Shown piece after piece: positions 1 to 64,000 of a DNA stretch of 64,000 nt. The stretch lies in assembly GCA_052325505.1 (NCBI GenBank), contig JBKQUS010000097.1, positions 14,066-78,065 on the forward strand, written 5' to 3'. Position 1 is the first letter of the stretch. Each line of letters opens with the position of its first letter. Under the pieces are notes generated by a model. It ran no database searches. It saw nothing but the letters and a program-made list of their open reading frames with translations, and was not told where the DNA came from. The translations under genes and the position numbers were made by a program. The stretch is from Limisphaerales bacterium (GTDB taxonomy: Bacteria > Verrucomicrobiota > Verrucomicrobiia > Limisphaerales > Palsa-1400).

Positions 1-1
1 C

Positions 2-2761
2 CTTTTTGAAGATCCCGGGGGCACACTTTGGATCGGAAGTGAAATTGGCGAACTGACGGCATACAAACCTGGTGCTGGATTTAACGCTATCGATATTGGC
101 CCTGCATTCGGACGGCGCAAGATCATTGCCATAAGCCTCGATAAAACGGGAGACATGTGGCTGGTGGACCCGGCTGGGATAATGATGCGGCTGAAGGATG
201 GTCTGCGGCTGGAACCAAAATCGGGCCTGGCAGTGTATCTGGCTAACGTCGCCAATGATTCGAGAGGAAACCTCTGGGTGTTGCGCAACGGCATGGCTTC
301 GGTACTCGAACAAGGCCGTCTCATTCCTCAATTTGGCCGCGATGCCACCTACCCGTATGTTCAGGGGATTTGTTCGAGCCGGCAGGGCGTATCCTGGGTG
401 GCCGGCGAAGGAATATTTTGGCTTCAGAATCCCGACGGGACGACCAATGGCTATGGGGCTGCGCCGTGGAACATGGTTCCATTGGTGGCGTTTTTGGAAA
501 CCTCAACCGGCTTGCTGGCGGCCGCCACGCAAGACCATGGTCTATTTATCGTCCGGCCCGGCGGTGCGGTTCTGAATTTGTGCCACAGCAACGGACTGCC
601 CACTGACTGGCTTTCCTGCCTGTGCGAGGACCATGAGAGAAACTTGTGGATCGGCACAGGCGGAAGTGGCCTCATCATGGTCCGCCCCGGTAATGTGATG
701 ACGCTGGAGCCTCCGGATCAGTGGCAGGGGCGGCCTGTGTTAAGTTTAACATTAGGACGGGACGGGACGATTTGGGTGGGGACGGAAGGCTCCGGCATTT
801 ACCGCTGGCAGGACGGAAATTGGTCGCATTTGGGGATAGAAGCTGGCATGAGCAACTTGTTCGTCTGGTCAATATGCGAGGATGCCAGGGGACGGCTGTG
901 GGTCGGATCATGGGGTGGTGGCGTGCAGATCCGCCATGGCGAACGTTTTGATGCCGTCCCCGAGGTGACGGATGCGATGCCCCCTGTGACTGCCCTATTA
1001 TCAAGCGGGCCGGACGAACTCTGGGCGGGGACCGGAGCGGGGCTATTGCATTACAATTACAAAGCGGGCAAGGCAACTTGGCTTACACAATCGGGGAAAA
1101 CATCGTTGTCCGACGTGCGGTGTGTGCTCAAGGACAAACAGGGCACTGTGTGGTTTGGGATGCTGGGCGGCGGCTTGGGCCGGCTGGACAAGGAGGGCCT
1201 GCGCCTCTTGAACAAGTCGGACGGTTTGAGCAGCGATTTTATCCAATTTCTGCACCCGGACAACGATGGGAGCCTGTGGATTGGAACTTGCGGCGGCGGC
1301 TTGAACCGGCTGAAAAATGGCCGATTCAGCGCCATCGGCACCGCCCAAGGCTTAGCGGACGACATTGTTTGCTGGGTGGAGGATGACGGTCTCGGTTATT
1401 TCTGGGTCAGTTCCCACGCAGGCATCATGCGGTTGAGCAAACGGGAACTGAACCAGTGCGCAGACGGACAATTGAAATCCGTCCACTGCTCATTGTTTGG
1501 CAAAGGAGATGGACTGCCCACGCTGGAATTCTCCGGCGGATTGCAACCGGCGGGATGCAAGACGGCGGACGGCCGCTTATGGTTTGCCTCCAGCAAAGGG
1601 GTGGTGGTGGTGGACCCGAAGGGTGTGAAATTGAACGCTTTGCCTCCGCCCGTGGTAATCGAGGCACTGCAGGTCGATGGCAAGCCCCTGGCCGGCTTGA
1701 ACGGGCAAACAGCGGACCGGCCCTTGCGCATCCCGCCAGGCCGCCATCGACTGGAGTTCGCTTACACCGGCCTGAGCTACTCGTCTCCGGAAAAAGTCCG
1801 ATTCCGCTACCGCCTGGAAGGTCTCGACAGCGAATGGACCGAGGCCGGCAGCAAACGCAGCGCCAGTTTCGATTACGTTCCACCGGGCCGCTATGCTTTT
1901 CAGGTTCTGGCCTGCAACGATGCCGGGGTTTGGAACGAGAAGGGGGCGACAGTGGCGTTTATTCTGTTGCCTCATTTCTGGCAAACATGGTGGTTTGCCG
2001 CGGTGGCCGGAGCGGTTGTGTTGTCAGCGGTGGCGGCGGGGGTCTGGCTGGCCGCGCGGCGGCGCATGCAGCGCAAACTGCAACGCCTGGAAAGGCAGCA
2101 AGCCATCGAGCGGGAGCGCACACGCATTGCCCAGGACATCCATGACGACCTTGGCGCAAGCCTCACCCGCATCACGATGCTCAGCCAATCGGCCCGCAGC
2201 GAATGGGACAACCCGCCGCGAGCCGCCGCCCAGGTGGACCAGATCTGCAACACGGCGCGCGAGTTGACACGCTCCATGGATGAAATTGTTTGGGCGGTCA
2301 ATCCCCGGCATGATTCGCTGGACAGCCTGGCCATTTATTTGGGGAAATTCGCGCAGGATTACTTGCGCGACGCCGGGATTCGATGCCATCTGAACATGCC
2401 GGAAGACCTGCCTCCCTGGCTGGTCACAGCGGAGGCGCGCCATAGCCTGTTCCTGGCCTTCAAGGAGGCCCTGCATAATGTTGTCAAACACTCCGGTGGA
2501 AATGAGGTGTGGGTGACTCTGACGTTGCGGACCGAGGCCATCGTCCTGACCATTCGCGACAATGGCCGGGGATTTGCTCCAGATTTGCCAGTCCACGTGG
2601 ACCCAACTGGTTCCGACCGCATTGAAGCCGGCCAGGGAATCCCCAATATGAAACTCCGGCTGGCGGAAATCCATGGCACATGTGATATTCAAAGCGCTGC
2701 CGAGGTTGGAACCACGGTCACGTTTGATCTGCCGGTTCAAGTGTCCGGTCTGCATAACTGA
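2..2761 (+). CDS. Sensor histidine kinase (periplasmic beta-propeller repeats / Y_Y_Y-type sensor, TM, HisKA_3, HATPase_c); 5' end cut by window edge
   Basis: The frame is open from nt 2 (LFEDPGGTLWIGSEIGELTAY...), so the M at 155 is internal. It has recurrent G.LW(I/V)GT.GGGL propeller-like motifs and a TM segment WWFAAVAGAVVLSAVAAGVWLAA. The H-box is ERTRIAQDIHDDLGASLTRI. ATPase boxes are HNVVKHSGG, DNGRGF and GQGIPNMKLRL. Confidence 0.85.
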   Translation, partial: LFEDPGGTLWIGSEIGELTAYKPGAGFNAIDIGPAFGRRKIIAISLDKTGDMWLVDPAGIMMRLKDGLRLEPKSGLAVYLANVANDSRGNLWVLRNGMASVLEQGRLIPQFGRDATYPYVQGICSSRQGVSWVAGEGIFWLQNPDGTTNGYGAAPWNMVPLVAFLETSTGLLAAATQDHGLFIVRPGGAVLNLCHSNGLPTDWLSCLCEDHERNLWIGTGGSGLIMVRPGNVMTLEPPDQWQGRPVLSLTLGRDGTIWVGTEGSGIYRWQDGNWSHLGIEAGMSNLFVWSICEDARGRLWVGSWGGGVQIRHGERFDAVPEVTDAMPPVTALLSSGPDELWAGTGAGLLHYNYKAGKATWLTQSGKTSLSDVRCVLKDKQGTVWFGMLGGGLGRLDKEGLRLLNKSDGLSSDFIQFLHPDNDGSLWIGTCGGGLNRLKNGRFSAIGTAQGLADDIVCWVEDDGLGYFWVSSHAGIMRLSKRELNQCADGQLKSVHCSLFGKGDGLPTLEFSGGLQPAGCKTADGRLWFASSKGVVVVDPKGVKLNALPPPVVIEALQVDGKPLAGLNGQTADRPLRIPPGRHRLEFAYTGLSYSSPEKVRFRYRLEGLDSEWTEAGSKRSASFDYVPPGRYAFQVLACNDAGVWNEKGATVAFILLPHFWQTWWFAAVAGAVVLSAVAAGVWLAARRRMQRKLQRLERQQAIERERTRIAQDIHDDLGASLTRITMLSQSARSEWDNPPRAAAQVDQICNTARELTRSMDEIVWAVNPRHDSLDSLAIYLGKFAQDYLRDAGIRCHLNMPEDLPPWLVTAEARHSLFLAFKEALHNVVKHSGGNEVWVTLTLRTEAIVLTIRDNGRGFAPDLPVHVDPTGSDRIEAGQGIPNMKLRLAEIHGTCDIQSAAEVGTTVTFDLPVQVSGLHN

Positions 2762-2844
2762 AACATGACATCTTCCGGCCATCGTCAAAACTCACGATAC
2801 TTTTTTGCTGGCATCGCCGATCAAAGGAAGGAGAATCTTGCCAA

Positions 2845-3483
2845 GTGAGTATCAGTGTATCCATCGTCGAAGATGATGCGGAAACGCGCGAAATCCTCGC
2901 CGGGTGGATCAAAAATTCGCGTGATTTGCATCTGGTCAGCAACTATGGCACCGGCGAACGCGCCGCGGTTCGCCTGCCGTCCGACAAACCCGATATCGTA
3001 TTGATGGATATCGATCTTCCAGGCATTAGCGGCATCGAATGTGTCCGACAGTTGAAACGGATATTGCCTGACACCCAGTTTCTGATGCTCACGGTTTATG
3101 AGGATTCAGATTACTTGTTCAGCGCGCTGGCCAGCGGGGCCAGCGGCTATTTACTCAAAAGAACTTCGCCCAAGGAGTTGATCAACGCAGTCAAGGAGGT
3201 TCACTCCGGTGGCTCGCCCATGAGCAGCAACATAGCCCGGAAAGTGGTGCAGTCCTTCAGGCAAGAGGCCCCCGGACCAGACGGCGTGGAGGACTTGACA
3301 CCGCGTGAACGCCAAGTGCTGCAACTCCTGGCCGCAGGCGACCTTTACAAGGAAATCGCCGATCACCTTGGGATTTCAGTCACGACGGTCAACGCCCATG
3401 TTCGCAGCATTTACGTAAAGCTTCAGGTGCGTTCCCGGGGACAGGCGGTTGCGAAATATGCCCATCTGACTTCGGCTCCTTAA
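2845..3483 (+). CDS. Response regulator, NarL/FixJ (LuxR-type HTH) family
   Basis: The receiver domain shows SIVEDD and VLMDIDLPGISG. The C-terminal HTH is LTPRERQVLQLLAAGDLYKEIADHLGISVTTVNAHVRSIYVKLQV. It lies 84 nt downstream of the HisKA_3 kinase and uses the non-ATG start given by the ORF track. Confidence 0.9.
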   Translation: MSISVSIVEDDAETREILAGWIKNSRDLHLVSNYGTGERAAVRLPSDKPDIVLMDIDLPGISGIECVRQLKRILPDTQFLMLTVYEDSDYLFSALASGASGYLLKRTSPKELINAVKEVHSGGSPMSSNIARKVVQSFRQEAPGPDGVEDLTPRERQVLQLLAAGDLYKEIADHLGISVTTVNAHVRSIYVKLQVRSRGQAVAKYAHLTSAP

Positions 3484-3511
3484 GAAGAGCGCCTCCGTCC
3501 GTTCTCAGCGC

Positions 3512-3538
3512 CTCGTTAGTTTTAACGAGCATGTTTTT
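3512..3538 (+). terminator. Possible weak intrinsic terminator after the regulator gene
   Basis: A CTCGTTA-gttt-TAACGAG hairpin (7-bp AT-rich stem) is followed by cATGTTTTTCTT. Confidence 0.3.
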
Positions 3539-3732
3539 CTTCACCCCTTTGCCGATGCTAGCTAGGGTTCCTTGAAATGAAATCCATTATACAGCCATGC
3601 CTTCCAGATTGCCGACGCAAGGATGCCAGAGATGGCCGGTACGACGGAGTTTCATCAGGCCGGATGCGGAACTTTGACCATGAAGATCGATCCGGTAAAG
3701 ACATAATCACCTAAACTCAACTACCCAATACT

Positions 3733-6570
3733 ATGAAACGAATGAAAAGCATCCCACTCACCATCGCGCTGGGGGCCGCCATTGCCCTGATGTCCGGCAG
3801 CACAGCCCAGGCTGGATCCGCAACCCTTTCCAACATCGCCGGCGGCGCGGCCCCCACCCCCGGGCCGTATGACTGTTATATGTTGGACAACGAAACCTAC
3901 TACAGTGAAGCCCAGGCAGACCAGGAGCCGGCTTCAAGCGCCACAATCAATTACTATTCAAACGGCGGCGGCGGCGGCTATTTCCCCGGACAAATATTTA
4001 CCACCCCGGCTCTTCCGGCCGGCGCCTATGGGTTCTCCCTGGCGAGTGTGACGGTGAATGAATGGGGTAACGATGGAGGTGGCCTCACCACCAGTTATCA
4101 GGATTACACCCTGACCCTTCTTTCAGTGCAGGCCAACACCCCCTCTGCCGGAGAGTTTACTGTGACTCCAATCGCTTCCTACACTTCGCAGCCTTATGAA
4201 GTGAGTGACGAGTATTATATGACGTTTGTGCCCGCTGCCGGCACTGCTGCCGCGCTCACGGCCAACACGGAGTATTGCTGGACCGTCGGGAATGATGGCA
4301 GCGGCTGGGTGGAAACGGGTGCTGAACCAACATTGGGCAATACAGGGGGAACCGCTTCAGCGCTGGTGCCGAGTACCGGGCTGAGCAGCGAGTACAATGC
4401 CAGCGGCTATTTGATTGACCCTAACGACATGGCCGTGGTCGCTCCGGTCGCGGGTGGAGTCATATATGCCGACGATCAAGCGCCCACCTTTCAAGCGATG
4501 TATGACCTCCAACTGACTCCCATCACTTTTGCCGCCAACCCGGTCACAATCGCCACGGCGGGCAATATTTATCAAACCCCGGAGCCTGCCTTCAGCAATG
4601 GGACGGCAGTGACGCTCGACTGCGGATCCATTCTTGGGGGCGTGTCGCCATTTAATTATCAATGGCAGGTGTCATACACTGCTCCCGGGGCAAACACCGC
4701 CGGCAGTTTCGCGAACACCGGCGGCAATAGTTCAAGCTTGACAGTGACTCCGGCCGCCAATGGATATTATCAATATCAGGTAATTGTCACGGACAGCACC
4801 ACGCCCACCCCTCAGACGGCCATGGCTGCCTCGGTTGGTTTGGTGATCGCTCCCGCCGCTTTGACGGTGAACATGGCTGACGAAGGCGCCAGCTATTCGC
4901 CGCCTGGTTGTTATGACGCCATACAGCAAACGGTTGGCGGCGGCATGATCTCCAGTATAAATTACTATGACAATTTCACAGCATCGCCTGCCGGCAATAT
5001 CTTTTTCACCGGCAACGATGCGTCGGGATACACCCTCACCTCCATCCAGATCGAGACTGGCAACAATGGTGATACTTCGTCGAGCACCACCCTGCTCCAG
5101 CCTTATTATCTGTGCATTTACCAGCTCAACACCGCGCAGACACTCGCCACGCTGGTGCAGCAGTATTATTGCCCATCGTTCTTGTTCACTTTTGGTGACT
5201 GGATCGAATGGCAGGGGTTGAGCACACCGCTGGCTGCCAACAGCACGTATGCTTACACTTTTGTGAATGATGATAACGCAAGCTGGGCGGGCTTGGACGC
5301 AAGTCCCACACCCGTAGCCACCTCGCCTTCCGGCATCGAAGGTGGAGTGGGTGTTGCCGTCTTGATCTCACCCGAAGACCGTAACGTTTCCCAGGACACC
5401 GCCGGCTGTTCCGGCACATTTATAGTGGGATTGACGGACGGCGGAGTGACGGTCAATTGCCCCCAAGCCAATGGACTGGTGGTTTCGCCACTCGGAACCG
5501 TGGCGGCTGGAACGACGGTCAGCTTGAGTGAAACACCCGGCGGCGAGGCGCCTTTCACCTATACTTGGAAATGGGACGCAGGATTGGGCGGCACACCTTC
5601 GGTGATTGTTCCCGGCACTACTGCTCATCAGAGCGGATCGAGCATCGATATCAATACCGTCGCGTCGCCCTTGGCGCCTGGCACCTACCAATTCACAGTC
5701 ACGGTTGACAATGGCCATGAACTGGACGGCTCCAGCACCAGCCCGGTGGCCTCCGTGACGGTTCTCGAGGCCTTGGGGAGTTGTCTTGTGACCGACCTCG
5801 GCTCCACAAATACGCCGGCTGTCCTGCCCAACAGCAGCCTGGACATATATGACCTGGTTGACAACTGCGGCGATGACAACAATGTGCCTCCTGGATTAGG
5901 CGGCTATTACATCAATAATACGCCTCCCGGACAGAGCTTCTTGACGGGATCATATCCGCTTTCTCTCACCAGCCTCTACGTTAAATTGGGTGGTTTGTCG
6001 GGTAGTGGCGGACTTCCCGTCACTGGTCAGCCGTACGCGATCAACATTTACACCATCAGCGGCACCAACGCGCTGCCGTACGCAAGCTATACATCGGGGA
6101 CCACGGTTATCCCGGGCTACGTAAATTCATACACTACTGTTAATGCAGATTGGCTCGAAATTAACGGCTTTGCGCCATTGCCACTGCAGGCCAACACCAC
6201 CTATGCATGGACATTTAGCGAGACCTTGTCCGGCGACAGCGGCTGGATGGAAATCGCCACCGACAACACCGGCACGAACTTGCTCGGGTCAACGACTGGC
6301 AGTGCCGTATCGGTTCCGTTTGGTGGCGGTGGACTCAATATACCGACCAGCGGTTCTTATGACGCCGTCTTTGACGCCGTCCTTCTACCTGTGTTGAACT
6401 ATACGCAGAACGCCAACGGGTCAATGACGTTGACATGGGCGGCGGGCACCCTGGTGTCCACTACCAGCTTGTCCTCGCCGGCGTGGACGCCGGTTGGCGG
6501 GGCATCGTCTCCGTACACGTTCACTCCGCCAGCGACCGGGAGCAAGTTCTACGCGGTCGTGGTACCGTAA
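3733..6570 (+). CDS. Secreted 945-aa protein of unknown function: signal peptide, three copies of a ~160-aa module interspersed with Ig-like segments
   Basis: The signal peptide is MKRMKSIPLTIALGAAIALMSGSTAQA. The module recurs at about nt 3940-4378, 4957-5420 and 5899-6390. Its shared pattern is (I/L)NYY..., PG(Q/N).F.TG, Y.LTS(V/I), QPY.(L/I).(I/L)Y, DW(L/I).(W/I).G(L/F)..PL.ANT.YAW.F and GW. An Ig-like segment carries FNYQWQVSY...YQYQVIVTD. Confidence 0.8.
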   Translation: MKRMKSIPLTIALGAAIALMSGSTAQAGSATLSNIAGGAAPTPGPYDCYMLDNETYYSEAQADQEPASSATINYYSNGGGGGYFPGQIFTTPALPAGAYGFSLASVTVNEWGNDGGGLTTSYQDYTLTLLSVQANTPSAGEFTVTPIASYTSQPYEVSDEYYMTFVPAAGTAAALTANTEYCWTVGNDGSGWVETGAEPTLGNTGGTASALVPSTGLSSEYNASGYLIDPNDMAVVAPVAGGVIYADDQAPTFQAMYDLQLTPITFAANPVTIATAGNIYQTPEPAFSNGTAVTLDCGSILGGVSPFNYQWQVSYTAPGANTAGSFANTGGNSSSLTVTPAANGYYQYQVIVTDSTTPTPQTAMAASVGLVIAPAALTVNMADEGASYSPPGCYDAIQQTVGGGMISSINYYDNFTASPAGNIFFTGNDASGYTLTSIQIETGNNGDTSSSTTLLQPYYLCIYQLNTAQTLATLVQQYYCPSFLFTFGDWIEWQGLSTPLAANSTYAYTFVNDDNASWAGLDASPTPVATSPSGIEGGVGVAVLISPEDRNVSQDTAGCSGTFIVGLTDGGVTVNCPQANGLVVSPLGTVAAGTTVSLSETPGGEAPFTYTWKWDAGLGGTPSVIVPGTTAHQSGSSIDINTVASPLAPGTYQFTVTVDNGHELDGSSTSPVASVTVLEALGSCLVTDLGSTNTPAVLPNSSLDIYDLVDNCGDDNNVPPGLGGYYINNTPPGQSFLTGSYPLSLTSLYVKLGGLSGSGGLPVTGQPYAINIYTISGTNALPYASYTSGTTVIPGYVNSYTTVNADWLEINGFAPLPLQANTTYAWTFSETLSGDSGWMEIATDNTGTNLLGSTTGSAVSVPFGGGGLNIPTSGSYDAVFDAVLLPVLNYTQNANGSMTLTWAAGTLVSTTSLSSPAWTPVGGASSPYTFTPPATGSKFYAVVVP

Positions 6571-6583
6571 TTGCCATATTCAC

Positions 6584-6627
6584 GGGAAGGGGCGTCTCCT
6601 AGTGATGCGCCCCTTCCCTTCGGTTTT
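6584..6627 (+). terminator. Intrinsic terminator downstream of the 945-aa gene
   Basis: A perfect 11-bp stem pairs GGGAAGGGGCG (6584-6594) with CGCCCCTTCCC (6608-6618). It is followed by TTCGGTTTTAG. Confidence 0.55.
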
Positions 6628-6850
6628 AGTAGGGAGGGGGATGACAGGGGTCAGGGAACAGTTTCGATTTGATAATGATTTTGTGACAAAGGAACAATGC
6701 ACGCCAACGTCAGCAAAGAGCATGCGAGTTCCGGTTGTGAAATGGTTGGTTGTGATGACTGCTGGTTGCTGGTTCGGCAGAGGGGCGTGTCCGTAAGATG
6801 GCATGCCCCTCTCCTGCCAGTGGGAACGCAATGCCGGGGTGAAGATGATT

Positions 6851-6906
6851 TATAATTCATAAACAAAGAGAGACATTAAATGAGTAATTTGAGTAATTGC
6901 AGGAGA
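6851..6906 (+). promoter_or_regulatory. Candidate promoter -10 (TATAAT, 6851-6856) and RBS (AGGAGA, 6901-6906) for the prepilin-like gene
   Basis: A consensus TATAAT hexamer sits in an AT-rich stretch. AGGAGA lies 8 nt upstream of the ATG at 6915. Confidence 0.35.
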
Positions 6907-6914
6907 AACGACAA

Positions 6915-7811
6915 ATGAATTCCAATTCCAACAAGCAGCACGAAGTTTCCAGCTCTGCTTTTACGTTGATTGAACTGCTGGTGGTAATAGCGATTATTGC
7001 CATTCTTGCGGCGATATTGCTGCCGGCTTTGGCCATGGCCAAGTCACAGGCCCTGAAGACTCAATGCATCAACAACGAGAAGCAGATGGGTGCAGCGAAT
7101 GCCATGTATGCCAACGATTTCAAGGATTTTATGGCGTTTTGCAACTGGGACGGTGGCAACCAGCTTACAGACCCTTCCACGGGCCAGAATGGAAAAGGCT
7201 GGCTCTACACATGCAGCGGGTCCATCCCCCAACCAACCGCGATACATTATGAAAACGACCCCGTTGTTTGTTGGTCTGGCGGTCAGAATGGCGTGCCTGG
7301 AGGCGGATTGTGGTGGCCTTACGTGCATAACCAAAACAGCTACCTCTGCCCGGTGGATCTTTCGACCTATGCGACAGGTCCGAATGCTTACAGCAAGCGT
7401 GCCAACGAACTTTGCACGTACGTGATGAATGGCTCTGTCGCCGGTTTTCCCCAGAGTACCGACCTGGTGTTTCGATCCACAAGGATAAGCGCAGTCTGGA
7501 GTCCATCATGCTGGCTTTTTTGGGAGCCTAATGCGGCGGCCGCCCCAGCCGGTGGCGGCCTCAATGAGTACAATGACGGCTCAAATTTTCCAAACACCCC
7601 TGTGTCCACCCCAGCGGGCAGCGAGGGGATTGGCATACTCCACGACAAGCGCGGCGGCAATATTGGCCGTCTTGACGGTGGTTCCATATTCGTCACTTCA
7701 AACCAGTTTAATCTGGAGTCGAAGGGCCCCCCGGGAGATGCACCCGACGGGAATAGAACGCTACTTTGGTGGAGCATCTATTATTTTAACGGGCATCAAG
7801 CTCCTGGATGA
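6915..7811 (+). CDS. Prepilin-type N-terminal cleavage/methylation domain protein (PVC-type pseudopilin-like, H-X9/10-DG-like C-terminal motif)
   Basis: [32 protein letters not shown] is a class III signal / N-methylation motif. The C-terminal part contains [15 protein letters not shown] prefer the ATG at 6915 with its RBS over the track's alternative start at 6897. Confidence 0.85.
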
Positions 7812-8101
7812 CTTGTCATAATCGCAGCCCACTTATGCAGGAGTTGATGAACCTTGAATCCCTCGCAGGGGGAAGTCTTTCCGCAGGCTTTGGCGATCGT
7901 TCCGCCGTCAGCGATCAGTGCGCTGCCAGCACCATGGACACCACGGCATTGACCCACGCCCTGACTGTCTGCTGCTTCAGGGACGATTGTCCGTTGAAGG
8001 ATCTCGAATCAGCCGTTTACGGCGAAGTCATAGACCGCCTGCAGCACCCATTCACTTGGCGCTTTCGTCGCTGGTGGCGGCGTACAGCCAACGGCTTGTG
8101 A
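7808..8101 (+). CDS. Hypothetical small Cys-containing ORF (97 aa), coupled to both neighbours; coding status unproven
   Basis: Its ATG (7808) overlaps the TGA of the prepilin-like gene as ATGA. Its TGA (8099-8101) overlaps a GTG (8098) that gives the GH2 protein a good signal peptide. It contains the conserved block [34 protein letters not shown], shared with the ORF at 13653. No known family was recognised. Confidence 0.35.
7911..8040 (+). repeat. Conserved element copy 1 (direct repeat of 13801-13930)
   Basis: In my hand alignment the core 7931-8040 matches 13821-13930 at 98 of 110 positions with no indels, at an offset of 5890 nt. Weaker similarity extends about 20 nt upstream. Confidence 0.85.
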
Positions 8102-11100
8102 CCCTGCCCCGATTGGAGTCAAATCGGCTCTGCTCATTGGCCGGCATGGCTTTTGTGTTTTTGGCCGTGGCTGGTGGATTTGTCGAAGGCCAAACTCTCA
8201 CCGACTTGGGCGCATCCGCCCCAACCCCGGGGGCAAACGACATTGCCCAATTAAGCACTGTGGACAACCAAACGTTTCCCGATGGTCTGAATTACTATAC
8301 CGACAACCAGAGCAGTCATGGCGCCGGCGAGCCGGGCCAGACCTTCACCACAGGGACCAACTCAGCGGGATACTTACTAACGTCAGTTTCCCTGATGACC
8401 GCCGGATTGGGTTCCGACAGCGGCACCACTACGCCCCAGCCCTATTACCTCCACCTTTATTCGGTGTCCGGCTCCACCGCCACACCGCTGCAAACAAACA
8501 CCTCGGGCAACATCGCCTTCAACGACGGCGACTGGCTGCAATGGAGCGGGCTTTCGGCGCCGCTGGCTGCGAATACAACGTACGCCTGGTCGTTCGGCAA
8601 GGCAGGCTCAACCAGCGGCTGGGAGGCACTCGCCGTTGCCGACGGCAATCCGTACGCCGGAGGCCAGATTGGGCTTTTTTTCCCCTACGGCGGGGCGGTC
8701 ACTTTCGGTAGCAGTGAGGACTTTGACGCGGTTTTCGACTTGGGATTGACGCCTGCAACGACGCCGGGAATCATCCAGATTACCGTGTTGCCGACGAACA
8801 ATGCGCCGGCCGGGACGCTGGTGACCTTCACGGCCAGTGTGACGGGCGCGCGCCCCCTTCACTTTCAATGGCAGTTCAGCAACGGCGGGGGATTCGCCAA
8901 CATCCCCGGTGCCAACACCAACACGCTGGCGCTGACCGCGGCCATCACCAATACCGGTTCCTATGAACTGGTGGTGAGCAACAGTTATGGCGCAACGACC
9001 AGCACTCCGGTTGCCCTGACTGTGACCGGGGTGGTCATCAACCAGCTTACGGTGTCGCCAGCAAACGACGTGCTTGTCGGGACGCCGGTGACCTTCACGG
9101 CCAGCGTGACGGGCACGCAGCCCCTTTACTTCCAATGGCGGTTCAGCAACGGCGGGGGATACACCAGCATCTCCGGGGCCAACACCAACACGCTGGCGCT
9201 GACCGCGGCCATCACCAATACCGGTTCCTATGAACTGGTGGTGAGCAACAGTTATGGCACGGCGACCAGCGCTCCGGTCGCGCTTTCGGTGACGCTCGAC
9301 ACGAATCCACCGGTGGTTGTGAGCGGCTACAACATAGGCACAACGAATGTGGAAGTGGACTTTTCCAAATTACTAAACGCGGCCAGCGCCACGAATCTGG
9401 CGAATTATGTTTTCAGCGATGGGCTTGCCATCACTGCGGCCTCTCTCGCCGCCAACGGCTCGTCGGTCATCCTCGGCACGGCGCCGCAGGTCTATGGCAG
9501 CAACTACACGCTCGTCATCAATGGCATTCTTGATCAGGTGAATCCGCCCAACAGGATTGCCCCGAACACGCTGGTTGGTTTGACCGCCTCTCCCCGCCAG
9601 CGGATTTTGTTGGACGCCGGCTGGCGTTTTGAATTGGGTGATCCACCGGATGTCCTGACCAATTCCGCGGAAACCAACGTCACCTACTATCCCGAAATCC
9701 CCGATCTGGCCAAGCTGGATTTCACTGAAATAGGCTCCGCCACAAACACTTCCTCCGAATCCTACATGGAGACCATCCGGATTGACCCGATTGCCACGCA
9801 GATGGGGCAGAATGTCTCATTTGTCCAGACCAACTACAACGACAGCGCTTGGCGTGAACTCAACCTGCCACACGACTGGGTGGTGGAATTGCCGTTCAGT
9901 CCCAGCGCGGACGGCGGACATGGTTTCAAATCCGGAATGAGCGGAGGGACCAGCTCGAACACCATTGCCTGGTATCGACATACGTTCACCCTGCCGGCGA
10001 GTGACGCCGGTCAGGCGCTGTGGCTGGAATTTGATGGAGTGTATCGCAATTGCCTTGTCTGGTTGAACGGACACATCCTGGGGCGGAACGTCAGCGGCTA
10101 CTCGAGTTTTTATTTTGATGTCACCCAATACGCCAATCCCGGCGGGACCAATGTGCTGGTGGTGCGGGTGGATGCCAGCCGGTTCGAGGGCTGGTTCTAT
10201 GAAGGAGCCGGCATTTACCGGCATGTCTGGCTGACGACGGAGAATCCCGTGCATGTCGCGGAATGGGGAACTTATGTGGCGACAACCTCGCTGTCGGGTT
10301 CCAATGCCGCCATCACCATTCAAACCGACGTCACCAACGAAAGCGGGACGGCGACAGCGAGCGGCAGTTTGACTTCGACGATTTTGGATGCCAACAGCAA
10401 TGCGGTTGCCACCATTACCTCGGCGTTGAGCGTGCCAGCCGGCCAGGATTTGGTCGTGACACAGACGTTGACGTTGACGGCAAACCTGTGGTCCCTGCAA
10501 ACGCCCTACCTTTACAATCTGGCCAGCACGATCAGTAACAAGAATGCGGTGGCGGACATTTACAACACGCCGTTTGGCGTGCGGACGGTTTCGATTGATG
10601 CAGTCAACGGTGTTTACATCAATGGGCAGCATGTGGAGATCCAGGGGATGTGCAACCATCAGGACATGGCCGGGGTCGGCTCCGCCCTGCCCGACCGGCT
10701 GCAATATTACCGCATCGAGCGGCTCAAAGAGATGGGCGTGACGGGTTGTCGCACCTCGCATAACGAGCCAACCGCGGAGTTTCTCAACGCCTGCGACCAG
10801 TTGGGAATGCTGGTGCTGGATGAAAACCGCCGTTTGGGAACCAATGCGGAACCGCTGGGCGAACTGAGCCGTCAAATCCGGCGTGACCGGAATCATCCAT
10901 CGGTGTTCATGTGGTCGCTCTGCAACGAGGAACCCCTCCAAACCACCGACGCCGGCGCTTCCATCATACAGGTGATGCAAAACCTGGTCCATTCATTGGA
11001 TTCAACGCGCCTCTGCACCGCCGCTCTGAATGATTGGGAAGTTGGCTTTAGCTTGGTGCTGGATGTCAACGGCTTCAATTATCAACTGGGCCAACAGGAC

Positions 11101-13656
11101 ACATTCCACACTAACTACCCGGACTGGCCCATCATCGGCACGGAAACAAGCAGTGCGATCACCGATCGCGGGGTTTATACGAACGACACGGTCAACGGCT
11201 ACGTCTGGGGCTATGACAACAGCGTGGTAAGCTGGGGCGAGACGGCCGAAGCTTGGTGGTCTTATTACGATGCGCGTCCGTGGTCTTCCGGCGGGTTCTC
11301 TTGGACGGGTTTTGATTATCGCGGCGAGCCGACGCCCTACGGCTGGCCCTGCATCAACTCGCATTTTGGCACAGTAGATACGTGCGGTTTTCCGAAGGAT
11401 AATTTCTATTACTACCAGGCGAACTGGACGTTCAAGCCCGTGCTGCATCTCTTTCCCCACTGGAACTGGTCCACACTTGGCCAGGCCATCAATATCTGGG
11501 CGTTCGGCAATTGCCAGGAAGTGGAGTTATTTACCAATGGCGTCAGTTTGGGACGGCAATCGCTCAATGTTCAGGGCCACGTCGAATGGGACAATGTGCC
11601 GTATGCGCCGGGAACAATCCAGGCCATTGGCTATGACAATAGCGAGGCCGTCATGACGAACACGGTGTCAACCACAGGCGCGCCCGCTGCCATTGCGCTC
11701 TGGCCGGATCGCAGCACCATTCTGGCCGACGGCAGGGATGTTTCCGTGGTGACCGTGGCCGTCCTGGATGCAGAGGGAAATATCGTGCCCACGGCCAGCA
11801 ATACTGTAACCTTTGCTGTCAGCACCGGCGGCTCCATTCTTGGGGTTGGCAACGGCGATCCCAGTTGTCACCAAGCGGACAAGGGAAGCAGTCAGCGCTC
11901 CGTCTTCAACGGATTGGCCGAGGTCATCGTCCAATCCACCAATGCGCCTGGATTCATCAACCTCACCGCGTCTGCACTCGGATTGACCCCGACCACTATC
12001 ACCATCACGGAAGCAGTCACGTTGCCGCCGCCCGCCGCTCCCTCAGGAGTGGCAGCCGTCGGAGGGAACGGGGAGGTGACAGTCACTTGGGATGTCGTGC
12101 CGGGCGCCACCACCTACAACCTGTGGCGGGCCACGACCAGCGGCGGACCCTACAAGCTCCTTGCCGGAAACATCGGGAGCGTGAACTTGGGTTACACCGA
12201 CAGCACTGTCACCAACCTGTCAACGTATTATTATGTGGTGACAGCCAACGGGAACGGCACCAGTGTCGATTCGACGGAAGTCGGCGCCACGCCGGCTGCC
12301 TTCGTCACCGGCCTGACGGCCATAGGGACCAACAGGCAGATTGTATTAATTTGGAACGGCTTGGCCGGCGCTGATTATAACGTGAAACGTTCCCTCGTTA
12401 CTGGAGGCCCTTATACCACCATCGCTTCGGCGTTCGCCGGCACCAATTACACCGACTCCAGTGTGCAATCGTGCCAGAACTATTTCTACGTCGTCACAGT
12501 CACCAATGCTGGCGATGAAGGTCCGCCCTCAGCCGAGGCCAACGCTACAGTGCCGGGAGGTGCGCCGCCTTCACCCTGGCTCCACAGGGACATTGGCTCG
12601 GTCGGGTTCCCGGGCAGTGTTACGTACTGCGGCGGCCAATTCACCGTCTCCGGTTCAGGCACCGACATCTGGGGCACCATTGACGCGTTCCAGTATGTTT
12701 ATGTCTATGTCACCAACGGCACCACTTGTGACGTTCGCGCCTATGTGGGCAGCGTTGGGGACACGGATCAGCACGCCAAGGCGGCGGTGATGATCCGCGA
12801 GTCGCTTTCCGCGAGTTCCACCCATGCGTTGGTGGATGTGGAATCCAGCGCTGGAATGGAGTTCCTGTGGCGTCCCGGCACCGGCGCTTCGACCAGCTCT
12901 TCCACCACTTCCGGGTCGGCTCCAAACTGGGTGCGGCTGACGCGCACCAACACCACCTTCACTGGTTATAGTTCACCCGACGGCAATACTTGGACGCAGT
13001 TCGGCACTACCAGCATCACGATGTCCAACGGGGCCTATGTCGGACTGGCCGTATGCGCGCATAACAATTCCGATATCAACACCTCCGTGTTTGACTACGT
13101 CAGCGGGGGTTCCCTGCCGGTTGTGACCGCGCCGACGCTGGCGCCGATCGCCAATCAGACCGTCAATGCAGGTCAGACCGTTGCCATCACTGCCGTTGCC
13201 TCGGACACTAACTTACCGACGCCGGCACTGGACTTCAGTCTGCCCGTCGCCCCGGCTGGCGCAACGCTGACTCAAGTCAACAACACCAACGCCGCCTTCA
13301 ACTGGCGGCCATTGATTTCGCAAGCCAATTCCACCAACACCGTCTCGATCCAGGTGGCGGAGAGCGGCAGCCCGCTTTTGAGCGCGACCCGGAATTTCTC
13401 CGTGGCAGTGAATCCGATCACATTGCCGACACTGTCAGCGTCCGCCGCGAGTTTTTCAAATGGACGATTCACGCTGACCGTCAGCGGCATGGTTGGACCT
13501 GACTATGCGGTGGAGTATTCCACCAATCTCATGAGCTGGAGCATGGTCTTTGAGACCAATTCGCCGCCGTTGCCCTTTACCTGGGTGGATACAAATGCGA
13601 GTTTGACGAATCCGGCTTCCTACTATCGGGTATTACTTGGTTCTCCGCTGCCATGA
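8098..13656 (+). CDS. Giant secreted multidomain glycoside hydrolase family 2 protein (N-terminal 160-aa module, 2 tandem Ig-like repeats, SbsA/Big-like domain, GH2 sugar-binding + TIM barrel, Ig-like, 2x FN3, jelly-roll/ConA-like domain, cadherin/Ig-like C-terminal domains)
   Basis: GH2 motifs are WRELNLPHDW, AWYRHTFTLP, LEFDGVYRNCLVWLNGHILG and EGAGIYRHVWL. The acid/base region is NHPSVFMWSLCNEE (~10889-10932), and the nucleophile region is likely PIIGTETSS. FN3-like segments include GEVTVTWDVVPGATTYNLWRATTSGGPY. The start is uncertain: GTG 8098 gives [31 protein letters not shown], and ATG 8146 is the alternative. The track start at 7918 is rejected. Confidence 0.9.
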   Translation: MTLPRLESNRLCSLAGMAFVFLAVAGGFVEGQTLTDLGASAPTPGANDIAQLSTVDNQTFPDGLNYYTDNQSSHGAGEPGQTFTTGTNSAGYLLTSVSLMTAGLGSDSGTTTPQPYYLHLYSVSGSTATPLQTNTSGNIAFNDGDWLQWSGLSAPLAANTTYAWSFGKAGSTSGWEALAVADGNPYAGGQIGLFFPYGGAVTFGSSEDFDAVFDLGLTPATTPGIIQITVLPTNNAPAGTLVTFTASVTGARPLHFQWQFSNGGGFANIPGANTNTLALTAAITNTGSYELVVSNSYGATTSTPVALTVTGVVINQLTVSPANDVLVGTPVTFTASVTGTQPLYFQWRFSNGGGYTSISGANTNTLALTAAITNTGSYELVVSNSYGTATSAPVALSVTLDTNPPVVVSGYNIGTTNVEVDFSKLLNAASATNLANYVFSDGLAITAASLAANGSSVILGTAPQVYGSNYTLVINGILDQVNPPNRIAPNTLVGLTASPRQRILLDAGWRFELGDPPDVLTNSAETNVTYYPEIPDLAKLDFTEIGSATNTSSESYMETIRIDPIATQMGQNVSFVQTNYNDSAWRELNLPHDWVVELPFSPSADGGHGFKSGMSGGTSSNTIAWYRHTFTLPASDAGQALWLEFDGVYRNCLVWLNGHILGRNVSGYSSFYFDVTQYANPGGTNVLVVRVDASRFEGWFYEGAGIYRHVWLTTENPVHVAEWGTYVATTSLSGSNAAITIQTDVTNESGTATASGSLTSTILDANSNAVATITSALSVPAGQDLVVTQTLTLTANLWSLQTPYLYNLASTISNKNAVADIYNTPFGVRTVSIDAVNGVYINGQHVEIQGMCNHQDMAGVGSALPDRLQYYRIERLKEMGVTGCRTSHNEPTAEFLNACDQLGMLVLDENRRLGTNAEPLGELSRQIRRDRNHPSVFMWSLCNEEPLQTTDAGASIIQVMQNLVHSLDSTRLCTAALNDWEVGFSLVLDVNGFNYQLGQQDTFHTNYPDWPIIGTETSSAITDRGVYTNDTVNGYVWGYDNSVVSWGETAEAWWSYYDARPWSSGGFSWTGFDYRGEPTPYGWPCINSHFGTVDTCGFPKDNFYYYQANWTFKPVLHLFPHWNWSTLGQAINIWAFGNCQEVELFTNGVSLGRQSLNVQGHVEWDNVPYAPGTIQAIGYDNSEAVMTNTVSTTGAPAAIALWPDRSTILADGRDVSVVTVAVLDAEGNIVPTASNTVTFAVSTGGSILGVGNGDPSCHQADKGSSQRSVFNGLAEVIVQSTNAPGFINLTASALGLTPTTITITEAVTLPPPAAPSGVAAVGGNGEVTVTWDVVPGATTYNLWRATTSGGPYKLLAGNIGSVNLGYTDSTVTNLSTYYYVVTANGNGTSVDSTEVGATPAAFVTGLTAIGTNRQIVLIWNGLAGADYNVKRSLVTGGPYTTIASAFAGTNYTDSSVQSCQNYFYVVTVTNAGDEGPPSAEANATVPGGAPPSPWLHRDIGSVGFPGSVTYCGGQFTVSGSGTDIWGTIDAFQYVYVYVTNGTTCDVRAYVGSVGDTDQHAKAAVMIRESLSASSTHALVDVESSAGMEFLWRPGTGASTSSSTTSGSAPNWVRLTRTNTTFTGYSSPDGNTWTQFGTTSITMSNGAYVGLAVCAHNNSDINTSVFDYVSGGSLPVVTAPTLAPIANQTVNAGQTVAITAVASDTNLPTPALDFSLPVAPAGATLTQVNNTNAAFNWRPLISQANSTNTVSIQVAESGSPLLSATRNFSVAVNPITLPTLSASAASFSNGRFTLTVSGMVGPDYAVEYSTNLMSWSMVFETNSPPLPFTWVDTNASLTNPASYYRVLLGSPLP
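8791..9297 (+). repeat. Tandem 267-nt (89-codon) Ig-like repeat inside the GH2 gene
   Basis: Unit 1 starts at 8791 and unit 2 at 9058. The protein units are ...GTLVTFTASVTGARPLHFQWQFSNGGG... and ...GTPVTFTASVTGTQPLYFQWRFSNGGG.... An 81-nt tract is perfectly identical (8911-8991 = 9178-9258). Confidence 0.9.
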
Positions 13657-14117
13657 AATGTGATCATCGAGATCTCCTCGTGAATTTTGACGACTTGTCC
13701 ATCTGGAGGCTTTTGTCAGAAGATGGGCCGATGAAGATTCCTGTGGAGATGCCCAATGATTTTGAATGCTTCAGATTGCGAAGCCGGTTCGTAAGCGCAA
13801 GCGATGGATTTGCCATCAACACCATGAACACCGAGGCCTTGACCCATGCCCTGACTTTCTGCTGCTTCAGGGACGATTGTCCGTCAAAGGATCTGGAATC
13901 AGCCGTTTACGGCGAAGTCATCGCCCGCCCGCCGCACATCATTCCACGGGAGATGGGACAACGCGTTGGTTTTCGGGGACGCTCACCGGACTCGAGACCT
14001 TCAATTCGACGGAGTGCTCACCGTGGTCATCCACCAGGGGCACTGTTTCCGAGACAAGTTCGTTTCCATCGAGAAGGAGTTGGTTCGAGACGGCCCAATC
14101 CGCGGCAAGCCGCGTAA
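13653..14117 (+). CDS. Hypothetical small ORF, paralogue of 7808-8101; true 3' end doubtful
   Basis: Its ATG (13653) overlaps the TGA of the GH2 gene as ATGA. Its N-terminus MKCDHR parallels MTCHNR in the other ORF. The conserved block [34 protein letters not shown] is present. Beyond about 13930 the ORF is unconserved and overlaps the 3' end of the convergent glucan synthase gene by 179 nt. Confidence 0.25.
   Translation: MKCDHRDLLVNFDDLSIWRLLSEDGPMKIPVEMPNDFECFRLRSRFVSASDGFAINTMNTEALTHALTFCCFRDDCPSKDLESAVYGEVIARPPHIIPREMGQRVGFRGRSPDSRPSIRRSAHRGHPPGALFPRQVRFHREGVGSRRPNPRQAA
13801..13930 (+). repeat. Conserved element copy 2 (direct repeat of 7911-8040)
   Basis: See copy 1. It lies between the convergent stops of the GH2 gene (13656) and the glucan synthase gene (13939). 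Confidence 0.85.
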
Positions 14118-17100
14118 TAGTGATGTGATAAACGGTCTGCCGGTAACGGTAGTGGATTTTATAGGTTGTCCAGCTTTTTGGAAGGCGAGGAGTCAGACGC
14201 AGTTGATCCCCCTCGAGGTTCACACCCAGCAATGTTTCGATGAGCAGCCGATACATCCAGCCGGCGGATCCGGTGTACCATGTCCACCCGCCCCGGCCCG
14301 TATGCGGGGCCACGGCATAAATATCCGCGGCGATGACGTAAGGTTCCACCTTGTAGGTGGCAATTTGTTTGGGCGTTGCGCTGTGGGAGACGGGATTAAG
14401 CAGCGTAAACAGCTCCCACGCACGGTCGTTTTCACCGATGAGGGCAAAGGCCATTGCGGTCCAAACCCCGGCGTGGGTGTATTGGCCGCCGTTCTCCCGC
14501 ACACCCGGAATGTAGCCTTTGATGTAGCCGGGGTTGAGGGAGGATTTGTCAAAAGGCGGATCGAATAACTGGATCAATTCGGCCTCGGGGCGGACGAGGC
14601 GCTGCTCAACGGCGTTCATCGCCTGAGCGGAACGCTGCGGATCGCCGGCGCCGCTGATCACCGACCAGGTTTGCGGTATGGAATCAATTTGGCATTCCGG
14701 GTTGGTCTGGGAGCCGAGCGGTTCACCGTTGTCGAAGTAGGCGCGGCGATACCATTGCCCATCCCAGGCATGTTGCTCAATGTTCTGTTGCAGTTGCTGC
14801 GCTTGAGTAACGCAGCGGTCGGCAAAATGGACATCGTTACGCGAGCGCGCCAAACCGGCAAACTGTGTGAGCACATCGTGCAGGAAGAAAGCCAGCCACA
14901 CACTTTCGCCGCGTCCGTCTTTTCCAACCAGGTTCATGCCGTCATTCCAATCGCCGCAACCCATCAGCGGCAGGCCGTGTGCGCCAAATTTGAGTCCGCG
15001 CTCGATGGCGCGCACGCAATGTTGGTAAAGCGTGGCCGATTCTTCGGAGCGATTTGGCAAATCATAGTAAGACTCCTCCTCCGGTTTGACCGGTCGGGCT
15101 TCCAGGAAGGAAACCTTTTCGTCAAGCACGCCGGTGTCCGCCACACACGAAACGTAACGGCAGGTGACGTAAGGCAACCACAAATAGTCATCAGAACAAT
15201 GTGTCCTCACGCCGCGTCCCACCGGTGGATGCCACCAATGCTGCACATCGCCTTCCCGGAATTGACGCGCGGCCGCGCGGAGCAATTGCTCGCGGGTGAG
15301 CGCAGGCTCGGCATGCACCAGCGCCATCACATCCTGCAACTGGTCGCGGAATCCGTATGCGCCGCCGGATTGGTAAAAACCGGTCCGGCCCCAGAGACGG
15401 CAACTCAAGGTCTGATACAAAAGCCAGCCGTTGGCCATCACATTTACGGATGGATCGGGCGTGTCCACGTTCACCGCGCCGAGGGTTCGATTCCAATAGG
15501 TCCATACGCCTTCGAGCGCGACGCGGCTGGCCTCCACACCCCGATAGCGTTGGATCAGCTTTTGCACGTCGGCCGGATTGCGGCCAACACCGAGACGAAA
15601 ACTCGTTTCCCGCTCCTGACCGTCCGCCAAATCGAAGGTGACTTGCATCGCGCCGCATGGATCGAGACCCGCGCCGACTTTGCCGGAGAGGCGGGCGCGC
15701 TTCAGCGCCGCCGGACGTGACAAGCTTCCGTTTCGTCCAATGAACTCCTTCCGATCTCCAGTGAGGGTGCGCGTTGAGTCGTTCACGTCAAGGAACGCGA
15801 TGCGTTCGGGGAATTCGGTGTTATAGTAATTGCGCGCCAACAGCGCGCCCGTCTTGAGGTCAACTTCGGTTTGCACATGCAGAAGGTTATTGTGCCGCAA
15901 GTCACCCATGACCCATTCCGCGTAACTCGTGACGGACAAGCTTCGTGGCCGCCCCGAAAGGTTGCGCAATTTTAAAACTGTGAATTTGACAGGGGCGTCC
16001 ATCGCCACATAGACCCATAACTCGGAGGCAATGCCGTTTTCGGTATGCTCGAACACGGTGTAGCCAAAGCCATGACGAATGACATGGGGTGTGGCGCCGC
16101 GCGCAGGCAATGGCGTGGGCGACCAAAACTGTCCGGTCTGATCATCGCGAATGTAAAATGCCTCGCCTGTAGTGTCCTGGACGGGATCGTCGCTCCAGGG
16201 TGTCAGTCGAAATTCATGAGAATTCTCCACCCAGGTGTAAGCAGCGCCACTCTCGGAAATAACCGTCCCGAAAAAGGGATTGGCCAGCACATTGGCCCAT
16301 GGCGCCGGCGTCATCTGGCCGGGCTGAAGCGTGATGACATATTCGTGACCGTCGCGGGTAAAGCCGCCAAAGCCATTTGAAAAATTCAACTCGCGTTGCG
16401 GGAGAGGCTCGGGCCGGTCGGCGGATCCCGAACGGGTCGGCGTCAGGGCTGGGATCCAGGGATCCAAAACGCTCCGATGTTCCAGTTGCTCGCTCAAAGT
16501 TCCCTTTTCATCATCCAGTACAATTCGAGCCGCGGATTGAAGCAGCACCCGGTCATCGTTGGGAATTTGTTCGAGGCGCCGGACGAAGATGCCGCCGGGC
16601 TTGTCCAGCATTTGCGCTTCAATGCCGGACGAGATCAGGCCTGTGATGCGGTCGTGCAAGGACTGGCGGTAAACTGAAACGTCCTCGTTCACAATGACGA
16701 GATCAACGGTCAGCCCCTTCATGCGCCAATAGGAATGCGCCTGGATAAGCTGCCGGACGATTTCGATTCTTTCCGTGTCGCTGATGCGGACTAGGACAAT
16801 CGGCGCGTCGCCGGAGATGCCATAGCTCCAAAGGCCGCTTTGGCCGCGCCGGTTGTTGCGCAGCAGCCCGGGGCTGGCCCGGCGGGCGGGGTCGGCATAA
16901 ATCAACGCGCTGGCCAGCCGTCCATAAAGCTGGGCTTCCGCCTCCGTGGCATTGATCTGGCGCAAAGTCACCTGACTATGGGTCCAGGCCAGATCGAAGA
17001 TGCGGTCAGCCATGCGGGCGCTTTGATATTTCTCTACATACGCCAGCGCCGCTTCCCGGTTTTCTGTCACACCAAGAACCAGATCGATCACGGCGGTCTC

Positions 17101-20100
17101 ATGTGGAGGCAAAGTCACCGTGCGCCGCAGCGAAATGATAGGATCCAGCACAGACCCGACGGTATTGGACAAAGGCGAAATACGCTGCATGGCAGCGGGG
17201 CTGGCCGGTGTGCCTCCCCGTCCAATGAACCGGGAACGATCAGTTTCGCAGGAAATTTCCCCCTGTTGCCCCCCCTGACCCACCATCAGGTGCAGCAACC
17301 ACGGCGGTTTTTCCTCCAAGGAACGAGCCCGGCGGGTGCAGAGAATGGCGGAGGATTTTGGGGCGAATTCTGTTTGCACGAAGAGATTGCTGAAGGACGG
17401 GTGCGCGGCGTCCGCCGCTGGCACCGCCAGCACCACTTCGGCGTAACTGGTTAATTCAATAATGCGCGACACGGCTGAACGATTGGTGATCGTGATGCGC
17501 CGCAACTCCACGTCATCTTCCGGCGACACGCTGATCTCGGTGTGGATTTCGAGGCCGGCATGGCGCTGCCGAAATTCCGCGCGCGCCTGCGTGAAAATGG
17601 CTTCATAACCCTTCGTCGCGCGCAAGGTGGGTTGATACGCGGTGGACCAAAAATCTCCCGTCGCCAGATCGCGCAGATAAACAAAAGTCCCCCAACAATC
17701 GCACGTGGAATCCTCGCGCCAGCGGGTGACCGCAAGATCACGCCAGCGACTGTAGCCGCCGCCGGCGCTGCTGATGACAACATGATAGCGACCATTGGAC
17801 AAAAGATGAACCTCGGGCGCCGGTGATGTCGGATTGGTAAAAATACGCATGACGGCTTCGCCGCTTCCGGCCAGCGGCCGCGATTCCTCCAACTTCAAAT
17901 CTTCGGAAAGCACGCTCGCGGCGGCCTTGGGCACACGCTCCTGCAACAGCAAGTCCGCCGCCTGAAGCAATGGACAGGCCATGAATCGACGTTGCATGGG
18001 GTAGTCCCGCAATAGATTGACGAGCGCCAGCAAGCTCATTCCCTGATGGTGCGTCATGAAGGATCGAATCGTGGCGCTTGTTTCGTCCGGTGGCAGACGC
18101 GTCGCCGTGTAATCCACTGCTTCGTAAAAACCGTAAGCGCCGGCGCGGCCTTCGAGCGCCAGCCGTTGCAAGTTTTCACAAGCTGCAACCGGCGCAACCA
18201 TCAACGCCATGACGGAGGCGTATGGGGCAATCACCAAGTCATCGGCCAATCCTCGCTTCAAACCCAGCCCCGGCACGCCGAAAGCGCGGTATTGGTAGTT
18301 GAGTTGAACGTCAGTCCGGTTGTAACCCGATTCGGAAATGCCCCAGGGCACGCCGCGCAGGTTTCCGTAATCGATTTGCTGTTGCACCGCTGCCCGGCAG
18401 GTGTGGTCGAGCAAAGTGTTCTCGTAGTTGGGCATGACCAGCAGCGGCATCAGATATTCAAACATCGAGCCGCTCCACGAAACGAGCACCGGCTCGCCCC
18501 GCGACGCGACGAGGAGACGGCTCATGGAGAACCATTGCGTCTGCGGAACCTGCCCCAAGGCGATGGCAACATAGCTGCATAACCGCGCCTCCGAGGCCAG
18601 CAGATCATAGAAGCTGGCATCGCACCGGCGCTCGGAGACGTTGAACCCGATGGAAAGCAAATTCCTCGCCGGATCGAAAAGAAAAGTAAAGTCCATCGCG
18701 GCCATTTTGTCGGTTTGCGCGGCCAGGCCTTCCAAGACGCGAAGGCGCTGCCGGGCATGGTCGCTGGCTGCACGCAAGCAGCGCGAGAGTTCAGTGGGGC
18801 CGGCGCTTTCTCCTTCAACCAAAGGACACAACGATTGCTCGAAATTCGCGACCTCTTGCAAGGTTTGCGCCTGGTCGAGCCGGGCCAGCTTCTCCTCAAG
18901 CTGACTGCCAGAGTTTGGAATTGGCAAAACCAGCCACGGTGCGAGGAACCGCAATTCCTCCAAATGCTCCTCGCAATTGCGCTCCAGAGTTTGGGCCCAT
19001 CCCTTGCGTTCTTCCTCTTCGTTCGCCAGGGCAGCGGAGATTTCCGCCGCCCGACCCGCCGCTGTTTCCAGCAAGGCAAACGCCTCGCGCAGACTGGATG
19101 GGGCCTTTTCCAATTCTTCGTCGAGCTTTGCCAGCAGGGTGTTGGCAGGGGCCAAATTCATGAGGACCCCCACGGTGTCGCGCAGACCGGCAAAAACCCG
19201 GGGCGTGAATATTTTTTCCCCGGCCTGTTCCCTCAAACCGGAGCCAAGCGTCAGCAAATGTCCCGCAAGGTTGCCACTGTCAACACTCGATATATAGAGC
19301 GGTAGGAGCGGCCGCAGCGTTCCCGTGTCATACCAATTGTAGAGGTGCCCGCGATACCACTCGAGCCGTTGCATCGTGGCGAAGGTGTCTTGCGTGCGTT
19401 GAATCAAACCGCCCGCCGAAAGATAGCCCAAATCCCGGGCGGCCAGATTGGCGAGCAGGGCCAGGCCGATATTCGTGGGCGAAGTCCGCGAGGCAACCGT
19501 CGGGACGGGCACTTCCTGAAAATTATCCGGAGGCAGCCAGTTCTCCCGCGCAGTGACAAAAGTCTCAAAAAAATGCCATGTCTTGCGGGCGGCGCATCTC
19601 AGAAAGTTCAATTGTTCCGCCGTCAAATCCGGAGTTGCGGATTCAATGGGCCGGCTGATCGACCAGGCGATCCACGGAGCGGCGAGCCAGAGACCAAGCA
19701 TCGGCAGGGCCAATGACAATTGGGCCGGCTGCGTGGTTGCCAGGAAAAATCCCGTCGCAAGTGCGACAACCGGCGCAATCCACATGGTGGAATAAAAGCC
19801 AGTGAGGCCGGTGCCGGTCGCCCGTTCGGAATCACTCGATGTTTTCCATTCGAGCAGTCGTTTGTGCGTCACCAGCACTCGCAGCAACGTCCTGCCAATT
19901 GCGTCCAGGCTGACGAAGGCGTCGTAGGGTAGAAATGCCAGGGTGAGAGCAATCTGGCCGAGCTGCCGGCCGTACGACCCGGCCACTCCCTGCAGATGCA
20001 TCACCCAGGGCAGGTCGGCTGGCTTGCGAAGCGCGTTGACCAGCGTTGCCAACGACCCGGGGAGCGCGATGATCGCAATGACCAGCAGCGATGCCAGCCC

Positions 20101-22635
20101 GGTCAGTCCGGGAACGAACAACCACGAGCCCAGCATGAGGGTCACCAGCGCAACTGGCACGAGACTGCGTCTCAAGTTGTCGAAAATCTTCCACTGAGAC
20201 AAATAGGAAAGAGGATTGGCAATGCGACGAGCGTCAGAACCCGGAACCCGCGGCAGGAGCCATTGCGTGATCTGCCAATCGCCACGAATCCAACGGTGAC
20301 GCCGGTCGATGTCCACATTATAGCGGGAAGGATATTCTTCGTAGAATTCCACGTCGCTGACCAAGGCGGAGCGGGCATGGCATGCTTCCAACAGGTCGTG
20401 GCTCAGCACGGTATTCTCCGGAAAGCGTCCGTTGAGTGCTTGCTGGAAAGCATCGACATCGTAAATTCCCTTGCCGATGAACGAGCCTTCCCGGAAAACA
20501 TCCTGATACACGTCGGACACTTCCCGGGTGTAAGGATCAATGCCCGCCTCGCCGGCGAATAACCGGACGAACCAGGATCGCCGCGCGCTCGGCAGACTGA
20601 CGCCGATGCGCGGTTGCAGAATGCTGTAGCCTTCGGCGACAATTCCGCGCACGGCATCGAATTCCGGCCGGTTCAACGGATGGGCCATCGTTCCGGCAAG
20701 CTGGCGGGCGGCATCGCGCGGAAGCAGGGTGTCGGTGTCGAGCGTGATGACATACCGGATGTCCGGCAGGATCGCGGTCTCCCCTGCAATCTCGGAAAAA
20801 CATTCGGGAGAACCGCCGCGGAGGAGGGCGTTAAACTCGGTGAGCTTTCCGCGCTTGCGTTCGTGGCCCATCCACAATCCTTCTCCGGCATTCCAACGGC
20901 GCGGCCGATGAAACAAGAAAAAGAGGGTGTGGTTCCCGGAAGGATATTTTTGGTTCAGCGTCTCGATTCCGGTCCGTGCCCGTTGCAGCAATACTTGGTC
21001 TCCAGGCAGAGTTTCCTCCGGTGCGTCTCGAAAATCCGTCAGCAGGGCGAAGTAAAGGTATTGATCCCGATTCGCCAGATGATGAATCTCCAGGGACTCG
21101 ATGAGGCGATCAACCCCTTCCAGGCTCGTGAGCATCGTAGGAACGACCACCATCGCGCGGCAATCTGAAGCGATGCCGGCAGAGAAATCCAGGCGTGGGA
21201 GCAGGTGGGGTTTCACCAGCAACGTGCAGAGCCAGTTCATCAGCGCCACGGCCAGTTGGCTGACGCAGAGGAGGAAAATGAAGGTGAAGAAAACGAGTTT
21301 CCATCCCGGCACTCCTTGCATTCGGGCCTGTTGTAAAAACCCGCATGTGGCCAGTAAAGTGAGCGCGCCAATTCCGCCCGCATAAAATGTCAGCGGAAAA
21401 CGGTGGATGCTTCGTTCGACGACCGTTCGCCAGGGCCACCTCACCTTCGCGATGCGCCCCAGCATGGACCGGCCCTTGTCGATCAGATAGAAGCCCACAT
21501 GGGCGGTCCGGTCTTTGCGCCCCTTTAGCACGGCGCTGTCTGCCGCCAGTTGTATGGCGCGCTGCGCGACATGCGCTTCTGAGAGCCGGCTGTGCCGGGC
21601 AAAAAACTCGATCGAATGGCGATAGCGATCGCGGGTCGCGAAATCCATCTTGCTGTAAACGGCGGCTGGGTCCTTCCGCAAAATCTCCTCGACCAGACTC
21701 AGGTGTTCCACAAACCCCTTCCAATCCATGGCGCTCAAAAAGCGAAGACTGGCAATGCTGTGGCTGACGGAAACCTGATCGGCGGCCTGATTTTGACTCT
21801 CCAGTTGGACGAGCTGCTCGATGGACAATCCGTGTTCCACCAGCCGCTGTTCGAGCCAACTGCGCGCCAGATGCAGCACCGGACTTTGGCGCGACAAACG
21901 CTGGCAAAACTCCGCCACGAACGAACTGGAGATGGGCACATCGGATTTCGCCATGTCCGCCACCACCACCACAAGGTGAGACGGATTCTTTTCCGCCATG
22001 TCTTGCAATCGATCCACCCACAAGTCCGCAAGATCGCGGTCCTCCCGGCCGATGTTGAGACGGCTGGTGACGCGTTGGAGATTTTCAATCAACCCCAGGC
22101 GCAACATAATTGGAATCGCCCACAACTCGCCCAGATTCAGGTGCCCCACTGTTTGATAGGCGGCGATAAAGGCGCGGAGCGGTTCCGGATCAATCTGTGC
22201 ATCCACATGCGAGATCAATTCGATCCCAATGTCGTAAACGCGTGGAAGCCCGGCGGAAGGGCTGTTCACCAGGCGGGGCAATTCCCGACTGTAGCCCCGG
22301 GGCAGATGCCGCCGGGCCAGTTGAATTTGCTCTTCGATGAGGTAGAAGTTGTCGAGCAGCCATTCGGCGGCGGGAGTGATGGTTCGACTGGGATTTACGG
22401 CAAGGGATGCGCGGTTGAAGCCTCTTAGTATGTCCTCGTTTTGACTCAATCTGGCCAACAGGCGGTTGGAACCCTTCCGAGTGACCACCTGATGATTGGC
22501 TGCGAGAGCTTTGGCGTGGCGCGCCAATTGCTCAACACTGAACAACTCGGCCCGCAATGGCGCCTCGCCGGCGCCCGGCCGCAAACGCGCATTCCCGGCC
22601 ATCCAGTTTTGAAATCGCAATGGCAGAGTATGCAT
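13939..22635 (-). CDS. ndvB: Cyclic beta-1,2-glucan synthase (NdvB/ChvB/Cgs type; N-terminal membrane glycosyltransferase region + C-terminal GH94 glycosyl-phosphorylase-like region)
   Basis: It is a single 2898-aa ORF, the characteristic size for this family. It has multiple TM segments around a GT domain (VITLDTDTLLPRDAARQL, QPRIGVSL, RWIRGDWQ). The C-terminal GH94-like region shows GGYSRWRDLAVTRWRED, GISGD.PIVL, DGHEYVI, GCGDWNDGMN and YTGSAGWMYR. Confidence 0.9.
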   Translation of the reverse strand: MHTLPLRFQNWMAGNARLRPGAGEAPLRAELFSVEQLARHAKALAANHQVVTRKGSNRLLARLSQNEDILRGFNRASLAVNPSRTITPAAEWLLDNFYLIEEQIQLARRHLPRGYSRELPRLVNSPSAGLPRVYDIGIELISHVDAQIDPEPLRAFIAAYQTVGHLNLGELWAIPIMLRLGLIENLQRVTSRLNIGREDRDLADLWVDRLQDMAEKNPSHLVVVVADMAKSDVPISSSFVAEFCQRLSRQSPVLHLARSWLEQRLVEHGLSIEQLVQLESQNQAADQVSVSHSIASLRFLSAMDWKGFVEHLSLVEEILRKDPAAVYSKMDFATRDRYRHSIEFFARHSRLSEAHVAQRAIQLAADSAVLKGRKDRTAHVGFYLIDKGRSMLGRIAKVRWPWRTVVERSIHRFPLTFYAGGIGALTLLATCGFLQQARMQGVPGWKLVFFTFIFLLCVSQLAVALMNWLCTLLVKPHLLPRLDFSAGIASDCRAMVVVPTMLTSLEGVDRLIESLEIHHLANRDQYLYFALLTDFRDAPEETLPGDQVLLQRARTGIETLNQKYPSGNHTLFFLFHRPRRWNAGEGLWMGHERKRGKLTEFNALLRGGSPECFSEIAGETAILPDIRYVITLDTDTLLPRDAARQLAGTMAHPLNRPEFDAVRGIVAEGYSILQPRIGVSLPSARRSWFVRLFAGEAGIDPYTREVSDVYQDVFREGSFIGKGIYDVDAFQQALNGRFPENTVLSHDLLEACHARSALVSDVEFYEEYPSRYNVDIDRRHRWIRGDWQITQWLLPRVPGSDARRIANPLSYLSQWKIFDNLRRSLVPVALVTLMLGSWLFVPGLTGLASLLVIAIIALPGSLATLVNALRKPADLPWVMHLQGVAGSYGRQLGQIALTLAFLPYDAFVSLDAIGRTLLRVLVTHKRLLEWKTSSDSERATGTGLTGFYSTMWIAPVVALATGFFLATTQPAQLSLALPMLGLWLAAPWIAWSISRPIESATPDLTAEQLNFLRCAARKTWHFFETFVTARENWLPPDNFQEVPVPTVASRTSPTNIGLALLANLAARDLGYLSAGGLIQRTQDTFATMQRLEWYRGHLYNWYDTGTLRPLLPLYISSVDSGNLAGHLLTLGSGLREQAGEKIFTPRVFAGLRDTVGVLMNLAPANTLLAKLDEELEKAPSSLREAFALLETAAGRAAEISAALANEEEERKGWAQTLERNCEEHLEELRFLAPWLVLPIPNSGSQLEEKLARLDQAQTLQEVANFEQSLCPLVEGESAGPTELSRCLRAASDHARQRLRVLEGLAAQTDKMAAMDFTFLFDPARNLLSIGFNVSERRCDASFYDLLASEARLCSYVAIALGQVPQTQWFSMSRLLVASRGEPVLVSWSGSMFEYLMPLLVMPNYENTLLDHTCRAAVQQQIDYGNLRGVPWGISESGYNRTDVQLNYQYRAFGVPGLGLKRGLADDLVIAPYASVMALMVAPVAACENLQRLALEGRAGAYGFYEAVDYTATRLPPDETSATIRSFMTHHQGMSLLALVNLLRDYPMQRRFMACPLLQAADLLLQERVPKAAASVLSEDLKLEESRPLAGSGEAVMRIFTNPTSPAPEVHLLSNGRYHVVISSAGGGYSRWRDLAVTRWREDSTCDCWGTFVYLRDLATGDFWSTAYQPTLRATKGYEAIFTQARAEFRQRHAGLEIHTEISVSPEDDVELRRITITNRSAVSRIIELTSYAEVVLAVPAADAAHPSFSNLFVQTEFAPKSSAILCTRRARSLEEKPPWLLHLMVGQGGQQGEISCETDRSRFIGRGGTPASPAAMQRISPLSNTVGSVLDPIISLRRTVTLPPHETAVIDLVLGVTENREAALAYVEKYQSARMADRIFDLAWTHSQVTLRQINATEAEAQLYGRLASALIYADPARRASPGLLRNNRRGQSGLWSYGISGDAPIVLVRISDTERIEIVRQLIQAHSYWRMKGLTVDLVIVNEDVSVYRQSLHDRITGLISSGIEAQMLDKPGGIFVRRLEQIPNDDRVLLQSAARIVLDDEKGTLSEQLEHRSVLDPWIPALTPTRSGSADRPEPLPQRELNFSNGFGGFTRDGHEYVITLQPGQMTPAPWANVLANPFFGTVISESGAAYTWVENSHEFRLTPWSDDPVQDTTGEAFYIRDDQTGQFWSPTPLPARGATPHVIRHGFGYTVFEHTENGIASELWVYVAMDAPVKFTVLKLRNLSGRPRSLSVTSYAEWVMGDLRHNNLLHVQTEVDLKTGALLARNYYNTEFPERIAFLDVNDSTRTLTGDRKEFIGRNGSLSRPAALKRARLSGKVGAGLDPCGAMQVTFDLADGQERETSFRLGVGRNPADVQKLIQRYRGVEASRVALEGVWTYWNRTLGAVNVDTPDPSVNVMANGWLLYQTLSCRLWGRTGFYQSGGAYGFRDQLQDVMALVHAEPALTREQLLRAAARQFREGDVQHWWHPPVGRGVRTHCSDDYLWLPYVTCRYVSCVADTGVLDEKVSFLEARPVKPEEESYYDLPNRSEESATLYQHCVRAIERGLKFGAHGLPLMGCGDWNDGMNLVGKDGRGESVWLAFFLHDVLTQFAGLARSRNDVHFADRCVTQAQQLQQNIEQHAWDGQWYRRAYFDNGEPLGSQTNPECQIDSIPQTWSVISGAGDPQRSAQAMNAVEQRLVRPEAELIQLFDPPFDKSSLNPGYIKGYIPGVRENGGQYTHAGVWTAMAFALIGENDRAWELFTLLNPVSHSATPKQIATYKVEPYVIAADIYAVAPHTGRGGWTWYTGSAGWMYRLLIETLLGVNLEGDQLRLTPRLPKSWTTYKIHYRYRQTVYHITITRLAADWAVSNQLLLDGNELVSETVPLVDDHGEHSVELKVSSPVSVPENQRVVPSPVE

Positions 22636-22903
22636 GTTGTTCTAGTTTCTGGTCCCGACTCCTGCATTTAGCCTGCCTGCAGGAATTAAACCTCCCTGGC
22701 GTCTGCCAGCTCGTCTGGCGGAATCGAGGCAGCCTGGACAGTACTTGGTTCCGGCGCGCCTGTCGATCAGGCCCATCAAAATTACGTCGCCCCTTGGGCG
22801 ATAATTACCGCCTTTATAATGCGCTTGATCCCGGGCAGATGATATGGGGTGTTTTCCCCATCTGCGATTGCTGCCCGGCGGATGAAAAGCCACCTGAATA
22901 ACT

Positions 22904-22926
22904 TGGAGGCGCGGGTCGGAATCGAA
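22904..22926 (-). other. tRNA 3'-end fragment (T-loop + T-stem 3' strand + acceptor 3' strand + U73 + CCA), tRNA-Cys-like; putative att repeat / island boundary
   Basis: The minus strand reads TTCGATT-CCGAC-CCGCGCC-T-CCA. From memory, this resembles the E. coli tRNA-Cys 3' end ...GGUUCGACUCCGGAACGCGCCUCCA. No matching T-stem 5' strand and no 5' acceptor strand (GGCGCGG) is present in the upstream 80 nt, so it is a fragment and not a gene. Confidence 0.55.
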
Positions 22927-23439
22927 CGAGAACAGGGAGTTTTTCCAAAACTCACTACTACATAATTACCACCCCACCACCAGAGGCGAACAGCCTCATA
23001 ACTAACGAACGCCAATAGAATCAGGCTTTTCTGCATGTTTGTCAAGCACCAGCGATTACGCACCCAATACCAATCAACTTCTCACCAATTACTCATTTAT
23101 CACCCATTCACTGGCACTTTCACTGGCACTTTTTTCGGCAGAAAAGAACTGCGAATTCAGGCTAAATGCCATCCGTCATCGGTATTTGTGTGCTACGTCG
23201 ATAGGCATCCGCCGATGAAGTATTCCGTTGTGTTCATCCCGTCTGCACCCGCGCCTCTGGTTGCTCCGCGCAACATCGCGCCGGCAGACGCAACATCTTT
23301 GCGCCCGCCGTCACTCAGTTGCTGATGCTCCGCCGCCCGGCGGCGCAGGCACAGCCGGGTGCGTTTTGTCAGGAGCGGTCCTGCTCTCTCGGGGCGGGTG
23401 AAGAGAGCAGTTCCGCTCCTTCAGAACAAAACGCAAAAC

Positions 23440-23985
23440 ATGAACACAAATGAAAACCTCATCTCCACTGGATGCCCCGCAACCGCTCCGCAACCCGTCA
23501 ACCAACTCGTCAAGCCGGTAAAATTCCCGGCTCAACCGCAGGAATGGAAAATCGTTTCATTGAGGGAATGTCCCACTCCCGACACCATGCAACATTGTGA
23601 AACGCCGGATCAGGCAGCCGCCTATTGGAAAACGCATATCGCAACTCATCCTTACTTCAATCCTGAATGTGAATGTTTGGTGGTATTCATCCTCAACACC
23701 CGCCGACGCATTAAAGGTCACTACTTGGTGTCCATTGGCACAATGGATACAATCCTTTGTCATCCGAGGGAAATTTTTAGATTGGCAATAATGGCAAGTG
23801 CTGCCGCAATCATTATCGCGCATTCTCACCCGAGCGGCGATCCAACTCCATCGGAAGCCGACATCAAAATCACCCGTGATCTCATTCGAGCCGGTCAACT
23901 TCTAAAAATCGAAGTTCTCGACCACATCGTAATCGGCAACCCCAACCACCTGAGCTTAAGGAGTCTTGGTTATTTTTACAGCTAA
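23440..23985 (+). CDS. radC: RadC-like JAB/MPN domain protein
   Basis: The JAMM motif is IIIAHSHPSGDPTPSEADIKITRDL, and the C-terminus is LLKIEVLDHIVIG. The ATG at 23440 (MNTNENL...) is preferred over the track start at 23359. Confidence 0.85.
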   Translation: MNTNENLISTGCPATAPQPVNQLVKPVKFPAQPQEWKIVSLRECPTPDTMQHCETPDQAAAYWKTHIATHPYFNPECECLVVFILNTRRRIKGHYLVSIGTMDTILCHPREIFRLAIMASAAAIIIAHSHPSGDPTPSEADIKITRDLIRAGQLLKIEVLDHIVIGNPNHLSLRSLGYFYS

Positions 23986-24093
23986 CTGATCTCGGTTTCC
24001 GAGAAATCGGAGGCCATTTTCATCCTCGCCACACAACGATCCTCAAATTATTTGAGAGATCATGTAACCGACAGCTTGCTTACTTTGAGTTCA

Positions 24094-27000
24094 TCATTTC
24101 TTTTTGCGATTGAACGCCATGAAATAAAGCAACGGCACCAGCACCGGCGCGGTGAACATGGAAATCAAACTCCCGGCCATCAGCGCAATCGCCAGCCCCT
24201 GAAAAATGGGGTCCGTCAGAATCACGGTTGCGCCCGCCACCACCGCCAGCGCCGTGAGCATGATGGGACGGAACCGGATCATGCCCGCCTCGACCACCGC
24301 CTCGGCCAGCGGATGACCCTCCGCCAGCCGCATTTCGATGAAGTCCACGAGAATGATGGAATTGCGAACGACAATGCCCGCGCCCGCCATGAAGCCGATC
24401 ATCGAAGTGGCCGTGAAAAAGGCGTGCAAGATACCATGCGCCGGCAAAACACCGATGAGCGAAAACGGAATCACCACCATCACGATCAGCGGAGTGAGAA
24501 ACGACTTGAACCAGCCGACCATCAAAATGTAAATCAGCACCAGCACGGCGGCGAACGCCATTCCCAAATCACGGAACACTTCGATGGTGATATGCCACTC
24601 GCCATCCCACTTCATCGAGGGCTGCTGGTCGGAGAACGGCAGCACGGCGTTGTAAATTTTCAGCTTGGAGCCGTCGCCGCCAAATTCACGCGTGTCGAGC
24701 TTCGCCAGCGCGTCATTCATTTTCAGAATCGCATATACCGGACTTTCCACCACGCCCGCCACATCGCCGATGACGTAAGTAACCGGCATGAGATTTTTGT
24801 GATAGATGCTTTTGTCAGTGATGGTCTGTTTCACCGTCACCAACTCGCGCAACGGCACGAGCGGTGCTGCGCTGCCAGCGGTCGTCGGTTCGGGCAAGGC
24901 GTTGGCGTCGCCGGAACGCACGCGCAACGCGAGCAATTCTTCCGGGTTGCTCCGGCTGGCGAGCGGCAGTTGTAGGACGATATTCACGTCCTCCTTTTCG
25001 CGCGGGACGTGCAGCAAATCCACCGACTCGCCACCCACGGCGATTTTGAGCGTCTGCGAAATTGTCTCCGCGCTGATGCCGTGTAGTGCCGCTTTTTCCT
25101 TATCAATCACGAATTCGACTTTCGGTTGGTCGGCTTCGATATACCAGTCCGTGTCCACGACGCCGGGCGTATGGTGAAAAATATCAATCACCTTTTGCGC
25201 CAGCTTCAAACGGTTTTCTTCGGTCGGGCCATAAATTTCCGCGACCAAAGTTTGCAACACCGGCGGGCCGGGCGGCACTTCGGCCACGGCCACGCGCGCG
25301 CCGAATCTTGCAGCGATCTCCGCCACGCGTGGACGCACCCGCTTGGCGATGTCGTGGCTCTGCGTTTTGCGCTCGCCTTTCGGCACAAGATTGATTTGCA
25401 AATCAGCGACGTTCGCGCCACGGCGCATGAAGTAATGGCGCACGAGGCCGTTGAAATTGAACGGCGACGCGACGCCGGCATAAATCTCGTAATCCGTCAC
25501 CTCCGGTTCGGTGCGGACGGCGGCGGCGATTTCGCGCGCGGCCTGCGCGGTGCGTTCGAGCGAGCTGCCTTCCGGCATGTTCAGGATGATTTGAAATTCG
25601 CTTTTGTTGTCGAACGGCAGCATTTTCACCTTCACCCAGCCGACATAAACCAGCGACATGGAGACGAGCAACAGCACGACGAGCGCGGCGAGAAATTGAT
25701 AACGTCGTTTCGCGCTGGCAATCAGCGGCGTCATCAGCCCGCGATACATCCGGCCAAAGAAACTTTCGCTGGCCGCTTCATGATCCGGCGCATGACTGTC
25801 AACCAAATGAATTTTCTTTCGCCATTGCAAAATGCGGATGGCCGCCCACGGTGTGACGATGAAGGAAATTGCCAGCGAGAAAAACATCGCCGCGCTTGCG
25901 CCAATCGGAATTGGGCGCATATAGGGTCCCATCAGCCCGCCGACGAACGCCATTGGCAACACGGCGGCGATCACCGCGAACGTGGCGAGAATAGTCGGGT
26001 TGCCGACTTCGCCCACCGCTTCGATGGCGACAATGGTGCGGCTGCGTCCCTTGCTTTCCGGCAGATGGAAATGGCGGACGATGTTTTCGACGACGACAAT
26101 GGCGTCATCCACCAAAATGCCGATGGAGAAAATCAGCGCGAACAGCGTGATGCGATTCAAGGTGAAGCCGTAGAGATAAAAAATGAGCAACGTCAGCGCG
26201 AGCGTCGCGGGAATCGCCAGCAGCACGATGATGGATTCGCGCCAGCCCAGCACGATTAAAATGAGGAACGACACACTAACTACCGCGAGCAGCATGTGCC
26301 AGAGCAGTTCGTTGGATTTGTCCTCCGCTGTCACGCCGTAGTTGCGTGTGACGCTGACCTGGACATCCGCCGGGATGATATAACCCTTGAGCGTTTCCAC
26401 TTTCTTCAAAACCTGCCGGGCAACAGAAATCGCATTCGCACCCGGCCGCTTGGCGATGGAGATCGTCACGGCAGGTTCATCGGCAGAAACTTTATTCGCC
26501 GCGCCCGAGCCGAAGAACACATATTGGCTTGGTTCTTCCGCGCCATCCACGATGTCAGCCACGTCGTGCAGATAAACCGGCTTGCCGGAATACGCGCCCA
26601 CCACCACGTTGCCCACGTCATCGGCGGTTTGCAAAAACGCGCCGGTTTCCACGACCACTTCATGATTGTCGCTGGTGAGGTTGCCGGCGGAATACTGCTT
26701 GTTCGCCTGTTGCAACATTGGCACGAGACCGGCGGGTGACAAATTGCGCGACGCGAGTTTTACCGGATCGAGCTGCACGCGCACCTGCCGTTGCGCCCCA
26801 CCGATGATGGTTGTTTCAGCCACCAACGGCACTTGCTTGATCGCATCATCCACTTGCGCAGCCAGACGCCGCAACGTGAGGTGATCGTAGTGCGGACTGT
26901 GAATCGTCAGCGCCAGAATCGGCACGTCATCAATCGTCCGCGCCTTAATTAACGGCGTCGAGACGCCATGCGGGATTTTATCGAAGTTGGATTGTAATTT

Positions 27001-27375
27001 CTGATTCAGCTTCACGAGGCTGCTGTCCATGTCCTCGCCCACCTTGAAGCGCACGATGACGAGCGACTGGCCTTCACTGGAAGTCGAATAGATGTATTCC
27101 ACGCCGGGAATTTCCCAAAGCAGCTTTTCCATCGGACGCGTGGCACGTTCCTCGACTTCCTTCGCGCCGGAGCCGGGCATGGAGACCATTACGTCCACCA
27201 TCGGCACCTTGATTTGCGGCTCTTCCTCGCGCGGCAGCATCACCACGGCGAACACTCCCAACAGCAGCGATGCGATGACGATGAGCAGCGTCAGCTTGGA
27301 ATCAATGAATGACTGCGCAATGCGCCCAGCAATGCCAAAATGCACGTCCGATGAATTGTCTTGGCTGGCTTTCAC
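24094..27375 (-). CDS. RND efflux transporter permease subunit (AcrB/HAE-like TM4 motif)
   Basis: It is 1093 aa with 12-TM RND architecture. The TM4 motif is [20 protein letters not shown] (AcrB-like, not the CzcA-type DFGIIVDGAVV). Its start overlaps the adaptor stop by 4 nt. Confidence 0.9.
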
Positions 27376-28409
27376 GGTTTGATCGTCACAGGCTGCCCGT
27401 CCGTCAAAACCGACACGTCTTCGGTCACAACTTGTTCGCCGGAATTCAAACCGGAGACCAACTCGATTTCATCACCAATGCGACTTCCGGTTTTGACGAG
27501 GCGTAATTGCGCGTGGCCGTTGGCGACGACAAAAACCAATTCCATCTGGCCGCGCTGAATCACGGCGGAAGCTGGAACGCGAATCGCACTCACTTCACCG
27601 ACGGGCACGGCGACGCGCCCGAATTGTCCCGATCGCAACCCCGGTGCGTCCGGCAAATCCAGCTTCACCAAAAACGTGCGGCTGTTCGGATCGGCGACGG
27701 GTGACATTTCTGCGACGATGCCTTCAATGTCATTGGTGACGGGCGCAACCCGCACGGGGAGCCGGTCGCCGGGCTTGACGTTGGCATTGAGCGCTTCCGG
27801 CACGTCGGCTTGCATTTGGAGGGCGGATGGATCTTCGATGTCAACCAGCGGCTTGCCCGGCGCGGCGAGGTCGCCCACGTCGGCCCACTTCTTCGTGATG
27901 ATGCCGTCGAACGGAGCCGTGATCTCCACATAACTCATCATGGCGTTGGCTTCGGCCACCGCACTTTGGGCGATTTGCTGGCGGGCCTGTGCGGAATCGT
28001 ATTCGGCGCGCGTTGCGCTCTGCTGCGCAAACAAAGCGGAAGTGCGTTTCCAATCACGGTCGGCTTCCTCCAGCGAGGCTTTGGCTTGATCCAGCCGGGC
28101 CACGATTTCGCCCGCATCCAGCCGGGCGATCAACTGGCCTTTTTGAACTTTCTCACCAAGCGCCACCGGCATCTGATCAATATGACCGCTCAATCTGGCC
28201 TCCAGCGTGGCATGAAGTTTCGCCCGCACCGTGCCGAGCACTTCCTCAGTCATCGTGCGTGATTTATTTTCAACAGTCTGCACCCGGACTTCGGCCGGTG
28301 GCAGACTGGTTGAATTTTCATTTTCATGTTTCGCGCCGCAACCGGCGAGCGCGAACGCGAAGGTTGCGACCGGCAGAAAAAACAGGGTTCTGGGAATCAA
28401 TCGTTTCAT
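27372..28409 (-). CDS. RND efflux periplasmic adaptor (membrane fusion protein), lipoprotein
   Basis: The lipobox N-terminus is [24 protein letters not shown]. It has coiled-coil and barrel-sandwich hybrid segments. The ATG at 28409 is preferred over the track start at 28544. Confidence 0.85.
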
Positions 28410-28410
28410 A

Positions 28411-29730
28411 TCATTTGGAAGTCGGCTGGGAAACCAGTTGGGGCAGTGCCAGCGCCTTGCGGAGCGCGGCAATGGCAATGTGCTCGTCAGCTTCAGCCTC
28501 GGCGCGACGGACGCGGGCCGCGACCAGCGCGGATTCGGAGTCAATCAACTGCATTGAGATGGCCAGCCCTTGCTCGAAGCGGTTGCGGGTCAGCATCGCG
28601 CTTTCTTCCGCCTGTTCCACGGCTTTGCTGCTCACCGCCAGACTCTCGTCGGCGGCGTTGAGATCAAGCCGGGCTTGTTCGACTTCCAGATCGAGTGCCA
28701 GCCGGACTTTGACCTGTTCTTCGCGGGCGGATTCCAAATTAGCCTCGGCTTCGCGCGTTTTGGCGCGGGTCGAAAAGCCGTCCCACAAATCCCACTGCAC
28801 CATCACGCCGGCGGTGTAGCTGTTGCCATCGCCGCCCGTCACCCAGCCGTAATCATGATCCAGACTGCCGAAGGCACTGACGCGCGGCTGATAGCCGCTC
28901 TTGCTTCCACGGACTTGCGCCTGCGCCGCACTCGCGCGTTCACGGGCGGCGGCGAGTTCCGGGCGTTGCGAGAAATCCCCCACATACGGCGCACTGACGG
29001 CGGGCGCGGTGTCGGCCACGGTGAATTCACCGTTCTCGATGCCCAGCAGACTACGGAGCGCGCGGATGGCCAGAAGGTTGGCATTGCGGGCGCGAACCAA
29101 ATCCTCGCGCGATTGCGCCAGACGCACTTCAATGTCCAGCACATCGGATTTTAACAGCGTGCCGCCATCCAGCCGTTTTTGGGCGACGACCAGATTGGTT
29201 TCAAATGAATTGACCGCAGCCTCGGCTGCTTGAATGAACTGCCGCGTCTTCAACACGGTGTAAAATGCGCGTGAAACTTCAAAGCCCAGCGCATTGCGGA
29301 TGGCGGCGCTGTCCAGCTTCGCCGCCTCGGTGTTTGCCTTCGCGGCCTGTCGGTTCGCGGCATTTTGCCCGCCGGCATAGAGCGGGAGGGTGACGATGCC
29401 ACGCGCATTGAGATCGTCCATGTCGGGCAAATTATTGAAATTCGGCGGCGAGTTGTAATTGTAAGCCCGCTGGTTGAGAATGTCGCCGAACACCATCATG
29501 GGATTGTCCGTGCGGGTGTAGCTGGACTGGACTTGCAGCTTCGGCCAGAAAGTCGAATTGGCCTGCTCCAACCCGGCCTGGGCGGCAGCGATGCGCTGCT
29601 GCGCGATGCGTGCGTCCGGATTGTGGGTCTGCGCATAATCCAGAGCACGTTCCAGCGTCCAAGGTTCGGTGGCACCGGCGGCCAACGAACACAGCAGCGA
29701 CAAAGCCAGAAATCCCGGTAGCCTTTTCAT
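28411..29730 (-). CDS. TolC-family outer membrane efflux protein
   Basis: It has a signal peptide (MKRLPGFLALSLLCSLAAGA) and two repeated OEP-type halves. It sits immediately upstream of the adaptor and RND genes. Confidence 0.85.
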   Translation of the reverse strand: MKRLPGFLALSLLCSLAAGATEPWTLERALDYAQTHNPDARIAQQRIAAAQAGLEQANSTFWPKLQVQSSYTRTDNPMMVFGDILNQRAYNYNSPPNFNNLPDMDDLNARGIVTLPLYAGGQNAANRQAAKANTEAAKLDSAAIRNALGFEVSRAFYTVLKTRQFIQAAEAAVNSFETNLVVAQKRLDGGTLLKSDVLDIEVRLAQSREDLVRARNANLLAIRALRSLLGIENGEFTVADTAPAVSAPYVGDFSQRPELAAARERASAAQAQVRGSKSGYQPRVSAFGSLDHDYGWVTGGDGNSYTAGVMVQWDLWDGFSTRAKTREAEANLESAREEQVKVRLALDLEVEQARLDLNAADESLAVSSKAVEQAEESAMLTRNRFEQGLAISMQLIDSESALVAARVRRAEAEADEHIAIAALRKALALPQLVSQPTSK

Positions 29731-29960
29731 TTGGAGCAGCAGGATTCTCCTGATTTTCCAGTTTCACAGCAAGACCCGCCGACGCCCATTTTCTTCAAGA
29801 TCATTTCCAGTGGACAGAAATTCGTGAACGACGATTGCAACAGGTTGAAGCCGACGAACGCAGTCAACCAGAGCCAGCTCGGGCTGTGGTAATGCGCGAG
29901 CAGCAGGCTGGCGAGAATAAACGTGCCGGCAAACCGGCGGATAAGCATGTGCATTTTCAT
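29727..29960 (-). CDS. DUF2892 (YgaP C-terminal-like) small membrane protein with Cys-rich tail
   Basis: The 77-aa product is R.FAGTFILASLLLAHYHSPSWLWLTAFVGFNLLQSSFTNFCPLEMILKK followed by GGSCCETGKSGESCCSK. It overlaps the OMP start by 4 nt. Confidence 0.6.
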   Translation of the reverse strand: MKMHMLIRRFAGTFILASLLLAHYHSPSWLWLTAFVGFNLLQSSFTNFCPLEMILKKMGVGGSCCETGKSGESCCSK

Positions 29961-29975
29961 ATAATTTTTGGATTG

Positions 29976-30143
29976 TTAATGGAGACTCGTTGCAACCAAC
30001 ACACCGACCACCGCGCCATAAACCATCGTGATGATGGGATGGCTGGTGAGCGGACAGGCACCGGTGGGACAACCCACGAGTTTATACCAACCGAGGCCGA
30101 AACCACCGCCAACAATGATGCCAATCACGATGCGGAAAATCAT
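29976..30143 (-). CDS. Small two-TM membrane protein with CPTGAC motif
   Basis: The product is MIFRIVIGIIVGGGFGLGWYKLVGCPTGACPLTSHPIITMVYGAVVGVLVATSLH. The internal ATG at 30143 is chosen because the track's N-terminal extension would overlap the trx gene. Confidence 0.45.
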   Translation of the reverse strand: MIFRIVIGIIVGGGFGLGWYKLVGCPTGACPLTSHPIITMVYGAVVGVLVATSLH

Positions 30144-30147
30144 AGGT

Positions 30148-30489
30148 TCAAGCGGTGACGTTTGAATTTGCCGCCTTCTCCAGCCAGGCTTTGAAAGGGC
30201 GCGGGCCGTAAAACCCTTCAACTTGATCCACTGGCTCCCCGCCGCGAAATACCATCAAGGTTGGCACGCTGCGGATTTCATATTCGCCCGCCAGCGTGGC
30301 GGCATCGTCTATGTTCACCTTGGCGAACTTCACCTTGCCGGCAAAGTCGGCGGCGAATTGTTCCAACAGAGGCGCGAGCATCCGGCACGGCCCGCACCAT
30401 GGCGCGTAAAAATCCACCAACACCGGGCCGGTGGCGCGCAGCACTTCGGCTTCAAAATTGGTTTCGGTCAGTTCGATGATGTTTTTCAT
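30148..30489 (-). CDS. trxA: Thioredoxin
   Basis: The 113-aa product is MKNIIELTETNFEAEVL...VDFYAPWCGPCRMLAP...VPTLMVFRGGEPV. The Arg-rich N-terminal extension of the track ORF (to 30693) is rejected. Confidence 0.9.
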   Translation of the reverse strand: MKNIIELTETNFEAEVLRATGPVLVDFYAPWCGPCRMLAPLLEQFAADFAGKVKFAKVNIDDAATLAGEYEIRSVPTLMVFRGGEPVDQVEGFYGPRPFKAWLEKAANSNVTA

Positions 30490-30689
30490 GGCAAAATACA
30501 TCGTTGCTACCATTACCGAACCACGAGCACCGGAAAAGTTACAAACAATCTGCCGCGCTTCCGTTTGAGAATCTTGAAGTCTGCTAAACGCGAGCCAGGC
30601 CACCTTTGAGCAGCCGGGTGGTTCAGCCTCCTCGCTTTTGCTCGAAATATGCCTTGAGCGGAGTGAATCGCGTCGCCGGCAAGGACGCT

Positions 30690-33044
30690 TCATCGCAACT
30701 TTAACCGGGCGAACAACAGAACTTTCACCCAGTCGAGGCAGAAAAAATACGCCGCGCCCACGCCCACAACGCCGAGCAGGATCGAAGGACTGATTGCCGG
30801 CATGAAAATGCCTTCCAGCGCGAGCAGCGCGGTGACGCCGAGGCCCACCGCCGAACTGCCCACGAGGTAACGCCCCGGCCGCGACTGCCAGAAATGCCCG
30901 CGCTCTCGTAACATATAGACTCCTGCCTGCGAACTGAAAATCAGCGTGGCAAAGGTCAGCGTCTGCAATGTTCGCGGATTCAGCCGGAGGGCATAATGGC
31001 CATAGAGGAAGACACCGAGCGAGAAGACCAGTTTGAACGTGGCGAGCACCGTGGCGGCCAGCAAAATGCCGCGCGTATTCCAGCGGTTCGGCTGACGCGA
31101 GAATTCCATCCGGTCGGTCGAAATGGACATGGTGAGGAAATCATTGAGAAACAGAATGAGCACCATCAGCAGCGGCGTGAGCGGCCGGTGCTGCGTCACG
31201 AGAAAGCCAATGACCAGCAGCGCCATCATCTCGATTTTCTTCACCAGCATGGCGAGCGTGTAGGTGATGATGCGCTGGAAAACGCGCCGGCTGGTTTCGA
31301 TTGCTGGCATCACGCCGCCCAGACCCGGCGAGGTCAGCACCATCGCCGCAGCCGCTTTCGCCACATCCGTCGCGTTGGCGACAGCCACGCCCGCTTCGGC
31401 CTGACGCAACGCCGGGGCGTCGTTGACGCCGTCGCCGCTCATGCCGACCACCGCGCCGCGCTTCTGGAAGGCGCGCACCAGCCTGATTTTGTCTTCCGGG
31501 AACACCCCGGCAAACACGCCGCACTCGAGCGCGTCACCGCCGAGGTCTCCGTGCAGTTTTTCGGACGAACACACGCTCCCTGGAATGCCCACCTGTTCGG
31601 CCACGGCGCGCGCCGTGATCGCGTTGTCGCCCGTCACCATCACCGTGCGCACACCGGCGTCGCGGATGGCGCCCACGACGGCCTTTGAATTGTCCCGCAC
31701 GGCGTCGGCGAGGCCGAGCAGACCTGCGAGCTGCAACACTTTTTCATCGCCGACCGCCACCGCCAGCACCCGCTGCCCGTGCGCGGCCATGCCTTCGGCC
31801 TGCGATTGCCAGACGGATTCCGCCGCGCCAGTGAGTTTCGCGACGACAGCGGGCGCGCCCTTCACATAATGCCGTGAGCCGTGTTCCTCGCGATACACCG
31901 CCTCGGCGCGCTTGGTGACCGGATCGAAAGGCTTGAAGTCCATCCGCTCGTTTTCGCCATCGTGCCAGCCACGGTCGGAAGCGGCCTTGATGATCGCACC
32001 GTCCACCGGGTCTTGTCCGGCTGGATCGCTGGCCAGTGCGGCGGCACGCACCAGATCGGTTTCGGAAAAGCCTGGGGTTGTCCAAAGCGCCGTCACCGTG
32101 GCCTCGTTGCGCGTCAGGGTTCCGGTTTTGTCGCTGCACAACACGGTCATCGAGGCGATGTCATGCAAGGCGCTGAGGCGCGTGATCAACACCCCATGCT
32201 TGGACAGCTCCAGCGATCCCAGCGCGGCCGCGAGCGTGAATGTGGCGGGCAAAGCCACGGGAATGGAGGCGAGGAGAATGGTGAGCAGCAAAGGCAGAAC
32301 ATATCCGAGGGACATGCCTTGCACATGCGCGTAGCCCGTGACGATCACCACCATCGCCGCATTGACCACAAACAGATTCTTCACCACGCCCACAATCTCT
32401 TGTTCCTGCCGGTTGGCCGATCCCGCCGTGCGGACGAGTTCGGCGGTCTTGCCGAAGAAGGTATGCGCGCCGGTGGCGGTGATTTCACCGGTGGCTTCAC
32501 CGCCGCGCACCATTGAGCCGGCATAAGCGGTTTTGCCCGCCTCGACCGACACGGCGGCCGATTCGCCGGTGAGCGCCGACTGGTCCACCAGCAGCGCCCC
32601 TTCGTCCATGCGCACATCCGCCGGCACGATGGTGCCTTGGCGCAAATGGATGACATCGCCGGGCACGAGTTCCTCAGCCCGCAGCGTCGTCCAGTCACCG
32701 TCGCGGCGCACCCGCGCCTGCACATGAAGTTGCTGGCGCAGGAGCGCCAGCGCCTTCTGCGCGCGGCCTTCCTGCAACAGGCTTATTACCGCATTCAACA
32801 CGAGCAATCCTCCGATTACCACCGCTTCCACGTTCTCGCCGAGGAAGAACTGGATGATAATCGTCGCTTCAAGAAGCCAGGGGATGGGTGCCCAAAATCG
32901 TTTAAGAAACGTCTTCAACGGGTGGGCCTTTTCCTCAACCACCGCATTGGGGCCAAACTGCTTCAGCCGCGCCTGGGCCTCGGCAGTGGTCAGGCCACGG
33001 CGGTTGTTGCTCGCATTGGTTGCAGTCAAATTTTGAGCGGGCAT
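30690..33044 (-). CDS. P-type ATPase, type IIIA (plasma-membrane H+-ATPase-like), not a CPx heavy-metal pump
   Basis: Motifs found are TGES (ALTGESAAV), DKTGTLT, MVTGDNAITA and GDGVNDAPAL. TM4 reads SIPVALPATFT, with no CPC/CPH. No N-terminal HMA domain is present. The N-terminus is GLTTAEAQARLKQFGPN. Confidence 0.8.
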   Translation of the reverse strand: MPAQNLTATNASNNRRGLTTAEAQARLKQFGPNAVVEEKAHPLKTFLKRFWAPIPWLLEATIIIQFFLGENVEAVVIGGLLVLNAVISLLQEGRAQKALALLRQQLHVQARVRRDGDWTTLRAEELVPGDVIHLRQGTIVPADVRMDEGALLVDQSALTGESAAVSVEAGKTAYAGSMVRGGEATGEITATGAHTFFGKTAELVRTAGSANRQEQEIVGVVKNLFVVNAAMVVIVTGYAHVQGMSLGYVLPLLLTILLASIPVALPATFTLAAALGSLELSKHGVLITRLSALHDIASMTVLCSDKTGTLTRNEATVTALWTTPGFSETDLVRAAALASDPAGQDPVDGAIIKAASDRGWHDGENERMDFKPFDPVTKRAEAVYREEHGSRHYVKGAPAVVAKLTGAAESVWQSQAEGMAAHGQRVLAVAVGDEKVLQLAGLLGLADAVRDNSKAVVGAIRDAGVRTVMVTGDNAITARAVAEQVGIPGSVCSSEKLHGDLGGDALECGVFAGVFPEDKIRLVRAFQKRGAVVGMSGDGVNDAPALRQAEAGVAVANATDVAKAAAAMVLTSPGLGGVMPAIETSRRVFQRIITYTLAMLVKKIEMMALLVIGFLVTQHRPLTPLLMVLILFLNDFLTMSISTDRMEFSRQPNRWNTRGILLAATVLATFKLVFSLGVFLYGHYALRLNPRTLQTLTFATLIFSSQAGVYMLRERGHFWQSRPGRYLVGSSAVGLGVTALLALEGIFMPAISPSILLGVVGVGAAYFFCLDWVKVLLFARLKLR

Positions 33045-33254
33045 ATAGATCGTTCCTAAATTGATACCAAGGTTTTGTCAACTGGCCGCGCTGGCGTTTC
33101 AAAGACTGGCGCTGGCTGAATTCGTTTTCGTCAGTTCGACGATAATGTTTTTATCCGACTCCAGCGATTATCTTTGTGACCGAGCCGGGAGAACGAGAAA
33201 AGTTAAAAACTAATTGCAGACATCGTCCAGGGCTTCGATCCTAAAAAAATGCAG

Positions 33255-33284
33255 TTGACAGTATTTAGCAAATATGCTAAATAC
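33255..33284. promoter_or_regulatory. Divergent promoter region with ArsR/SmtB-type operator (10-4-10 perfect inverted repeat)
   Basis: The -35 TTGACA (33255-60) is separated by 17 nt from TAAATA (33278-83). The inverted repeat GTATTTAGCA-AATA-TGCTAAATAC spans 33261-33284. The ATG at 33290 is only 6 nt past the -10, so the transcript may be leaderless. Confidence 0.6.
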
Positions 33285-33289
33285 TAAAC

Positions 33290-33592
33290 ATGATGACCGC
33301 TGCAAAAGCTGAATACACCGCCAAGGCCCGCATCATCAAGGCGCTCGCCCATCCGACGCGCCTGTTCATCGTGGATGAGCTGTCGCGCGGCGAACGCTGC
33401 GTGTGCCAACTCAAGGACATGATCGGCGTGGAAATGCCCACGGTGTCGCGGCATCTTGGGGTGCTCAAAAGCGCGGGAATTCTGGAGGACGAAAAGCGCG
33501 GCTTGCAGGTTTTTTACCGGCTGCGGGTGCCGTGCGTTTTGAACTTTTTCAAATGTGTCGAGGCGGTTCAGCGTAATGGAAAGTGCCCATAG
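33290..33592 (+). CDS. arsR: ArsR/SmtB family metal(loid)-responsive repressor
   Basis: It has the wHTH segments ALAHPTRLFIVDEL and VSRHLGVLKSAGIL, plus an alpha-3 CVC site (ERCVCQL). Confidence 0.9.
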   Translation: MMTAAKAEYTAKARIIKALAHPTRLFIVDELSRGERCVCQLKDMIGVEMPTVSRHLGVLKSAGILEDEKRGLQVFYRLRVPCVLNFFKCVEAVQRNGKCP

Positions 33593-33610
33593 AGTTTTTT
33601 TTGCCAGCAT

Positions 33611-33630
33611 ATTTAGCGGATTAGCTAAAT
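33611..33630. promoter_or_regulatory. Second operator-like inverted repeat sharing the ATTTAGC half-site
   Basis: ATTTAGC-GGATTA-GCTAAAT overlaps the ATG (33629) of the FmdE-like gene. Confidence 0.45.
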
Positions 33631-34381
33631 GAAAACGAATTGGAATATGAAAGGCAAAGTGTTGGTCGTGCTGATTGGCACGGCGATGCTCTTGGACGGC
33701 TGCGTTACCGCGCCGCCCGCCGCCCATGAAACCGCCGACTGGTATTATCCGGGCTGGATGGCTCACGCGCCTTATGCGCCGGTGTTTGAAGTGCGCGACA
33801 CCGAAAGCAGTCTCGGCCCTTATGCGAGCCAGACCAAGACCATCACGCTCAAAGACCTCGTCAAGATGCACGGCCACCCGTGCGACGGGCTTGTCACCGC
33901 CGCGTGTGCGTTGAGCGTCGGACTCCGCGAACTGTATCCCGACGGTGTGATTGACCGCACGGACACCGGCGGCATCTGCAACAACTCGCCTTGCTACGGC
34001 GACGTGGTGGAATATCTGACCGGCGGACGCATCCGCTTTGGCACGCAGAAAATTGATCCCAGCCTGGGCAACGAATTTATCCTGTATCGCTTCTCCACGC
34101 ATCAGGCGGTCAAGGTGGCGTTGAAACCGGGTGTGTTTCCCACCGAAGTCACCCGGCTGGAAACGCAGATTCGGCGCGGCGATTTCTCCGTGGCCGATAT
34201 GCGGCGCTGTCAACAATTGGAATGGGATTACGCCCGCAATCTGCTGCAACATCCGTTGGCCGAATCTTTCACGGTTACGCCGCTGGCCAATTTCACCTGG
34301 CAGCCCGATGCCTACGAACATCTCGGCAAGCGCGGCGACATCATCAACAAGAACGTGTTGGGACATCCTCCGGCGCAATGA
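33629..34381 (+). CDS. FmdE-like domain protein, exported/lipoprotein-like (putative metal-binding)
   Basis: The N-terminal hydrophobic segment ends in DGC (VLVVLIGTAMLLDGC). The HGHPCDGLVTAACAL motif is reminiscent of FmdE-family HGH.C.G. This is a motif-level call only. Confidence 0.5.
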   Translation: MKTNWNMKGKVLVVLIGTAMLLDGCVTAPPAAHETADWYYPGWMAHAPYAPVFEVRDTESSLGPYASQTKTITLKDLVKMHGHPCDGLVTAACALSVGLRELYPDGVIDRTDTGGICNNSPCYGDVVEYLTGGRIRFGTQKIDPSLGNEFILYRFSTHQAVKVALKPGVFPTEVTRLETQIRRGDFSVADMRRCQQLEWDYARNLLQHPLAESFTVTPLANFTWQPDAYEHLGKRGDIINKNVLGHPPAQ

Positions 34382-34391
34382 AGCGATTTCC

Positions 34392-35528
34392 ATGAATTCC
34401 CAACTTGAAACCAAAATTGAGTCCAGTGACCGGTCAAATAAAACGACCGCCTGCGGCTGCGCCGTCCCGTCGAAATCGCCCACCACTGCGATCTCCACCG
34501 TTACCAGCAAACCTGGCTGGCGCAAATATCTGCCGTGGGGTGTTGCGGGATTGGTGATGTGGTGGCTGGTGTATCGTAGTCTAGCGCCGGCGAGCCACTG
34601 GATCACTTACGAACTGCTGGGGCTGGAACCCGGTCGCCGCTTCAGCCTGGCGGTGGAGTTCTTCGTGTTTGAAATTCCCAAGGTGCTGCTGCTGCTGACG
34701 CTGGTTGTATTCGTCATCGGGATCATCCGTTCGTTTTTCACGCCGGAGCGGACGCGGCGGATTCTTTCGGGCAAAAGGGAATTTGTGGGGAGCATTCTGG
34801 CGGCCTTGCTGGGCGTGGTCACACCGTTCTGCTCCTGCTCGGCTTGCCCGCTGTTCATCGGGTTCGTGACGGCGGGCGTGCCGCTGGGCGTCACCTTTGC
34901 GTTTCTGGTTTCCGCGCCGATGGTGAACGAAGTGGCGCTGGTGCTGTTGTTCGGCTTGTTCGGCTGGAAAATCGCGGCCATTTATTTGAGCACCGGCTTC
35001 ATCATCGCCTTGGTCGCCGGCTGGGTGATTGGCCGGTTGCACATGGAAAAATACATCGAGCCGTGGGCGCTTCAGGCGTCGGTGGGCATAACCGCCGAGG
35101 AGCCGTCGCTGACCTGGCCGGAGCGCATCCGTTTCGGACGCGACGCCGTGCGCGACATCGTGGGGCGGGTCTGGGTGTATGTGACGCTGGGCATCGGCGT
35201 GGGCGCGGGCATCCACGGCTATGTGCCGGACGGTTTGCTGGCGTCGTTCATGGGCAAGGGCGTGTGGTGGTCCGTGCCGGTGGCCGTGCTCATTGGCGCG
35301 CCGCTGTATTCCAACGCAGCGGGCATCATTCCCATCGTGCAGGCGCTGCTAGGCAAAGGCGCGGCGCTGGGCACGGTGCTGGCATTCATGATGTCGGTCA
35401 TCGGCATTTCGACGCCGGAAGCGGTCATTCTGCGCAAGGTGATCCAATGGCCGCTCATCCTGACCTTTTTCGGCATCGTGGCGGTGGGGATCGTCATCGT
35501 CGGGTATCTTTTTAATTTTATCATGTGA
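34392..35528 (+). CDS. UPF0718/ArsP-like permease
   Basis: It is a multi-TM protein with the TPFCSCSACPLFIGF motif. From memory, the ArsP family has TPFCSC. The ATG at 34392 (MNSQLETK) is preferred over the track start at 34131. Confidence 0.7.
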   Translation: MNSQLETKIESSDRSNKTTACGCAVPSKSPTTAISTVTSKPGWRKYLPWGVAGLVMWWLVYRSLAPASHWITYELLGLEPGRRFSLAVEFFVFEIPKVLLLLTLVVFVIGIIRSFFTPERTRRILSGKREFVGSILAALLGVVTPFCSCSACPLFIGFVTAGVPLGVTFAFLVSAPMVNEVALVLLFGLFGWKIAAIYLSTGFIIALVAGWVIGRLHMEKYIEPWALQASVGITAEEPSLTWPERIRFGRDAVRDIVGRVWVYVTLGIGVGAGIHGYVPDGLLASFMGKGVWWSVPVAVLIGAPLYSNAAGIIPIVQALLGKGAALGTVLAFMMSVIGISTPEAVILRKVIQWPLILTFFGIVAVGIVIVGYLFNFIM

Positions 35529-36763
35529 AAAGCCAGTCATTCTTCCACTTGAAAACGATTATGAAATTAGACGCAACGCAAATCGGCCAGTTCACCCGCC
35601 GTTACGCAAAATGGCTTGTGGTGATCCTGCTCGCGGGCATTGTGATTTATCGGGTGAGATTTGCGCCAATTCCCGTGATTGCGCAAAAGGTCACCAATGG
35701 TTCCATCGTCGCCGAAGTCATGGGCACCGGCACGCTCAACACGCATTTCAAGGCGGCAGCCAGTCCGAAAGCCTTTCAAGGCCGGCTGGTTCAGGTGTTG
35801 GCGGACCAAAATGACTTTGTGACCAACGGCCAGTTGCTCGCGGTGCTGGATGACAGCGAGCAACGCCGCCAGGTGGAAGTCGCGCAGGCCACGCTGAACG
35901 CCGCGCAAGCCACCGACCGCCAGGTGCGGGATGATGAGGCGCGGGCGCAGGCGGTCTTGAAACTGGCGCAGATTGTGTTCAACCGGGACGCCGCCCTGTT
36001 CACCAACAAAATCATTTCCGCTTCCGACTACGACACCGACGTGGAGCAAATGCGCGTGGCGGAATCGGGACTGGCCGTGGCACAATCGGCCATCGTCGCC
36101 GCCGACCGCCAGCAAGTCGTTGCCGACAAGCAACTCGCCTATCAGCGGGAACTGCTGGCTGACACGCTCATCCCCGCGCCGTTCAACGGCCTGGTGATCA
36201 AACGCAATCTCGACTCCGGCGACGTGGTGACGCCCGGTGCGTCCATCCTTGATCTCGTGGACACGAACGAGATTTGGGTTTCGGCCTGGGTGGACGAAAC
36301 GGCGATGTCGCCGCTGGCGACAAATCAACCGGCCCGCGTGGTATTCCGTTCCGAGCCGGACAAATCGTATCCGGGCCGCGTGGCGCGGCTCGGTCGCGAA
36401 ACCGATCCGGAGACCCGCGAGTTTGTGGTGGATGTGTTGGTGCGCGAGTTGCCCGCCAACTGGACCATCGGCCAGCGCGCTGAAGTCTATATCGAGACGG
36501 GCCGGGCCGCGAACGCGCTGGTGTTGCCCGCAAAATTCCAGTTGTGGCGCGAGGGCCGGCCCGGCGTGCTGGTGAACGAGCGCGGCACAGCGCGCTGGCG
36601 CGACGTAAAGCTTGGCCTGCGCGGACGCGAAACGGTTGAAGTTGTTGCCGGGCTCACGGCGGGCGAGCAGGTCGTGACACTGGCAGCGGGTGAAAACGCG
36701 CTCACACTGGAAGGGCGGCGCGTGCGGGCCACTGTGCCGCCAAACAAAGTTGGATCGCCATGA
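35525..36763 (+). CDS. HlyD/MacA-type periplasmic adaptor
   Basis: It has an N-terminal TM (WLVVILLAGIVIY), a coiled-coil region and a beta-barrel C-terminus. The GTG at 35525 overlaps the upstream stop; ATG 35561 is the alternative start. Confidence 0.8.
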   Translation: MKSQSFFHLKTIMKLDATQIGQFTRRYAKWLVVILLAGIVIYRVRFAPIPVIAQKVTNGSIVAEVMGTGTLNTHFKAAASPKAFQGRLVQVLADQNDFVTNGQLLAVLDDSEQRRQVEVAQATLNAAQATDRQVRDDEARAQAVLKLAQIVFNRDAALFTNKIISASDYDTDVEQMRVAESGLAVAQSAIVAADRQQVVADKQLAYQRELLADTLIPAPFNGLVIKRNLDSGDVVTPGASILDLVDTNEIWVSAWVDETAMSPLATNQPARVVFRSEPDKSYPGRVARLGRETDPETREFVVDVLVRELPANWTIGQRAEVYIETGRAANALVLPAKFQLWREGRPGVLVNERGTARWRDVKLGLRGRETVEVVAGLTAGEQVVTLAAGENALTLEGRRVRATVPPNKVGSP

Positions 36764-37971
36764 ACCTCGCCGCGCAAGACATTCGCCACAACCTCGCCCG
36801 CTTCGGCCTGACCGCCTGCGGCATCGGCCTGCTGCTGATGATTGTGCTCGGCATGGGCGGTATTTATCGGGGGCTGGTGTATGAGGCGACGCTGCTGGTA
36901 GACCGCGTGAACGCCGACTTGTGGGTGGTGCAACGCAACACGCGCGGCCCGTTTGCCGAAGTTTCTTCCGTGCCGGCGAACGTCGAAAACCGCGTGCTGG
37001 CCGTGCCCGGCGTGGCATCGTCGCGGCGGTTTGTCTATTGGACCATCCAACGCGAGCTCGCCGGCCGGCCCTTGCGCCTAGCCATCCAGGGTTTGGTCTG
37101 GCCTTACGACAACGGCGATTGGCTGCCGCTGGCGACGGGCCGGCCGCTGGGCCAGGCGCATTATGAAATGGTCGCCGACCGCAGCCTGGGCCTCCCACTC
37201 GGCGAGCGGGTCAAATTGGGCAAGGATTTTTACACGGTCGTCGGCGTCACCCACGGCATGACCTCCGCCTCCGGTGATGGCATGGCCTTCTTCTCGCTGC
37301 CCGACGCGCAGGCGATCCAGTTCGACGAACCGGGTGAAGCCATCCGATTGCAGCGCAACACCCGCGCCGCACAAATGCAGTCACAAGACCTCGGCCAGCA
37401 ACAACCCGGCCTGCTGACGCGCGTCTCCGGCCTCACGGCAAATCTGCCTGCCATCCTGCCGCCGACGGTCAGCGCGGTGCTGGTGAAGCTGGCACCCGGT
37501 GCGGATGCGCAAGCGGTCATCACCACCATCCAAGGCTGGCCGGACTTGACGGTCTATACGAGCGATCAACAGTGTGACCTGCTGGTGCGCGGGTTCGTGG
37601 ACCGCTCGCGGCGGCAGTTGGGATTGTTCCGGGCCATCCTGGTGGTCGTTTCCACCATCATCCTGACGCTCATCCTCTACACGCTCACGCTCGACAAAAC
37701 GCACGACATCGCAATGCTCAAGCTCATGGGCGCGCGTAACCGGGTCATCATCGGCCTGATATTGCAGCAGGCGCTTCTGCTCGGCGCAATCGGTTACGGC
37801 CTGGCGGCGTTGCTCGGGCACTGGCTGTTTCCATTGTTCCCGCGTCGCGTCGTCATCACCGCGCCGGATTTCTGGCTGCTGGCGCTGGTCGTCGCGGGCA
37901 TCGCCGTTTTCGCCAGCCTGTTGGGGATTTGGAAGGCCATGCGAATTTCACCGAACACCGTCCTGTCATGA
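36760..37971 (+). CDS. ABC transporter permease, FtsX/MacB-type
   Basis: It is 403 aa with an N-terminal TM, a large periplasmic domain and a C-terminal FtsX-like 3-TM bundle. ATGA overlaps occur at both ends. Confidence 0.8.
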   Translation: MNLAAQDIRHNLARFGLTACGIGLLLMIVLGMGGIYRGLVYEATLLVDRVNADLWVVQRNTRGPFAEVSSVPANVENRVLAVPGVASSRRFVYWTIQRELAGRPLRLAIQGLVWPYDNGDWLPLATGRPLGQAHYEMVADRSLGLPLGERVKLGKDFYTVVGVTHGMTSASGDGMAFFSLPDAQAIQFDEPGEAIRLQRNTRAAQMQSQDLGQQQPGLLTRVSGLTANLPAILPPTVSAVLVKLAPGADAQAVITTIQGWPDLTVYTSDQQCDLLVRGFVDRSRRQLGLFRAILVVVSTIILTLILYTLTLDKTHDIAMLKLMGARNRVIIGLILQQALLLGAIGYGLAALLGHWLFPLFPRRVVITAPDFWLLALVVAGIAVFASLLGIWKAMRISPNTVLS

Positions 37972-38717
37972 ACTCCACCGCCAATCCCTCCACGCCCGCA
38001 CTTGAGGCCATCGGCCTGACCAAGATTTATGGCAGCGGCAATACGGAAGTCGTGGCCATGAACGACGTGACGCTGCGCATCGAGCGCGGGGAAGTGATCG
38101 CGCTGCTGGGGCCGAGCGGCGCGGGGAAAACCACGCTGCTCACCGCGCTGGGCCTGATCAATCCGCCCACGGCCGGGCGCATCACGATGGGCGGGGAACC
38201 GGTCATGGACGGGCCGCACGGATTGGTCAACCTGGCTGCGTTCCGACGCAAGCATCTGGGCTTCGTGTTTCAAAAGGCAAACCTGATTCCGTTTTTGAAC
38301 GCGGCGCAAAATGTCCAGGTGGCGCTGGAAATCAATGATGTCCTTCCCCGCCTGGCCCGGCAGCGCGCGCTGGAACTGATGGAATATCTTGGCGTGGCCG
38401 ACCGCGCCAGCCATCTGCCCAACGCGCTTTCCGGCGGCCAGCAACAGCGCGTCGCCGTGGCCCGCGCGCTGGCCAACGAGCCGAGCTTGATTCTGGCCGA
38501 CGAACCCACCGCCGCGCTGGACGGCCATCGCGGACGCCAGGTGATGGAACTGTTCCGCAAAGTGGCGCACGAACGCGGCGCGGGCGTCATCGTCGTGACG
38601 CACGATCACCGGGCGCTGGATGTGTTCGACCGCGTGGTGGAAATGGAAGACGGGCGGTTGAAATCAACGCCGGCAAACGCTTTGAACACCAAAACACAAG
38701 ATAGGAAAACAACATGA
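37968..38717 (+). CDS. ABC transporter ATP-binding protein (MacB/LolD-like)
   Basis: Walker A is GPSGAGKTT, the signature is [15 protein letters not shown], and Walker B is LILADEPT. The start is ATG 37968. Confidence 0.9.
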
Positions 38718-38944
38718 AAATACAAATCCTCGGCACCGGCTGCGCCAAATGCAACGTCCTGACGATGGCCGCAGAAAAGGCCGCGCAAACGCTTGGCCTG
38801 GCTTACGAACTGGAAAAAGTCACCGACCTGAAGCAAATCATGGCGTTCGGCGTGATGACAACGCCCGCGCTGGTTGTGGACGGCAAGGTGAAGGTGAGCG
38901 GCAAAGTGCCGTCCGTGGAAGAAATCAAAAAACTGCTCGCGTGA
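38714..38944 (+). CDS. Small thioredoxin-fold protein (redox-active disulfide protein 2 type)
   Basis: The 76-aa product is [16 protein letters not shown]...TPALVVDGKV. Confidence 0.8.
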   Translation: MKIQILGTGCAKCNVLTMAAEKAAQTLGLAYELEKVTDLKQIMAFGVMTTPALVVDGKVKVSGKVPSVEEIKKLLA

Positions 38945-38965
38945 ACCGTAAGAACAAAACCGATT

Positions 38966-39448
38966 ATGAAAACACCCCTGAAACTCGCCATTGTGGCCGC
39001 GCTTGTCGTGACCGTGGTTGCTGCCGTAACCCTTAAACAGAACAAATTAAAAGCCCCTGCTGAAACCGACGCCGTGGCCGTGACCGCAGTCACTAACGCG
39101 CCAAGGGAAAACACCGGCGGGAAGACCGCGCCCGTTGCCAACGCCAAGCTTCCCAAACTCCTCGATCTCGGCGCGGGCAAATGCATCCCGTGCAAAATGA
39201 TGTTCCCGGTGCTGGACGAGTTGAAAAAGGAATACGCCGGTAAGTTGAACGTGGAATTCATTGACGTGTGGGAAAATCCCGACGCCGCGAAGCCATACGG
39301 CATCGAGGTGATTCCCACGCAGATTCTCTACGACGCAGACGGCAAGGAACTGTTCCGCCACGTCGGCTTTTTTGCGAAGGAAGACATTCTGGCCAAGTGG
39401 AAGGAATTGGGCGTGAATTTCACGGACAAATCAAATAACGGCAAGTGA
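38966..39448 (+). CDS. Membrane-anchored/exported thioredoxin-like protein (TlpA/ResA-like)
   Basis: It has an N-terminal anchor (LKLAIVAALVVTVVAAV) and a CxxC site, GAGKCIPCKMMFPVL. Confidence 0.8.
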   Translation: MKTPLKLAIVAALVVTVVAAVTLKQNKLKAPAETDAVAVTAVTNAPRENTGGKTAPVANAKLPKLLDLGAGKCIPCKMMFPVLDELKKEYAGKLNVEFIDVWENPDAAKPYGIEVIPTQILYDADGKELFRHVGFFAKEDILAKWKELGVNFTDKSNNGK

Positions 39449-39463
39449 GGCTTTGGCCTGCGC

Positions 39464-39703
39464 ATGAGATCAAACACCAAAATCCTTCTGGCCGGCGCAT
39501 TGTTGATTGCCCTGTTGGCGTGGTCATCGGCATGGCGCGGATCGCGTTCCGACAGCGCGGGCCAGAGTTGCGGAGCTTGCTGTCCGTTCCTTTCCGCGCC
39601 GAATGCAATGCGGATGCCCTCCGGCACAAACGCAATAACAACCAACCGCACATCCAGTCCGTCATCCATCACGAACTTTACGCCATTACCCACACAACCA
39701 TAA
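39464..39703 (+). CDS. Hypothetical small anchored Cys-rich protein (CGACCP motif)
   Basis: The 79-aa ORF fills an otherwise unexplained 260-nt gap in a tightly packed operon. It has an N-terminal TM (ILLAGALLIALLAWSSAW) followed by SCGACCPF. The C-terminal half is low-complexity. Confidence 0.3.
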   Translation: MRSNTKILLAGALLIALLAWSSAWRGSRSDSAGQSCGACCPFLSAPNAMRMPSGTNAITTNRTSSPSSITNFTPLPTQP

Positions 39704-39708
39704 CCACC

Positions 39709-40083
39709 ATGAACTCAAAACCGCAATGCACTTGTTCGTCCGCGCCCAAACTCATTTTTCCGTGTTCAGGCGCTTCCGACGTGGGCGGCCTTGCTGACCT
39801 CGCCGCACGGCAAATGACTCTCGACCAAACCGGCAAGATGTATTGTCTGGCCGGCATCGGCGGACGCGTCAACACCATCATCGAGACGACCAGGGACGCC
39901 GCGAAAATTCTGGTGATTGACGGCTGCCCGCAGGAATGCGCCCGCAAAACGATGGAGCAAGCCGGATTCACCGGGTTCCAACACTTGAAGCTGGCCAGCC
40001 TGGGTCTTCACAAGGGTTCCAGCCCGGCCACGGACGAAAATATCCGCCTCGTTGCCAACCGAGGTGCTGAACTTCTCGCGTGA
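39709..40083 (+). CDS. DGC-domain putative zinc-binding protein
   Basis: Motifs are CTCSSAPKLIFPCSGASDVG and VIDGCPQECARK. The start is ATG 39709. Confidence 0.65.
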   Translation: MNSKPQCTCSSAPKLIFPCSGASDVGGLADLAARQMTLDQTGKMYCLAGIGGRVNTIIETTRDAAKILVIDGCPQECARKTMEQAGFTGFQHLKLASLGLHKGSSPATDENIRLVANRGAELLA

Positions 40084-40092
40084 GGTCGCTTT

Positions 40093-40554
40093 ATGAAACA
40101 AATCTTTCTTTGGTTCGTAATGTTGCTGGTCGTGGCGGCGGTTTCCGTCGTGGCGGCAGACAGTCCCACCCTCAAGCCGTCCGAGCCTGCGCCCGTCGCG
40201 ACCAACGCGCCGGGCCAGCAAGTCATCGCGTATTATTTTCACGGCACCGTCCGCTGCGAAACCTGCCTGAAGATCGAGCAACAGGCCAAGGCGGTGATTG
40301 AGCGGAAATTTAAGGCAGAACTGGACGCACACCGGTTGGTGTTCAAACCGGTGAATTACGACCTGCCGGAGAATGCTCATTTTCTGTTGGATTACAAATT
40401 GCCGTGCCCTTCGCTGGTGCTGGTCCGGCAGCCAGGCGGCAAGGACGACAAATGGACGCTGCTCGGCGGCACCTGGCAATTGGTCGAAGACCCGGTGAAG
40501 TTCAATGCCTACATCGAAACCGAAGTGAACAAGTTTTTGAGCATTCCCCAATAA
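40093..40554 (+). CDS. Exported thioredoxin-like-fold CxxC protein (possibly ArsF-like family)
   Basis: It has a signal peptide (MKQIFLWFVMLLVVAAVSVVA) and the motif FHGTVRCETCLKIE. The family name is recalled from annotation practice and is not verified. Confidence 0.55.
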   Translation: MKQIFLWFVMLLVVAAVSVVAADSPTLKPSEPAPVATNAPGQQVIAYYFHGTVRCETCLKIEQQAKAVIERKFKAELDAHRLVFKPVNYDLPENAHFLLDYKLPCPSLVLVRQPGGKDDKWTLLGGTWQLVEDPVKFNAYIETEVNKFLSIPQ

Positions 40555-40578
40555 CCACCGCGGCATCACGATCAAGCC

Positions 40579-41277
40579 ATGGAACAACTCTTCACCGCAC
40601 TTGGCCACGCCGTCGAGGGTGCGCCGCTGATCGCGCTGGCGGCGGCGATGGCGTGGGGCGTTTTGAGCATCCTTTTAAGCCCCTGCCATCTGGCGAGCAT
40701 CCCGCTGATTGTGGGATTCATCAGCGAACAAGGCAAAGTCACGGTGCGGCGGGCGTTCTGGACATCGGTTCTTTTCGCAGTGGGCATTCTCATCACCATC
40801 GCGGCCATTGGCGCAATCACAGCGGCGGCGGGCCGGATGCTGGGTGATGTGGGGCGGTATGGAAATTATTTTGTGGCGGTGATTTTCTTTGTCGTCGGGC
40901 TGCATCTGCTGGGCGTGATTCCGATGCCGTGGTCAGGATCGGGACAAGTAGGCATGAAGCGGAAAGGATTGCTCGCCGCGTTCGTGCTTGGCTTGGTGTT
41001 TGGCATCGCGCTCGGCCCCTGCACATTTGCCTACATGGCCCCGATGCTGGGGGTGACTTTCAAACTGGCCAAGACCGCGCCACTTTACGGAGTGGCCTTG
41101 TTGGTGGCGTATGGCGTGGGGCATTGCGCCGTGATTGTGGCGGCGGGGACTTCGACGGAACTGGTGCAACGCTTTCTGAACTGGAACGAGCAATCGAAGG
41201 GCGTGGCCGTGGTGAAAATCATTTGTGGCATCCTTGTCCTACTTGGCGGTGTATGGCTCATCTATTCCGCGCTGTGA
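40579..41277 (+). CDS. ccdA: CcdA/DsbD-family transmembrane thiol:disulfide electron transporter
   Basis: It has 6 TM segments. The two conserved Cys motifs are LSPCHLASIP and ALGPCTFAYMAP. Confidence 0.8.
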   Translation: MEQLFTALGHAVEGAPLIALAAAMAWGVLSILLSPCHLASIPLIVGFISEQGKVTVRRAFWTSVLFAVGILITIAAIGAITAAAGRMLGDVGRYGNYFVAVIFFVVGLHLLGVIPMPWSGSGQVGMKRKGLLAAFVLGLVFGIALGPCTFAYMAPMLGVTFKLAKTAPLYGVALLVAYGVGHCAVIVAAGTSTELVQRFLNWNEQSKGVAVVKIICGILVLLGGVWLIYSAL

Positions 41278-41335
41278 ATCTTGCTCGACGGTGAAATGAT
41301 GGCAAACGGACTTCGCCATTTGCGCCTTCGAGTGA

Positions 41336-42100
41336 TCAGCGGCTAATCAGATCCGCCAAATTCCGAGCAACCAACCCGAAGCCCAACAGAACCACGCACC
41401 AGGCAAAGCCCCGACGCAAGACGCCGGCGGATAATTTTTTCGCGAGCACCGCGCCGATAATCATTCCCACCATCGCCGCCAGCAGAAAGCCGAGCGTGAG
41501 CCGCCAGTCAAAGTTTGCATAGCGCAGTTGGCCGACCAGGCCGCCGACGCAATTCACCGCGATGATCGCCAGCGACGTGCCGATGGCCGGCTTCATTTCC
41601 AGCCCGGCCAACAAAACGAGTGCCGGCAGAATCAGAAATCCGCCGCCCACACCCAGAAACCCCGTCAGCACGCCCACGGCAACGCCGACGACGAGACAGC
41701 GCACCGGACGACATTCCTGCGCCGCCGCCTTCGCCTCGCCTTTGCACAGCAGCCTGATGCCGACGACGAGCATCAGCGCGCCAAAGAGAAACATCAGCAT
41801 CGGCGCGGAAACCAGATGCGTCAATTTCGCGCCAACAAATGCGCCGGCCATTCCGCTCACGGAAAAGAACGCCGCCGCCCGCCAATCGAAAGCGCCTTGC
41901 CGCAGATTGAGCAGCGTGCCAAGCGCGCTCGTGCCACCCACGATGACCAGCGACATGCCCACGGCTTGTTGGGCGGGGACTTTGGCAACATAAACCAACA
42001 CCGGCAGGGTGATGATTGAACCGCCGCTGCCGAGCAGTCCCAGCGAAAGCCCAATCAACGCGGCCAGGGTCAGGGCGAAACTGAACGTCAGTAAATCCAT
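41336..42100 (-). CDS. TauE/SafE (DUF81) family anion exporter
   Basis: It is 254 aa with 7-8 TM segments. The repeated halves are Gly-rich (LLGSGGSIITLPVL, FLGVGGGFLILPAL). Confidence 0.8.
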   Translation of the reverse strand: MDLLTFSFALTLAALIGLSLGLLGSGGSIITLPVLVYVAKVPAQQAVGMSLVIVGGTSALGTLLNLRQGAFDWRAAAFFSVSGMAGAFVGAKLTHLVSAPMLMFLFGALMLVVGIRLLCKGEAKAAAQECRPVRCLVVGVAVGVLTGFLGVGGGFLILPALVLLAGLEMKPAIGTSLAIIAVNCVGGLVGQLRYANFDWRLTLGFLLAAMVGMIIGAVLAKKLSAGVLRRGFAWCVVLLGFGLVARNLADLISR

Positions 42101-42552
42101 GGAATGAAACGCCGAACGCGTCGCTCATAGCCCGCGTAATTCGGGAATTGCTGCCGCAGCCAACGTTCTTCGTGCCGGGCTTTGGCATCAATGAAAACAC
42201 CCAGCACCAGGGAAGCGACCAAGTCCGGCCAGCTTTGAAAGATGAGCGCCGACCCGACGGCGGCACAAAAAACGGAAGTGTAAAGCGGATGCCGAATCAA
42301 AGCGTAAATGCCATGCTGGACAAACTGCGCCGTTGCAGATGGCTTGGGAAAGGGCGTCAGGTTTCGTCCCAATGCCAGCGTCCCAGCGAGGCCACAAATC
42401 GTGGAGGCCACGAGAAAGACCAAACCGAAAAGGAAATGTGGAAGCGACTTCGATGTCGCGCGACCGGTGAGATCCAGCCCGGCAATGGCCAATAGCAGCA
42501 GGAATTGTCCCACCACCCACCAACCGCCGCGTTGGACAAAGCCGTTATTCAT
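42088..42552 (-). CDS. Membrane methyltransferase, isoprenylcysteine carboxyl methyltransferase (ICMT)/PEMT-like family
   Basis: Motifs are GIYALIRHPLYTSVF and RHEERWLRQQFPNYAGYERRVRRFIP. The internal ATG at 42552 is chosen because the track start at 42663 would overlap the upstream gene by 119 nt. Confidence 0.7.
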   Translation of the reverse strand: MNNGFVQRGGWWVVGQFLLLLAIAGLDLTGRATSKSLPHFLFGLVFLVASTICGLAGTLALGRNLTPFPKPSATAQFVQHGIYALIRHPLYTSVFCAAVGSALIFQSWPDLVASLVLGVFIDAKARHEERWLRQQFPNYAGYERRVRRFIPWIY

Positions 42553-43147
42553 GGCGGCGGGCGAGAATTTGCACCACCGCGCCGCGCCCCGTGTGGCCAT
42601 CGCCTTCGACAACATCGCGTTCAAATTCGCGGCCAACCAGCAATTCCAATCCCGCAAGTTCATCCCGTAGGCCAGCCAGAGTCATGAGGAGTTCAGAAGA
42701 TTTTGGGCCGCCAGTCCCCAAAGCCAATTCTGCCAGAGTGTAGGCTTCAAGAACGAACACTCCGCCGGACCGCAAACCACGCACCGCTTGAGCGTGAACT
42801 TTGCGGCGAATTGCGGGCGGCAAATGGGCAAACGTGGCCACGATTCCCGCCCAAGCTCCCGGCTCGATGGTGAAGTTTCCAAGGTCAGCAAGCACTGTTT
42901 CTATTTCAACGCCGCGTGCCGCCGCGAGTTGCCGGGCTTTGGCTAAACCGGCTGCGGATTGATCCACCGCCGTCACCCGATGGCCGAGGGTTGCGAGGTG
43001 AACAGCGTTGCGTCCCTCACCTTCCGCGAGACAAAGCACCGGCCCGACGGGAATCTGTGACGCCATTTCAGCCACGAAAGAATTTGGTGTTTCGCCGTAA
43101 ATATATTGTGGCGCGGCAAAGCGGTTGTCCCAAAATTCGGCGTCCAT
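42545..43147 (-). CDS. Class I SAM-dependent methyltransferase (TehB-like size and layout)
   Basis: The N-terminus is FWDNRF...YIYGETP. The SAM motif I is VLCLAEGEGRNAVHLATLGHRVTAVD. Confidence 0.7.
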   Translation of the reverse strand: MDAEFWDNRFAAPQYIYGETPNSFVAEMASQIPVGPVLCLAEGEGRNAVHLATLGHRVTAVDQSAAGLAKARQLAAARGVEIETVLADLGNFTIEPGAWAGIVATFAHLPPAIRRKVHAQAVRGLRSGGVFVLEAYTLAELALGTGGPKSSELLMTLAGLRDELAGLELLVGREFERDVVEGDGHTGRGAVVQILARRHE

Positions 43148-43150
43148 GAT

Positions 43151-43516
43151 TCAATTACTGTTCACAATTTTTTTCGCCCGGCCATAAGAGCCGAGGTTGA
43201 AGGCATTCGTGTAGCCCAAGGTTTTCAATTTGCTTTTCGCCATGCCGCTACGCATCCCGCTCGCGCAGTGCAGCAGCAGCCCCTGACTTTTGTCCTTCAC
43301 GCGCTTTGGCAGAGCGGTTTCAATTTCGTCGAGTGGGATGTTGATGGCCTTGGCCAGATGCCCGGAGTTGAATTCGCCGGGGCTGCGCACATCAATCACC
43401 AGCGCGCCGTTTTTAAGTTTTTCAAGTGCGTCTTTAGCCGAAATCTGACCGGATTTTTTTATCATAAAAAAGACCGTGACGACTGCCGCGATGATTAAAG
43501 TGGTTGTCCAATTCAT
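43151..43516 (-). CDS. Membrane-anchored rhodanese-domain sulfurtransferase
   Basis: It has an N-terminal TM (TTLIIAAVVTVFFMI) and the rhodanese active-site loop HCASGMRSG. The alternative start is 43558. Confidence 0.8.
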   Translation of the reverse strand: MNWTTTLIIAAVVTVFFMIKKSGQISAKDALEKLKNGALVIDVRSPGEFNSGHLAKAINIPLDEIETALPKRVKDKSQGLLLHCASGMRSGMAKSKLKTLGYTNAFNLGSYGRAKKIVNSN

Positions 43517-43520
43517 AGGG

Positions 43521-43739
43521 TCAATCCTTGTCGGTATCATCATCCGCTGCTTCACCAAGTTGTTTTCTAAAAAAATTCTTTACCGGGCAATGGCCGGTGA
43601 TGCCGGAGACAACCAAATACGCACTGACGAGAAACGTCAGCAGCAGCCACCATTGGCTGACCGCTTGCGACAGCCAGACACTGATGAGAATCAGTGCGCC
43701 GGCCAGAATCCAAACCAAGCTGTTCAACAACCTGTTCAT
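43521..43739 (-). CDS. DUF2892 (YgaP C-terminal-like) membrane protein
   Basis: The 72-aa product is WILAGALILISVWL...WWLLLTFLVSAYLVVSGITGHCPVKNFF. It lies adjacent to the rhodanese gene, giving a split YgaP-like layout. Confidence 0.65.
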   Translation of the reverse strand: MNRLLNSLVWILAGALILISVWLSQAVSQWWLLLTFLVSAYLVVSGITGHCPVKNFFRKQLGEAADDDTDKD

Positions 43740-43853
43740 GCTGGCATTGAGCCGCCGATTGGAAATAAGTTACAAAACTTGCGCGGGTGGGGAAATTTGA
43801 AGCGTGATTCGGCAGAACACGAACGGTTTGACGCCGGCAAAACGGCAATGAAA

Positions 43854-44099
43854 TTACTTCGCGGGAAATTTTTCTTTCCACTTTTTGCGTAAGGCATCGT
43901 GCATCTTTTCGCGGAATTGAATCGGCATCGCATACGGCTGGCCATCCTTGTAAAGCGTGATGGTCTTGCGGACGTTGTCCACGACGACCTGGCAGGGATT
44001 GCAGCCCGCCATGTGCTTCTCGAACTCTTCGCAGATTGCCGGGTCAACCGTGCCGTCCACATATTCATTCAACATTGCCAGTAGTTCTTCGCACTTCAT
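43854..44099 (-). CDS. Zinc-binding anti-sigma factor (ZAS, RsrA-like)
   Basis: The 81-aa product carries an HxxxCxxC motif (HMAGCNPC) plus an upstream Cys (DPAICEEF). It lies directly downstream of the ECF sigma gene. Confidence 0.8.
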   Translation of the reverse strand: MKCEELLAMLNEYVDGTVDPAICEEFEKHMAGCNPCQVVVDNVRKTITLYKDGQPYAMPIQFREKMHDALRKKWKEKFPAK

Positions 44100-44169
44100 G
44101 GTGTTTATCTCTTTGATGACCGAGCCGCCAGCCGGTTAAAAGTTACAAGGTTTTTGTCGAAGTTGTTTT

Positions 44170-44814
44170 TCATTCGTGGTGGTGAGGCAATCGAACCAAC
44201 TGCCGTTCGGGATCGCCCAAAACACGGGTCAAATCCTCGCGCAGTTGCAACCGGGCGCGGAGCAGCCGCACTTTCACATTGGCCTCGCTCAATTCGAGAA
44301 CTTCGGCGGTTTCTTTGACGGACAATCCCTCCACATCGCGCAGCAAAAACACCAAGCGATGCTTCTCATCCAGCCGTGTCAGCGCATCGTCCAGCAAACG
44401 GCGGATTTCATTTCGCTCCACCAGATGTTCCGGCGACTGCCGCCAGTCGGCGATGAATTCCGGGTGCGGAATGGAATTCAAATTATCGGATGGTTCCGTC
44501 GCCTCTTCCAAAGAAACAGTGTTCAGCCCTTTTCGTTTGCGGATGATTTTGAGCGCCGCATGGCTGGCAATGCGCAGCACCCAGGTTGAAAAGCTCGCCT
44601 CACCGCGAAAACCTTCAAGATTTTCCAGAACGCTCAAAAAAGTTTGCTGCGTGACATCCTCGGCGTCTTGTTCCTGTCGCAGCATCCGCATGGCCAGCCC
44701 ATAAACCCGCTGTTCGTAACGGTTGGTCAACGCCTCGAAAGCATCCAAGTCGCCCGCTTTGGCTAGGCGCACCAACTCGGCATCGGGCGTTTCTGGGGTG
44801 AGTTGATTGGTCAT
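44170..44814 (-). CDS. ECF (sigma-70 family group IV) sigma factor
   Basis: Region 2 is AFEALTNRYEQRVYGLAMRMLRQEQDAEDVTQQTF. Region 4 is LSVKETAEVLELSEANVKVRLLRAR. The start is ATG 44814. Confidence 0.85.
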   Translation of the reverse strand: MTNQLTPETPDAELVRLAKAGDLDAFEALTNRYEQRVYGLAMRMLRQEQDAEDVTQQTFLSVLENLEGFRGEASFSTWVLRIASHAALKIIRKRKGLNTVSLEEATEPSDNLNSIPHPEFIADWRQSPEHLVERNEIRRLLDDALTRLDEKHRLVFLLRDVEGLSVKETAEVLELSEANVKVRLLRARLQLREDLTRVLGDPERQLVRLPHHHE

Positions 44815-44884
44815 GCAATTTGACAACGTGATTATATTTGCATACCAAGTTGCAACAAGCCGCAACTTTTTTAATCGCGTCACC

Positions 44885-45172
44885 ATGCCAAAAACCGCTT
44901 CATTTCAAAACACTACCGAAGCAGCCATTAAGTTGATGGCAGCGCGTTTTCGTGCATTGGGGGAAGTCAGCCGGCTCAAGTTGATTTTCGCCGTCGGCAA
45001 TGGCGAGAAGAATGTGTCGCAGTTGATCGCCGCCACCGGCTTGTCCCAGGCGAATGTTTCCAAACACCTCAAGATTCTGACCGACAGCGGTATCTTCGCC
45101 CGCCGCAAGCAGGGTATTTATGTGTTTTATTCCGCGACCGATTCCTCTGTTTTCAAGCTGTGCAAAGTTTGA
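44885..45172 (+). CDS. ArsR-family wHTH regulator (no obvious metal-binding Cys)
   Basis: Motifs are RALGEVSRLKLIFAV and VSKHLKILTDSGIFARRKQG. The start is ATG 44885. Confidence 0.8.
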   Translation: MPKTASFQNTTEAAIKLMAARFRALGEVSRLKLIFAVGNGEKNVSQLIAATGLSQANVSKHLKILTDSGIFARRKQGIYVFYSATDSSVFKLCKV

Positions 45173-45192
45173 AACGAATCAGTCGGGAAATC

Positions 45193-46089
45193 TCACCGAA
45201 TATTCATGTCTTTATGCGCGCGCAGCAGTTTCAAAAATTGGATCACTGCCGGGCTTGGATTTTTGCTCTGCAATTTTTGTAAATGCAACGGGCGGCGAAT
45301 CACCAAATCCTTTACCGGGATGACCGCCAGCGAACCAATCTGAAGCTCACAGCCAATTGCCAGTCGGGAAACGATGGCAATGCCCACGCCGGCGATGACC
45401 GCGCGTTTGATTGCTTCGGGACTCGCCAGCGACAATACCGGTTTCACCGTCATTCCCCGTTTACCCAACGCCCTTTCGACTACTGCGCGCGTGCCCGAAC
45501 CTGCCTCACGCAAAATGAATGGCTCGCGGCAAAGCTCGCGGGCGGTGACACGCTTCTGTTTCAGCAACGGATGGCCGCGCGGCGCGATGGCGACCAGTTC
45601 GTCCTCGTGGAAAACTTCGGAATCCAGATGCTCCGCTTCCATCAAACCTTCGGTCAATCCAACTTCAATTGAGCCTTCCATCAGTTGATTTTGAATGGTT
45701 TCGGTGTTGGCGATTTCCAGTTGAAGTTCAATGTCGGGATGCTGCCGGTGAAACTCGCCGAAAACCTGTGGCAGCAGGTAAGCACCAATGGTCGTGCTGG
45801 CGCCCACGGCTAGGCGTCCCCGTTTGAGTCCGCGAAATTCCTCAATCGCCCGCGCCGTTTCTTCCTCAACCACGGCCATGCGTTGAACATAATGCGCCAA
45901 CAGTTTTCCCCCATCAGTGAGCCGGCTGCCGCGTGGCAATCGTTCCAACAAGCGAACCCCCAAGGCATCTTCCAACTCTTTGATTTGTTTTGAAACGGCT
46001 GGCTGACTGACATGCAACCGTTCGGCACCGCGACTGATGCCGCCAGCCTGGGCAACCGCGTGAAACAGCGCCAGATGATTTCGATTCAC
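45193..46089 (-). CDS. LysR-family transcriptional regulator
   Basis: The N-terminal HTH is LALFHAVAQAGGISRGAERLHVSQPAVSKQIKELE, followed by a LysR substrate-binding domain. Confidence 0.9.
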   Translation of the reverse strand: MNRNHLALFHAVAQAGGISRGAERLHVSQPAVSKQIKELEDALGVRLLERLPRGSRLTDGGKLLAHYVQRMAVVEEETARAIEEFRGLKRGRLAVGASTTIGAYLLPQVFGEFHRQHPDIELQLEIANTETIQNQLMEGSIEVGLTEGLMEAEHLDSEVFHEDELVAIAPRGHPLLKQKRVTARELCREPFILREAGSGTRAVVERALGKRGMTVKPVLSLASPEAIKRAVIAGVGIAIVSRLAIGCELQIGSLAVIPVKDLVIRRPLHLQKLQSKNPSPAVIQFLKLLRAHKDMNIR

Positions 46090-46103
46090 CGGATAACCAT
46101 AAG

Positions 46104-46118
46104 ATATGTATCACATAT
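46104..46118. promoter_or_regulatory. LysR-type box (T-N11-A-like palindrome) in the LysR/yeiH divergent region
   Basis: The palindrome is ATATGT-ATC-ACATAT. Confidence 0.45.
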
Positions 46119-46168
46119 AAACAATGTCTTTGTGCTATATCAGGCGAAGGCTAAATTCAGGCTCAAAT

Positions 46169-47206
46169 ATGAATACGTTGCATTCCGAAAACAAAAACAC
46201 AGGCTGGATCGCTTCACCGAGCCACACGGCGAAAGTCATTGTTTTTGTATTGGTCGCGGCTGGACTGATCGCGTGGGCGACTCCGCCGGTTGCTTTAGTC
46301 GCGGGGATGATTTTTACGCTGTGCCTGGGCAATCCATTCCACCACCGGGGACACAAGATCGCCAAAAGCCTACTGCAAATCTGCGTCGTCATGCTGGGTT
46401 TCGGAATGAATCTGCCCGTCATCCTGCGGGCGGGTTGGAATGGGTTACTGTTTGCCGCTCTGACCATCGGGACGACGTTATCCTTGGGCTATTGGATTGG
46501 CCGGCGACTCGATATAAACCGCAACACGTCCATTTTAATTTCGGCGGGAACGGCGATTTGCGGCGGCTCGGCCATCGCCGCCGTTGGATCAGTTCTGGCC
46601 GTCACGGACGGCGAAATCGCCGTTGCGATGGGAACCGTCTTTCTGCTGAACGCCGTCGCGCTTTATCTGTTTCCATTCTTGGGCCATGCGTTGCACTTGA
46701 GCCAGCATCAGTTCGGGGTCTGGGCGGGAGTTGCCATTCACGATGTTTCTTCGGTGATCGGTGCCGCGCTGCCTTATGGGAACGACGCTTTGGAGACGGC
46801 CACCGCCGTCAAACTGTCACGCACCCTGTGGATTGTTCCACTCACGTTAGGGCTGGTGTTTGCCGCCGGTCGCAGCTACCGAATAAAGCTGGCTGGCGCG
46901 ACAACAGCGGGCGTTGGCTCACACCCGGCAGCGAGGAAGCCGAAAGTGGAAATTCCATGGTTTATTGCTTTTTTTCTAATCGCCTCGTTGGCCCGCAGCT
47001 ACATGCCAGTGATTGCGACTTGGTCGCCTGAAATTTCCCACGTCGCCAAAGGCGGATTGACACTGGTGCTTTGCCTCATTGGCGCAAGCCTTTCGCCCCG
47101 CACGCTGCATTCGGTAGGCTGGAAAGCCGCCGTTCAAGGAATGTTGCTTTGGCTTTTCATTAGTGCGGCCTCTTTGCTCCTGATTCTTTTTGGCCACGCC
47201 GGATGA
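46169..47206 (+). CDS. yeiH: YeiH/UPF0324 family putative sulfate/anion exporter
   Basis: It is a multi-TM protein (AICGGSAIAAV, AIHDVSSVIG) encoded divergent from a LysR gene, which is the classical yeiE-yeiH layout. The start is ATG 46169. Confidence 0.75.
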   Translation: MNTLHSENKNTGWIASPSHTAKVIVFVLVAAGLIAWATPPVALVAGMIFTLCLGNPFHHRGHKIAKSLLQICVVMLGFGMNLPVILRAGWNGLLFAALTIGTTLSLGYWIGRRLDINRNTSILISAGTAICGGSAIAAVGSVLAVTDGEIAVAMGTVFLLNAVALYLFPFLGHALHLSQHQFGVWAGVAIHDVSSVIGAALPYGNDALETATAVKLSRTLWIVPLTLGLVFAAGRSYRIKLAGATTAGVGSHPAARKPKVEIPWFIAFFLIASLARSYMPVIATWSPEISHVAKGGLTLVLCLIGASLSPRTLHSVGWKAAVQGMLLWLFISAASLLLILFGHAG

Positions 47207-47287
47207 TGCGTTTTTTAGATTGGCAGGCTTGCTCGCTCTTCTCCAAATGATTTGAGGAATTGACCTTTTGCAGCGAGTGTGCGATGT

Positions 47288-47309
47288 TATTTCGTCATTA
47301 GGCGAAATA
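47288..47309. promoter_or_regulatory. ArsR operator-like inverted repeat upstream of the ars operon
   Basis: TATTTCG-tcattagg-CGAAATA ends 13 nt upstream of the arsR ATG. Confidence 0.5.
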
Positions 47310-47321
47310 TAGAAAAGCATT

Positions 47322-47687
47322 ATGCGTGAGTTCATGAACATCACCAAGGCGCTGGCCGATGAAAGCCGCGTCCGCACGCTGCTGGCCTTGCGCCAGGGCG
47401 AGTTGTGCGTCTGCCAGATCACCGAGTTGTTCGATTTCGCCCCATCCACCATATCCAAGCACCTGTCCATTCTCTTTCAGGCCCGGCTGGTTGAATCGCG
47501 CAAGGATGGCCGCTGGATTTACTACCAGTTGCCGGGGGAAAACGCTTCAGAGGTAGTTCGTGAGGCGCTCGACTGGATCGAAAAGTCCCAGGCCAAAGCC
47601 CCGCAAGTTTTGGAAGACAACAAAAAGCTCAAAAAAATACTAAAGCAAGACCCTGCTGAATTATGCAAACGCCAATGCAAAAAATGA
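47322..47687 (+). CDS. arsR: Arsenic-responsive repressor ArsR
   Basis: Motifs are [11 protein letters not shown] and [24 protein letters not shown]. It is the first gene of the ars operon. Confidence 0.9.
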
Positions 47688-48127
47688 AACCCACTGTCCT
47701 CATCCTATGCACCGGCAATTCGTGCCGCAGCCATCTCGCCGAAGGCATTCTGCGCGCGGCAGCGGGCGATACGCTCAATGTCCAGAGCGCCGGCTCGAAA
47801 CCGGCGGGCTATGTGCATCCGCTCGGCATCCAAGTGATGAAGGAAATCGGCATTGATATTTCCGGACATCATTCCAAGCACATGGACGAATTTCTCAAGC
47901 AGCCGATTGAAACCGTGATCACGGTCTGCGGCAATGCCGACCAAGCCTGCCCAATGTTTCCCGGCCAAGTCAACCGGCATCATTGGGGCTTTTATGATCC
48001 GGCGCACGCGACGGGCACGGACGAGGAAAAGCTGGCGGTGTTCCGGCAAGTGCGGGACCAGATCAAGATGGTTTTTGAGGCTTACGCCGATGGACGGCGT
48101 GACCAAATGAAGGACAAAGCGGCCTGA
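47684..48127 (+). CDS. arsC: Arsenate reductase, LMW-PTPase (thioredoxin-coupled) type
   Basis: The P-loop is [14 protein letters not shown]. The downstream Cys pair is [11 protein letters not shown]. The start forms an ATGA overlap with arsR. Confidence 0.9.
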
Positions 48128-48132
48128 CGTTT

Positions 48133-48558
48133 ATGAAGAAGCAACACGTCCTGTTCCTTTGCACGCACAATGCCGCCCGCAGCCAGATGGCGGAAGCATT
48201 TTTGCGGAAGCATGGCGGGGAACGGTTTGACGTGGCGAGCGCCGGGCTGGAGCCCACGGCAATTCACCCGATGACAGTGCGCGTGATGAATGAGGTCGGG
48301 TTGGACATCTCCAACCAGCAGGCCAAAGGGCTGGACGCATTTTTGGGAAAGACCACGATTCAAGTTGCCATAATTGTTTGCGAACAGGCGCAAAAGAATT
48401 GCCCGCGCATTTTTCCTTTCACCATGCAACGCCTCTACTGGCCGTTTGAAGACCCTGCTGCCTGCAATGGCACGGAAGCGGAGCGGTTGAACAAATTCCG
48501 GGACGTTCGCGACCTGATTGAAGTAAAGATTTTGGAATGGCTTCGTGAGCAAAAATGA
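48133..48558 (+). CDS. arsC: Second LMW-PTPase-type arsenate reductase paralogue
   Basis: The P-loop is LCTHNAARSQMAE. The Cys pair is VCEQAQKNCP. Confidence 0.85.
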   Translation: MKKQHVLFLCTHNAARSQMAEAFLRKHGGERFDVASAGLEPTAIHPMTVRVMNEVGLDISNQQAKGLDAFLGKTTIQVAIIVCEQAQKNCPRIFPFTMQRLYWPFEDPAACNGTEAERLNKFRDVRDLIEVKILEWLREQK

Positions 48559-48573
48559 AAACAGGAAGACACA

Positions 48574-48864
48574 ATGAAACAAACTCAAAAAGAAAAACTC
48601 CATTACGATCCGAAAAAGGAATGCGGCAGCGGCGCTTGTTTGGGCGAACTCTTCCCGGATTTTATGCGTCTTATTCCCAACGTCCTGAATCGCGGGCGTG
48701 TTTTTGGTGTCCTGATCGAATCTCATGGGATCGGCGTTCAACGCAAGGAAATTGTCCGCGATGAAGCCGCTTGGGAAAAATGTCTTGAATGCCCTGACTT
48801 TGACCGCTGCCTGCAAGTAAGTCTGGCCGGTCTTTCTCTCCAACAAGCAGTTGCCAACTATTGA
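48574..48864 (+). CDS. Hypothetical Cys-rich protein embedded in the ars operon
   Basis: The 96-aa product carries the motifs ECGSGAC and CLECPDFDRC. No family was recognised. It fits tightly between arsC2 and arsD. Confidence 0.5.
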   Translation: MKQTQKEKLHYDPKKECGSGACLGELFPDFMRLIPNVLNRGRVFGVLIESHGIGVQRKEIVRDEAAWEKCLECPDFDRCLQVSLAGLSLQQAVANY

Positions 48865-48871
48865 ACAAAAT

Positions 48872-49237
48872 ATGAAAACACAAACCCTCCAAATCTTTGA
48901 CCCCGCCATGTGCTGCTCAACCGGCGTATGCGGGCCGGACGTTGACACCAAGCTCGTGCAATTTGCCGCCGATCTCGACTGGCTCAAAAAGCAGGACGTG
49001 ATTGTGCAACGACACAACCTGTCGCAAAACCCGGCGGCATTTGTGGATAATAAAAACGTCCAAAGCACACTAACGGAAAAAGGCGAAGCCGCTCTGCCGG
49101 TGATTCTGGTGAACGGCAAGGTGGCGGCGACGGGCCGTTATCCCGACCGCGCTGAACTGGCCGGCTGGTTCAAACTGAAAGTCAAGGCGACCGCTCCCGC
49201 GAAGTCAGATTGCTGCTGCGGTGGTGGAACGTGCTGA
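48872..49237 (+). CDS. arsD: ArsD arsenic metallochaperone / repressor
   Basis: The N-terminus is MKTQTLQIFDPAMCCSTGVCG (Cys12/13/18 motif). It has a C-terminal Cys cluster, SDCCCGGGTC. Confidence 0.9.
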   Translation: MKTQTLQIFDPAMCCSTGVCGPDVDTKLVQFAADLDWLKKQDVIVQRHNLSQNPAAFVDNKNVQSTLTEKGEAALPVILVNGKVAATGRYPDRAELAGWFKLKVKATAPAKSDCCCGGGTC

Positions 49238-49238
49238 A

Positions 49239-51047
49239 ATGAACATTCCCGCCGAACAAACGCTCGCCAGTTTTCTGGTGGCACCGACGCGCTTTTTGTT
49301 TTTCACCGGCAAGGGCGGTGTGGGCAAGACTTCGCTGGCGTGCGCCTCGGCCATTGCGCTGGCGGACGGCGGCAGACGCGTTCTGTTGGTCAGCACTGAC
49401 CCAGCCTCGAATCTGGATGAAGTGCTGGGCGTGCGCCTGACTTCCACGGCGACGGAAATTCCAGCCGTCCCGCGACTGGCGGCACTGAACATTGACCCGG
49501 CGGCGGCGGCGGCGGCGTATCGGGAAAAGTTGGTCGGGCCGTATCGTGCGAAGCTGCCCGACGCCATTGTGCGCGGCATGGAGGAACAGCTTTCGGGCGC
49601 CTGCACTATGGAGATTGCTGCGTTTGATGAATTTTCCCGGCTGCTTGGCCAGCCGGAAGCGACGGCGGACTTTGACCACGTCATTTTCGACACCGCGCCG
49701 ACGGGGCACACACTGCGGCTGATGACGTTGCCGACCGCTTGGACCGGTTTTCTGGACAGCAGCACGACGGGCAATTCCTGTCTCGGCCCGCTGGCGGGGC
49801 TGGAGAAGCAGCGGGTGATTTATGAAAATGCGGTGGCGGCGTTGGCGGATGGCGAACGCACGACGCTCGTGCTGGTGAGCCGGGCGCAGCGGGCGGCGCT
49901 GACGGAAGCGGAACGCACCAGCGATGAACTCGCGGCCATCGGCGTGCGCAATCAGCGTTTGATTTTGAATGGCTTGTTTCAAGCCGTGGATTCCGATCCG
50001 GTGGCGCTCGCGTTGCAAAAACGCGGTGCGGAGGCGCTGGCGAATGCGGGTGCTTTTCTGAACCGGATGCGGGTTTTCAAAGTGCCGCTGCGGGCGCATA
50101 ACCTCGTGGGTATTCCGGCGCTGCGGGCGCTGGTGGCGCTGGGGGAAATCGAAAAGCAGAAAGTAGAAAGTAGAAATGAAATCGTCGAGCCATTGCCGGG
50201 GACGGCAACTTTAAGCGATTTGGTGAATGACATTGCCAAGGCCGGTCGGGGCGTGGTGATGACGATGGGCAAAGGCGGCGTGGGCAAGACAACGATTGCA
50301 GCGGCGATTGCCACGGAACTGGCGCGGCGCGGATTTCCTGTGCATTTGAGCACGACCGATCCGGCGGCGCACATTGCGGCGGCGGCGGGAAAAATTCCTG
50401 GAATGCAGGTCAGCCGGATTGATCCGCAAGTGGAGACGCGGACTTACGTTGAACAGGTGATGGCGACGGCGGGCAAAAACCTCGACGCCAATGGCCGCGC
50501 CTTGCTGGAAGAAGATTTACGTTCGCCCTGCACGGAAGAAATCGCCGTGTTCCGGGCGTTCGCGCGGACGGTGGCGCAAGGCAAGGATGCGTTTGTGGTG
50601 CTGGACACCGCGCCGACGGGCCACACGCTGCTGCTGCTGGACGCGACGGAATCGTATCACCGCGAAGTGGCGCGCAAGGCGAGCGATATGCCCGAAGAAG
50701 TGTTGCAACTGCTGCCACGCCTGCGCGACGGAAATTATACCCGCGTGGTGGTGGTGACGTTGCCGGAAGCCACGCCGGTTCATGAGGCGGCGATGCTGCA
50801 AGCCGACTTGCGCCGGGCGCAAATCGAGCCATTTGCGTGGGTCATCAACCAGAGTTTTGCCGAAAGCGGCTCGCGCGATCCACTGCTCGTGGCGCGCGGT
50901 CGCGGCGAAATTCAATTTCTCCGCGAAGTGGTCGAACAACATTCCAAACGCACGGCCATCGTGCCGTGGGTGACGGAAGAACCCGCTGGGCCGGAACGTC
51001 TGCAACAATTTTTCAGACCGCAACCCAGCCAATCCATTCAGCCATGA
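49239..51047 (+). CDS. arsA: ArsA arsenite-stimulated ATPase (two homologous halves)
   Basis: P-loops are GKGGVGKTS and GKGGVGKTT. DTAPTGHTL occurs in both halves. Metalloid-site Cys contexts are GACTMEIAAFDEF, GNSCLGP and SPCTEEIAVF. Confidence 0.95.
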   Translation: MNIPAEQTLASFLVAPTRFLFFTGKGGVGKTSLACASAIALADGGRRVLLVSTDPASNLDEVLGVRLTSTATEIPAVPRLAALNIDPAAAAAAYREKLVGPYRAKLPDAIVRGMEEQLSGACTMEIAAFDEFSRLLGQPEATADFDHVIFDTAPTGHTLRLMTLPTAWTGFLDSSTTGNSCLGPLAGLEKQRVIYENAVAALADGERTTLVLVSRAQRAALTEAERTSDELAAIGVRNQRLILNGLFQAVDSDPVALALQKRGAEALANAGAFLNRMRVFKVPLRAHNLVGIPALRALVALGEIEKQKVESRNEIVEPLPGTATLSDLVNDIAKAGRGVVMTMGKGGVGKTTIAAAIATELARRGFPVHLSTTDPAAHIAAAAGKIPGMQVSRIDPQVETRTYVEQVMATAGKNLDANGRALLEEDLRSPCTEEIAVFRAFARTVAQGKDAFVVLDTAPTGHTLLLLDATESYHREVARKASDMPEEVLQLLPRLRDGNYTRVVVVTLPEATPVHEAAMLQADLRRAQIEPFAWVINQSFAESGSRDPLLVARGRGEIQFLREVVEQHSKRTAIVPWVTEEPAGPERLQQFFRPQPSQSIQP

Positions 51048-51469
51048 AAAAATGTGTCCTGTTCATTTGCACGCATAACAGTGCGCGAAGCCAGATAGCG
51101 GAGGCGTGGTTAAAGCGCATGGACGGCCCGGCCTACGAGGTGGAAAGCGCCGGACTTGAGCCCGGCACCTTGAAGCCGCTAGTCATTGAAGCCATGCAAG
51201 AGGCGGGCATTGACCTGTCGGGCAAGACCACCCAAACCGTCGCCGACGTGCTCCAGTCGGAGCGACACTTTGATTACGTGTTTACGTTCTACGATCAAAA
51301 GAAGGCCGGGCAGTGCCCAACCTTTCCCGGAGAAATAGCGCGGCTGCATTGGGACATTCCGGAACGTCCGAAGACGCCGGGGTCCAATGAAGAACAACTG
51401 GCCCACGTGCGGAGCGTGCGGGAACTGATCAAGCAGCGCGTCGAAGCGTGGCTGGCGGAGAATCCATGA
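51044..51469 (+). CDS. Third LMW-PTPase-like protein (ArsC-like; lacks the Cys82 equivalent)
   Basis: The P-loop is ICTHNSARSQIAE. The downstream segment is FTFYDQKKAGQCP, where Tyr replaces the first Cys of the pair. It forms an ATGA overlap with arsA. Confidence 0.8.
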   Translation: MKKCVLFICTHNSARSQIAEAWLKRMDGPAYEVESAGLEPGTLKPLVIEAMQEAGIDLSGKTTQTVADVLQSERHFDYVFTFYDQKKAGQCPTFPGEIARLHWDIPERPKTPGSNEEQLAHVRSVRELIKQRVEAWLAENP

Positions 51470-51478
51470 ATCGAATTT

Positions 51479-52579
51479 ATGATGAATGAATCTGAAAAAA
51501 GGACAGTGACGACGATGCCAGAACCCAAACGCCTGGCTTTTTTTGAACGCTATCTCACCGTGTGGGTTTTGCTCTGCATGGTGGTGGGCGTGGCATTTGG
51601 CAAACTGCTGCCGGACCTCACCGCCACATTGAGCAAGCTGGAGTTCGGGCAAGGGTCACAGGTGAACGTGCCGATTGGCATCCTGCTGTGGCTGATGATT
51701 TATCCGATGATGTTGAAAGTGGATTTCAGCGCCATCGGCGGCATTGCCAAGCGGCCCAAAGGGCTGATGGTGACGCTGTTTGTCAACTGGCTGGTGAAAC
51801 CGTTCAGCATGGCACTGTTGGGCTGGTTCTTCATGCAGCATGTGTTTGCGCACTGGATTGACGCGGAGACAGCGAAAAATTACACCGCCGGCCTGATCAT
51901 TCTGGCCGCTGCGCCCTGCACGGCGATGGTTTTCGTCTGGTCTTACCTCACAGATGGCGACCCGGTCTATACACTGGTGCAAGTGGCCGTGAACGATCTC
52001 ATCATGCTGGTTTTATTCGCGCCGATTGTCATGTTTTTGTGCGGCGTGGCCAACGTGGTCGTGCCGCCGAGAGTGCTGATTACTTCCGTGGTGGTCTTCA
52101 TCGTGATTCCGCTGACGGCGGGCTGGCTGACGCGGACGCTGCTGCTCAAGTCGCACGGCAAGGAATGGTTTGAAAAGAATTTCCTGCCGAAGTTTCATCC
52201 GGTGATGATGTGGGCGCTGCTGCTGACGCTGGTGCTGATCTTCGCGTTTCAAGCCGAAAACCTGACAACGAAATGGTTTGCGGTCATTCTGCTCGCCATC
52301 CCGATTCTGATTCAGGTTTATTTCAATTCCAGCCTGACCTACCTGCTGATGCGCAAATTGAAAGTGCCGCACAACGTGGCGTCGCCGGGTGCGCTGATCG
52401 GCGCGAGCAATTTCTTTGAACTGGCGGTGGCGGTGGCCATCACGCTATTTGGCCCCAGCTCCGGCGCGGCGCTGGCGTGCGTGGTGGGTGTGCTGGTGGA
52501 AGTGCCGGTGATGCTGTCGGTCTGCAAGGTGTGCAACCAGTCGCGCGGCTGGTATAAACGTGTCGAGGCGCCAGCATGA
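51479..52579 (+). CDS. acr3: ACR3-family arsenite efflux permease
   Basis: Motifs are LAFFERYLTVWV and LILAAAPCTAMVFVW, with about 10 TM segments. It is the last gene of the ars operon. An internal Met at 51515 is an alternative start. Confidence 0.9.
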   Translation: MMNESEKRTVTTMPEPKRLAFFERYLTVWVLLCMVVGVAFGKLLPDLTATLSKLEFGQGSQVNVPIGILLWLMIYPMMLKVDFSAIGGIAKRPKGLMVTLFVNWLVKPFSMALLGWFFMQHVFAHWIDAETAKNYTAGLIILAAAPCTAMVFVWSYLTDGDPVYTLVQVAVNDLIMLVLFAPIVMFLCGVANVVVPPRVLITSVVVFIVIPLTAGWLTRTLLLKSHGKEWFEKNFLPKFHPVMMWALLLTLVLIFAFQAENLTTKWFAVILLAIPILIQVYFNSSLTYLLMRKLKVPHNVASPGALIGASNFFELAVAVAITLFGPSSGAALACVVGVLVEVPVMLSVCKVCNQSRGWYKRVEAPA

Positions 52580-52633
52580 CCGGCATTGCTTCCCGATGAG
52601 TTGCTCGGATCGGGTAATTCCAAATCAACTAAT

Positions 52634-52978
52634 TTAGGTTTGTTCTTTTTTACCGTTGTCAACTTCTGTGACCATAATTTCCAGAATCACCGGCTGACCT
52701 TCCGTGATGAGCTTCCGCTGATTGTTTGGCAACTTGGCGAGCAGCGACAATTCCATCCGCTGCATGACTGTTTCAATCCGCCGCAAATGATGGCCTTGAA
52801 CGGAAATCTCGTGCGTGGTGAAGACGAGCTTCAGGTTTTGCTCGCCGCCGCTACTGTTGAGTTCCGCAAAGATGAAATGATTGTGGGGTAGCAACAGTGA
52901 ACGCTCGGGCGTTGCTTCAATGCGTAATCCGCGTGCCTGTGGGTCGCTGGCCCAACATTCGGGTGCTTTTGTGCTCAT
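52634..52978 (-). CDS. Hypothetical protein downstream of the relaxase (start uncertain)
   Basis: The 114-aa product (MSTKAPECWASDPQARG...) overlaps the relaxase 3' end by 62 nt if the ATG at 52978 is used. No family was recognised. Confidence 0.3.
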   Translation of the reverse strand: MSTKAPECWASDPQARGLRIEATPERSLLLPHNHFIFAELNSSGGEQNLKLVFTTHEISVQGHHLRRIETVMQRMELSLLAKLPNNQRKLITEGQPVILEIMVTEVDNGKKEQT

Positions 52979-55766
52979 GTTTTTGTATTGTTTGATGTTT
53001 TGGTCGATGTTGTTGAGCCAGATGGAGACGGAAAATTCGTTCGGCGGCTCGACGACCGAAGCGAATAAGATAACCGTGCAGCCGATTCCAAAGCCGATGC
53101 TGTCCGCGCGGGACAAAACCGGCCGCAAATTCCATCGCCAGTGGCCGATGACCGGAGCGGGCGATATTCTCACGAAGTTGCTGCTTATCCGGCGTGAAAA
53201 TGCGGATACCACGCCGCCCCCGCGAGATGGTCACATACCATTGTTGCGCATTCGTTGCCGGCTTGACCGTCGAATCGGAAAACAGGACGTAATCCACGGT
53301 TTTGCCCTGTGAACCGTAGGATGTGACCGCGTAGCCGGGAAGAAATTCACGGAAAGATTTGTCCAAGACGCGGCCATCAGTCAGTTCAACTCCGCCATCG
53401 GCGCGGACAGATTTCACGGTGACGAGTTCGCCGTTGGTTGCACGCCCGCCGGATGCCAGCTTGAGATTTGCCTTGAGATGCAGCCGGTCGCCATCAGCGA
53501 CAGAAAGCTCGCGCGCCTGGCAGACCGTGAGACGGTCGAGCAATCGGTTTGAGACCGTCACAAACTTCCCGTCAACCTCGACAAGCACGCTCGATTTCAA
53601 AATGCCCGCCAGCTTGCCTTTCGCCCCCGGTTTGGCATCACGGACTTTCTGATTGAAAACAATCACGGCATCTGGCGGATAGAAACGCTGATCGCGCTTT
53701 TGGGCGTTGGTGAGGTCAATTCTTTCTAGTGCTTGAACCGCCGAGTCTGTTGCGCCAAGCAATCCTTTGCCTTTCAACGCATCACGCACGCGCGAGTTGA
53801 CGTGATGCACTTCACCCCAAGTTTGCGAGACAACGACCGCCGAAGCATTTTGCTCCGCGAGCCGAAGATATTCATCGGCGAGCTTGTCGGCTTGTTCGCC
53901 AATGCCACACGCGACAATCGCACCCATCTTGTCGAGGCGTTCAAATGAATCGCCCAGCTTGCCCGCCGCCGCAGCTTCGACCGCATTCCGATACAGCCCG
54001 ATGCGCTTGCGTTCCTCGACATCACGACCCAGCGCCGGATCTTGCCGACGAATCTTGTGCAATTCGACTGGCTTCACTCCGGCATGGCGTTCGATAGCGA
54101 GCAGGGCATCCGAAGCCTCAACGGCTCCGTGTTGCCGAGTATCGCCGGAGAGAACCAACCGTCCGTGTCGCTCATGGATCAACCGGACAAGCTCCAGCAT
54201 CTGTCGCCCGCCAATCTGACCAGCTTCGTCCACCACAATGACGGCGCTGTCAGCAAGTTCACCCTTTGTGAGAAAACTGGCGACCGTCGTTGGCGACGGA
54301 AAACCAGCCTTCTCCATCTCGACGACTTGCTGACGTTGCGGCGCGAGAACAACCACGCTGCGGCTAGACTGCCGCAGTTGCTCCACCAGTTCGTGCAGAA
54401 CAAAACTCTTGCCTGTGCCCGCGCCGCCACGAAAAACAGAAACGCCGTTTGTCGAACGAAGTAAGGCGTCAAGAGCCTCGCGTTGCTCGTCGTCGAGTTG
54501 CGGACTTACCTGGCGACGATTCGCCACCAGCGGGAGACAATCCCCGACGCCCTCTTTCGCGGTTTGAACAATTTCCCATTCACGCAGCAGAACTTCCCAC
54601 AGCGTCACTTCACCTGGACGGGCTGTGTCTCGAATGTAACCGCGACGTTGGGTGAAATCCTTGAGTTCGGAAACCGAAAAACTTTCGCCCCGCGCCCGGC
54701 CCAATGCCTCCTGCCATAACTGACATTCAAGAACCACCGAGTTGCGGTCGAACAAATGTTCCTCCGCCCACTGAACGGCTTCGCTGACGCTTACGCGATT
54801 TTCTTCTTTCGTATTATTCTGCGGCTGCTCTGAAAGCCGGTGCAACAAAGCCTGATCGGATTTGCTCAACTGCGCCTCCCACAATTCCCGCAGTTCATCC
54901 CGGCTCAAATCTTTCTGTTTTCGCGTTCGCTTTTCCGTGGCGAGCTTCGCGCGAAGTCCAGCGATGTTCGCGCCGCCAAGTTCCGGGTGGTCCGCCAGCA
55001 GCTTCGTCAGCGCCTTGTCAATCTCCGCATCACGTTTGGAAAAGCGCTGGCAGAGTTCTTCGGGAACACCTTCCACTTGAAAATCGCCACGCGGCAAGTT
55101 GCGAATCCGATAACCGAAGCTCCGCAACTCGCGGGCAAATTCGTGATAATAGGCGTTCTCGGCAAACTTTCTTGCGCGCAACAGTTCGTAGTTTTGCAGT
55201 GCCTTCCAGCGATTTTCAATGGCGTCAAAAGTGGCGTTGAACACGATGCAGTGCGTGTGCAAATGCGGATCGAGCGCGCGTGAAGTATCGTGGGTGAACA
55301 TGGCGGCGGCGAAGTTGCCCGTGAGGCGGTCGGTCTGCGCGCCGCCAACTCGGATGCGAGTCGCCGCGAACGACTCGAATTCCGCGAGCGCCGACCGCAC
55401 GGCTCGCGCGTGGGCTTGAAGAACCCGTTCGTCTTTGCCCAAAAATCCCGCGATTGAAACCGACTTTGGCGGTGAGAATGTGAAGTCGAAGAAAATCCGC
55501 CGATTGGCCGCGTTCTCGCCGCCTTCCGTCCGCGTCGTGTTCAACCGTTGAGTTAACGTCTCGCCGGAAGACGGATGCTGATTCTCGCACAGGCGGAGAA
55601 AATCATCCGCGCGGACTTTGCCGGCCAAACCGAGCCGTTGCGCGCCGAGACCAAGCCATTCGCCAGCCACACGCTGGCCTTCATCGTAGTAATCTCCAAC
55701 ACAGAGATGTTCTTCAAAGTATTCCCGCGCGTTTGCCAGGTTGTATTGCGTCTTGGCCGTGACCAT
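52917..55766 (-). CDS. MobF-family conjugative relaxase (TrwC/TraI-type relaxase domain + RecD-like/AAA_30 helicase)
   Basis: The N-terminal relaxase region has YFEEHLCVGDYYDE and FDFTFSPPKSVS. The His triad is MFTHDTSRALDPHLHTHCIVFN. The helicase Walker A is FRGGAGTGKSF and Walker B is VVDEAGQ. Confidence 0.9.
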   Translation of the reverse strand: MVTAKTQYNLANAREYFEEHLCVGDYYDEGQRVAGEWLGLGAQRLGLAGKVRADDFLRLCENQHPSSGETLTQRLNTTRTEGGENAANRRIFFDFTFSPPKSVSIAGFLGKDERVLQAHARAVRSALAEFESFAATRIRVGGAQTDRLTGNFAAAMFTHDTSRALDPHLHTHCIVFNATFDAIENRWKALQNYELLRARKFAENAYYHEFARELRSFGYRIRNLPRGDFQVEGVPEELCQRFSKRDAEIDKALTKLLADHPELGGANIAGLRAKLATEKRTRKQKDLSRDELRELWEAQLSKSDQALLHRLSEQPQNNTKEENRVSVSEAVQWAEEHLFDRNSVVLECQLWQEALGRARGESFSVSELKDFTQRRGYIRDTARPGEVTLWEVLLREWEIVQTAKEGVGDCLPLVANRRQVSPQLDDEQREALDALLRSTNGVSVFRGGAGTGKSFVLHELVEQLRQSSRSVVVLAPQRQQVVEMEKAGFPSPTTVASFLTKGELADSAVIVVDEAGQIGGRQMLELVRLIHERHGRLVLSGDTRQHGAVEASDALLAIERHAGVKPVELHKIRRQDPALGRDVEERKRIGLYRNAVEAAAAGKLGDSFERLDKMGAIVACGIGEQADKLADEYLRLAEQNASAVVVSQTWGEVHHVNSRVRDALKGKGLLGATDSAVQALERIDLTNAQKRDQRFYPPDAVIVFNQKVRDAKPGAKGKLAGILKSSVLVEVDGKFVTVSNRLLDRLTVCQARELSVADGDRLHLKANLKLASGGRATNGELVTVKSVRADGGVELTDGRVLDKSFREFLPGYAVTSYGSQGKTVDYVLFSDSTVKPATNAQQWYVTISRGRRGIRIFTPDKQQLRENIARSGHRPLAMEFAAGFVPRGQHRLWNRLHGYLIRFGRRAAERIFRLHLAQQHRPKHQTIQKHEHKSTRMLGQRPTGTRITH

Positions 55767-55832
55767 GCACCGGACAATACACGGAGTGTCCGCGCATTTT
55801 ATGTATCACATACATCTTCTCACGCACGGTTG
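55738..55832 (+). repeat. Relaxase promoter/5'-end segment, copy A (functional copy, includes relaxase start codon)
   Basis: It is homologous to 58206-58300. Shared blocks are TTGCGTC..CGTGACCA, CGGACA, TGTCCGCGCATTTT and ATACATCTTC. It contains the palindrome ATGTAT-CAC-ATACAT. Confidence 0.75.
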
Positions 55833-55852
55833 GAGTTGCCAGCCGTCCAACT

Positions 55853-56359
55853 TCAGGCGAGCGCTCCCGACTTTTCTGCCATTACGACTTTCGATGTCCT
55901 CTTGACGGCGGCATTAATGTTGCCCAAGCAGCAAGAACCTTGCGGGTTGCGGATTTCACAAGCGCAGTTTCCGGCTTTTACTTCCGCTGTGATGCGTTGC
56001 GGTATGGTGCATTTGCCCGTCGCGCGAAGCTCCTCAATTGCCATCTTTTCCGTGAAGCCGAAGCAATAGCAGATGGGCACGGGGTCTTCCGTTTCCTTCA
56101 ACCCGATGCGCTGGCGCACGTCGGCTTTGGTGAGCACGATTCCATCGCCGTTGAAATAGACGACCTCACACGTCGCGGTGCGGCAAAAGCGGAACGAGCT
56201 GATTTCGACAGTTTCCAAATGCTCCGGCTTGACCTGATGTTTGAGCGTTTGTAGCGCGACTGGCTGACCCGATTGGCCGCAACGCGGGCAGTTGGCTTTC
56301 GTTCCTGTTGCAGGCTTCGAGGCAACAGCCGATGGTTTAATGGAACAACAATCAGACAT
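55853..56359 (-). CDS. Cys-rich metal-binding protein (CopZ-N-terminal-like Zn/[2Fe-2S]-type metallochaperone domain)
   Basis: The 168-aa product has an MSDCCS N-terminus. Other motifs are CPRCGQSGQPV, FRFCRTATCEVVYF, ICYCFG and GNCACEIRNPQGSCCLGN. Confidence 0.55.
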   Translation of the reverse strand: MSDCCSIKPSAVASKPATGTKANCPRCGQSGQPVALQTLKHQVKPEHLETVEISSFRFCRTATCEVVYFNGDGIVLTKADVRQRIGLKETEDPVPICYCFGFTEKMAIEELRATGKCTIPQRITAEVKAGNCACEIRNPQGSCCLGNINAAVKRTSKVVMAEKSGALA

Positions 56360-56464
56360 TCGATGCGTCGGTTTAGTTGCAACCGGGACAGCAGGCGGCG
56401 AGAATCGCCTACCCGACCGCCAGTTTCCACCACTTCAGGATTAAAATTAAAAACGTGCTCACAA

Positions 56465-57124
56465 TCATTTCGTCACTGTGTTGGCCGTGTCACCACAACA
56501 ACTCGCGGTTTTCTCTACATTGAATCCGGTCGCATCAATCGTCGCGATGATTTTCTCCGGCGAAAGTTTTGTGCGGTCGTATTGGACAGTCGCCGTTTTG
56601 GTGTCGAAGCTCACCTGCGCTTGCTGAACGCCAGCCTGCTTCTTCAAAACGGATTGGATATTCAGCGCGCACGCCGCGCAATCCATGCTTGGTATCCTTG
56701 CTCCCAAGACGGCAGTATTCGTATTGACTACGACGGACGGCGCACAACAGGCGTCCGAGTTCGATTGCGTGGCTCGCAGAATCGCCGACGAAAGACTTGG
56801 AAACGCCGCTACAACCAGAACGAAGGCCGTGGCAAACCACAGAACCATCTTGTTCCATTTGGCAACGGGTTTGGTCGCGCAGGCCGAGCCTTCTTCGCAA
56901 GTAGTCTTTGGCTTCCGATAAGTCAGATACCAAGCCAGCGCGAGCAGCGCGAACGTGACGTCCAAAAACACAGGACGCCATTTTTCAAACACGGCTGACG
57001 CGGCAAAGCCGCTCGCACCCAGCGCGACGGCAACCAGCGGGCCGATGCAGCAGAGGGACGCGGTGATGGCGGCGAGGATGCTGCCGCCGAGCGTCGCTTT
57101 TTGCAGAGCTTTCGATTTGTCCAT
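56465..57124 (-). CDS. merT: MerT-like mercuric transporter fused to a C-terminal HMA (MerP-like) domain (MerTP)
   Basis: The first TM carries a CC pair (AAITASLCCIGPLVAVALG). The C-terminal HMA is SMDCAACALNIQSVLKKQAGVQQAQVSF. Confidence 0.8.
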   Translation of the reverse strand: MDKSKALQKATLGGSILAAITASLCCIGPLVAVALGASGFAASAVFEKWRPVFLDVTFALLALAWYLTYRKPKTTCEEGSACATKPVAKWNKMVLWFATAFVLVVAAFPSLSSAILRATQSNSDACCAPSVVVNTNTAVLGARIPSMDCAACALNIQSVLKKQAGVQQAQVSFDTKTATVQYDRTKLSPEKIIATIDATGFNVEKTASCCGDTANTVTK

Positions 57125-57148
57125 AAACGTTTTTCTTCGTTTCGGACG

Positions 57149-57180
57149 AACCTACGGCCTCTACTTGGCTAGAGGGTCAA
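57149..57180 (-). promoter_or_regulatory. MerR-type promoter/operator for merTP (overlong 20-bp spacer containing a dyad)
   Basis: The minus strand reads TTGACC-(20 nt: CTCTAGCCAAGTAGAGGCCG)-TAGGTT. The dyad CCTCTA-N6-TAGAGG spans 57158-57175. From memory, the Tn501 layout is TTGACT-N19-TAAGGT. Confidence 0.55.
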
Positions 57181-57230
57181 GGGCTTTTTTTTGATTTCTT
57201 TGCCCAGCCATTTGCCGGTATGATTCCCGC

Positions 57231-57557
57231 ATGACGAAGGCCTTTGGCTTGTTTGTGCTCACGGCTGCGGCGGAAATCTTCGGATGCTACGCGGTGTATC
57301 TGTGGTGGCGCTTGTCCCGACCCGCGTGGTGGTTGCTGCCGGGCGCGCTGTCGCTGGCATTGTTTGCCTGGCTGCTCACCTTGCACCCGCAGGCCGGGGC
57401 GGGCCGCGTCTATGCCGCGTATGGCGGAATCTATATTGCATCGGCGATGCTTTGGTTGTGGGCGGTGGAAGGCATCCAGCCCGACCGCTGGGATGTGATC
57501 GGATCGGCCATCTGCCTGGCAGGCACGGGAGTCATTCTATTCGGACCTCGCGGGTGA
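57231..57557 (+). CDS. ynfA: YnfA (UPF0060) family small membrane protein
   Basis: The 108-aa product has 4 TM segments and the motifs [15 protein letters not shown] and [15 protein letters not shown]. Confidence 0.8.
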
Positions 57558-58031
57558 GCGAGGCGGGCGCGGTGCTGGGTGGGGCGGTTCAGGACATTGG
57601 ACAGGTTTGGTCTGCGGTAGTCTCTCGATCAAATCGCAAAACTCGCCCGCACACTTCCGTTGGTGCGACGTTTCTTTTTCCCATTTCGGCACGACTGCGG
57701 CCAGCGCGCGCCGAAACACCTGTAATGCCGCGATCCGTGCGTCCAACTCCTGCAAGTGTTTTTTGCCCACGTCGGCAACGCAATGACACGGAGCGCGACC
57801 TTGTCCGCGCAGACCGAGAATTTCTTTGATTTCCTCCAGCGTGAAACCAAGGGCTTGGGCCTTTTTGATGAATTGGACTCTGCGGAGCGTCTCCCCCGAA
57901 TACAGCCGATAGTTCGAGGTTGAACGGCCGGGCTTTGCCAGCAAGCCAAACCGCTCATAATAGTGAAGCGTCTGCACGCCGACTCCGGCGCGCGTCGCCA
58001 CTTCGCCAACTTTCAATGGAGACTCTGTCAT
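57537..58031 (-). CDS. merR: MerR-family heavy-metal-responsive regulator
   Basis: The HTH is [26 protein letters not shown]. Cys motifs are APCHC and KCAGEFC. It overlaps ynfA convergently by 21 nt. Confidence 0.8.
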
Positions 58032-58205
58032 CGTTGATTGCCTTCTCCTTAATAACCGAGTTCTCGCATGAGTTCAATACCGGCGGCAGTGAGTTCATGG
58101 CGTCAGCCATAGGGTGCAAACGAGACCGCGTTGTTTGAAGCCTTCGCCCGGTCGTTCCTTAGTCGGATCAAAGCTGAGTTTGGTTGTGATACCTCCAGAA
58201 AATGG

Positions 58206-58300
58206 CAGCACCGTTGCGTCGTTGTCGTGACCACATGCCGGACATCATCAGGACTGTCCGCGCATTTTGTGTAGCTGATACATCTTCACAAAGGCGGTTT
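58206..58300 (+). repeat. Relaxase promoter/5'-end segment, copy B (with degenerate remnant of the first ~12 relaxase codons at ~58190-58238)
   Basis: See copy A. On the minus strand ATGTGGTCACGACAACGACGCAA parallels the relaxase ATGGTCACGGCCAAGACGCAA, but it is frameshifted and stops after 22 codons. Confidence 0.7.
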
Positions 58301-58316
58301 GTGGTGAACTGTCGCC

Positions 58317-58595
58317 GTGAAAACGATTGCGACTTTGAAGTCCGGCAAGCAACTCTGGGGCATTTACCACACCGACCGGGAATACGCCCGCGAGTTGGGT
58401 GATCCACTTCGCACAGTCGTTGAAGCACCCAACAAACTCACCGCCGAGGAAACTGCCGCTCGACTTGGCTTTGGTGACCCGTGGGCGCATCCGGTCACTT
58501 CTGAAGAAGTGAGACACGCACAATGGCTTCACAAACGCCGCCCTGGACACCGGCAAGAACTCGCGCACAAAAACTCACGCGGCATCCGCATCTGA
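58317..58595 (+). CDS. Hypothetical small protein (first gene of transfer-side operon)
   Basis: The 92-aa product has a GTG start (MKTIATLKSGKQLWGIYHTDREYAR...). No family was recognised. Confidence 0.45.
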   Translation: MKTIATLKSGKQLWGIYHTDREYARELGDPLRTVVEAPNKLTAEETAARLGFGDPWAHPVTSEEVRHAQWLHKRRPGHRQELAHKNSRGIRI

Positions 58596-58597
58596 TT

Positions 58598-58852
58598 ATG
58601 CAAACACCCACCACCGCTCAATTACGCACCGCCATCGAAGTCCTCACAAAGCTTGGCGAACGTCTCAACACCCACGCCGAACATTCTGTGATGCAACTGT
58701 CGGAATCGCCACTCGGTGCTCACTATGCCGGGCGCATCGAAGTGGGGGCGATTGAACAAACCAGCCGCATCGAAGCCGTCGCCAAGCAACTGAAGGATTG
58801 GCGCGACGAGTTGTTGCAACAGGAGAGGCAGTGTGTTTCTCATCATGTTTAA
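58598..58852 (+). CDS. Hypothetical small helical protein
   Basis: The 84-aa product starts at ATG 58598, 3 nt after the upstream stop (MQTPTTAQLRTAIEVLTKLGERL...). Confidence 0.45.
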   Translation: MQTPTTAQLRTAIEVLTKLGERLNTHAEHSVMQLSESPLGAHYAGRIEVGAIEQTSRIEAVAKQLKDWRDELLQQERQCVSHHV

Positions 58853-58891
58853 TACAGGACAAGCCTTACCCCTTCGTGAACGAAGGACTTG

Positions 58892-59260
58892 GTGTCCGCG
58901 AATGAGTCGCGGCGGGCACGCGGAATATCCGCGCGAGATCAACCGTTCATGGACATGGCATTGGCCAGTCCACGGGCTTGATTCAGCCGGGGACAGGACG
59001 CGGACAGGAACTTTCCGTGTCCTCGAACAATCCGTGTCCGCGTTCAGTCCACGCCAACAATCATGTCCGCGAACAATCCATGTCCACGCACAGGCAACGG
59101 CCTCAATCGTCCGTGAACAGGCAACGGTCACGGGCGTGGACTGTCCGCAGAAAGTCCGCAGCCGTAATCAATCCACATCCGCGAACTGGTCACGCACGCG
59201 ATTTGTCCGCGACCGTGGGCCGGCAAAGAATCATCCGCGTCGTTGCATCGCGGTGTCCAT
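58892..59260. repeat. Iteron field: at least 12 copies of a TGTCCGCG-type motif (best consensus AACAATCC(A/G)TGTCCGCG)
   Basis: Core copies on the + strand are near 58892, 59017 (GTCCTCG), 59034, 59045 (GTCCACG), 59064, 59081 (GTCCACG), 59108 (GTCCGTG), 59141, 59153, 59175 (ATCCGCG), 59203, 59231 (ATCCGCG) and 59252. One inverted copy lies at 58999-59006. Spacing is irregular, 11-34 nt. Confidence 0.75.
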
Positions 59261-59307
59261 CTTGCCGCCGATCCGTTTCCCGATTCACGTCCAAATTATT
59301 CCAGCCC

Positions 59308-59739
59308 ATGTCCTCATTTGATCCAGCCACAGTCCGTCAAGCGGTCGCGGAATTTACGCCTCTCCGTCCGCAAAAGTTCCAGGATTTGATTCCGGCCAAG
59401 GATGTCATCATCGAATTGCGCCAACGGCGCGCTTCGTATCGGGCGATTGCCACTTTGCTCACGCAACATTGTCTGCCGACGAGCAAGACAGCCATCGCCA
59501 CTTTCTGCCATCAGATTCTTGGCGAGATTGTCCGGCCACATCGCCGCCCCGGACGAAAACGCCCGGCTTCTCCTGCCGAGACAAATGGCCGAATGGCTTC
59601 ACCGGCTCAATCAGAGCCAGGGGATAATCATCCGTCGCAAGAACCACCGGCGGACTCCAATGGCGGCGGGATTCCGCAAATCCGCAGCCGTGGACCACGC
59701 ATCGCACGAGTGCGGATACTCAAACCTGAAAACACATGA
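59308..59739 (+). CDS. Putative HTH DNA-binding protein (candidate iteron/centromere or oriT accessory protein)
   Basis: The 143-aa product has an HTH-like segment, RRASYRAIATLLTQHCLPTSKTAIATFC, and a disordered basic/Pro-rich tail. It forms an ATGA overlap with the ParA-like gene. ATG 59308 is preferred over the track start at 58978. Confidence 0.5.
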   Translation: MSSFDPATVRQAVAEFTPLRPQKFQDLIPAKDVIIELRQRRASYRAIATLLTQHCLPTSKTAIATFCHQILGEIVRPHRRPGRKRPASPAETNGRMASPAQSEPGDNHPSQEPPADSNGGGIPQIRSRGPRIARVRILKPENT

Positions 59740-60428
59740 AACGTCTCGACCTCATTCTCAACGGCAAAGGCGGCGTTGGCAAAAGCTTCTTCGCCGTCAA
59801 CTTCGTCCAGTATCTCAAAGACAAGGGCATTGCCCATGTCGCGATTGACAGCGACAACGAGAACTCGACCTTGAAACGGTTTCATCCCGACACTCGCTTC
59901 CTAGACTTGTCCAAACGACGCGCGCTTGACGAAATTTTCGCCGCGTTGGAAAAGGCAAATCTGGTCGTTATGGACTGCCGTGCCGCGTCCACCGACCTGT
60001 TCATTGAATTCTTCGCCGAAATTGACCTGTTCGCCGTGCTGTCCGCGCTCGGCGCAAAGCTCACGCTCGTCATGCCGGTGAATCACGAGTCGGACAGAGT
60101 GGAACAAATCCAGCGGCTCACGGACGAGTTCGGAGACAAGTGCGGCTACGTCGTTGTCCGCAACGCCGCGCACAGCGACAGTTTCACGATCTTTGAAACG
60201 TGCGAAGTCCGCGCGCTGCTCAAAGACAAGCTCGGCGCACGGGAAATCGGCATGAGCCGGATGCAGGACTGGCTGGTTGAAGCGCTTAACGCCGAGAATC
60301 TGACGGTCACAGCGGCGGCGAAACACCCCGCGTTCAGCCTGCTCGACCGGCAACGACTCCAAACGTGGCAACGCAGATTTTACGCTGAAGTTGAGTCTGC
60401 CGCCAACCTCCTACTGTCTTCAAAGTGA
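59736..60428 (+). CDS. ParA/MinD-superfamily ATPase (partition or conjugation-associated)
   Basis: It has the deviant Walker A, LNGKGGVGKSFFAV. Other motifs are IDSDNENS and VVMDCRA. Confidence 0.8.
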   Translation: MKRLDLILNGKGGVGKSFFAVNFVQYLKDKGIAHVAIDSDNENSTLKRFHPDTRFLDLSKRRALDEIFAALEKANLVVMDCRAASTDLFIEFFAEIDLFAVLSALGAKLTLVMPVNHESDRVEQIQRLTDEFGDKCGYVVVRNAAHSDSFTIFETCEVRALLKDKLGAREIGMSRMQDWLVEALNAENLTVTAAAKHPAFSLLDRQRLQTWQRRFYAEVESAANLLLSSK

Positions 60429-60799
60429 TGTCCAAGCCCAGCACACAGCCGCCGGACTTCGACGAGGAATTCACCAAGGCCGTTGCCGAGTGGCGCGATA
60501 AACATCTGCTACGAGAAGACGACGCGGTGATATTGCTTGTCGAATTGTTTCGAATCCACCAGCAGCATTGGGATGAAATTCGCCGCCGGGAGATTCCGTC
60601 CTTCGAGCAATTTCGCGCGGACATCACGAAGCTCTTCGGCGCGGCGCAGACATTTCAACAACAGTCGTCATCCTTGCTGGAACTGCTGCGAAGCCAGCCA
60701 CCGGCTCACCGTGCCGCGAGAATCACCCGCACCGCCGCGATCTTCGCCGCGCTCGCCGCCTTGCTGGCCGGCTATCTCATCGGGAGGGCGTGGCGATGA
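60425..60799 (+). CDS. Hypothetical protein with C-terminal TM anchor
   Basis: The 124-aa product has 4-nt and 10-nt overlaps with its neighbours. The C-terminal TM is AAIFAALAALLAGYLIG. Confidence 0.5.
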   Translation: MMSKPSTQPPDFDEEFTKAVAEWRDKHLLREDDAVILLVELFRIHQQHWDEIRRREIPSFEQFRADITKLFGAAQTFQQQSSSLLELLRSQPPAHRAARITRTAAIFAALAALLAGYLIGRAWR

Positions 60800-62280
60800 A
60801 GCTCGGCCTCATTCCGTTTGACCCGATAATTCTGCCGCCAGACATCATGCTCGCGTTGCGGCATCCGCAATACGTTTTGGCGTTCAGCGGAATTCTTCTG
60901 GCGTTAATCGCCGCTTGGTTCTTGTTCGTTCCTCGAAATCACAAATACTGCGTCGCGCGGCTCGGCGGTCTGAAGTGGAAACGAAATCAATTTTGTCGCG
61001 GCTGGCTCATCACCGGCGACACCGGCTCTGGCAAAACCAGTTCCGGCATCAACCAATTGGCACACCAGGTTTTTCAAAACGAACCGCATTGGGGTGGCCT
61101 GTGCGTTGACGAAAAGGGCGTTTATTGGGAAACACTCGCGGCAATGGCGCGTCACTACGGCCGCGAACACGATTTGATTCATCTGCAAATCCGCGCAAAT
61201 GATACCGATGGGCAGTGGACGCCGCCGAATCGCTACAACCTGACCGGCGACCGCAGCATTCCGTTTTCCACCTATGCCAAGTTTATCGTGGACACCGCCA
61301 CGAGTCTTGGCCAGGGCGGCGACAAAGGTTTTTTCAAAAGCCAGGCACAAACCCATATTGCGCACGCACTCGAAATGCTCTTTGAATTGAACCGCCCCGT
61401 GACTTTGCTCGACGCGTATGAATTGTTGTCCAATCGGGATCTGCTTGAAGAAGAAATGGAAAATCTTGAAAATCTCCTCGAAACGCCACGCCGGGCCGCC
61501 GTTTATGCGCATTTTTTAGACCGTTTTCTCACCCAGCCTGCCGAACAATTTGGCGGCGTCCGTGAAACTATTGGCAACTACCTGCAATACTTCCTGACGC
61601 CCGAAGTCGCCGAGGTGTTTTGCACCGGCGAAAGCACGTTTAATTTTTCTGCGATTGACCAGGGCAAAATCATCCTCACGACGATGCCGCAAAAGTTTCA
61701 GACCGAACGGCGTTATGTGAACACATTCCTGAAGCTGCTTTATTACAATCATGCCTTGCGCCGTTTCGACAAAACCAAGTCGGACCGCGCGAAGGACAAT
61801 TTGCTCATCCTCTGGGCCGACGAGGCGCAACGGTTTATGACAGCAAGTGAAGACGGCACGAGCGATTACAACTGCGTGGACGTAATTCGCGAAGCTGGCG
61901 CAACGGTTGTCGCCGCCGCGCAAAGCACAACTTCGCTTGTGCCACCTTTGGGCAACGACAAAGCCAAAGTGCTGACCTTGAATCTCCGCAACCGTCTCAT
62001 CTTCCGCGCCGCCGACGAAGCAGATGCCGTCCAAGCCGCCGACTTTATCGGCAAGAAGCGCGTGGTGAAACGCTCATGGGGATTCAGCGCCGGCAAACGC
62101 AACGTGAATTACTCCGAAACCGAAGAACACAAAATCAAACCGCATAAGCTCCGCAATCTTCGCGACCACGAGTGTGTGCTTGTCCACTGTGAGCGGGGAT
62201 TTCGGCGTGTGACACTTCCGCCGATGGAGTCAGACGGAAGTATTTCCAAGTGGTTTTCTCGCTGGCGGCGTTGGGTTTGA
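60790..62280 (+). CDS. Type IV secretion coupling protein (TraD/TraG/VirD4-like T4CP)
   Basis: It has an N-terminal TM (YVLAFSGILLALIAAWFLFV). Walker A is ITGDTGSGKTSSG and Walker B is LLILWADEAQRF. Confidence 0.75.
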   Translation: MAMKLGLIPFDPIILPPDIMLALRHPQYVLAFSGILLALIAAWFLFVPRNHKYCVARLGGLKWKRNQFCRGWLITGDTGSGKTSSGINQLAHQVFQNEPHWGGLCVDEKGVYWETLAAMARHYGREHDLIHLQIRANDTDGQWTPPNRYNLTGDRSIPFSTYAKFIVDTATSLGQGGDKGFFKSQAQTHIAHALEMLFELNRPVTLLDAYELLSNRDLLEEEMENLENLLETPRRAAVYAHFLDRFLTQPAEQFGGVRETIGNYLQYFLTPEVAEVFCTGESTFNFSAIDQGKIILTTMPQKFQTERRYVNTFLKLLYYNHALRRFDKTKSDRAKDNLLILWADEAQRFMTASEDGTSDYNCVDVIREAGATVVAAAQSTTSLVPPLGNDKAKVLTLNLRNRLIFRAADEADAVQAADFIGKKRVVKRSWGFSAGKRNVNYSETEEHKIKPHKLRNLRDHECVLVHCERGFRRVTLPPMESDGSISKWFSRWRRWV

Positions 62281-62307
62281 CGAGGTGACTGAATCCGCGA
62301 GTTTGGG

Positions 62308-64000
62308 TTACGCCGCGAGCCGGCTTCTCAATTGATCGTGTAGTCCGCTGAGGTGATTCATAAAGCTGGACCATTTTGCTGGTGACAGAACTGAACTGAA
62401 GAATCCCGGCCCTGTAATCGGTCCTGATACCGTCATCACCACCAATCGGGTTTTTTGAAGTTGAATCAGGTTCTCCCGATTTCTGATCGCGCGTTGCATA
62501 AGGGCGTTTAGGTCCGGCAGGCTTTCGACGAATTCCGCGTTAATCTTGCTTGAGGAGACCGCGTCCAGCAGAGCATCCAGATAATCGACGGCTGTGATTT
62601 CAAAAAGCCCTTCTAGCGTCCGGTAATAGGTGTCCAAGTTGTCACGAATGTGATGCCAGCGGTCCGGACTCATCTCAAGTGTTGCATCCGCTTCCAAGGC
62701 CGCGACGATACGTTCGATTTGAGATAAGAGCAGATTGCCAATGGTCAGTAGAATATGTAGGAAGTTTGGAATTCCCTTTGCCGTCCCACGCTCTACGTGC
62801 TTGTCGAGCCGCCTTTGATGGCGTTGGACAAAATCCATGACCGCCTCGTGGAGCACCTCAAAGTGTCGGAGATTGCGCGCACCCAAAATCCGCAACGCAT
62901 CACCACCGAGCGCCGCAGCATTGTTTGAAGTTGCTCGCCGACGTAGCAGTCTCGTTGGCAAATCAATCGGGATGTCGCAATAGGTGAGAAACTGCTTCAG
63001 CCTTTCCTCATCATCGCCACTGCACAACACCGTCAGCACATCCATGAAACGCTGCGGACTTTCGCGGGCTTCCCGGATTTGTCGTTCGCGACGCACATCC
63101 CGCCCCGTGACAATGTCCTGAAGATTCGTGACGAGCACGGGGTTGCTTTGCGGCGTCCAATTCCGGGCTGAATTCACCCCAAGCTGCGCGAGTGCGGGCG
63201 CGGCGCGTAACCGCTTCTGATTGGTTTCATCAAGACGGCAACGCAGGAAGCCCGGTCCAGTTGTTTCAACACGGAGATGAAACGGGCGATTGTCACCTTG
63301 AATGATCCGGCAACCGACCGCGCTCGAAATCTGGCCACCGGTCACTTTCAACTTCAGCCAATCCTCCTCTACCTGCGACTCGGTGATCCTGAATGGAAAG
63401 CTGTTGGGCGGGGTGGAAAATTCATCCGTATTGTCGGTCGCAGTTTGAAGCTGGTTTGCGTCCCTCAAGACGACCGAAGTTCCATCGGGGTCGAACCAAG
63501 ACTTGGGTGTAACCTGTTTCGTAGTCACTGGCGGATAGCACAGCAACACCTCAAGGTTGCCGTTCATAGCGGTCCGGCGTAACGCGGCAGACGTGAAATT
63601 CGCGCTGCCCATCGCCAAGACGATCTCCTTCCCACAGGTGAAGGCATACGCCTTTCCGTGTAATTGTTGGAAGTGCTCCTCGTCGGCGTAGCGACAGAGC
63701 CGGATTTCCATGTCTCCGTCGGTGAACGCCGGCACCGCAAGCCAAGCCTTGGTAAGGGTGGTGATGCCGTTCTGAGTGTAGAGCGTCAGTCGCTTGGTTT
63801 TCGAACAATCCCGGACGTAATCCACCAGCGAAGGATGAGCGTCGAAGAATCGGGACAGAACAGAAATGTGCGAGGCCGGGCCGGGCAACCGCTCGACCAA
63901 TTGATCCCAAAGCGGTCTTTCCAAGTTGGAAAGCAGAACCGGCAGGTCACTTTTTGCAGAGTCGGGCGCAACTTTGGAAAGCCACGGCGCTTCGGCCAGC
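62308..64000 (-). CDS. PLD-superfamily (HKD, PLDc_2-like) nuclease-domain protein with long uncharacterised helical C-terminal region; N-terminus beyond window
   Basis: The HKD-type motif is LHGKAYAFTCGKEIVLAMGSANFTSAAL. The frame stays open upstream of the track start (63924) to nt 64000 (LAEAPWLSKVAPDSAKSDLPVLLSN...). Confidence 0.7.
   Translation of the reverse strand, partial: LAEAPWLSKVAPDSAKSDLPVLLSNLERPLWDQLVERLPGPASHISVLSRFFDAHPSLVDYVRDCSKTKRLTLYTQNGITTLTKAWLAVPAFTDGDMEIRLCRYADEEHFQQLHGKAYAFTCGKEIVLAMGSANFTSAALRRTAMNGNLEVLLCYPPVTTKQVTPKSWFDPDGTSVVLRDANQLQTATDNTDEFSTPPNSFPFRITESQVEEDWLKLKVTGGQISSAVGCRIIQGDNRPFHLRVETTGPGFLRCRLDETNQKRLRAAPALAQLGVNSARNWTPQSNPVLVTNLQDIVTGRDVRRERQIREARESPQRFMDVLTVLCSGDDEERLKQFLTYCDIPIDLPTRLLRRRATSNNAAALGGDALRILGARNLRHFEVLHEAVMDFVQRHQRRLDKHVERGTAKGIPNFLHILLTIGNLLLSQIERIVAALEADATLEMSPDRWHHIRDNLDTYYRTLEGLFEITAVDYLDALLDAVSSSKINAEFVESLPDLNALMQRAIRNRENLIQLQKTRLVVMTVSGPITGPGFFSSVLSPAKWSSFMNHLSGLHDQLRSRLAA

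Follow-up and report, generated by a model that had tools for sequence, protein, structure and literature searches.

A compact ArsR-headed operon with two export systems and a thiol-reducing chain in a Limisphaerales bacterium, a probable accessory to soft-metalloid detoxification

Described relatives and layout of the operon

MacB-type pumps expel periplasmic substrates by means of an adaptor and TolC, and a CcdA protein accompanied by a membrane-anchored thioredoxin forms the classical ResA/CcdA arrangement. Trivalent roxarsone and nitarsone reportedly undergo nitro-group reduction by ArsE together with ArsF in the ArsEFG system, whose CcdA-like ArsG is said to act as efflux permease on the aminoaryl arsenical. 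CcdA, thioredoxin and disulfide protein 2 were described as determinants of arsenic-resistance (ars) operons (Castillo & Saier 2010, PMC2963123) and later given the names ArsEFG (paper cited in PMC9144182), and ArsP is an exporter of MAs(III) and Rox(III) (review PMC6205960). No paper placing an FmdE lipoprotein or a MacB-type pump in an ars or thiol-relay context was found in the literature. Thiol-relay genes in ars operons are already known, and the addition of these two components is most likely undescribed.

In a Limisphaerales (Verrucomicrobiota) host, a tightly packed operon occupies positions 33290–41277 of the forward strand of the window (the whole stretch of 64,000 nucleotides that was analysed), and combines a repressor of arsenic type and two export systems with a thiol-reducing chain that crosses the membrane. 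It consists of 11 solid genes and one small ORF, separated in gene order by 36, 10, 32, −4, −4, −4, 21, 15, 2, 9 and 24 nt, so that the longest gap is 36 nt and all remaining junctions are shorter or 4-nt overlaps. The first-pass annotation had proposed twelve co-directional genes with 4-nt overlaps or gaps under 40 nt, and all of them were recovered in place. HMM scores exceeded the curated cut-offs for ArsR, FmdE, ArsP_1, HlyD, MacB_PCD/FtsX, ABC_tran, Thioredoxin_3/TIGR00412, Thioredoxin, DGC, NF040494 (ArsF) and DsbD_TM; among the families that had been suggested for checking (ArsE/F/G, ArsP, FmdE and DGC), ArsG was the only one to fall short.

The candidate ArsR operator, AGTATTTAGCA-aata-TGCTAAATACT (nt 33260–33285, +), is an inverted repeat of 11 nt without mismatches; it overlaps a promoter-like TTGACA (nt 33255–33260, + strand) and ends 4 nt before the arsR ATG. 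The palindrome is unique in the window even when up to 3 mismatches are allowed, was matched in none of 100 shuffles, and is kept in the closest genome (L005). The first gene (nt 33290–33592, +) encodes a 100 aa ArsR/SmtB metalloregulator (NF033788, 87.7 bits, cut-off 55; PF01022, 50 bits), having an alpha-3 "ERCVCQL" site whose CVC aligns with that of the ArsR from the canonical ars operon of the window. A C-x-C at this site was found in 46 of 76 ArsR homologues from related loci. The second-best NCBIfam match was BigR (60 bits, cut-off 155).

The operon is located on a conjugative-element-like resistance island, which also carries, 6 kb downstream, an arsR-arsC-arsC-arsD-arsA-arsC-acr3 cluster (nt 47322–52579). 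No acr3, arsC or arsM gene is present inside the operon itself, which counts against an arsenic function; the arsenic link is drawn instead from the neighbours and from other genomes. Also counting against it, the flanking genes, coding for TauE, a rhodanese, a TehB-like methyltransferase, a Czc-type RND pump and a P-type ATPase, would equally fit substrates other than arsenicals. A zf_CopZ protein and YgaP-like and DUF6132 small Cys membrane proteins are encoded nearby as well.

The FmdE-fold lipoprotein and the two export systems

The second gene (nt 33629–34381, +) codes for a 250 aa lipoprotein with an LLDGC lipobox and an FmdE fold (PF02663, 52.7 bits). Its AF2 model (pLDDT 84) gave significant PDB matches solely with the FmdE-like structures 2gvi, 3d00 and 2glz. 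The protein has 317 homologues. Its motif HGHxCDG...C122...D125 is invariant, with H81, H83, C85, D86, C122 and D125 unchanged across 68 sequences, and C194 is restricted to the PVC group. The residues that never vary (His2Cys2 plus Asp) resemble an ordinary zinc site rather than a three-thiol As(III) site, and this weighs against an arsenic function, as does a Sulfuricella plasmid homologue (50% identity) lying outside any ars context.

The following gene (nt 34392–35528, +) encodes a 378 aa ArsP_1-family permease (PF03773, 234.5 bits) with an N-terminal CGC and, within the membrane, a TPFCSCSACP motif. The protein reached the equivalog cut-off of no characterised subfamily, SaoE (129 against 325 bits) and SO_0444 (80 against 300) included, and these two nearest named relatives are linked to other metals, SO_0444 being a Cu/Zn exporter (Haft & Gwadz preprint); both observations argue against arsenic.

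The second export system is a three-gene pump. Its periplasmic adaptor (MFP; nt 35561–36763, +; 400 aa, one N-terminal TM segment) matched TIGR01730 (147 bits, cut-off 94.9), HlyD_D23 and HlyD_3; its MacB-type permease (nt 36760–37971, +; 403 aa, about 4 TM segments, MacB_PCD PF12704 and FtsX PF02687) has more than 4286 homologues, all of about 403 aa; and the best NCBIfam matches of its 249 aa ABC ATPase (nt 37968–38717, +; PF00005, 114.6 bits) were of DevA, MacB and LolD type, none reaching an equivalog cut-off. No outer-membrane factor gene was found inside the operon, a point against our model.

The pump family is often ars-linked on its own. The closest sampled relative (L076, MacB 87% identical) belongs to an arsR-arsM-MFP-macB-ABC-acr3-arsC operon whose ArsM scored 315 bits (cut-off 263), and two further orthologues (L078, L079) lie in ArsR-headed operons with ArsP_1, Trx3, CcdA and a thioredoxin-MerB-like fusion, the MerB-like domain of which reached 26 bits against a cut-off of 200. 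Another (L077) is preceded by ArsR and a methyltransferase only, without relay parts, and in L083 and L153 orthologues of the TehB-like methyltransferase come after the pump. Among the 21 metagenomic pump loci having enough flank, ars- or relay-type partners were found in 12 and none of these partners in the other 9, the latter counting against an arsenic function together with the TetR control of plasmid relatives sharing 40% identity.

The thiol relay

Downstream of the pump, Trx3 (nt 38714–38944, +), a 76 aa thioredoxin-like protein of the MTH895/ArsE family with a CAKC motif (TIGR00412, 112.4 bits, cut-off 62; PF13192, 101.9 bits), contains no hydrophobic segment and is predicted to be cytoplasmic. 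TrxP (nt 38966–39448, +; 160 aa, CIPC; PF00085, 48.4 bits) is predicted to be a periplasmic thioredoxin anchored by an N-terminal TM segment (residues 5–23); its matches with ResA, DsbE and TlpA are weak and all below cut-off. The ArsF-family protein (nt 40093–40554, +; 153 aa, CETC; NF040494, 99.2 bits, cut-off 60) appears from its AF2 model to combine a signal or anchor sequence with a thioredoxin fold, whose beta-alpha-beta-alpha-beta-beta-alpha core has its CxxC where helix 1 begins; thioredoxins and thioredoxin-like proteins make up all the top PDB matches of the model, and no flavin or nitroreductase domain was found in the protein. The last gene (nt 40579–41277, +) codes for a 232 aa polytopic thiol-disulfide conduit of CcdA type, with SPC36 and GPC148 (PF02683, 43.3 bits, cut-off 27.1), as had been proposed. 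Its assignment to ArsG was rejected (NF040495, 50.5 bits, cut-off 200), true ArsG equivalogs being found in other loci. The connection with ars islands suggested by the first-pass annotation is thus genuine: of its ArsG/ArsF names the ArsF one holds and the ArsG identity does not, and Trx3 belongs to the ArsE family. The pairing of membrane-anchored TrxP with CcdA is shared with the ResA/CcdA arrangement.

Between TrxP and ArsF, a 79 aa small ORF (nt 39464–39703, +) encodes a TM helix followed by SCGACCPF. Homology links it to the N-termini of long-form ArsF proteins (P0288, P0295, P0299, P0308, P0320 and P0334), which carry a TM plus CxxCC module. The CGACC peptide does not belong to the thioredoxin fold; the four thioredoxin-fold CxxC proteins originally counted are therefore reduced to those with GCAKC (Trx3), CIPC and CETC. 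The small ORF is conserved solely in L006 (72% aa identity), where substitutions are distributed over the codon positions without bias (14/12/15) and 39 codons changed, 16 of them synonymously (8–9 of 37 in the other frames). The case for a separate gene is weak, and whether it is a stand-alone peptide or a recombination remnant is uncertain. Next to it, a Cys-rich DGC-domain protein of about 125 aa (nt 39706–40083, +; alternative start at 39532 chosen by a gene caller) was identified (PF08859, 93.4 bits), in agreement with the zinc-binding DGC protein previously indicated. It contains six Cys, including CTC and DGC, lacks a TM segment and is presumably cytoplasmic; it retrieved no NCBIfam match and no PDB sequence match. 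Domain content and predicted topology thus support a complete cytoplasm-to-periplasm reducing pathway attached to two efflux systems, as first described.

Conserved neighbourhoods and candidate function

Co-directional neighbours of FmdE were counted in 71 genomes of Verrucomicrobiota, Kiritimatiellia, Planctomycetota, Bacteroidota, Nitrospirota and others. FmdE homologues adjoin relay parts in 63 cases and acr3, arsC or arsM in 29, the partners being Trx3 (57), the ArsP_1 permease (47), ArsR (40), ArsF (28), ACR3 (24), the ArsG equivalog (24), ArsC (21), TrxP (18), CcdA (15) and DGC (14); in related loci, ArsF is followed by ArsG in 24 and TrxP by CcdA in 18 as fixed pairs. The association of relay genes with an FmdE-like lipoprotein and a MacAB-type pump had not been recognised as described; its FmdE part is common, and the link of the MacB pump to FmdE is rare (3 of the 71 genome loci). 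The clustering goes beyond chance, since FmdE homologues have these partners again and again in many phyla. A housekeeping set for cytochrome c maturation or for disulfide reduction in the envelope, fallen by chance among unrelated transporters, which the ResA/CcdA-like pairing and the weak TrxP matches might recall, is hardly credible and already contradicted: gene order and neighbourhood are conserved beside ars genes, the genes are tightly joined on a mobile island, and no ccsBA/resBC or cytochrome c family was called within ±10 kb. Co-location is neither chance nor cytochrome c maturation.

As Trx3 and the product of gene 10 meet the ArsE and ArsF models, and an identical protein is named "nitrophenyl compound nitroreductase subunit ArsF family" at NCBI, the operon could be an ArsEFG-type system in the published sense, with the FmdE, ArsP and pump genes as extra exporters. 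This appears very unlikely, since CcdA is not ArsG, true ArsG in the 24 other loci directly follows ArsF, ArsF is an exported thioredoxin fold, the Trx3, ArsF-like and CcdA genes are non-contiguous here, and the module is common among environmental genomes of PVC and Bacteroidota, for which synthetic aromatic arsenicals would be improbable as the main selective agent. Protection from reactive species of sulfur, selenium or tellurium (persulfide, sulfite, selenite, tellurite), with a BigR-like regulator over thiol repair and export, is quite unlikely. The BigR match, the TauE, rhodanese, YgaP-like, DUF6132 and TehB-like neighbours, the roughly 10 Bacteroidota loci in which a rhodanese separates Trx3 from the permease and the methyltransferases following the pump would accord with it, but BigR scores far under its cut-off, the CVC of the regulator is of the arsenic type, proteins with a rhodanese fold can also be arsenate reductases, and linkage to acr3, arsC and arsM is far commoner than to sulfur-oxidation genes. 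A soft metal other than arsenic, or an organometal (Hg(II), organomercury, Cd, Sb or Cu(I)), is also an unlikely substrate; the ars neighbours would then reflect general island clustering. Such a substrate would accord with the permease relatives, the replacement of FmdE by the MerB-like fusion in sister operons and the nearby Czc-type pump, P-type ATPase and zf_CopZ protein; CC and CxxCC resemble mercury-transport motifs, and some Cd/Pb sensors of the ArsR family have an alpha-3 CVC site too. However, the specific partners that recur in co-directional linkage are acr3, arsC and arsM and not merA, merP, merT, copA or czc, the MerB-like domain is far below cut-off, and the window showed no mer genes.

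We favour, with moderate confidence from gene content and linkage, an ArsR-repressed accessory operon for the detoxification of a thiophilic metalloid, with arsenicals (As(III), methylated As(III) or related species) as the most probable substrates; the substrate class first proposed, organo-metalloids or other thiol-reactive compounds, is likewise an inference. ArsR would bind the palindrome over the promoter, and the permease would perform the first export step by moving the thiophilic metalloid out. Electrons may pass from cytoplasmic Trx3 through CcdA to periplasmic TrxP and ArsF, which would keep cysteines outside the cytoplasm reduced and free of metal, including the ones in the FmdE-fold lipoprotein. 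With its His2Cys2-type site, this lipoprotein could be a periplasmic binding or handling factor, and the DGC protein a Cys-rich cytoplasmic partner. The MFP-MacB-ABC pump might then carry the periplasmic species across the outer membrane, using an outer-membrane factor encoded elsewhere. Because parts of the operon recur beside arsenic-resistance genes in many phyla, it most likely represents an undescribed accessory to the detoxification of arsenic or similar soft metalloids.

Architecture and genomic setting of the operon

Eleven well-supported genes and one small ORF occupy nt 33290–41277 (+), coding in order for an ArsR regulator, an FmdE-like protein, an ArsP_1 permease, an adaptor (MFP), a MacB-like permease, an ABC ATPase, the thioredoxins Trx3 and TrxP, a DGC protein, an ArsF-like protein and a CcdA protein, with the small ORF lying between the TrxP and DGC genes. 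The junctions measure, in order, 36, 10, 32, −4, −4, −4, 21, 15, 2, 9 and 24 nt, the pump genes (adaptor, permease and ATPase) being linked via 4-nt overlaps. A simple scan found no convincing terminator within the operon, and the promoter/terminator scan returned fewer matches than shuffled sequences and no internal terminator of note. Together with an inverted repeat upstream of the first gene, these features confirm the tightly packed operon described by the first-pass annotation.

This repeat, a perfect 11-4-11 palindrome of sequence AGTATTTAGCA-aata-TGCTAAATACT (nt 33260–33285), is a candidate ArsR operator; it overlaps a promoter-like TTGACA (nt 33255–33260) and leaves 4 nt between its end and the first ATG, that of arsR. 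It occurs once in the 64-kb window, with three mismatches allowed, and is kept in the closest genome (L005); the putative ArsR-binding sequence is AGTATTTAGCAaataTGCTAAATACT. The best −10-like hexamer near arsR is TAAATA (nt 33278–33283), and the TTGACA/TAAATA promoter was missed by the consensus scan. The spacing of the two hexamers and the ATG (nt 33290) suggests that the arsR transcript is leaderless or nearly so.

Gene 1 was assigned to the ArsR/SmtB family by NF033788 (87.7 bits, cut-off 55) and PF01022 (50.2 bits, cut-off 22). Its ERCVCQL sequence, an alpha-3 C-x-C, aligns with the ELCVCQI of the ArsR heading the arsRCCDAC-acr3 cluster of the window, and an alpha-3 C-x-C is a cysteine sensory site of the type found in As(III)/Sb(III) sensors. 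With a winged-helix HTH_5 domain, this putative cysteine site and a palindrome at its own promoter, gene 1 has the predicted attributes of an ArsR/SmtB regulator.

The window corresponds to a metagenome contig in ENA. Ordinary chromosome makes up its first 22.6 kb, coding for a histidine kinase, a GH2 protein and a 2898-aa GH94 protein (nt 13939–22635, −), the latter combining GT2, glucoamylase-like and GH94 domains in a cyclic beta-1,2-glucan synthase-like arrangement. A resistance island follows from approximately 23.6 kb, with RadC (≈23.6 kb), an RND pump with OEP, a YgaP-like protein, a DUF6132 protein, a thioredoxin, a type IIIA P-type ATPase and then the operon, downstream of which are found TauE, an ICMT-like protein, a TehB-like methyltransferase, a rhodanese and an ECF sigma/anti-sigma pair. 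Further on (nt 47322–52579, +), a canonical ars cluster, arsR-arsC-arsC-arsD-arsA-arsC-acr3, is present in full, with ArsR (nt 47322–47687), three LMW-PTP-type ArsC copies (nt 47663–48127, 48133–48558 and 51056–51469), ArsD (nt 48851–49237), ArsA (nt 49221–51047) and Acr3 (nt 51479–52579); an exact look-up of this Acr3 found no identical protein on record. After the cluster come a TrwC-type relaxase/helicase (nt 52917–55766, −), adjoined by a cysteine-rich protein of 168 aa that has a zf_CopZ zinc-binding domain (nt 55853–56359, −), and a TrwB/TraD-type type IV coupling protein (nt 60790–62280, +). Scans of the window retrieved neither tRNA genes nor Rfam matches. The stretch from 23 to 62 kb resembles an integrative conjugative or mobilisable island that carries metal(loid) resistance cargo, and the operon appears as part of this cargo because resistance genes, the ars cluster, the relaxase and the coupling protein surround it.

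The P-type ATPase (nt 30690–33044, −) is divergent from the operon and matches the 'plasma-membrane proton-efflux' model TIGR01647 above cut-off (642 bits). As a partner of a resistance operon it is unusual, and its orthologues adjoin the FmdE/relay module in two related genomes (L005, 93%; L009, 65%). On either side of the operon lie small cysteine-containing membrane proteins and a thioredoxin (nt 29976–30501, −; nt 43521–43739, −), among them the DUF6132 protein with GCPTGACP and the YgaP-like transmembrane protein with GHCP; DUF6132 and thioredoxin genes are also found upstream in L005. The convergent downstream genes for TauE, the ICMT-like protein, the TehB-like SAM methyltransferase and the rhodanese (nt 41336–43516, −) may be part of the functional network of the operon, because methyltransferase orthologues (63–64% identity) directly follow the MacB pump in two other loci (L083 and L153) and an ICMT-like gene lies between pump and acr3 in a third (L080).

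The predicted thiol relay and its relation to ArsEFG

Among the families named in the first-pass annotation, profile searches placed ArsE, ArsF, ArsP_1, FmdE and DGC above their cut-offs, ArsG being the exception. Gene 7 encodes Trx3, a 76-aa CAKC protein of the MTH895/ArsE family (TIGR00412, 112.4 bits, cut-off 62) with no hydrophobic segment, gene 8 the CIPC thioredoxin TrxP with an N-terminal membrane anchor, and gene 9 the cysteine-rich DGC protein (PF08859, 93.4 bits, cut-off 27) with six Cys. Gene 10 matches the ArsF family model NF040494 (99.2 bits, cut-off 60) and carries a signal or anchor sequence and a CETC motif; NCBI has the identical protein from a Limisphaerales MAG. Gene 11 is a DsbD_TM protein (PF02683, 43.3 bits, cut-off 27.1) with one Cys per half, SPC36 and GPC148; its identification as ArsG was rejected on the ArsG model NF040495, on which it scored 50.5 bits against a cut-off of 200, a true ArsG from another locus reaching 275 bits. 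Two predicted extracytoplasmic acceptors, TrxP and ArsF, each with an N-terminal hydrophobic segment and a CxxC, are encoded beside this CcdA.

The model of the ArsF protein (pLDDT 69 overall, 70–95 in most core blocks) has the order beta-alpha-beta-alpha-beta-beta-alpha, with the CxxC opening helix 1 and invariant prolines preceding strand 3. Its top PDB matches in model comparison were all thioredoxins or thioredoxin-like proteins, and no flavin domain was found in the modelled fold. Element order, CxxC position and PDB matches support the earlier listing of the CETC protein among the thioredoxin-fold members of the operon.

The same was not true of the CGACC peptide, which had been listed as a possible fourth thioredoxin and was rejected as such, matching instead the TM-CxxCC module at the N-terminus of long ArsF proteins. 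The small ORF (nt 39464–39703, +) encodes 79 aa, with a TM helix followed by SCGACCPF, and is kept in a single close relative (L006), at 72% aa identity. No bias towards any codon position is seen among the substitutions, yet 16 of the 39 codons that changed did so synonymously, compared with 8–9 of 37 in the other frames. Because six 176-aa ArsF homologues in the ArsF alignment start with the same TM plus GxCCP module, fused to the ArsF domain, the small ORF can be read as the N-terminal module of long-form ArsF, parted from the short-form ArsF by the DGC gene. Its coding signal is weak, and it could be either a free-standing membrane peptide or a remnant. A 183-aa DGC gene call (start at nt 39532) overlaps the small ORF and was discarded in favour of the ATG at nt 39706, since the extension, with 9 synonymous and 28 non-synonymous changed codons, shows non-coding-like substitutions.

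A triad of CcdA, thioredoxin and disulfide protein from ars operons is reported to have later been given the name ArsEFG (Chen, Zhang & Rosen 2019). CcdA and thioredoxin, together with redox-active disulfide protein 2, were described as redox determinants of ars operons by Castillo & Saier (2010, PMC2963123), who also noted two size classes of ArsP. Our operon has in common with this set an MTH895-type thioredoxin, an ArsF-family protein, a DsbD/CcdA-superfamily protein, ArsR control and ars linkage. ArsE and ArsF are both present, whereas no ArsG equivalog is found, the membrane protein being of CcdA type; moreover, the genes are not contiguous as arsE-F-G, and the operon adds an anchored second thioredoxin, the DGC protein, the FmdE lipoprotein, the ArsP_1 permease and a tripartite ABC pump. 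Across related loci TrxP is followed by CcdA in 18 cases, ArsF by ArsG in 24 and ArsF by CcdA in three, so that the ArsF-CcdA arrangement of the window is a minority hybrid. With the CcdA-ResA and DsbD pathways the operon shares a cytoplasmic thioredoxin, a two-Cys membrane CcdA and an anchored periplasmic thioredoxin, while differing by its metalloregulator control, its two periplasmic acceptors (TrxP and ArsF) and its linkage to efflux.

The FmdE lipoprotein, the ArsP_1 permease and the MacB-type pump

Gene 2 encodes an FmdE domain (PF02663, 52.7 bits) preceded by the lipobox LLDGC. Its model (pLDDT 84) had as only significant PDB matches 2gvi, 3d00 and 2glz, three structural-genomics FmdE-like entries (Foldseek probability 1.00); PDB sequence searches with the FmdE, ArsF and DGC proteins gave no match. 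The fold and the HxHxC...C signature are common to gene 2 and these FmdE/FwdE-like proteins, from which it differs in being an exported lipoprotein of a non-methanogen, encoded among ArsR, permease and thioredoxin genes; neither the window nor the 71 FmdE loci compared contained an fmd/fwd (formylmethanofuran dehydrogenase) gene. Residues H81, H83, C85, D86, C122 and D125 (His2Cys2 plus Asp) are invariant in the homologues and resemble a zinc-type site. An As(III) S3 site formed by C85, C122 and C194 was considered and dropped, C194 being limited to the PVC group and missing from all of the 38 distant homologues. Judging from these residues, an enzymatic or zinc-dependent role of the protein would be as likely as direct arsenic binding. 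The subfamily has 317 detected members, with 60–90% identity across PVC phyla, and in six homologues (P0066, P0079, P0086, P0088, P0089 and P0097) a DUF1805 domain (PF08827) is inserted or added between lipobox and FmdE domain.

Conservation around the FmdE gene was assessed at 71 loci, one genome per species, by tblastn with the window proteins and recurrent neighbours as queries, counting co-directional genes. The partners, whose counts are minima because many loci are cut by contig ends, were Trx3 (57), an ArsP_1 permease of short or long type (47), ArsR (40), ArsF (28), Acr3 (24), true ArsG equivalogs (24), thioredoxin-type ArsC (21), TrxP (18), CcdA (15), DGC (14), ArsM (5) and the MacB pump (3). 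At least one relay part was present at 63/71 loci, bearing out the gene-neighbourhood association on which the first-pass annotation depended, and a canonical ars gene at 29/71. The loci belong to Verrucomicrobiota, Kiritimatiellia, Lentisphaerota, Planctomycetota, Hydrogenedentota, Omnitrophota, Armatimonadota, Nitrospirota and Bacteroidota, plus one archaeon, the order in Bacteroidota being ArsR-Trx3-(rhodanese, OsmC or ArsF-ArsG)-permease-FmdE.

Gene 3 covers positions 4–294 of the 294 of the ArsP_1 profile (PF03773, 234.5 bits) and has an N-terminal CGC and, at residues 145–154 in a membrane helix, the sequence TPFCSCSACP, whose CSC motif is a signature of the ArsP_1 family (Haft & Gwadz 2022 preprint). 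Named-subfamily cut-offs were not reached (SaoE 129 against 325; SO_0444 80 against 300). Known export substrates of ArsP are MAs(III) and Rox(III) (review PMC6205960). With the methylarsenite/roxarsone(III) efflux protein ArsP of Campylobacter jejuni gene 3 shares the Pfam family, the vicinal-cysteine membrane motif and the occurrence in ArsR-controlled clusters; it is, however, placed at superfamily level only, has the extra CGC tail, and the permease here is always paired with Trx3 and often with the FmdE lipoprotein. A CSC-motif ArsP-superfamily exporter and a small thioredoxin-like protein, along with a MerB-like domain in sister operons, also recall the SAO locus, which combines SaoE efflux, thioredoxin-like SaoT and MerB-like SaoL and was proposed to act on organometallic substrates (Haft & Gwadz 2022 preprint). 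In contrast to that locus, the operon lacks selenoproteins, an uptake ABC transporter and double-cubane partners, and its host is an environmental verrucomicrobial MAG, SAO carriers being strict anaerobes; all Sao models were missed by wide margins by the operon and sister-locus proteins scored.

Genes 4–6 code for a HlyD-type adaptor (TIGR01730), a MacB_PCD plus FtsX permease (PF12704, PF02687) and an ABC ATPase (PF00005), all far below the equivalog cut-offs of MacA (94 against 342), MacB (199 against 966), DevC (38.6 against 290) and DevA (222 against 296). Adaptor, permease with MacB core and FtsX C-terminus, and ATPase are shared with the MacAB-TolC/DevBCA type VII exporters, from which the pump is set apart by an ATPase on a separate polypeptide and by a distinct, highly conserved 403-aa permease family (>4286 members, all ≈403 aa). 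On the source contig (L001, nt 13132–14344), which encodes a protein 100% identical to the window permease over the aligned part, the public gene call splits this gene into 326-aa and 85-aa products, probably a gene-caller artefact, because the window reads one 403-aa ORF, as does L002.

All four pump orthologues looked up (L076–L079) lie behind an ArsR. The locus with the most similar MacB (L076, 87% identical) reads arsR-arsM-MFP-macB-ABC-acr3-arsC, with ArsM at 315 bits (cut-off 263), and the second (L077, 69%) has ArsR, a methyltransferase and the pump. The other two (L078, 68%; L079, 67%) carry ArsP_1, Trx3, a P5CR-like reductase, a thioredoxin-MerB-like fusion and CcdA, then the pump, with an FMN reductase gene before CcdA in the former and after the pump in the latter. 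A metagenome scan added 80 pump loci, 21 of them with enough flank for neighbour counts, and among these ArsR (11), CcdA (10), Acr3 (8), Trx3 (8), ArsC (7), TrxP (7), ArsM (6) and Trx-MerB (5) were found. As ArsR, relay or ars partners occur at 12/21 of these loci and none at 9/21, the pump belongs to ars and thiol-relay operons often, not always, and its combination with the FmdE gene is one among several interchangeable arrangements. An outer-membrane-factor-like gene is present in the scanned flank at four pump loci, and the representative locus has it downstream of the ATPase gene; the operon itself has none, an OEP gene being found in the adjacent RND cluster. Plasmid searches were uninformative overall, returning TetR-regulated pump relatives at 40% identity and two FmdE matches without ars context. 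Neither FmdE nor a MacB-type pump was connected with ars operons in any paper retrieved by full-text literature searches, and only five ABC transporters were counted among >700 ars-operon transporters, and judged minor, by Yang et al. (2015, PMC4435449).

Two further proteins were observed in these sister loci. The fusion joins a membrane-anchored thioredoxin to a distant MerB-like domain (26 bits, cut-off 200; L078, nt 3879–5156; L079, nt 3753–4958), is also present in L087, L092, L108, L109, L126 and L145, usually just before CcdA, and takes the slot held here by the FmdE lipoprotein; it is possibly a periplasmic organometal lyase. Also recurrent in the vicinity of pump and ars genes is a 222-aa protein without NCBIfam match (L087, nt 9830–10498; also L136 and L151), which has an N-terminal ACCGPGCGC, a TM segment and, at its C-terminus, GCGPGAGAGCCPK.

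Proposed function and alternative readings

Families, folds, predicted topology, candidate operator and linkage fit an ArsR-controlled accessory detoxification system for a thiophilic metalloid, with arsenicals as the most likely substrates. Reducing equivalents are handed on by CcdA-type proteins from thioredoxins of the cytoplasm to exported proteins with a thioredoxin fold, and MacB-type pumps expel periplasmic substrates via an adaptor and an outer-membrane channel. In the proposed mechanism the permease would deliver metalloid species into the periplasm, where the FmdE protein would bind or process them, the Trx3-CcdA-TrxP/ArsF chain would keep extracytoplasmic thiols, those of the FmdE lipoprotein included, reduced and free, and the pump would remove the species from the periplasm.

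The function published for ArsEFG, nitroreduction coupled to efflux by ArsG, fits the operon poorly, as ArsG is missing and ArsF is modelled as an exported thioredoxin fold without a flavin domain; fold and predicted topology of the ArsE/F/G-type genes point here to a transmembrane thiol relay rather than to a nitroreductase and a permease. Another soft metal or an organometal is a possible substrate, in agreement with the relatives of the permease, the MerB-like fusions of sister operons and the CC motifs. A role in reactive sulfur, selenium or tellurium chemistry is suggested by the flanking genes, against which stands the arsenic-type site of the regulator. Chance co-location with cytochrome c maturation genes, an alternative raised in the first-pass annotation, is excluded: no resB/ccsB, resC/ccsA or c-type cytochrome Pfam family was found among the genes called within ±10 kb, and the linkage recurs across loci. 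Of the first-pass reading, the thiol relay in an ars context and the fold of the CETC protein were retained, while the thioredoxin nature of the CGACC peptide and the ArsG identity of CcdA were not.

Beyond the accessory detoxification system, the operon might represent an undescribed envelope-spanning route for arsenicals in PVC and related bacteria, a broader proposal that we consider rather unlikely. Along this route the ArsP_1 permease would pass the metalloid to the periplasm, the FmdE-fold lipoprotein, or in sister operons the thioredoxin-MerB-like enzyme in its place, would capture or transform it, a CcdA- or ArsG-fed thioredoxin relay would maintain active lipoprotein thiols, and the MacB-type tripartite pump would eject the product across the outer membrane. 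As a corollary, equally doubtful, ArsEFG systems generally would have to be seen as transmembrane thiol-disulfide relays instead of a soluble nitroreductase with a permease.

Already known were the ars context of the relay, the family ArsP_1 and the ArsE and ArsF family names. New are the FmdE-fold lipoprotein and the DGC protein as core members of the relay/ars neighbourhood, the specific 403-aa MacB-type tripartite pump family recurrently wired into it, and the structural indications that ArsE/F/G-type gene architecture may be read as a transmembrane thiol relay.

In the usual view, arsenic resistance goes no further than the inner membrane, where ArsB, Acr3 or ArsP is placed. The present operon, with its numerous relatives, suggests that diderm bacteria from several phyla additionally rely on thiol chemistry in the periplasm and on an ABC pump reaching across the outer membrane, with regulation of the arsenic type. 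Should this be confirmed, the arsenic biogeochemical cycle would gain a handling step in the periplasm and a new class of pump, including export of the methylated species made by ArsM, and the location of the operon on a conjugative-type island would matter for how the trait spreads. Confirmation would also provide a first physiological context for the FmdE-fold and DGC families and call for a re-examination of how ArsE, ArsF and ArsG work.
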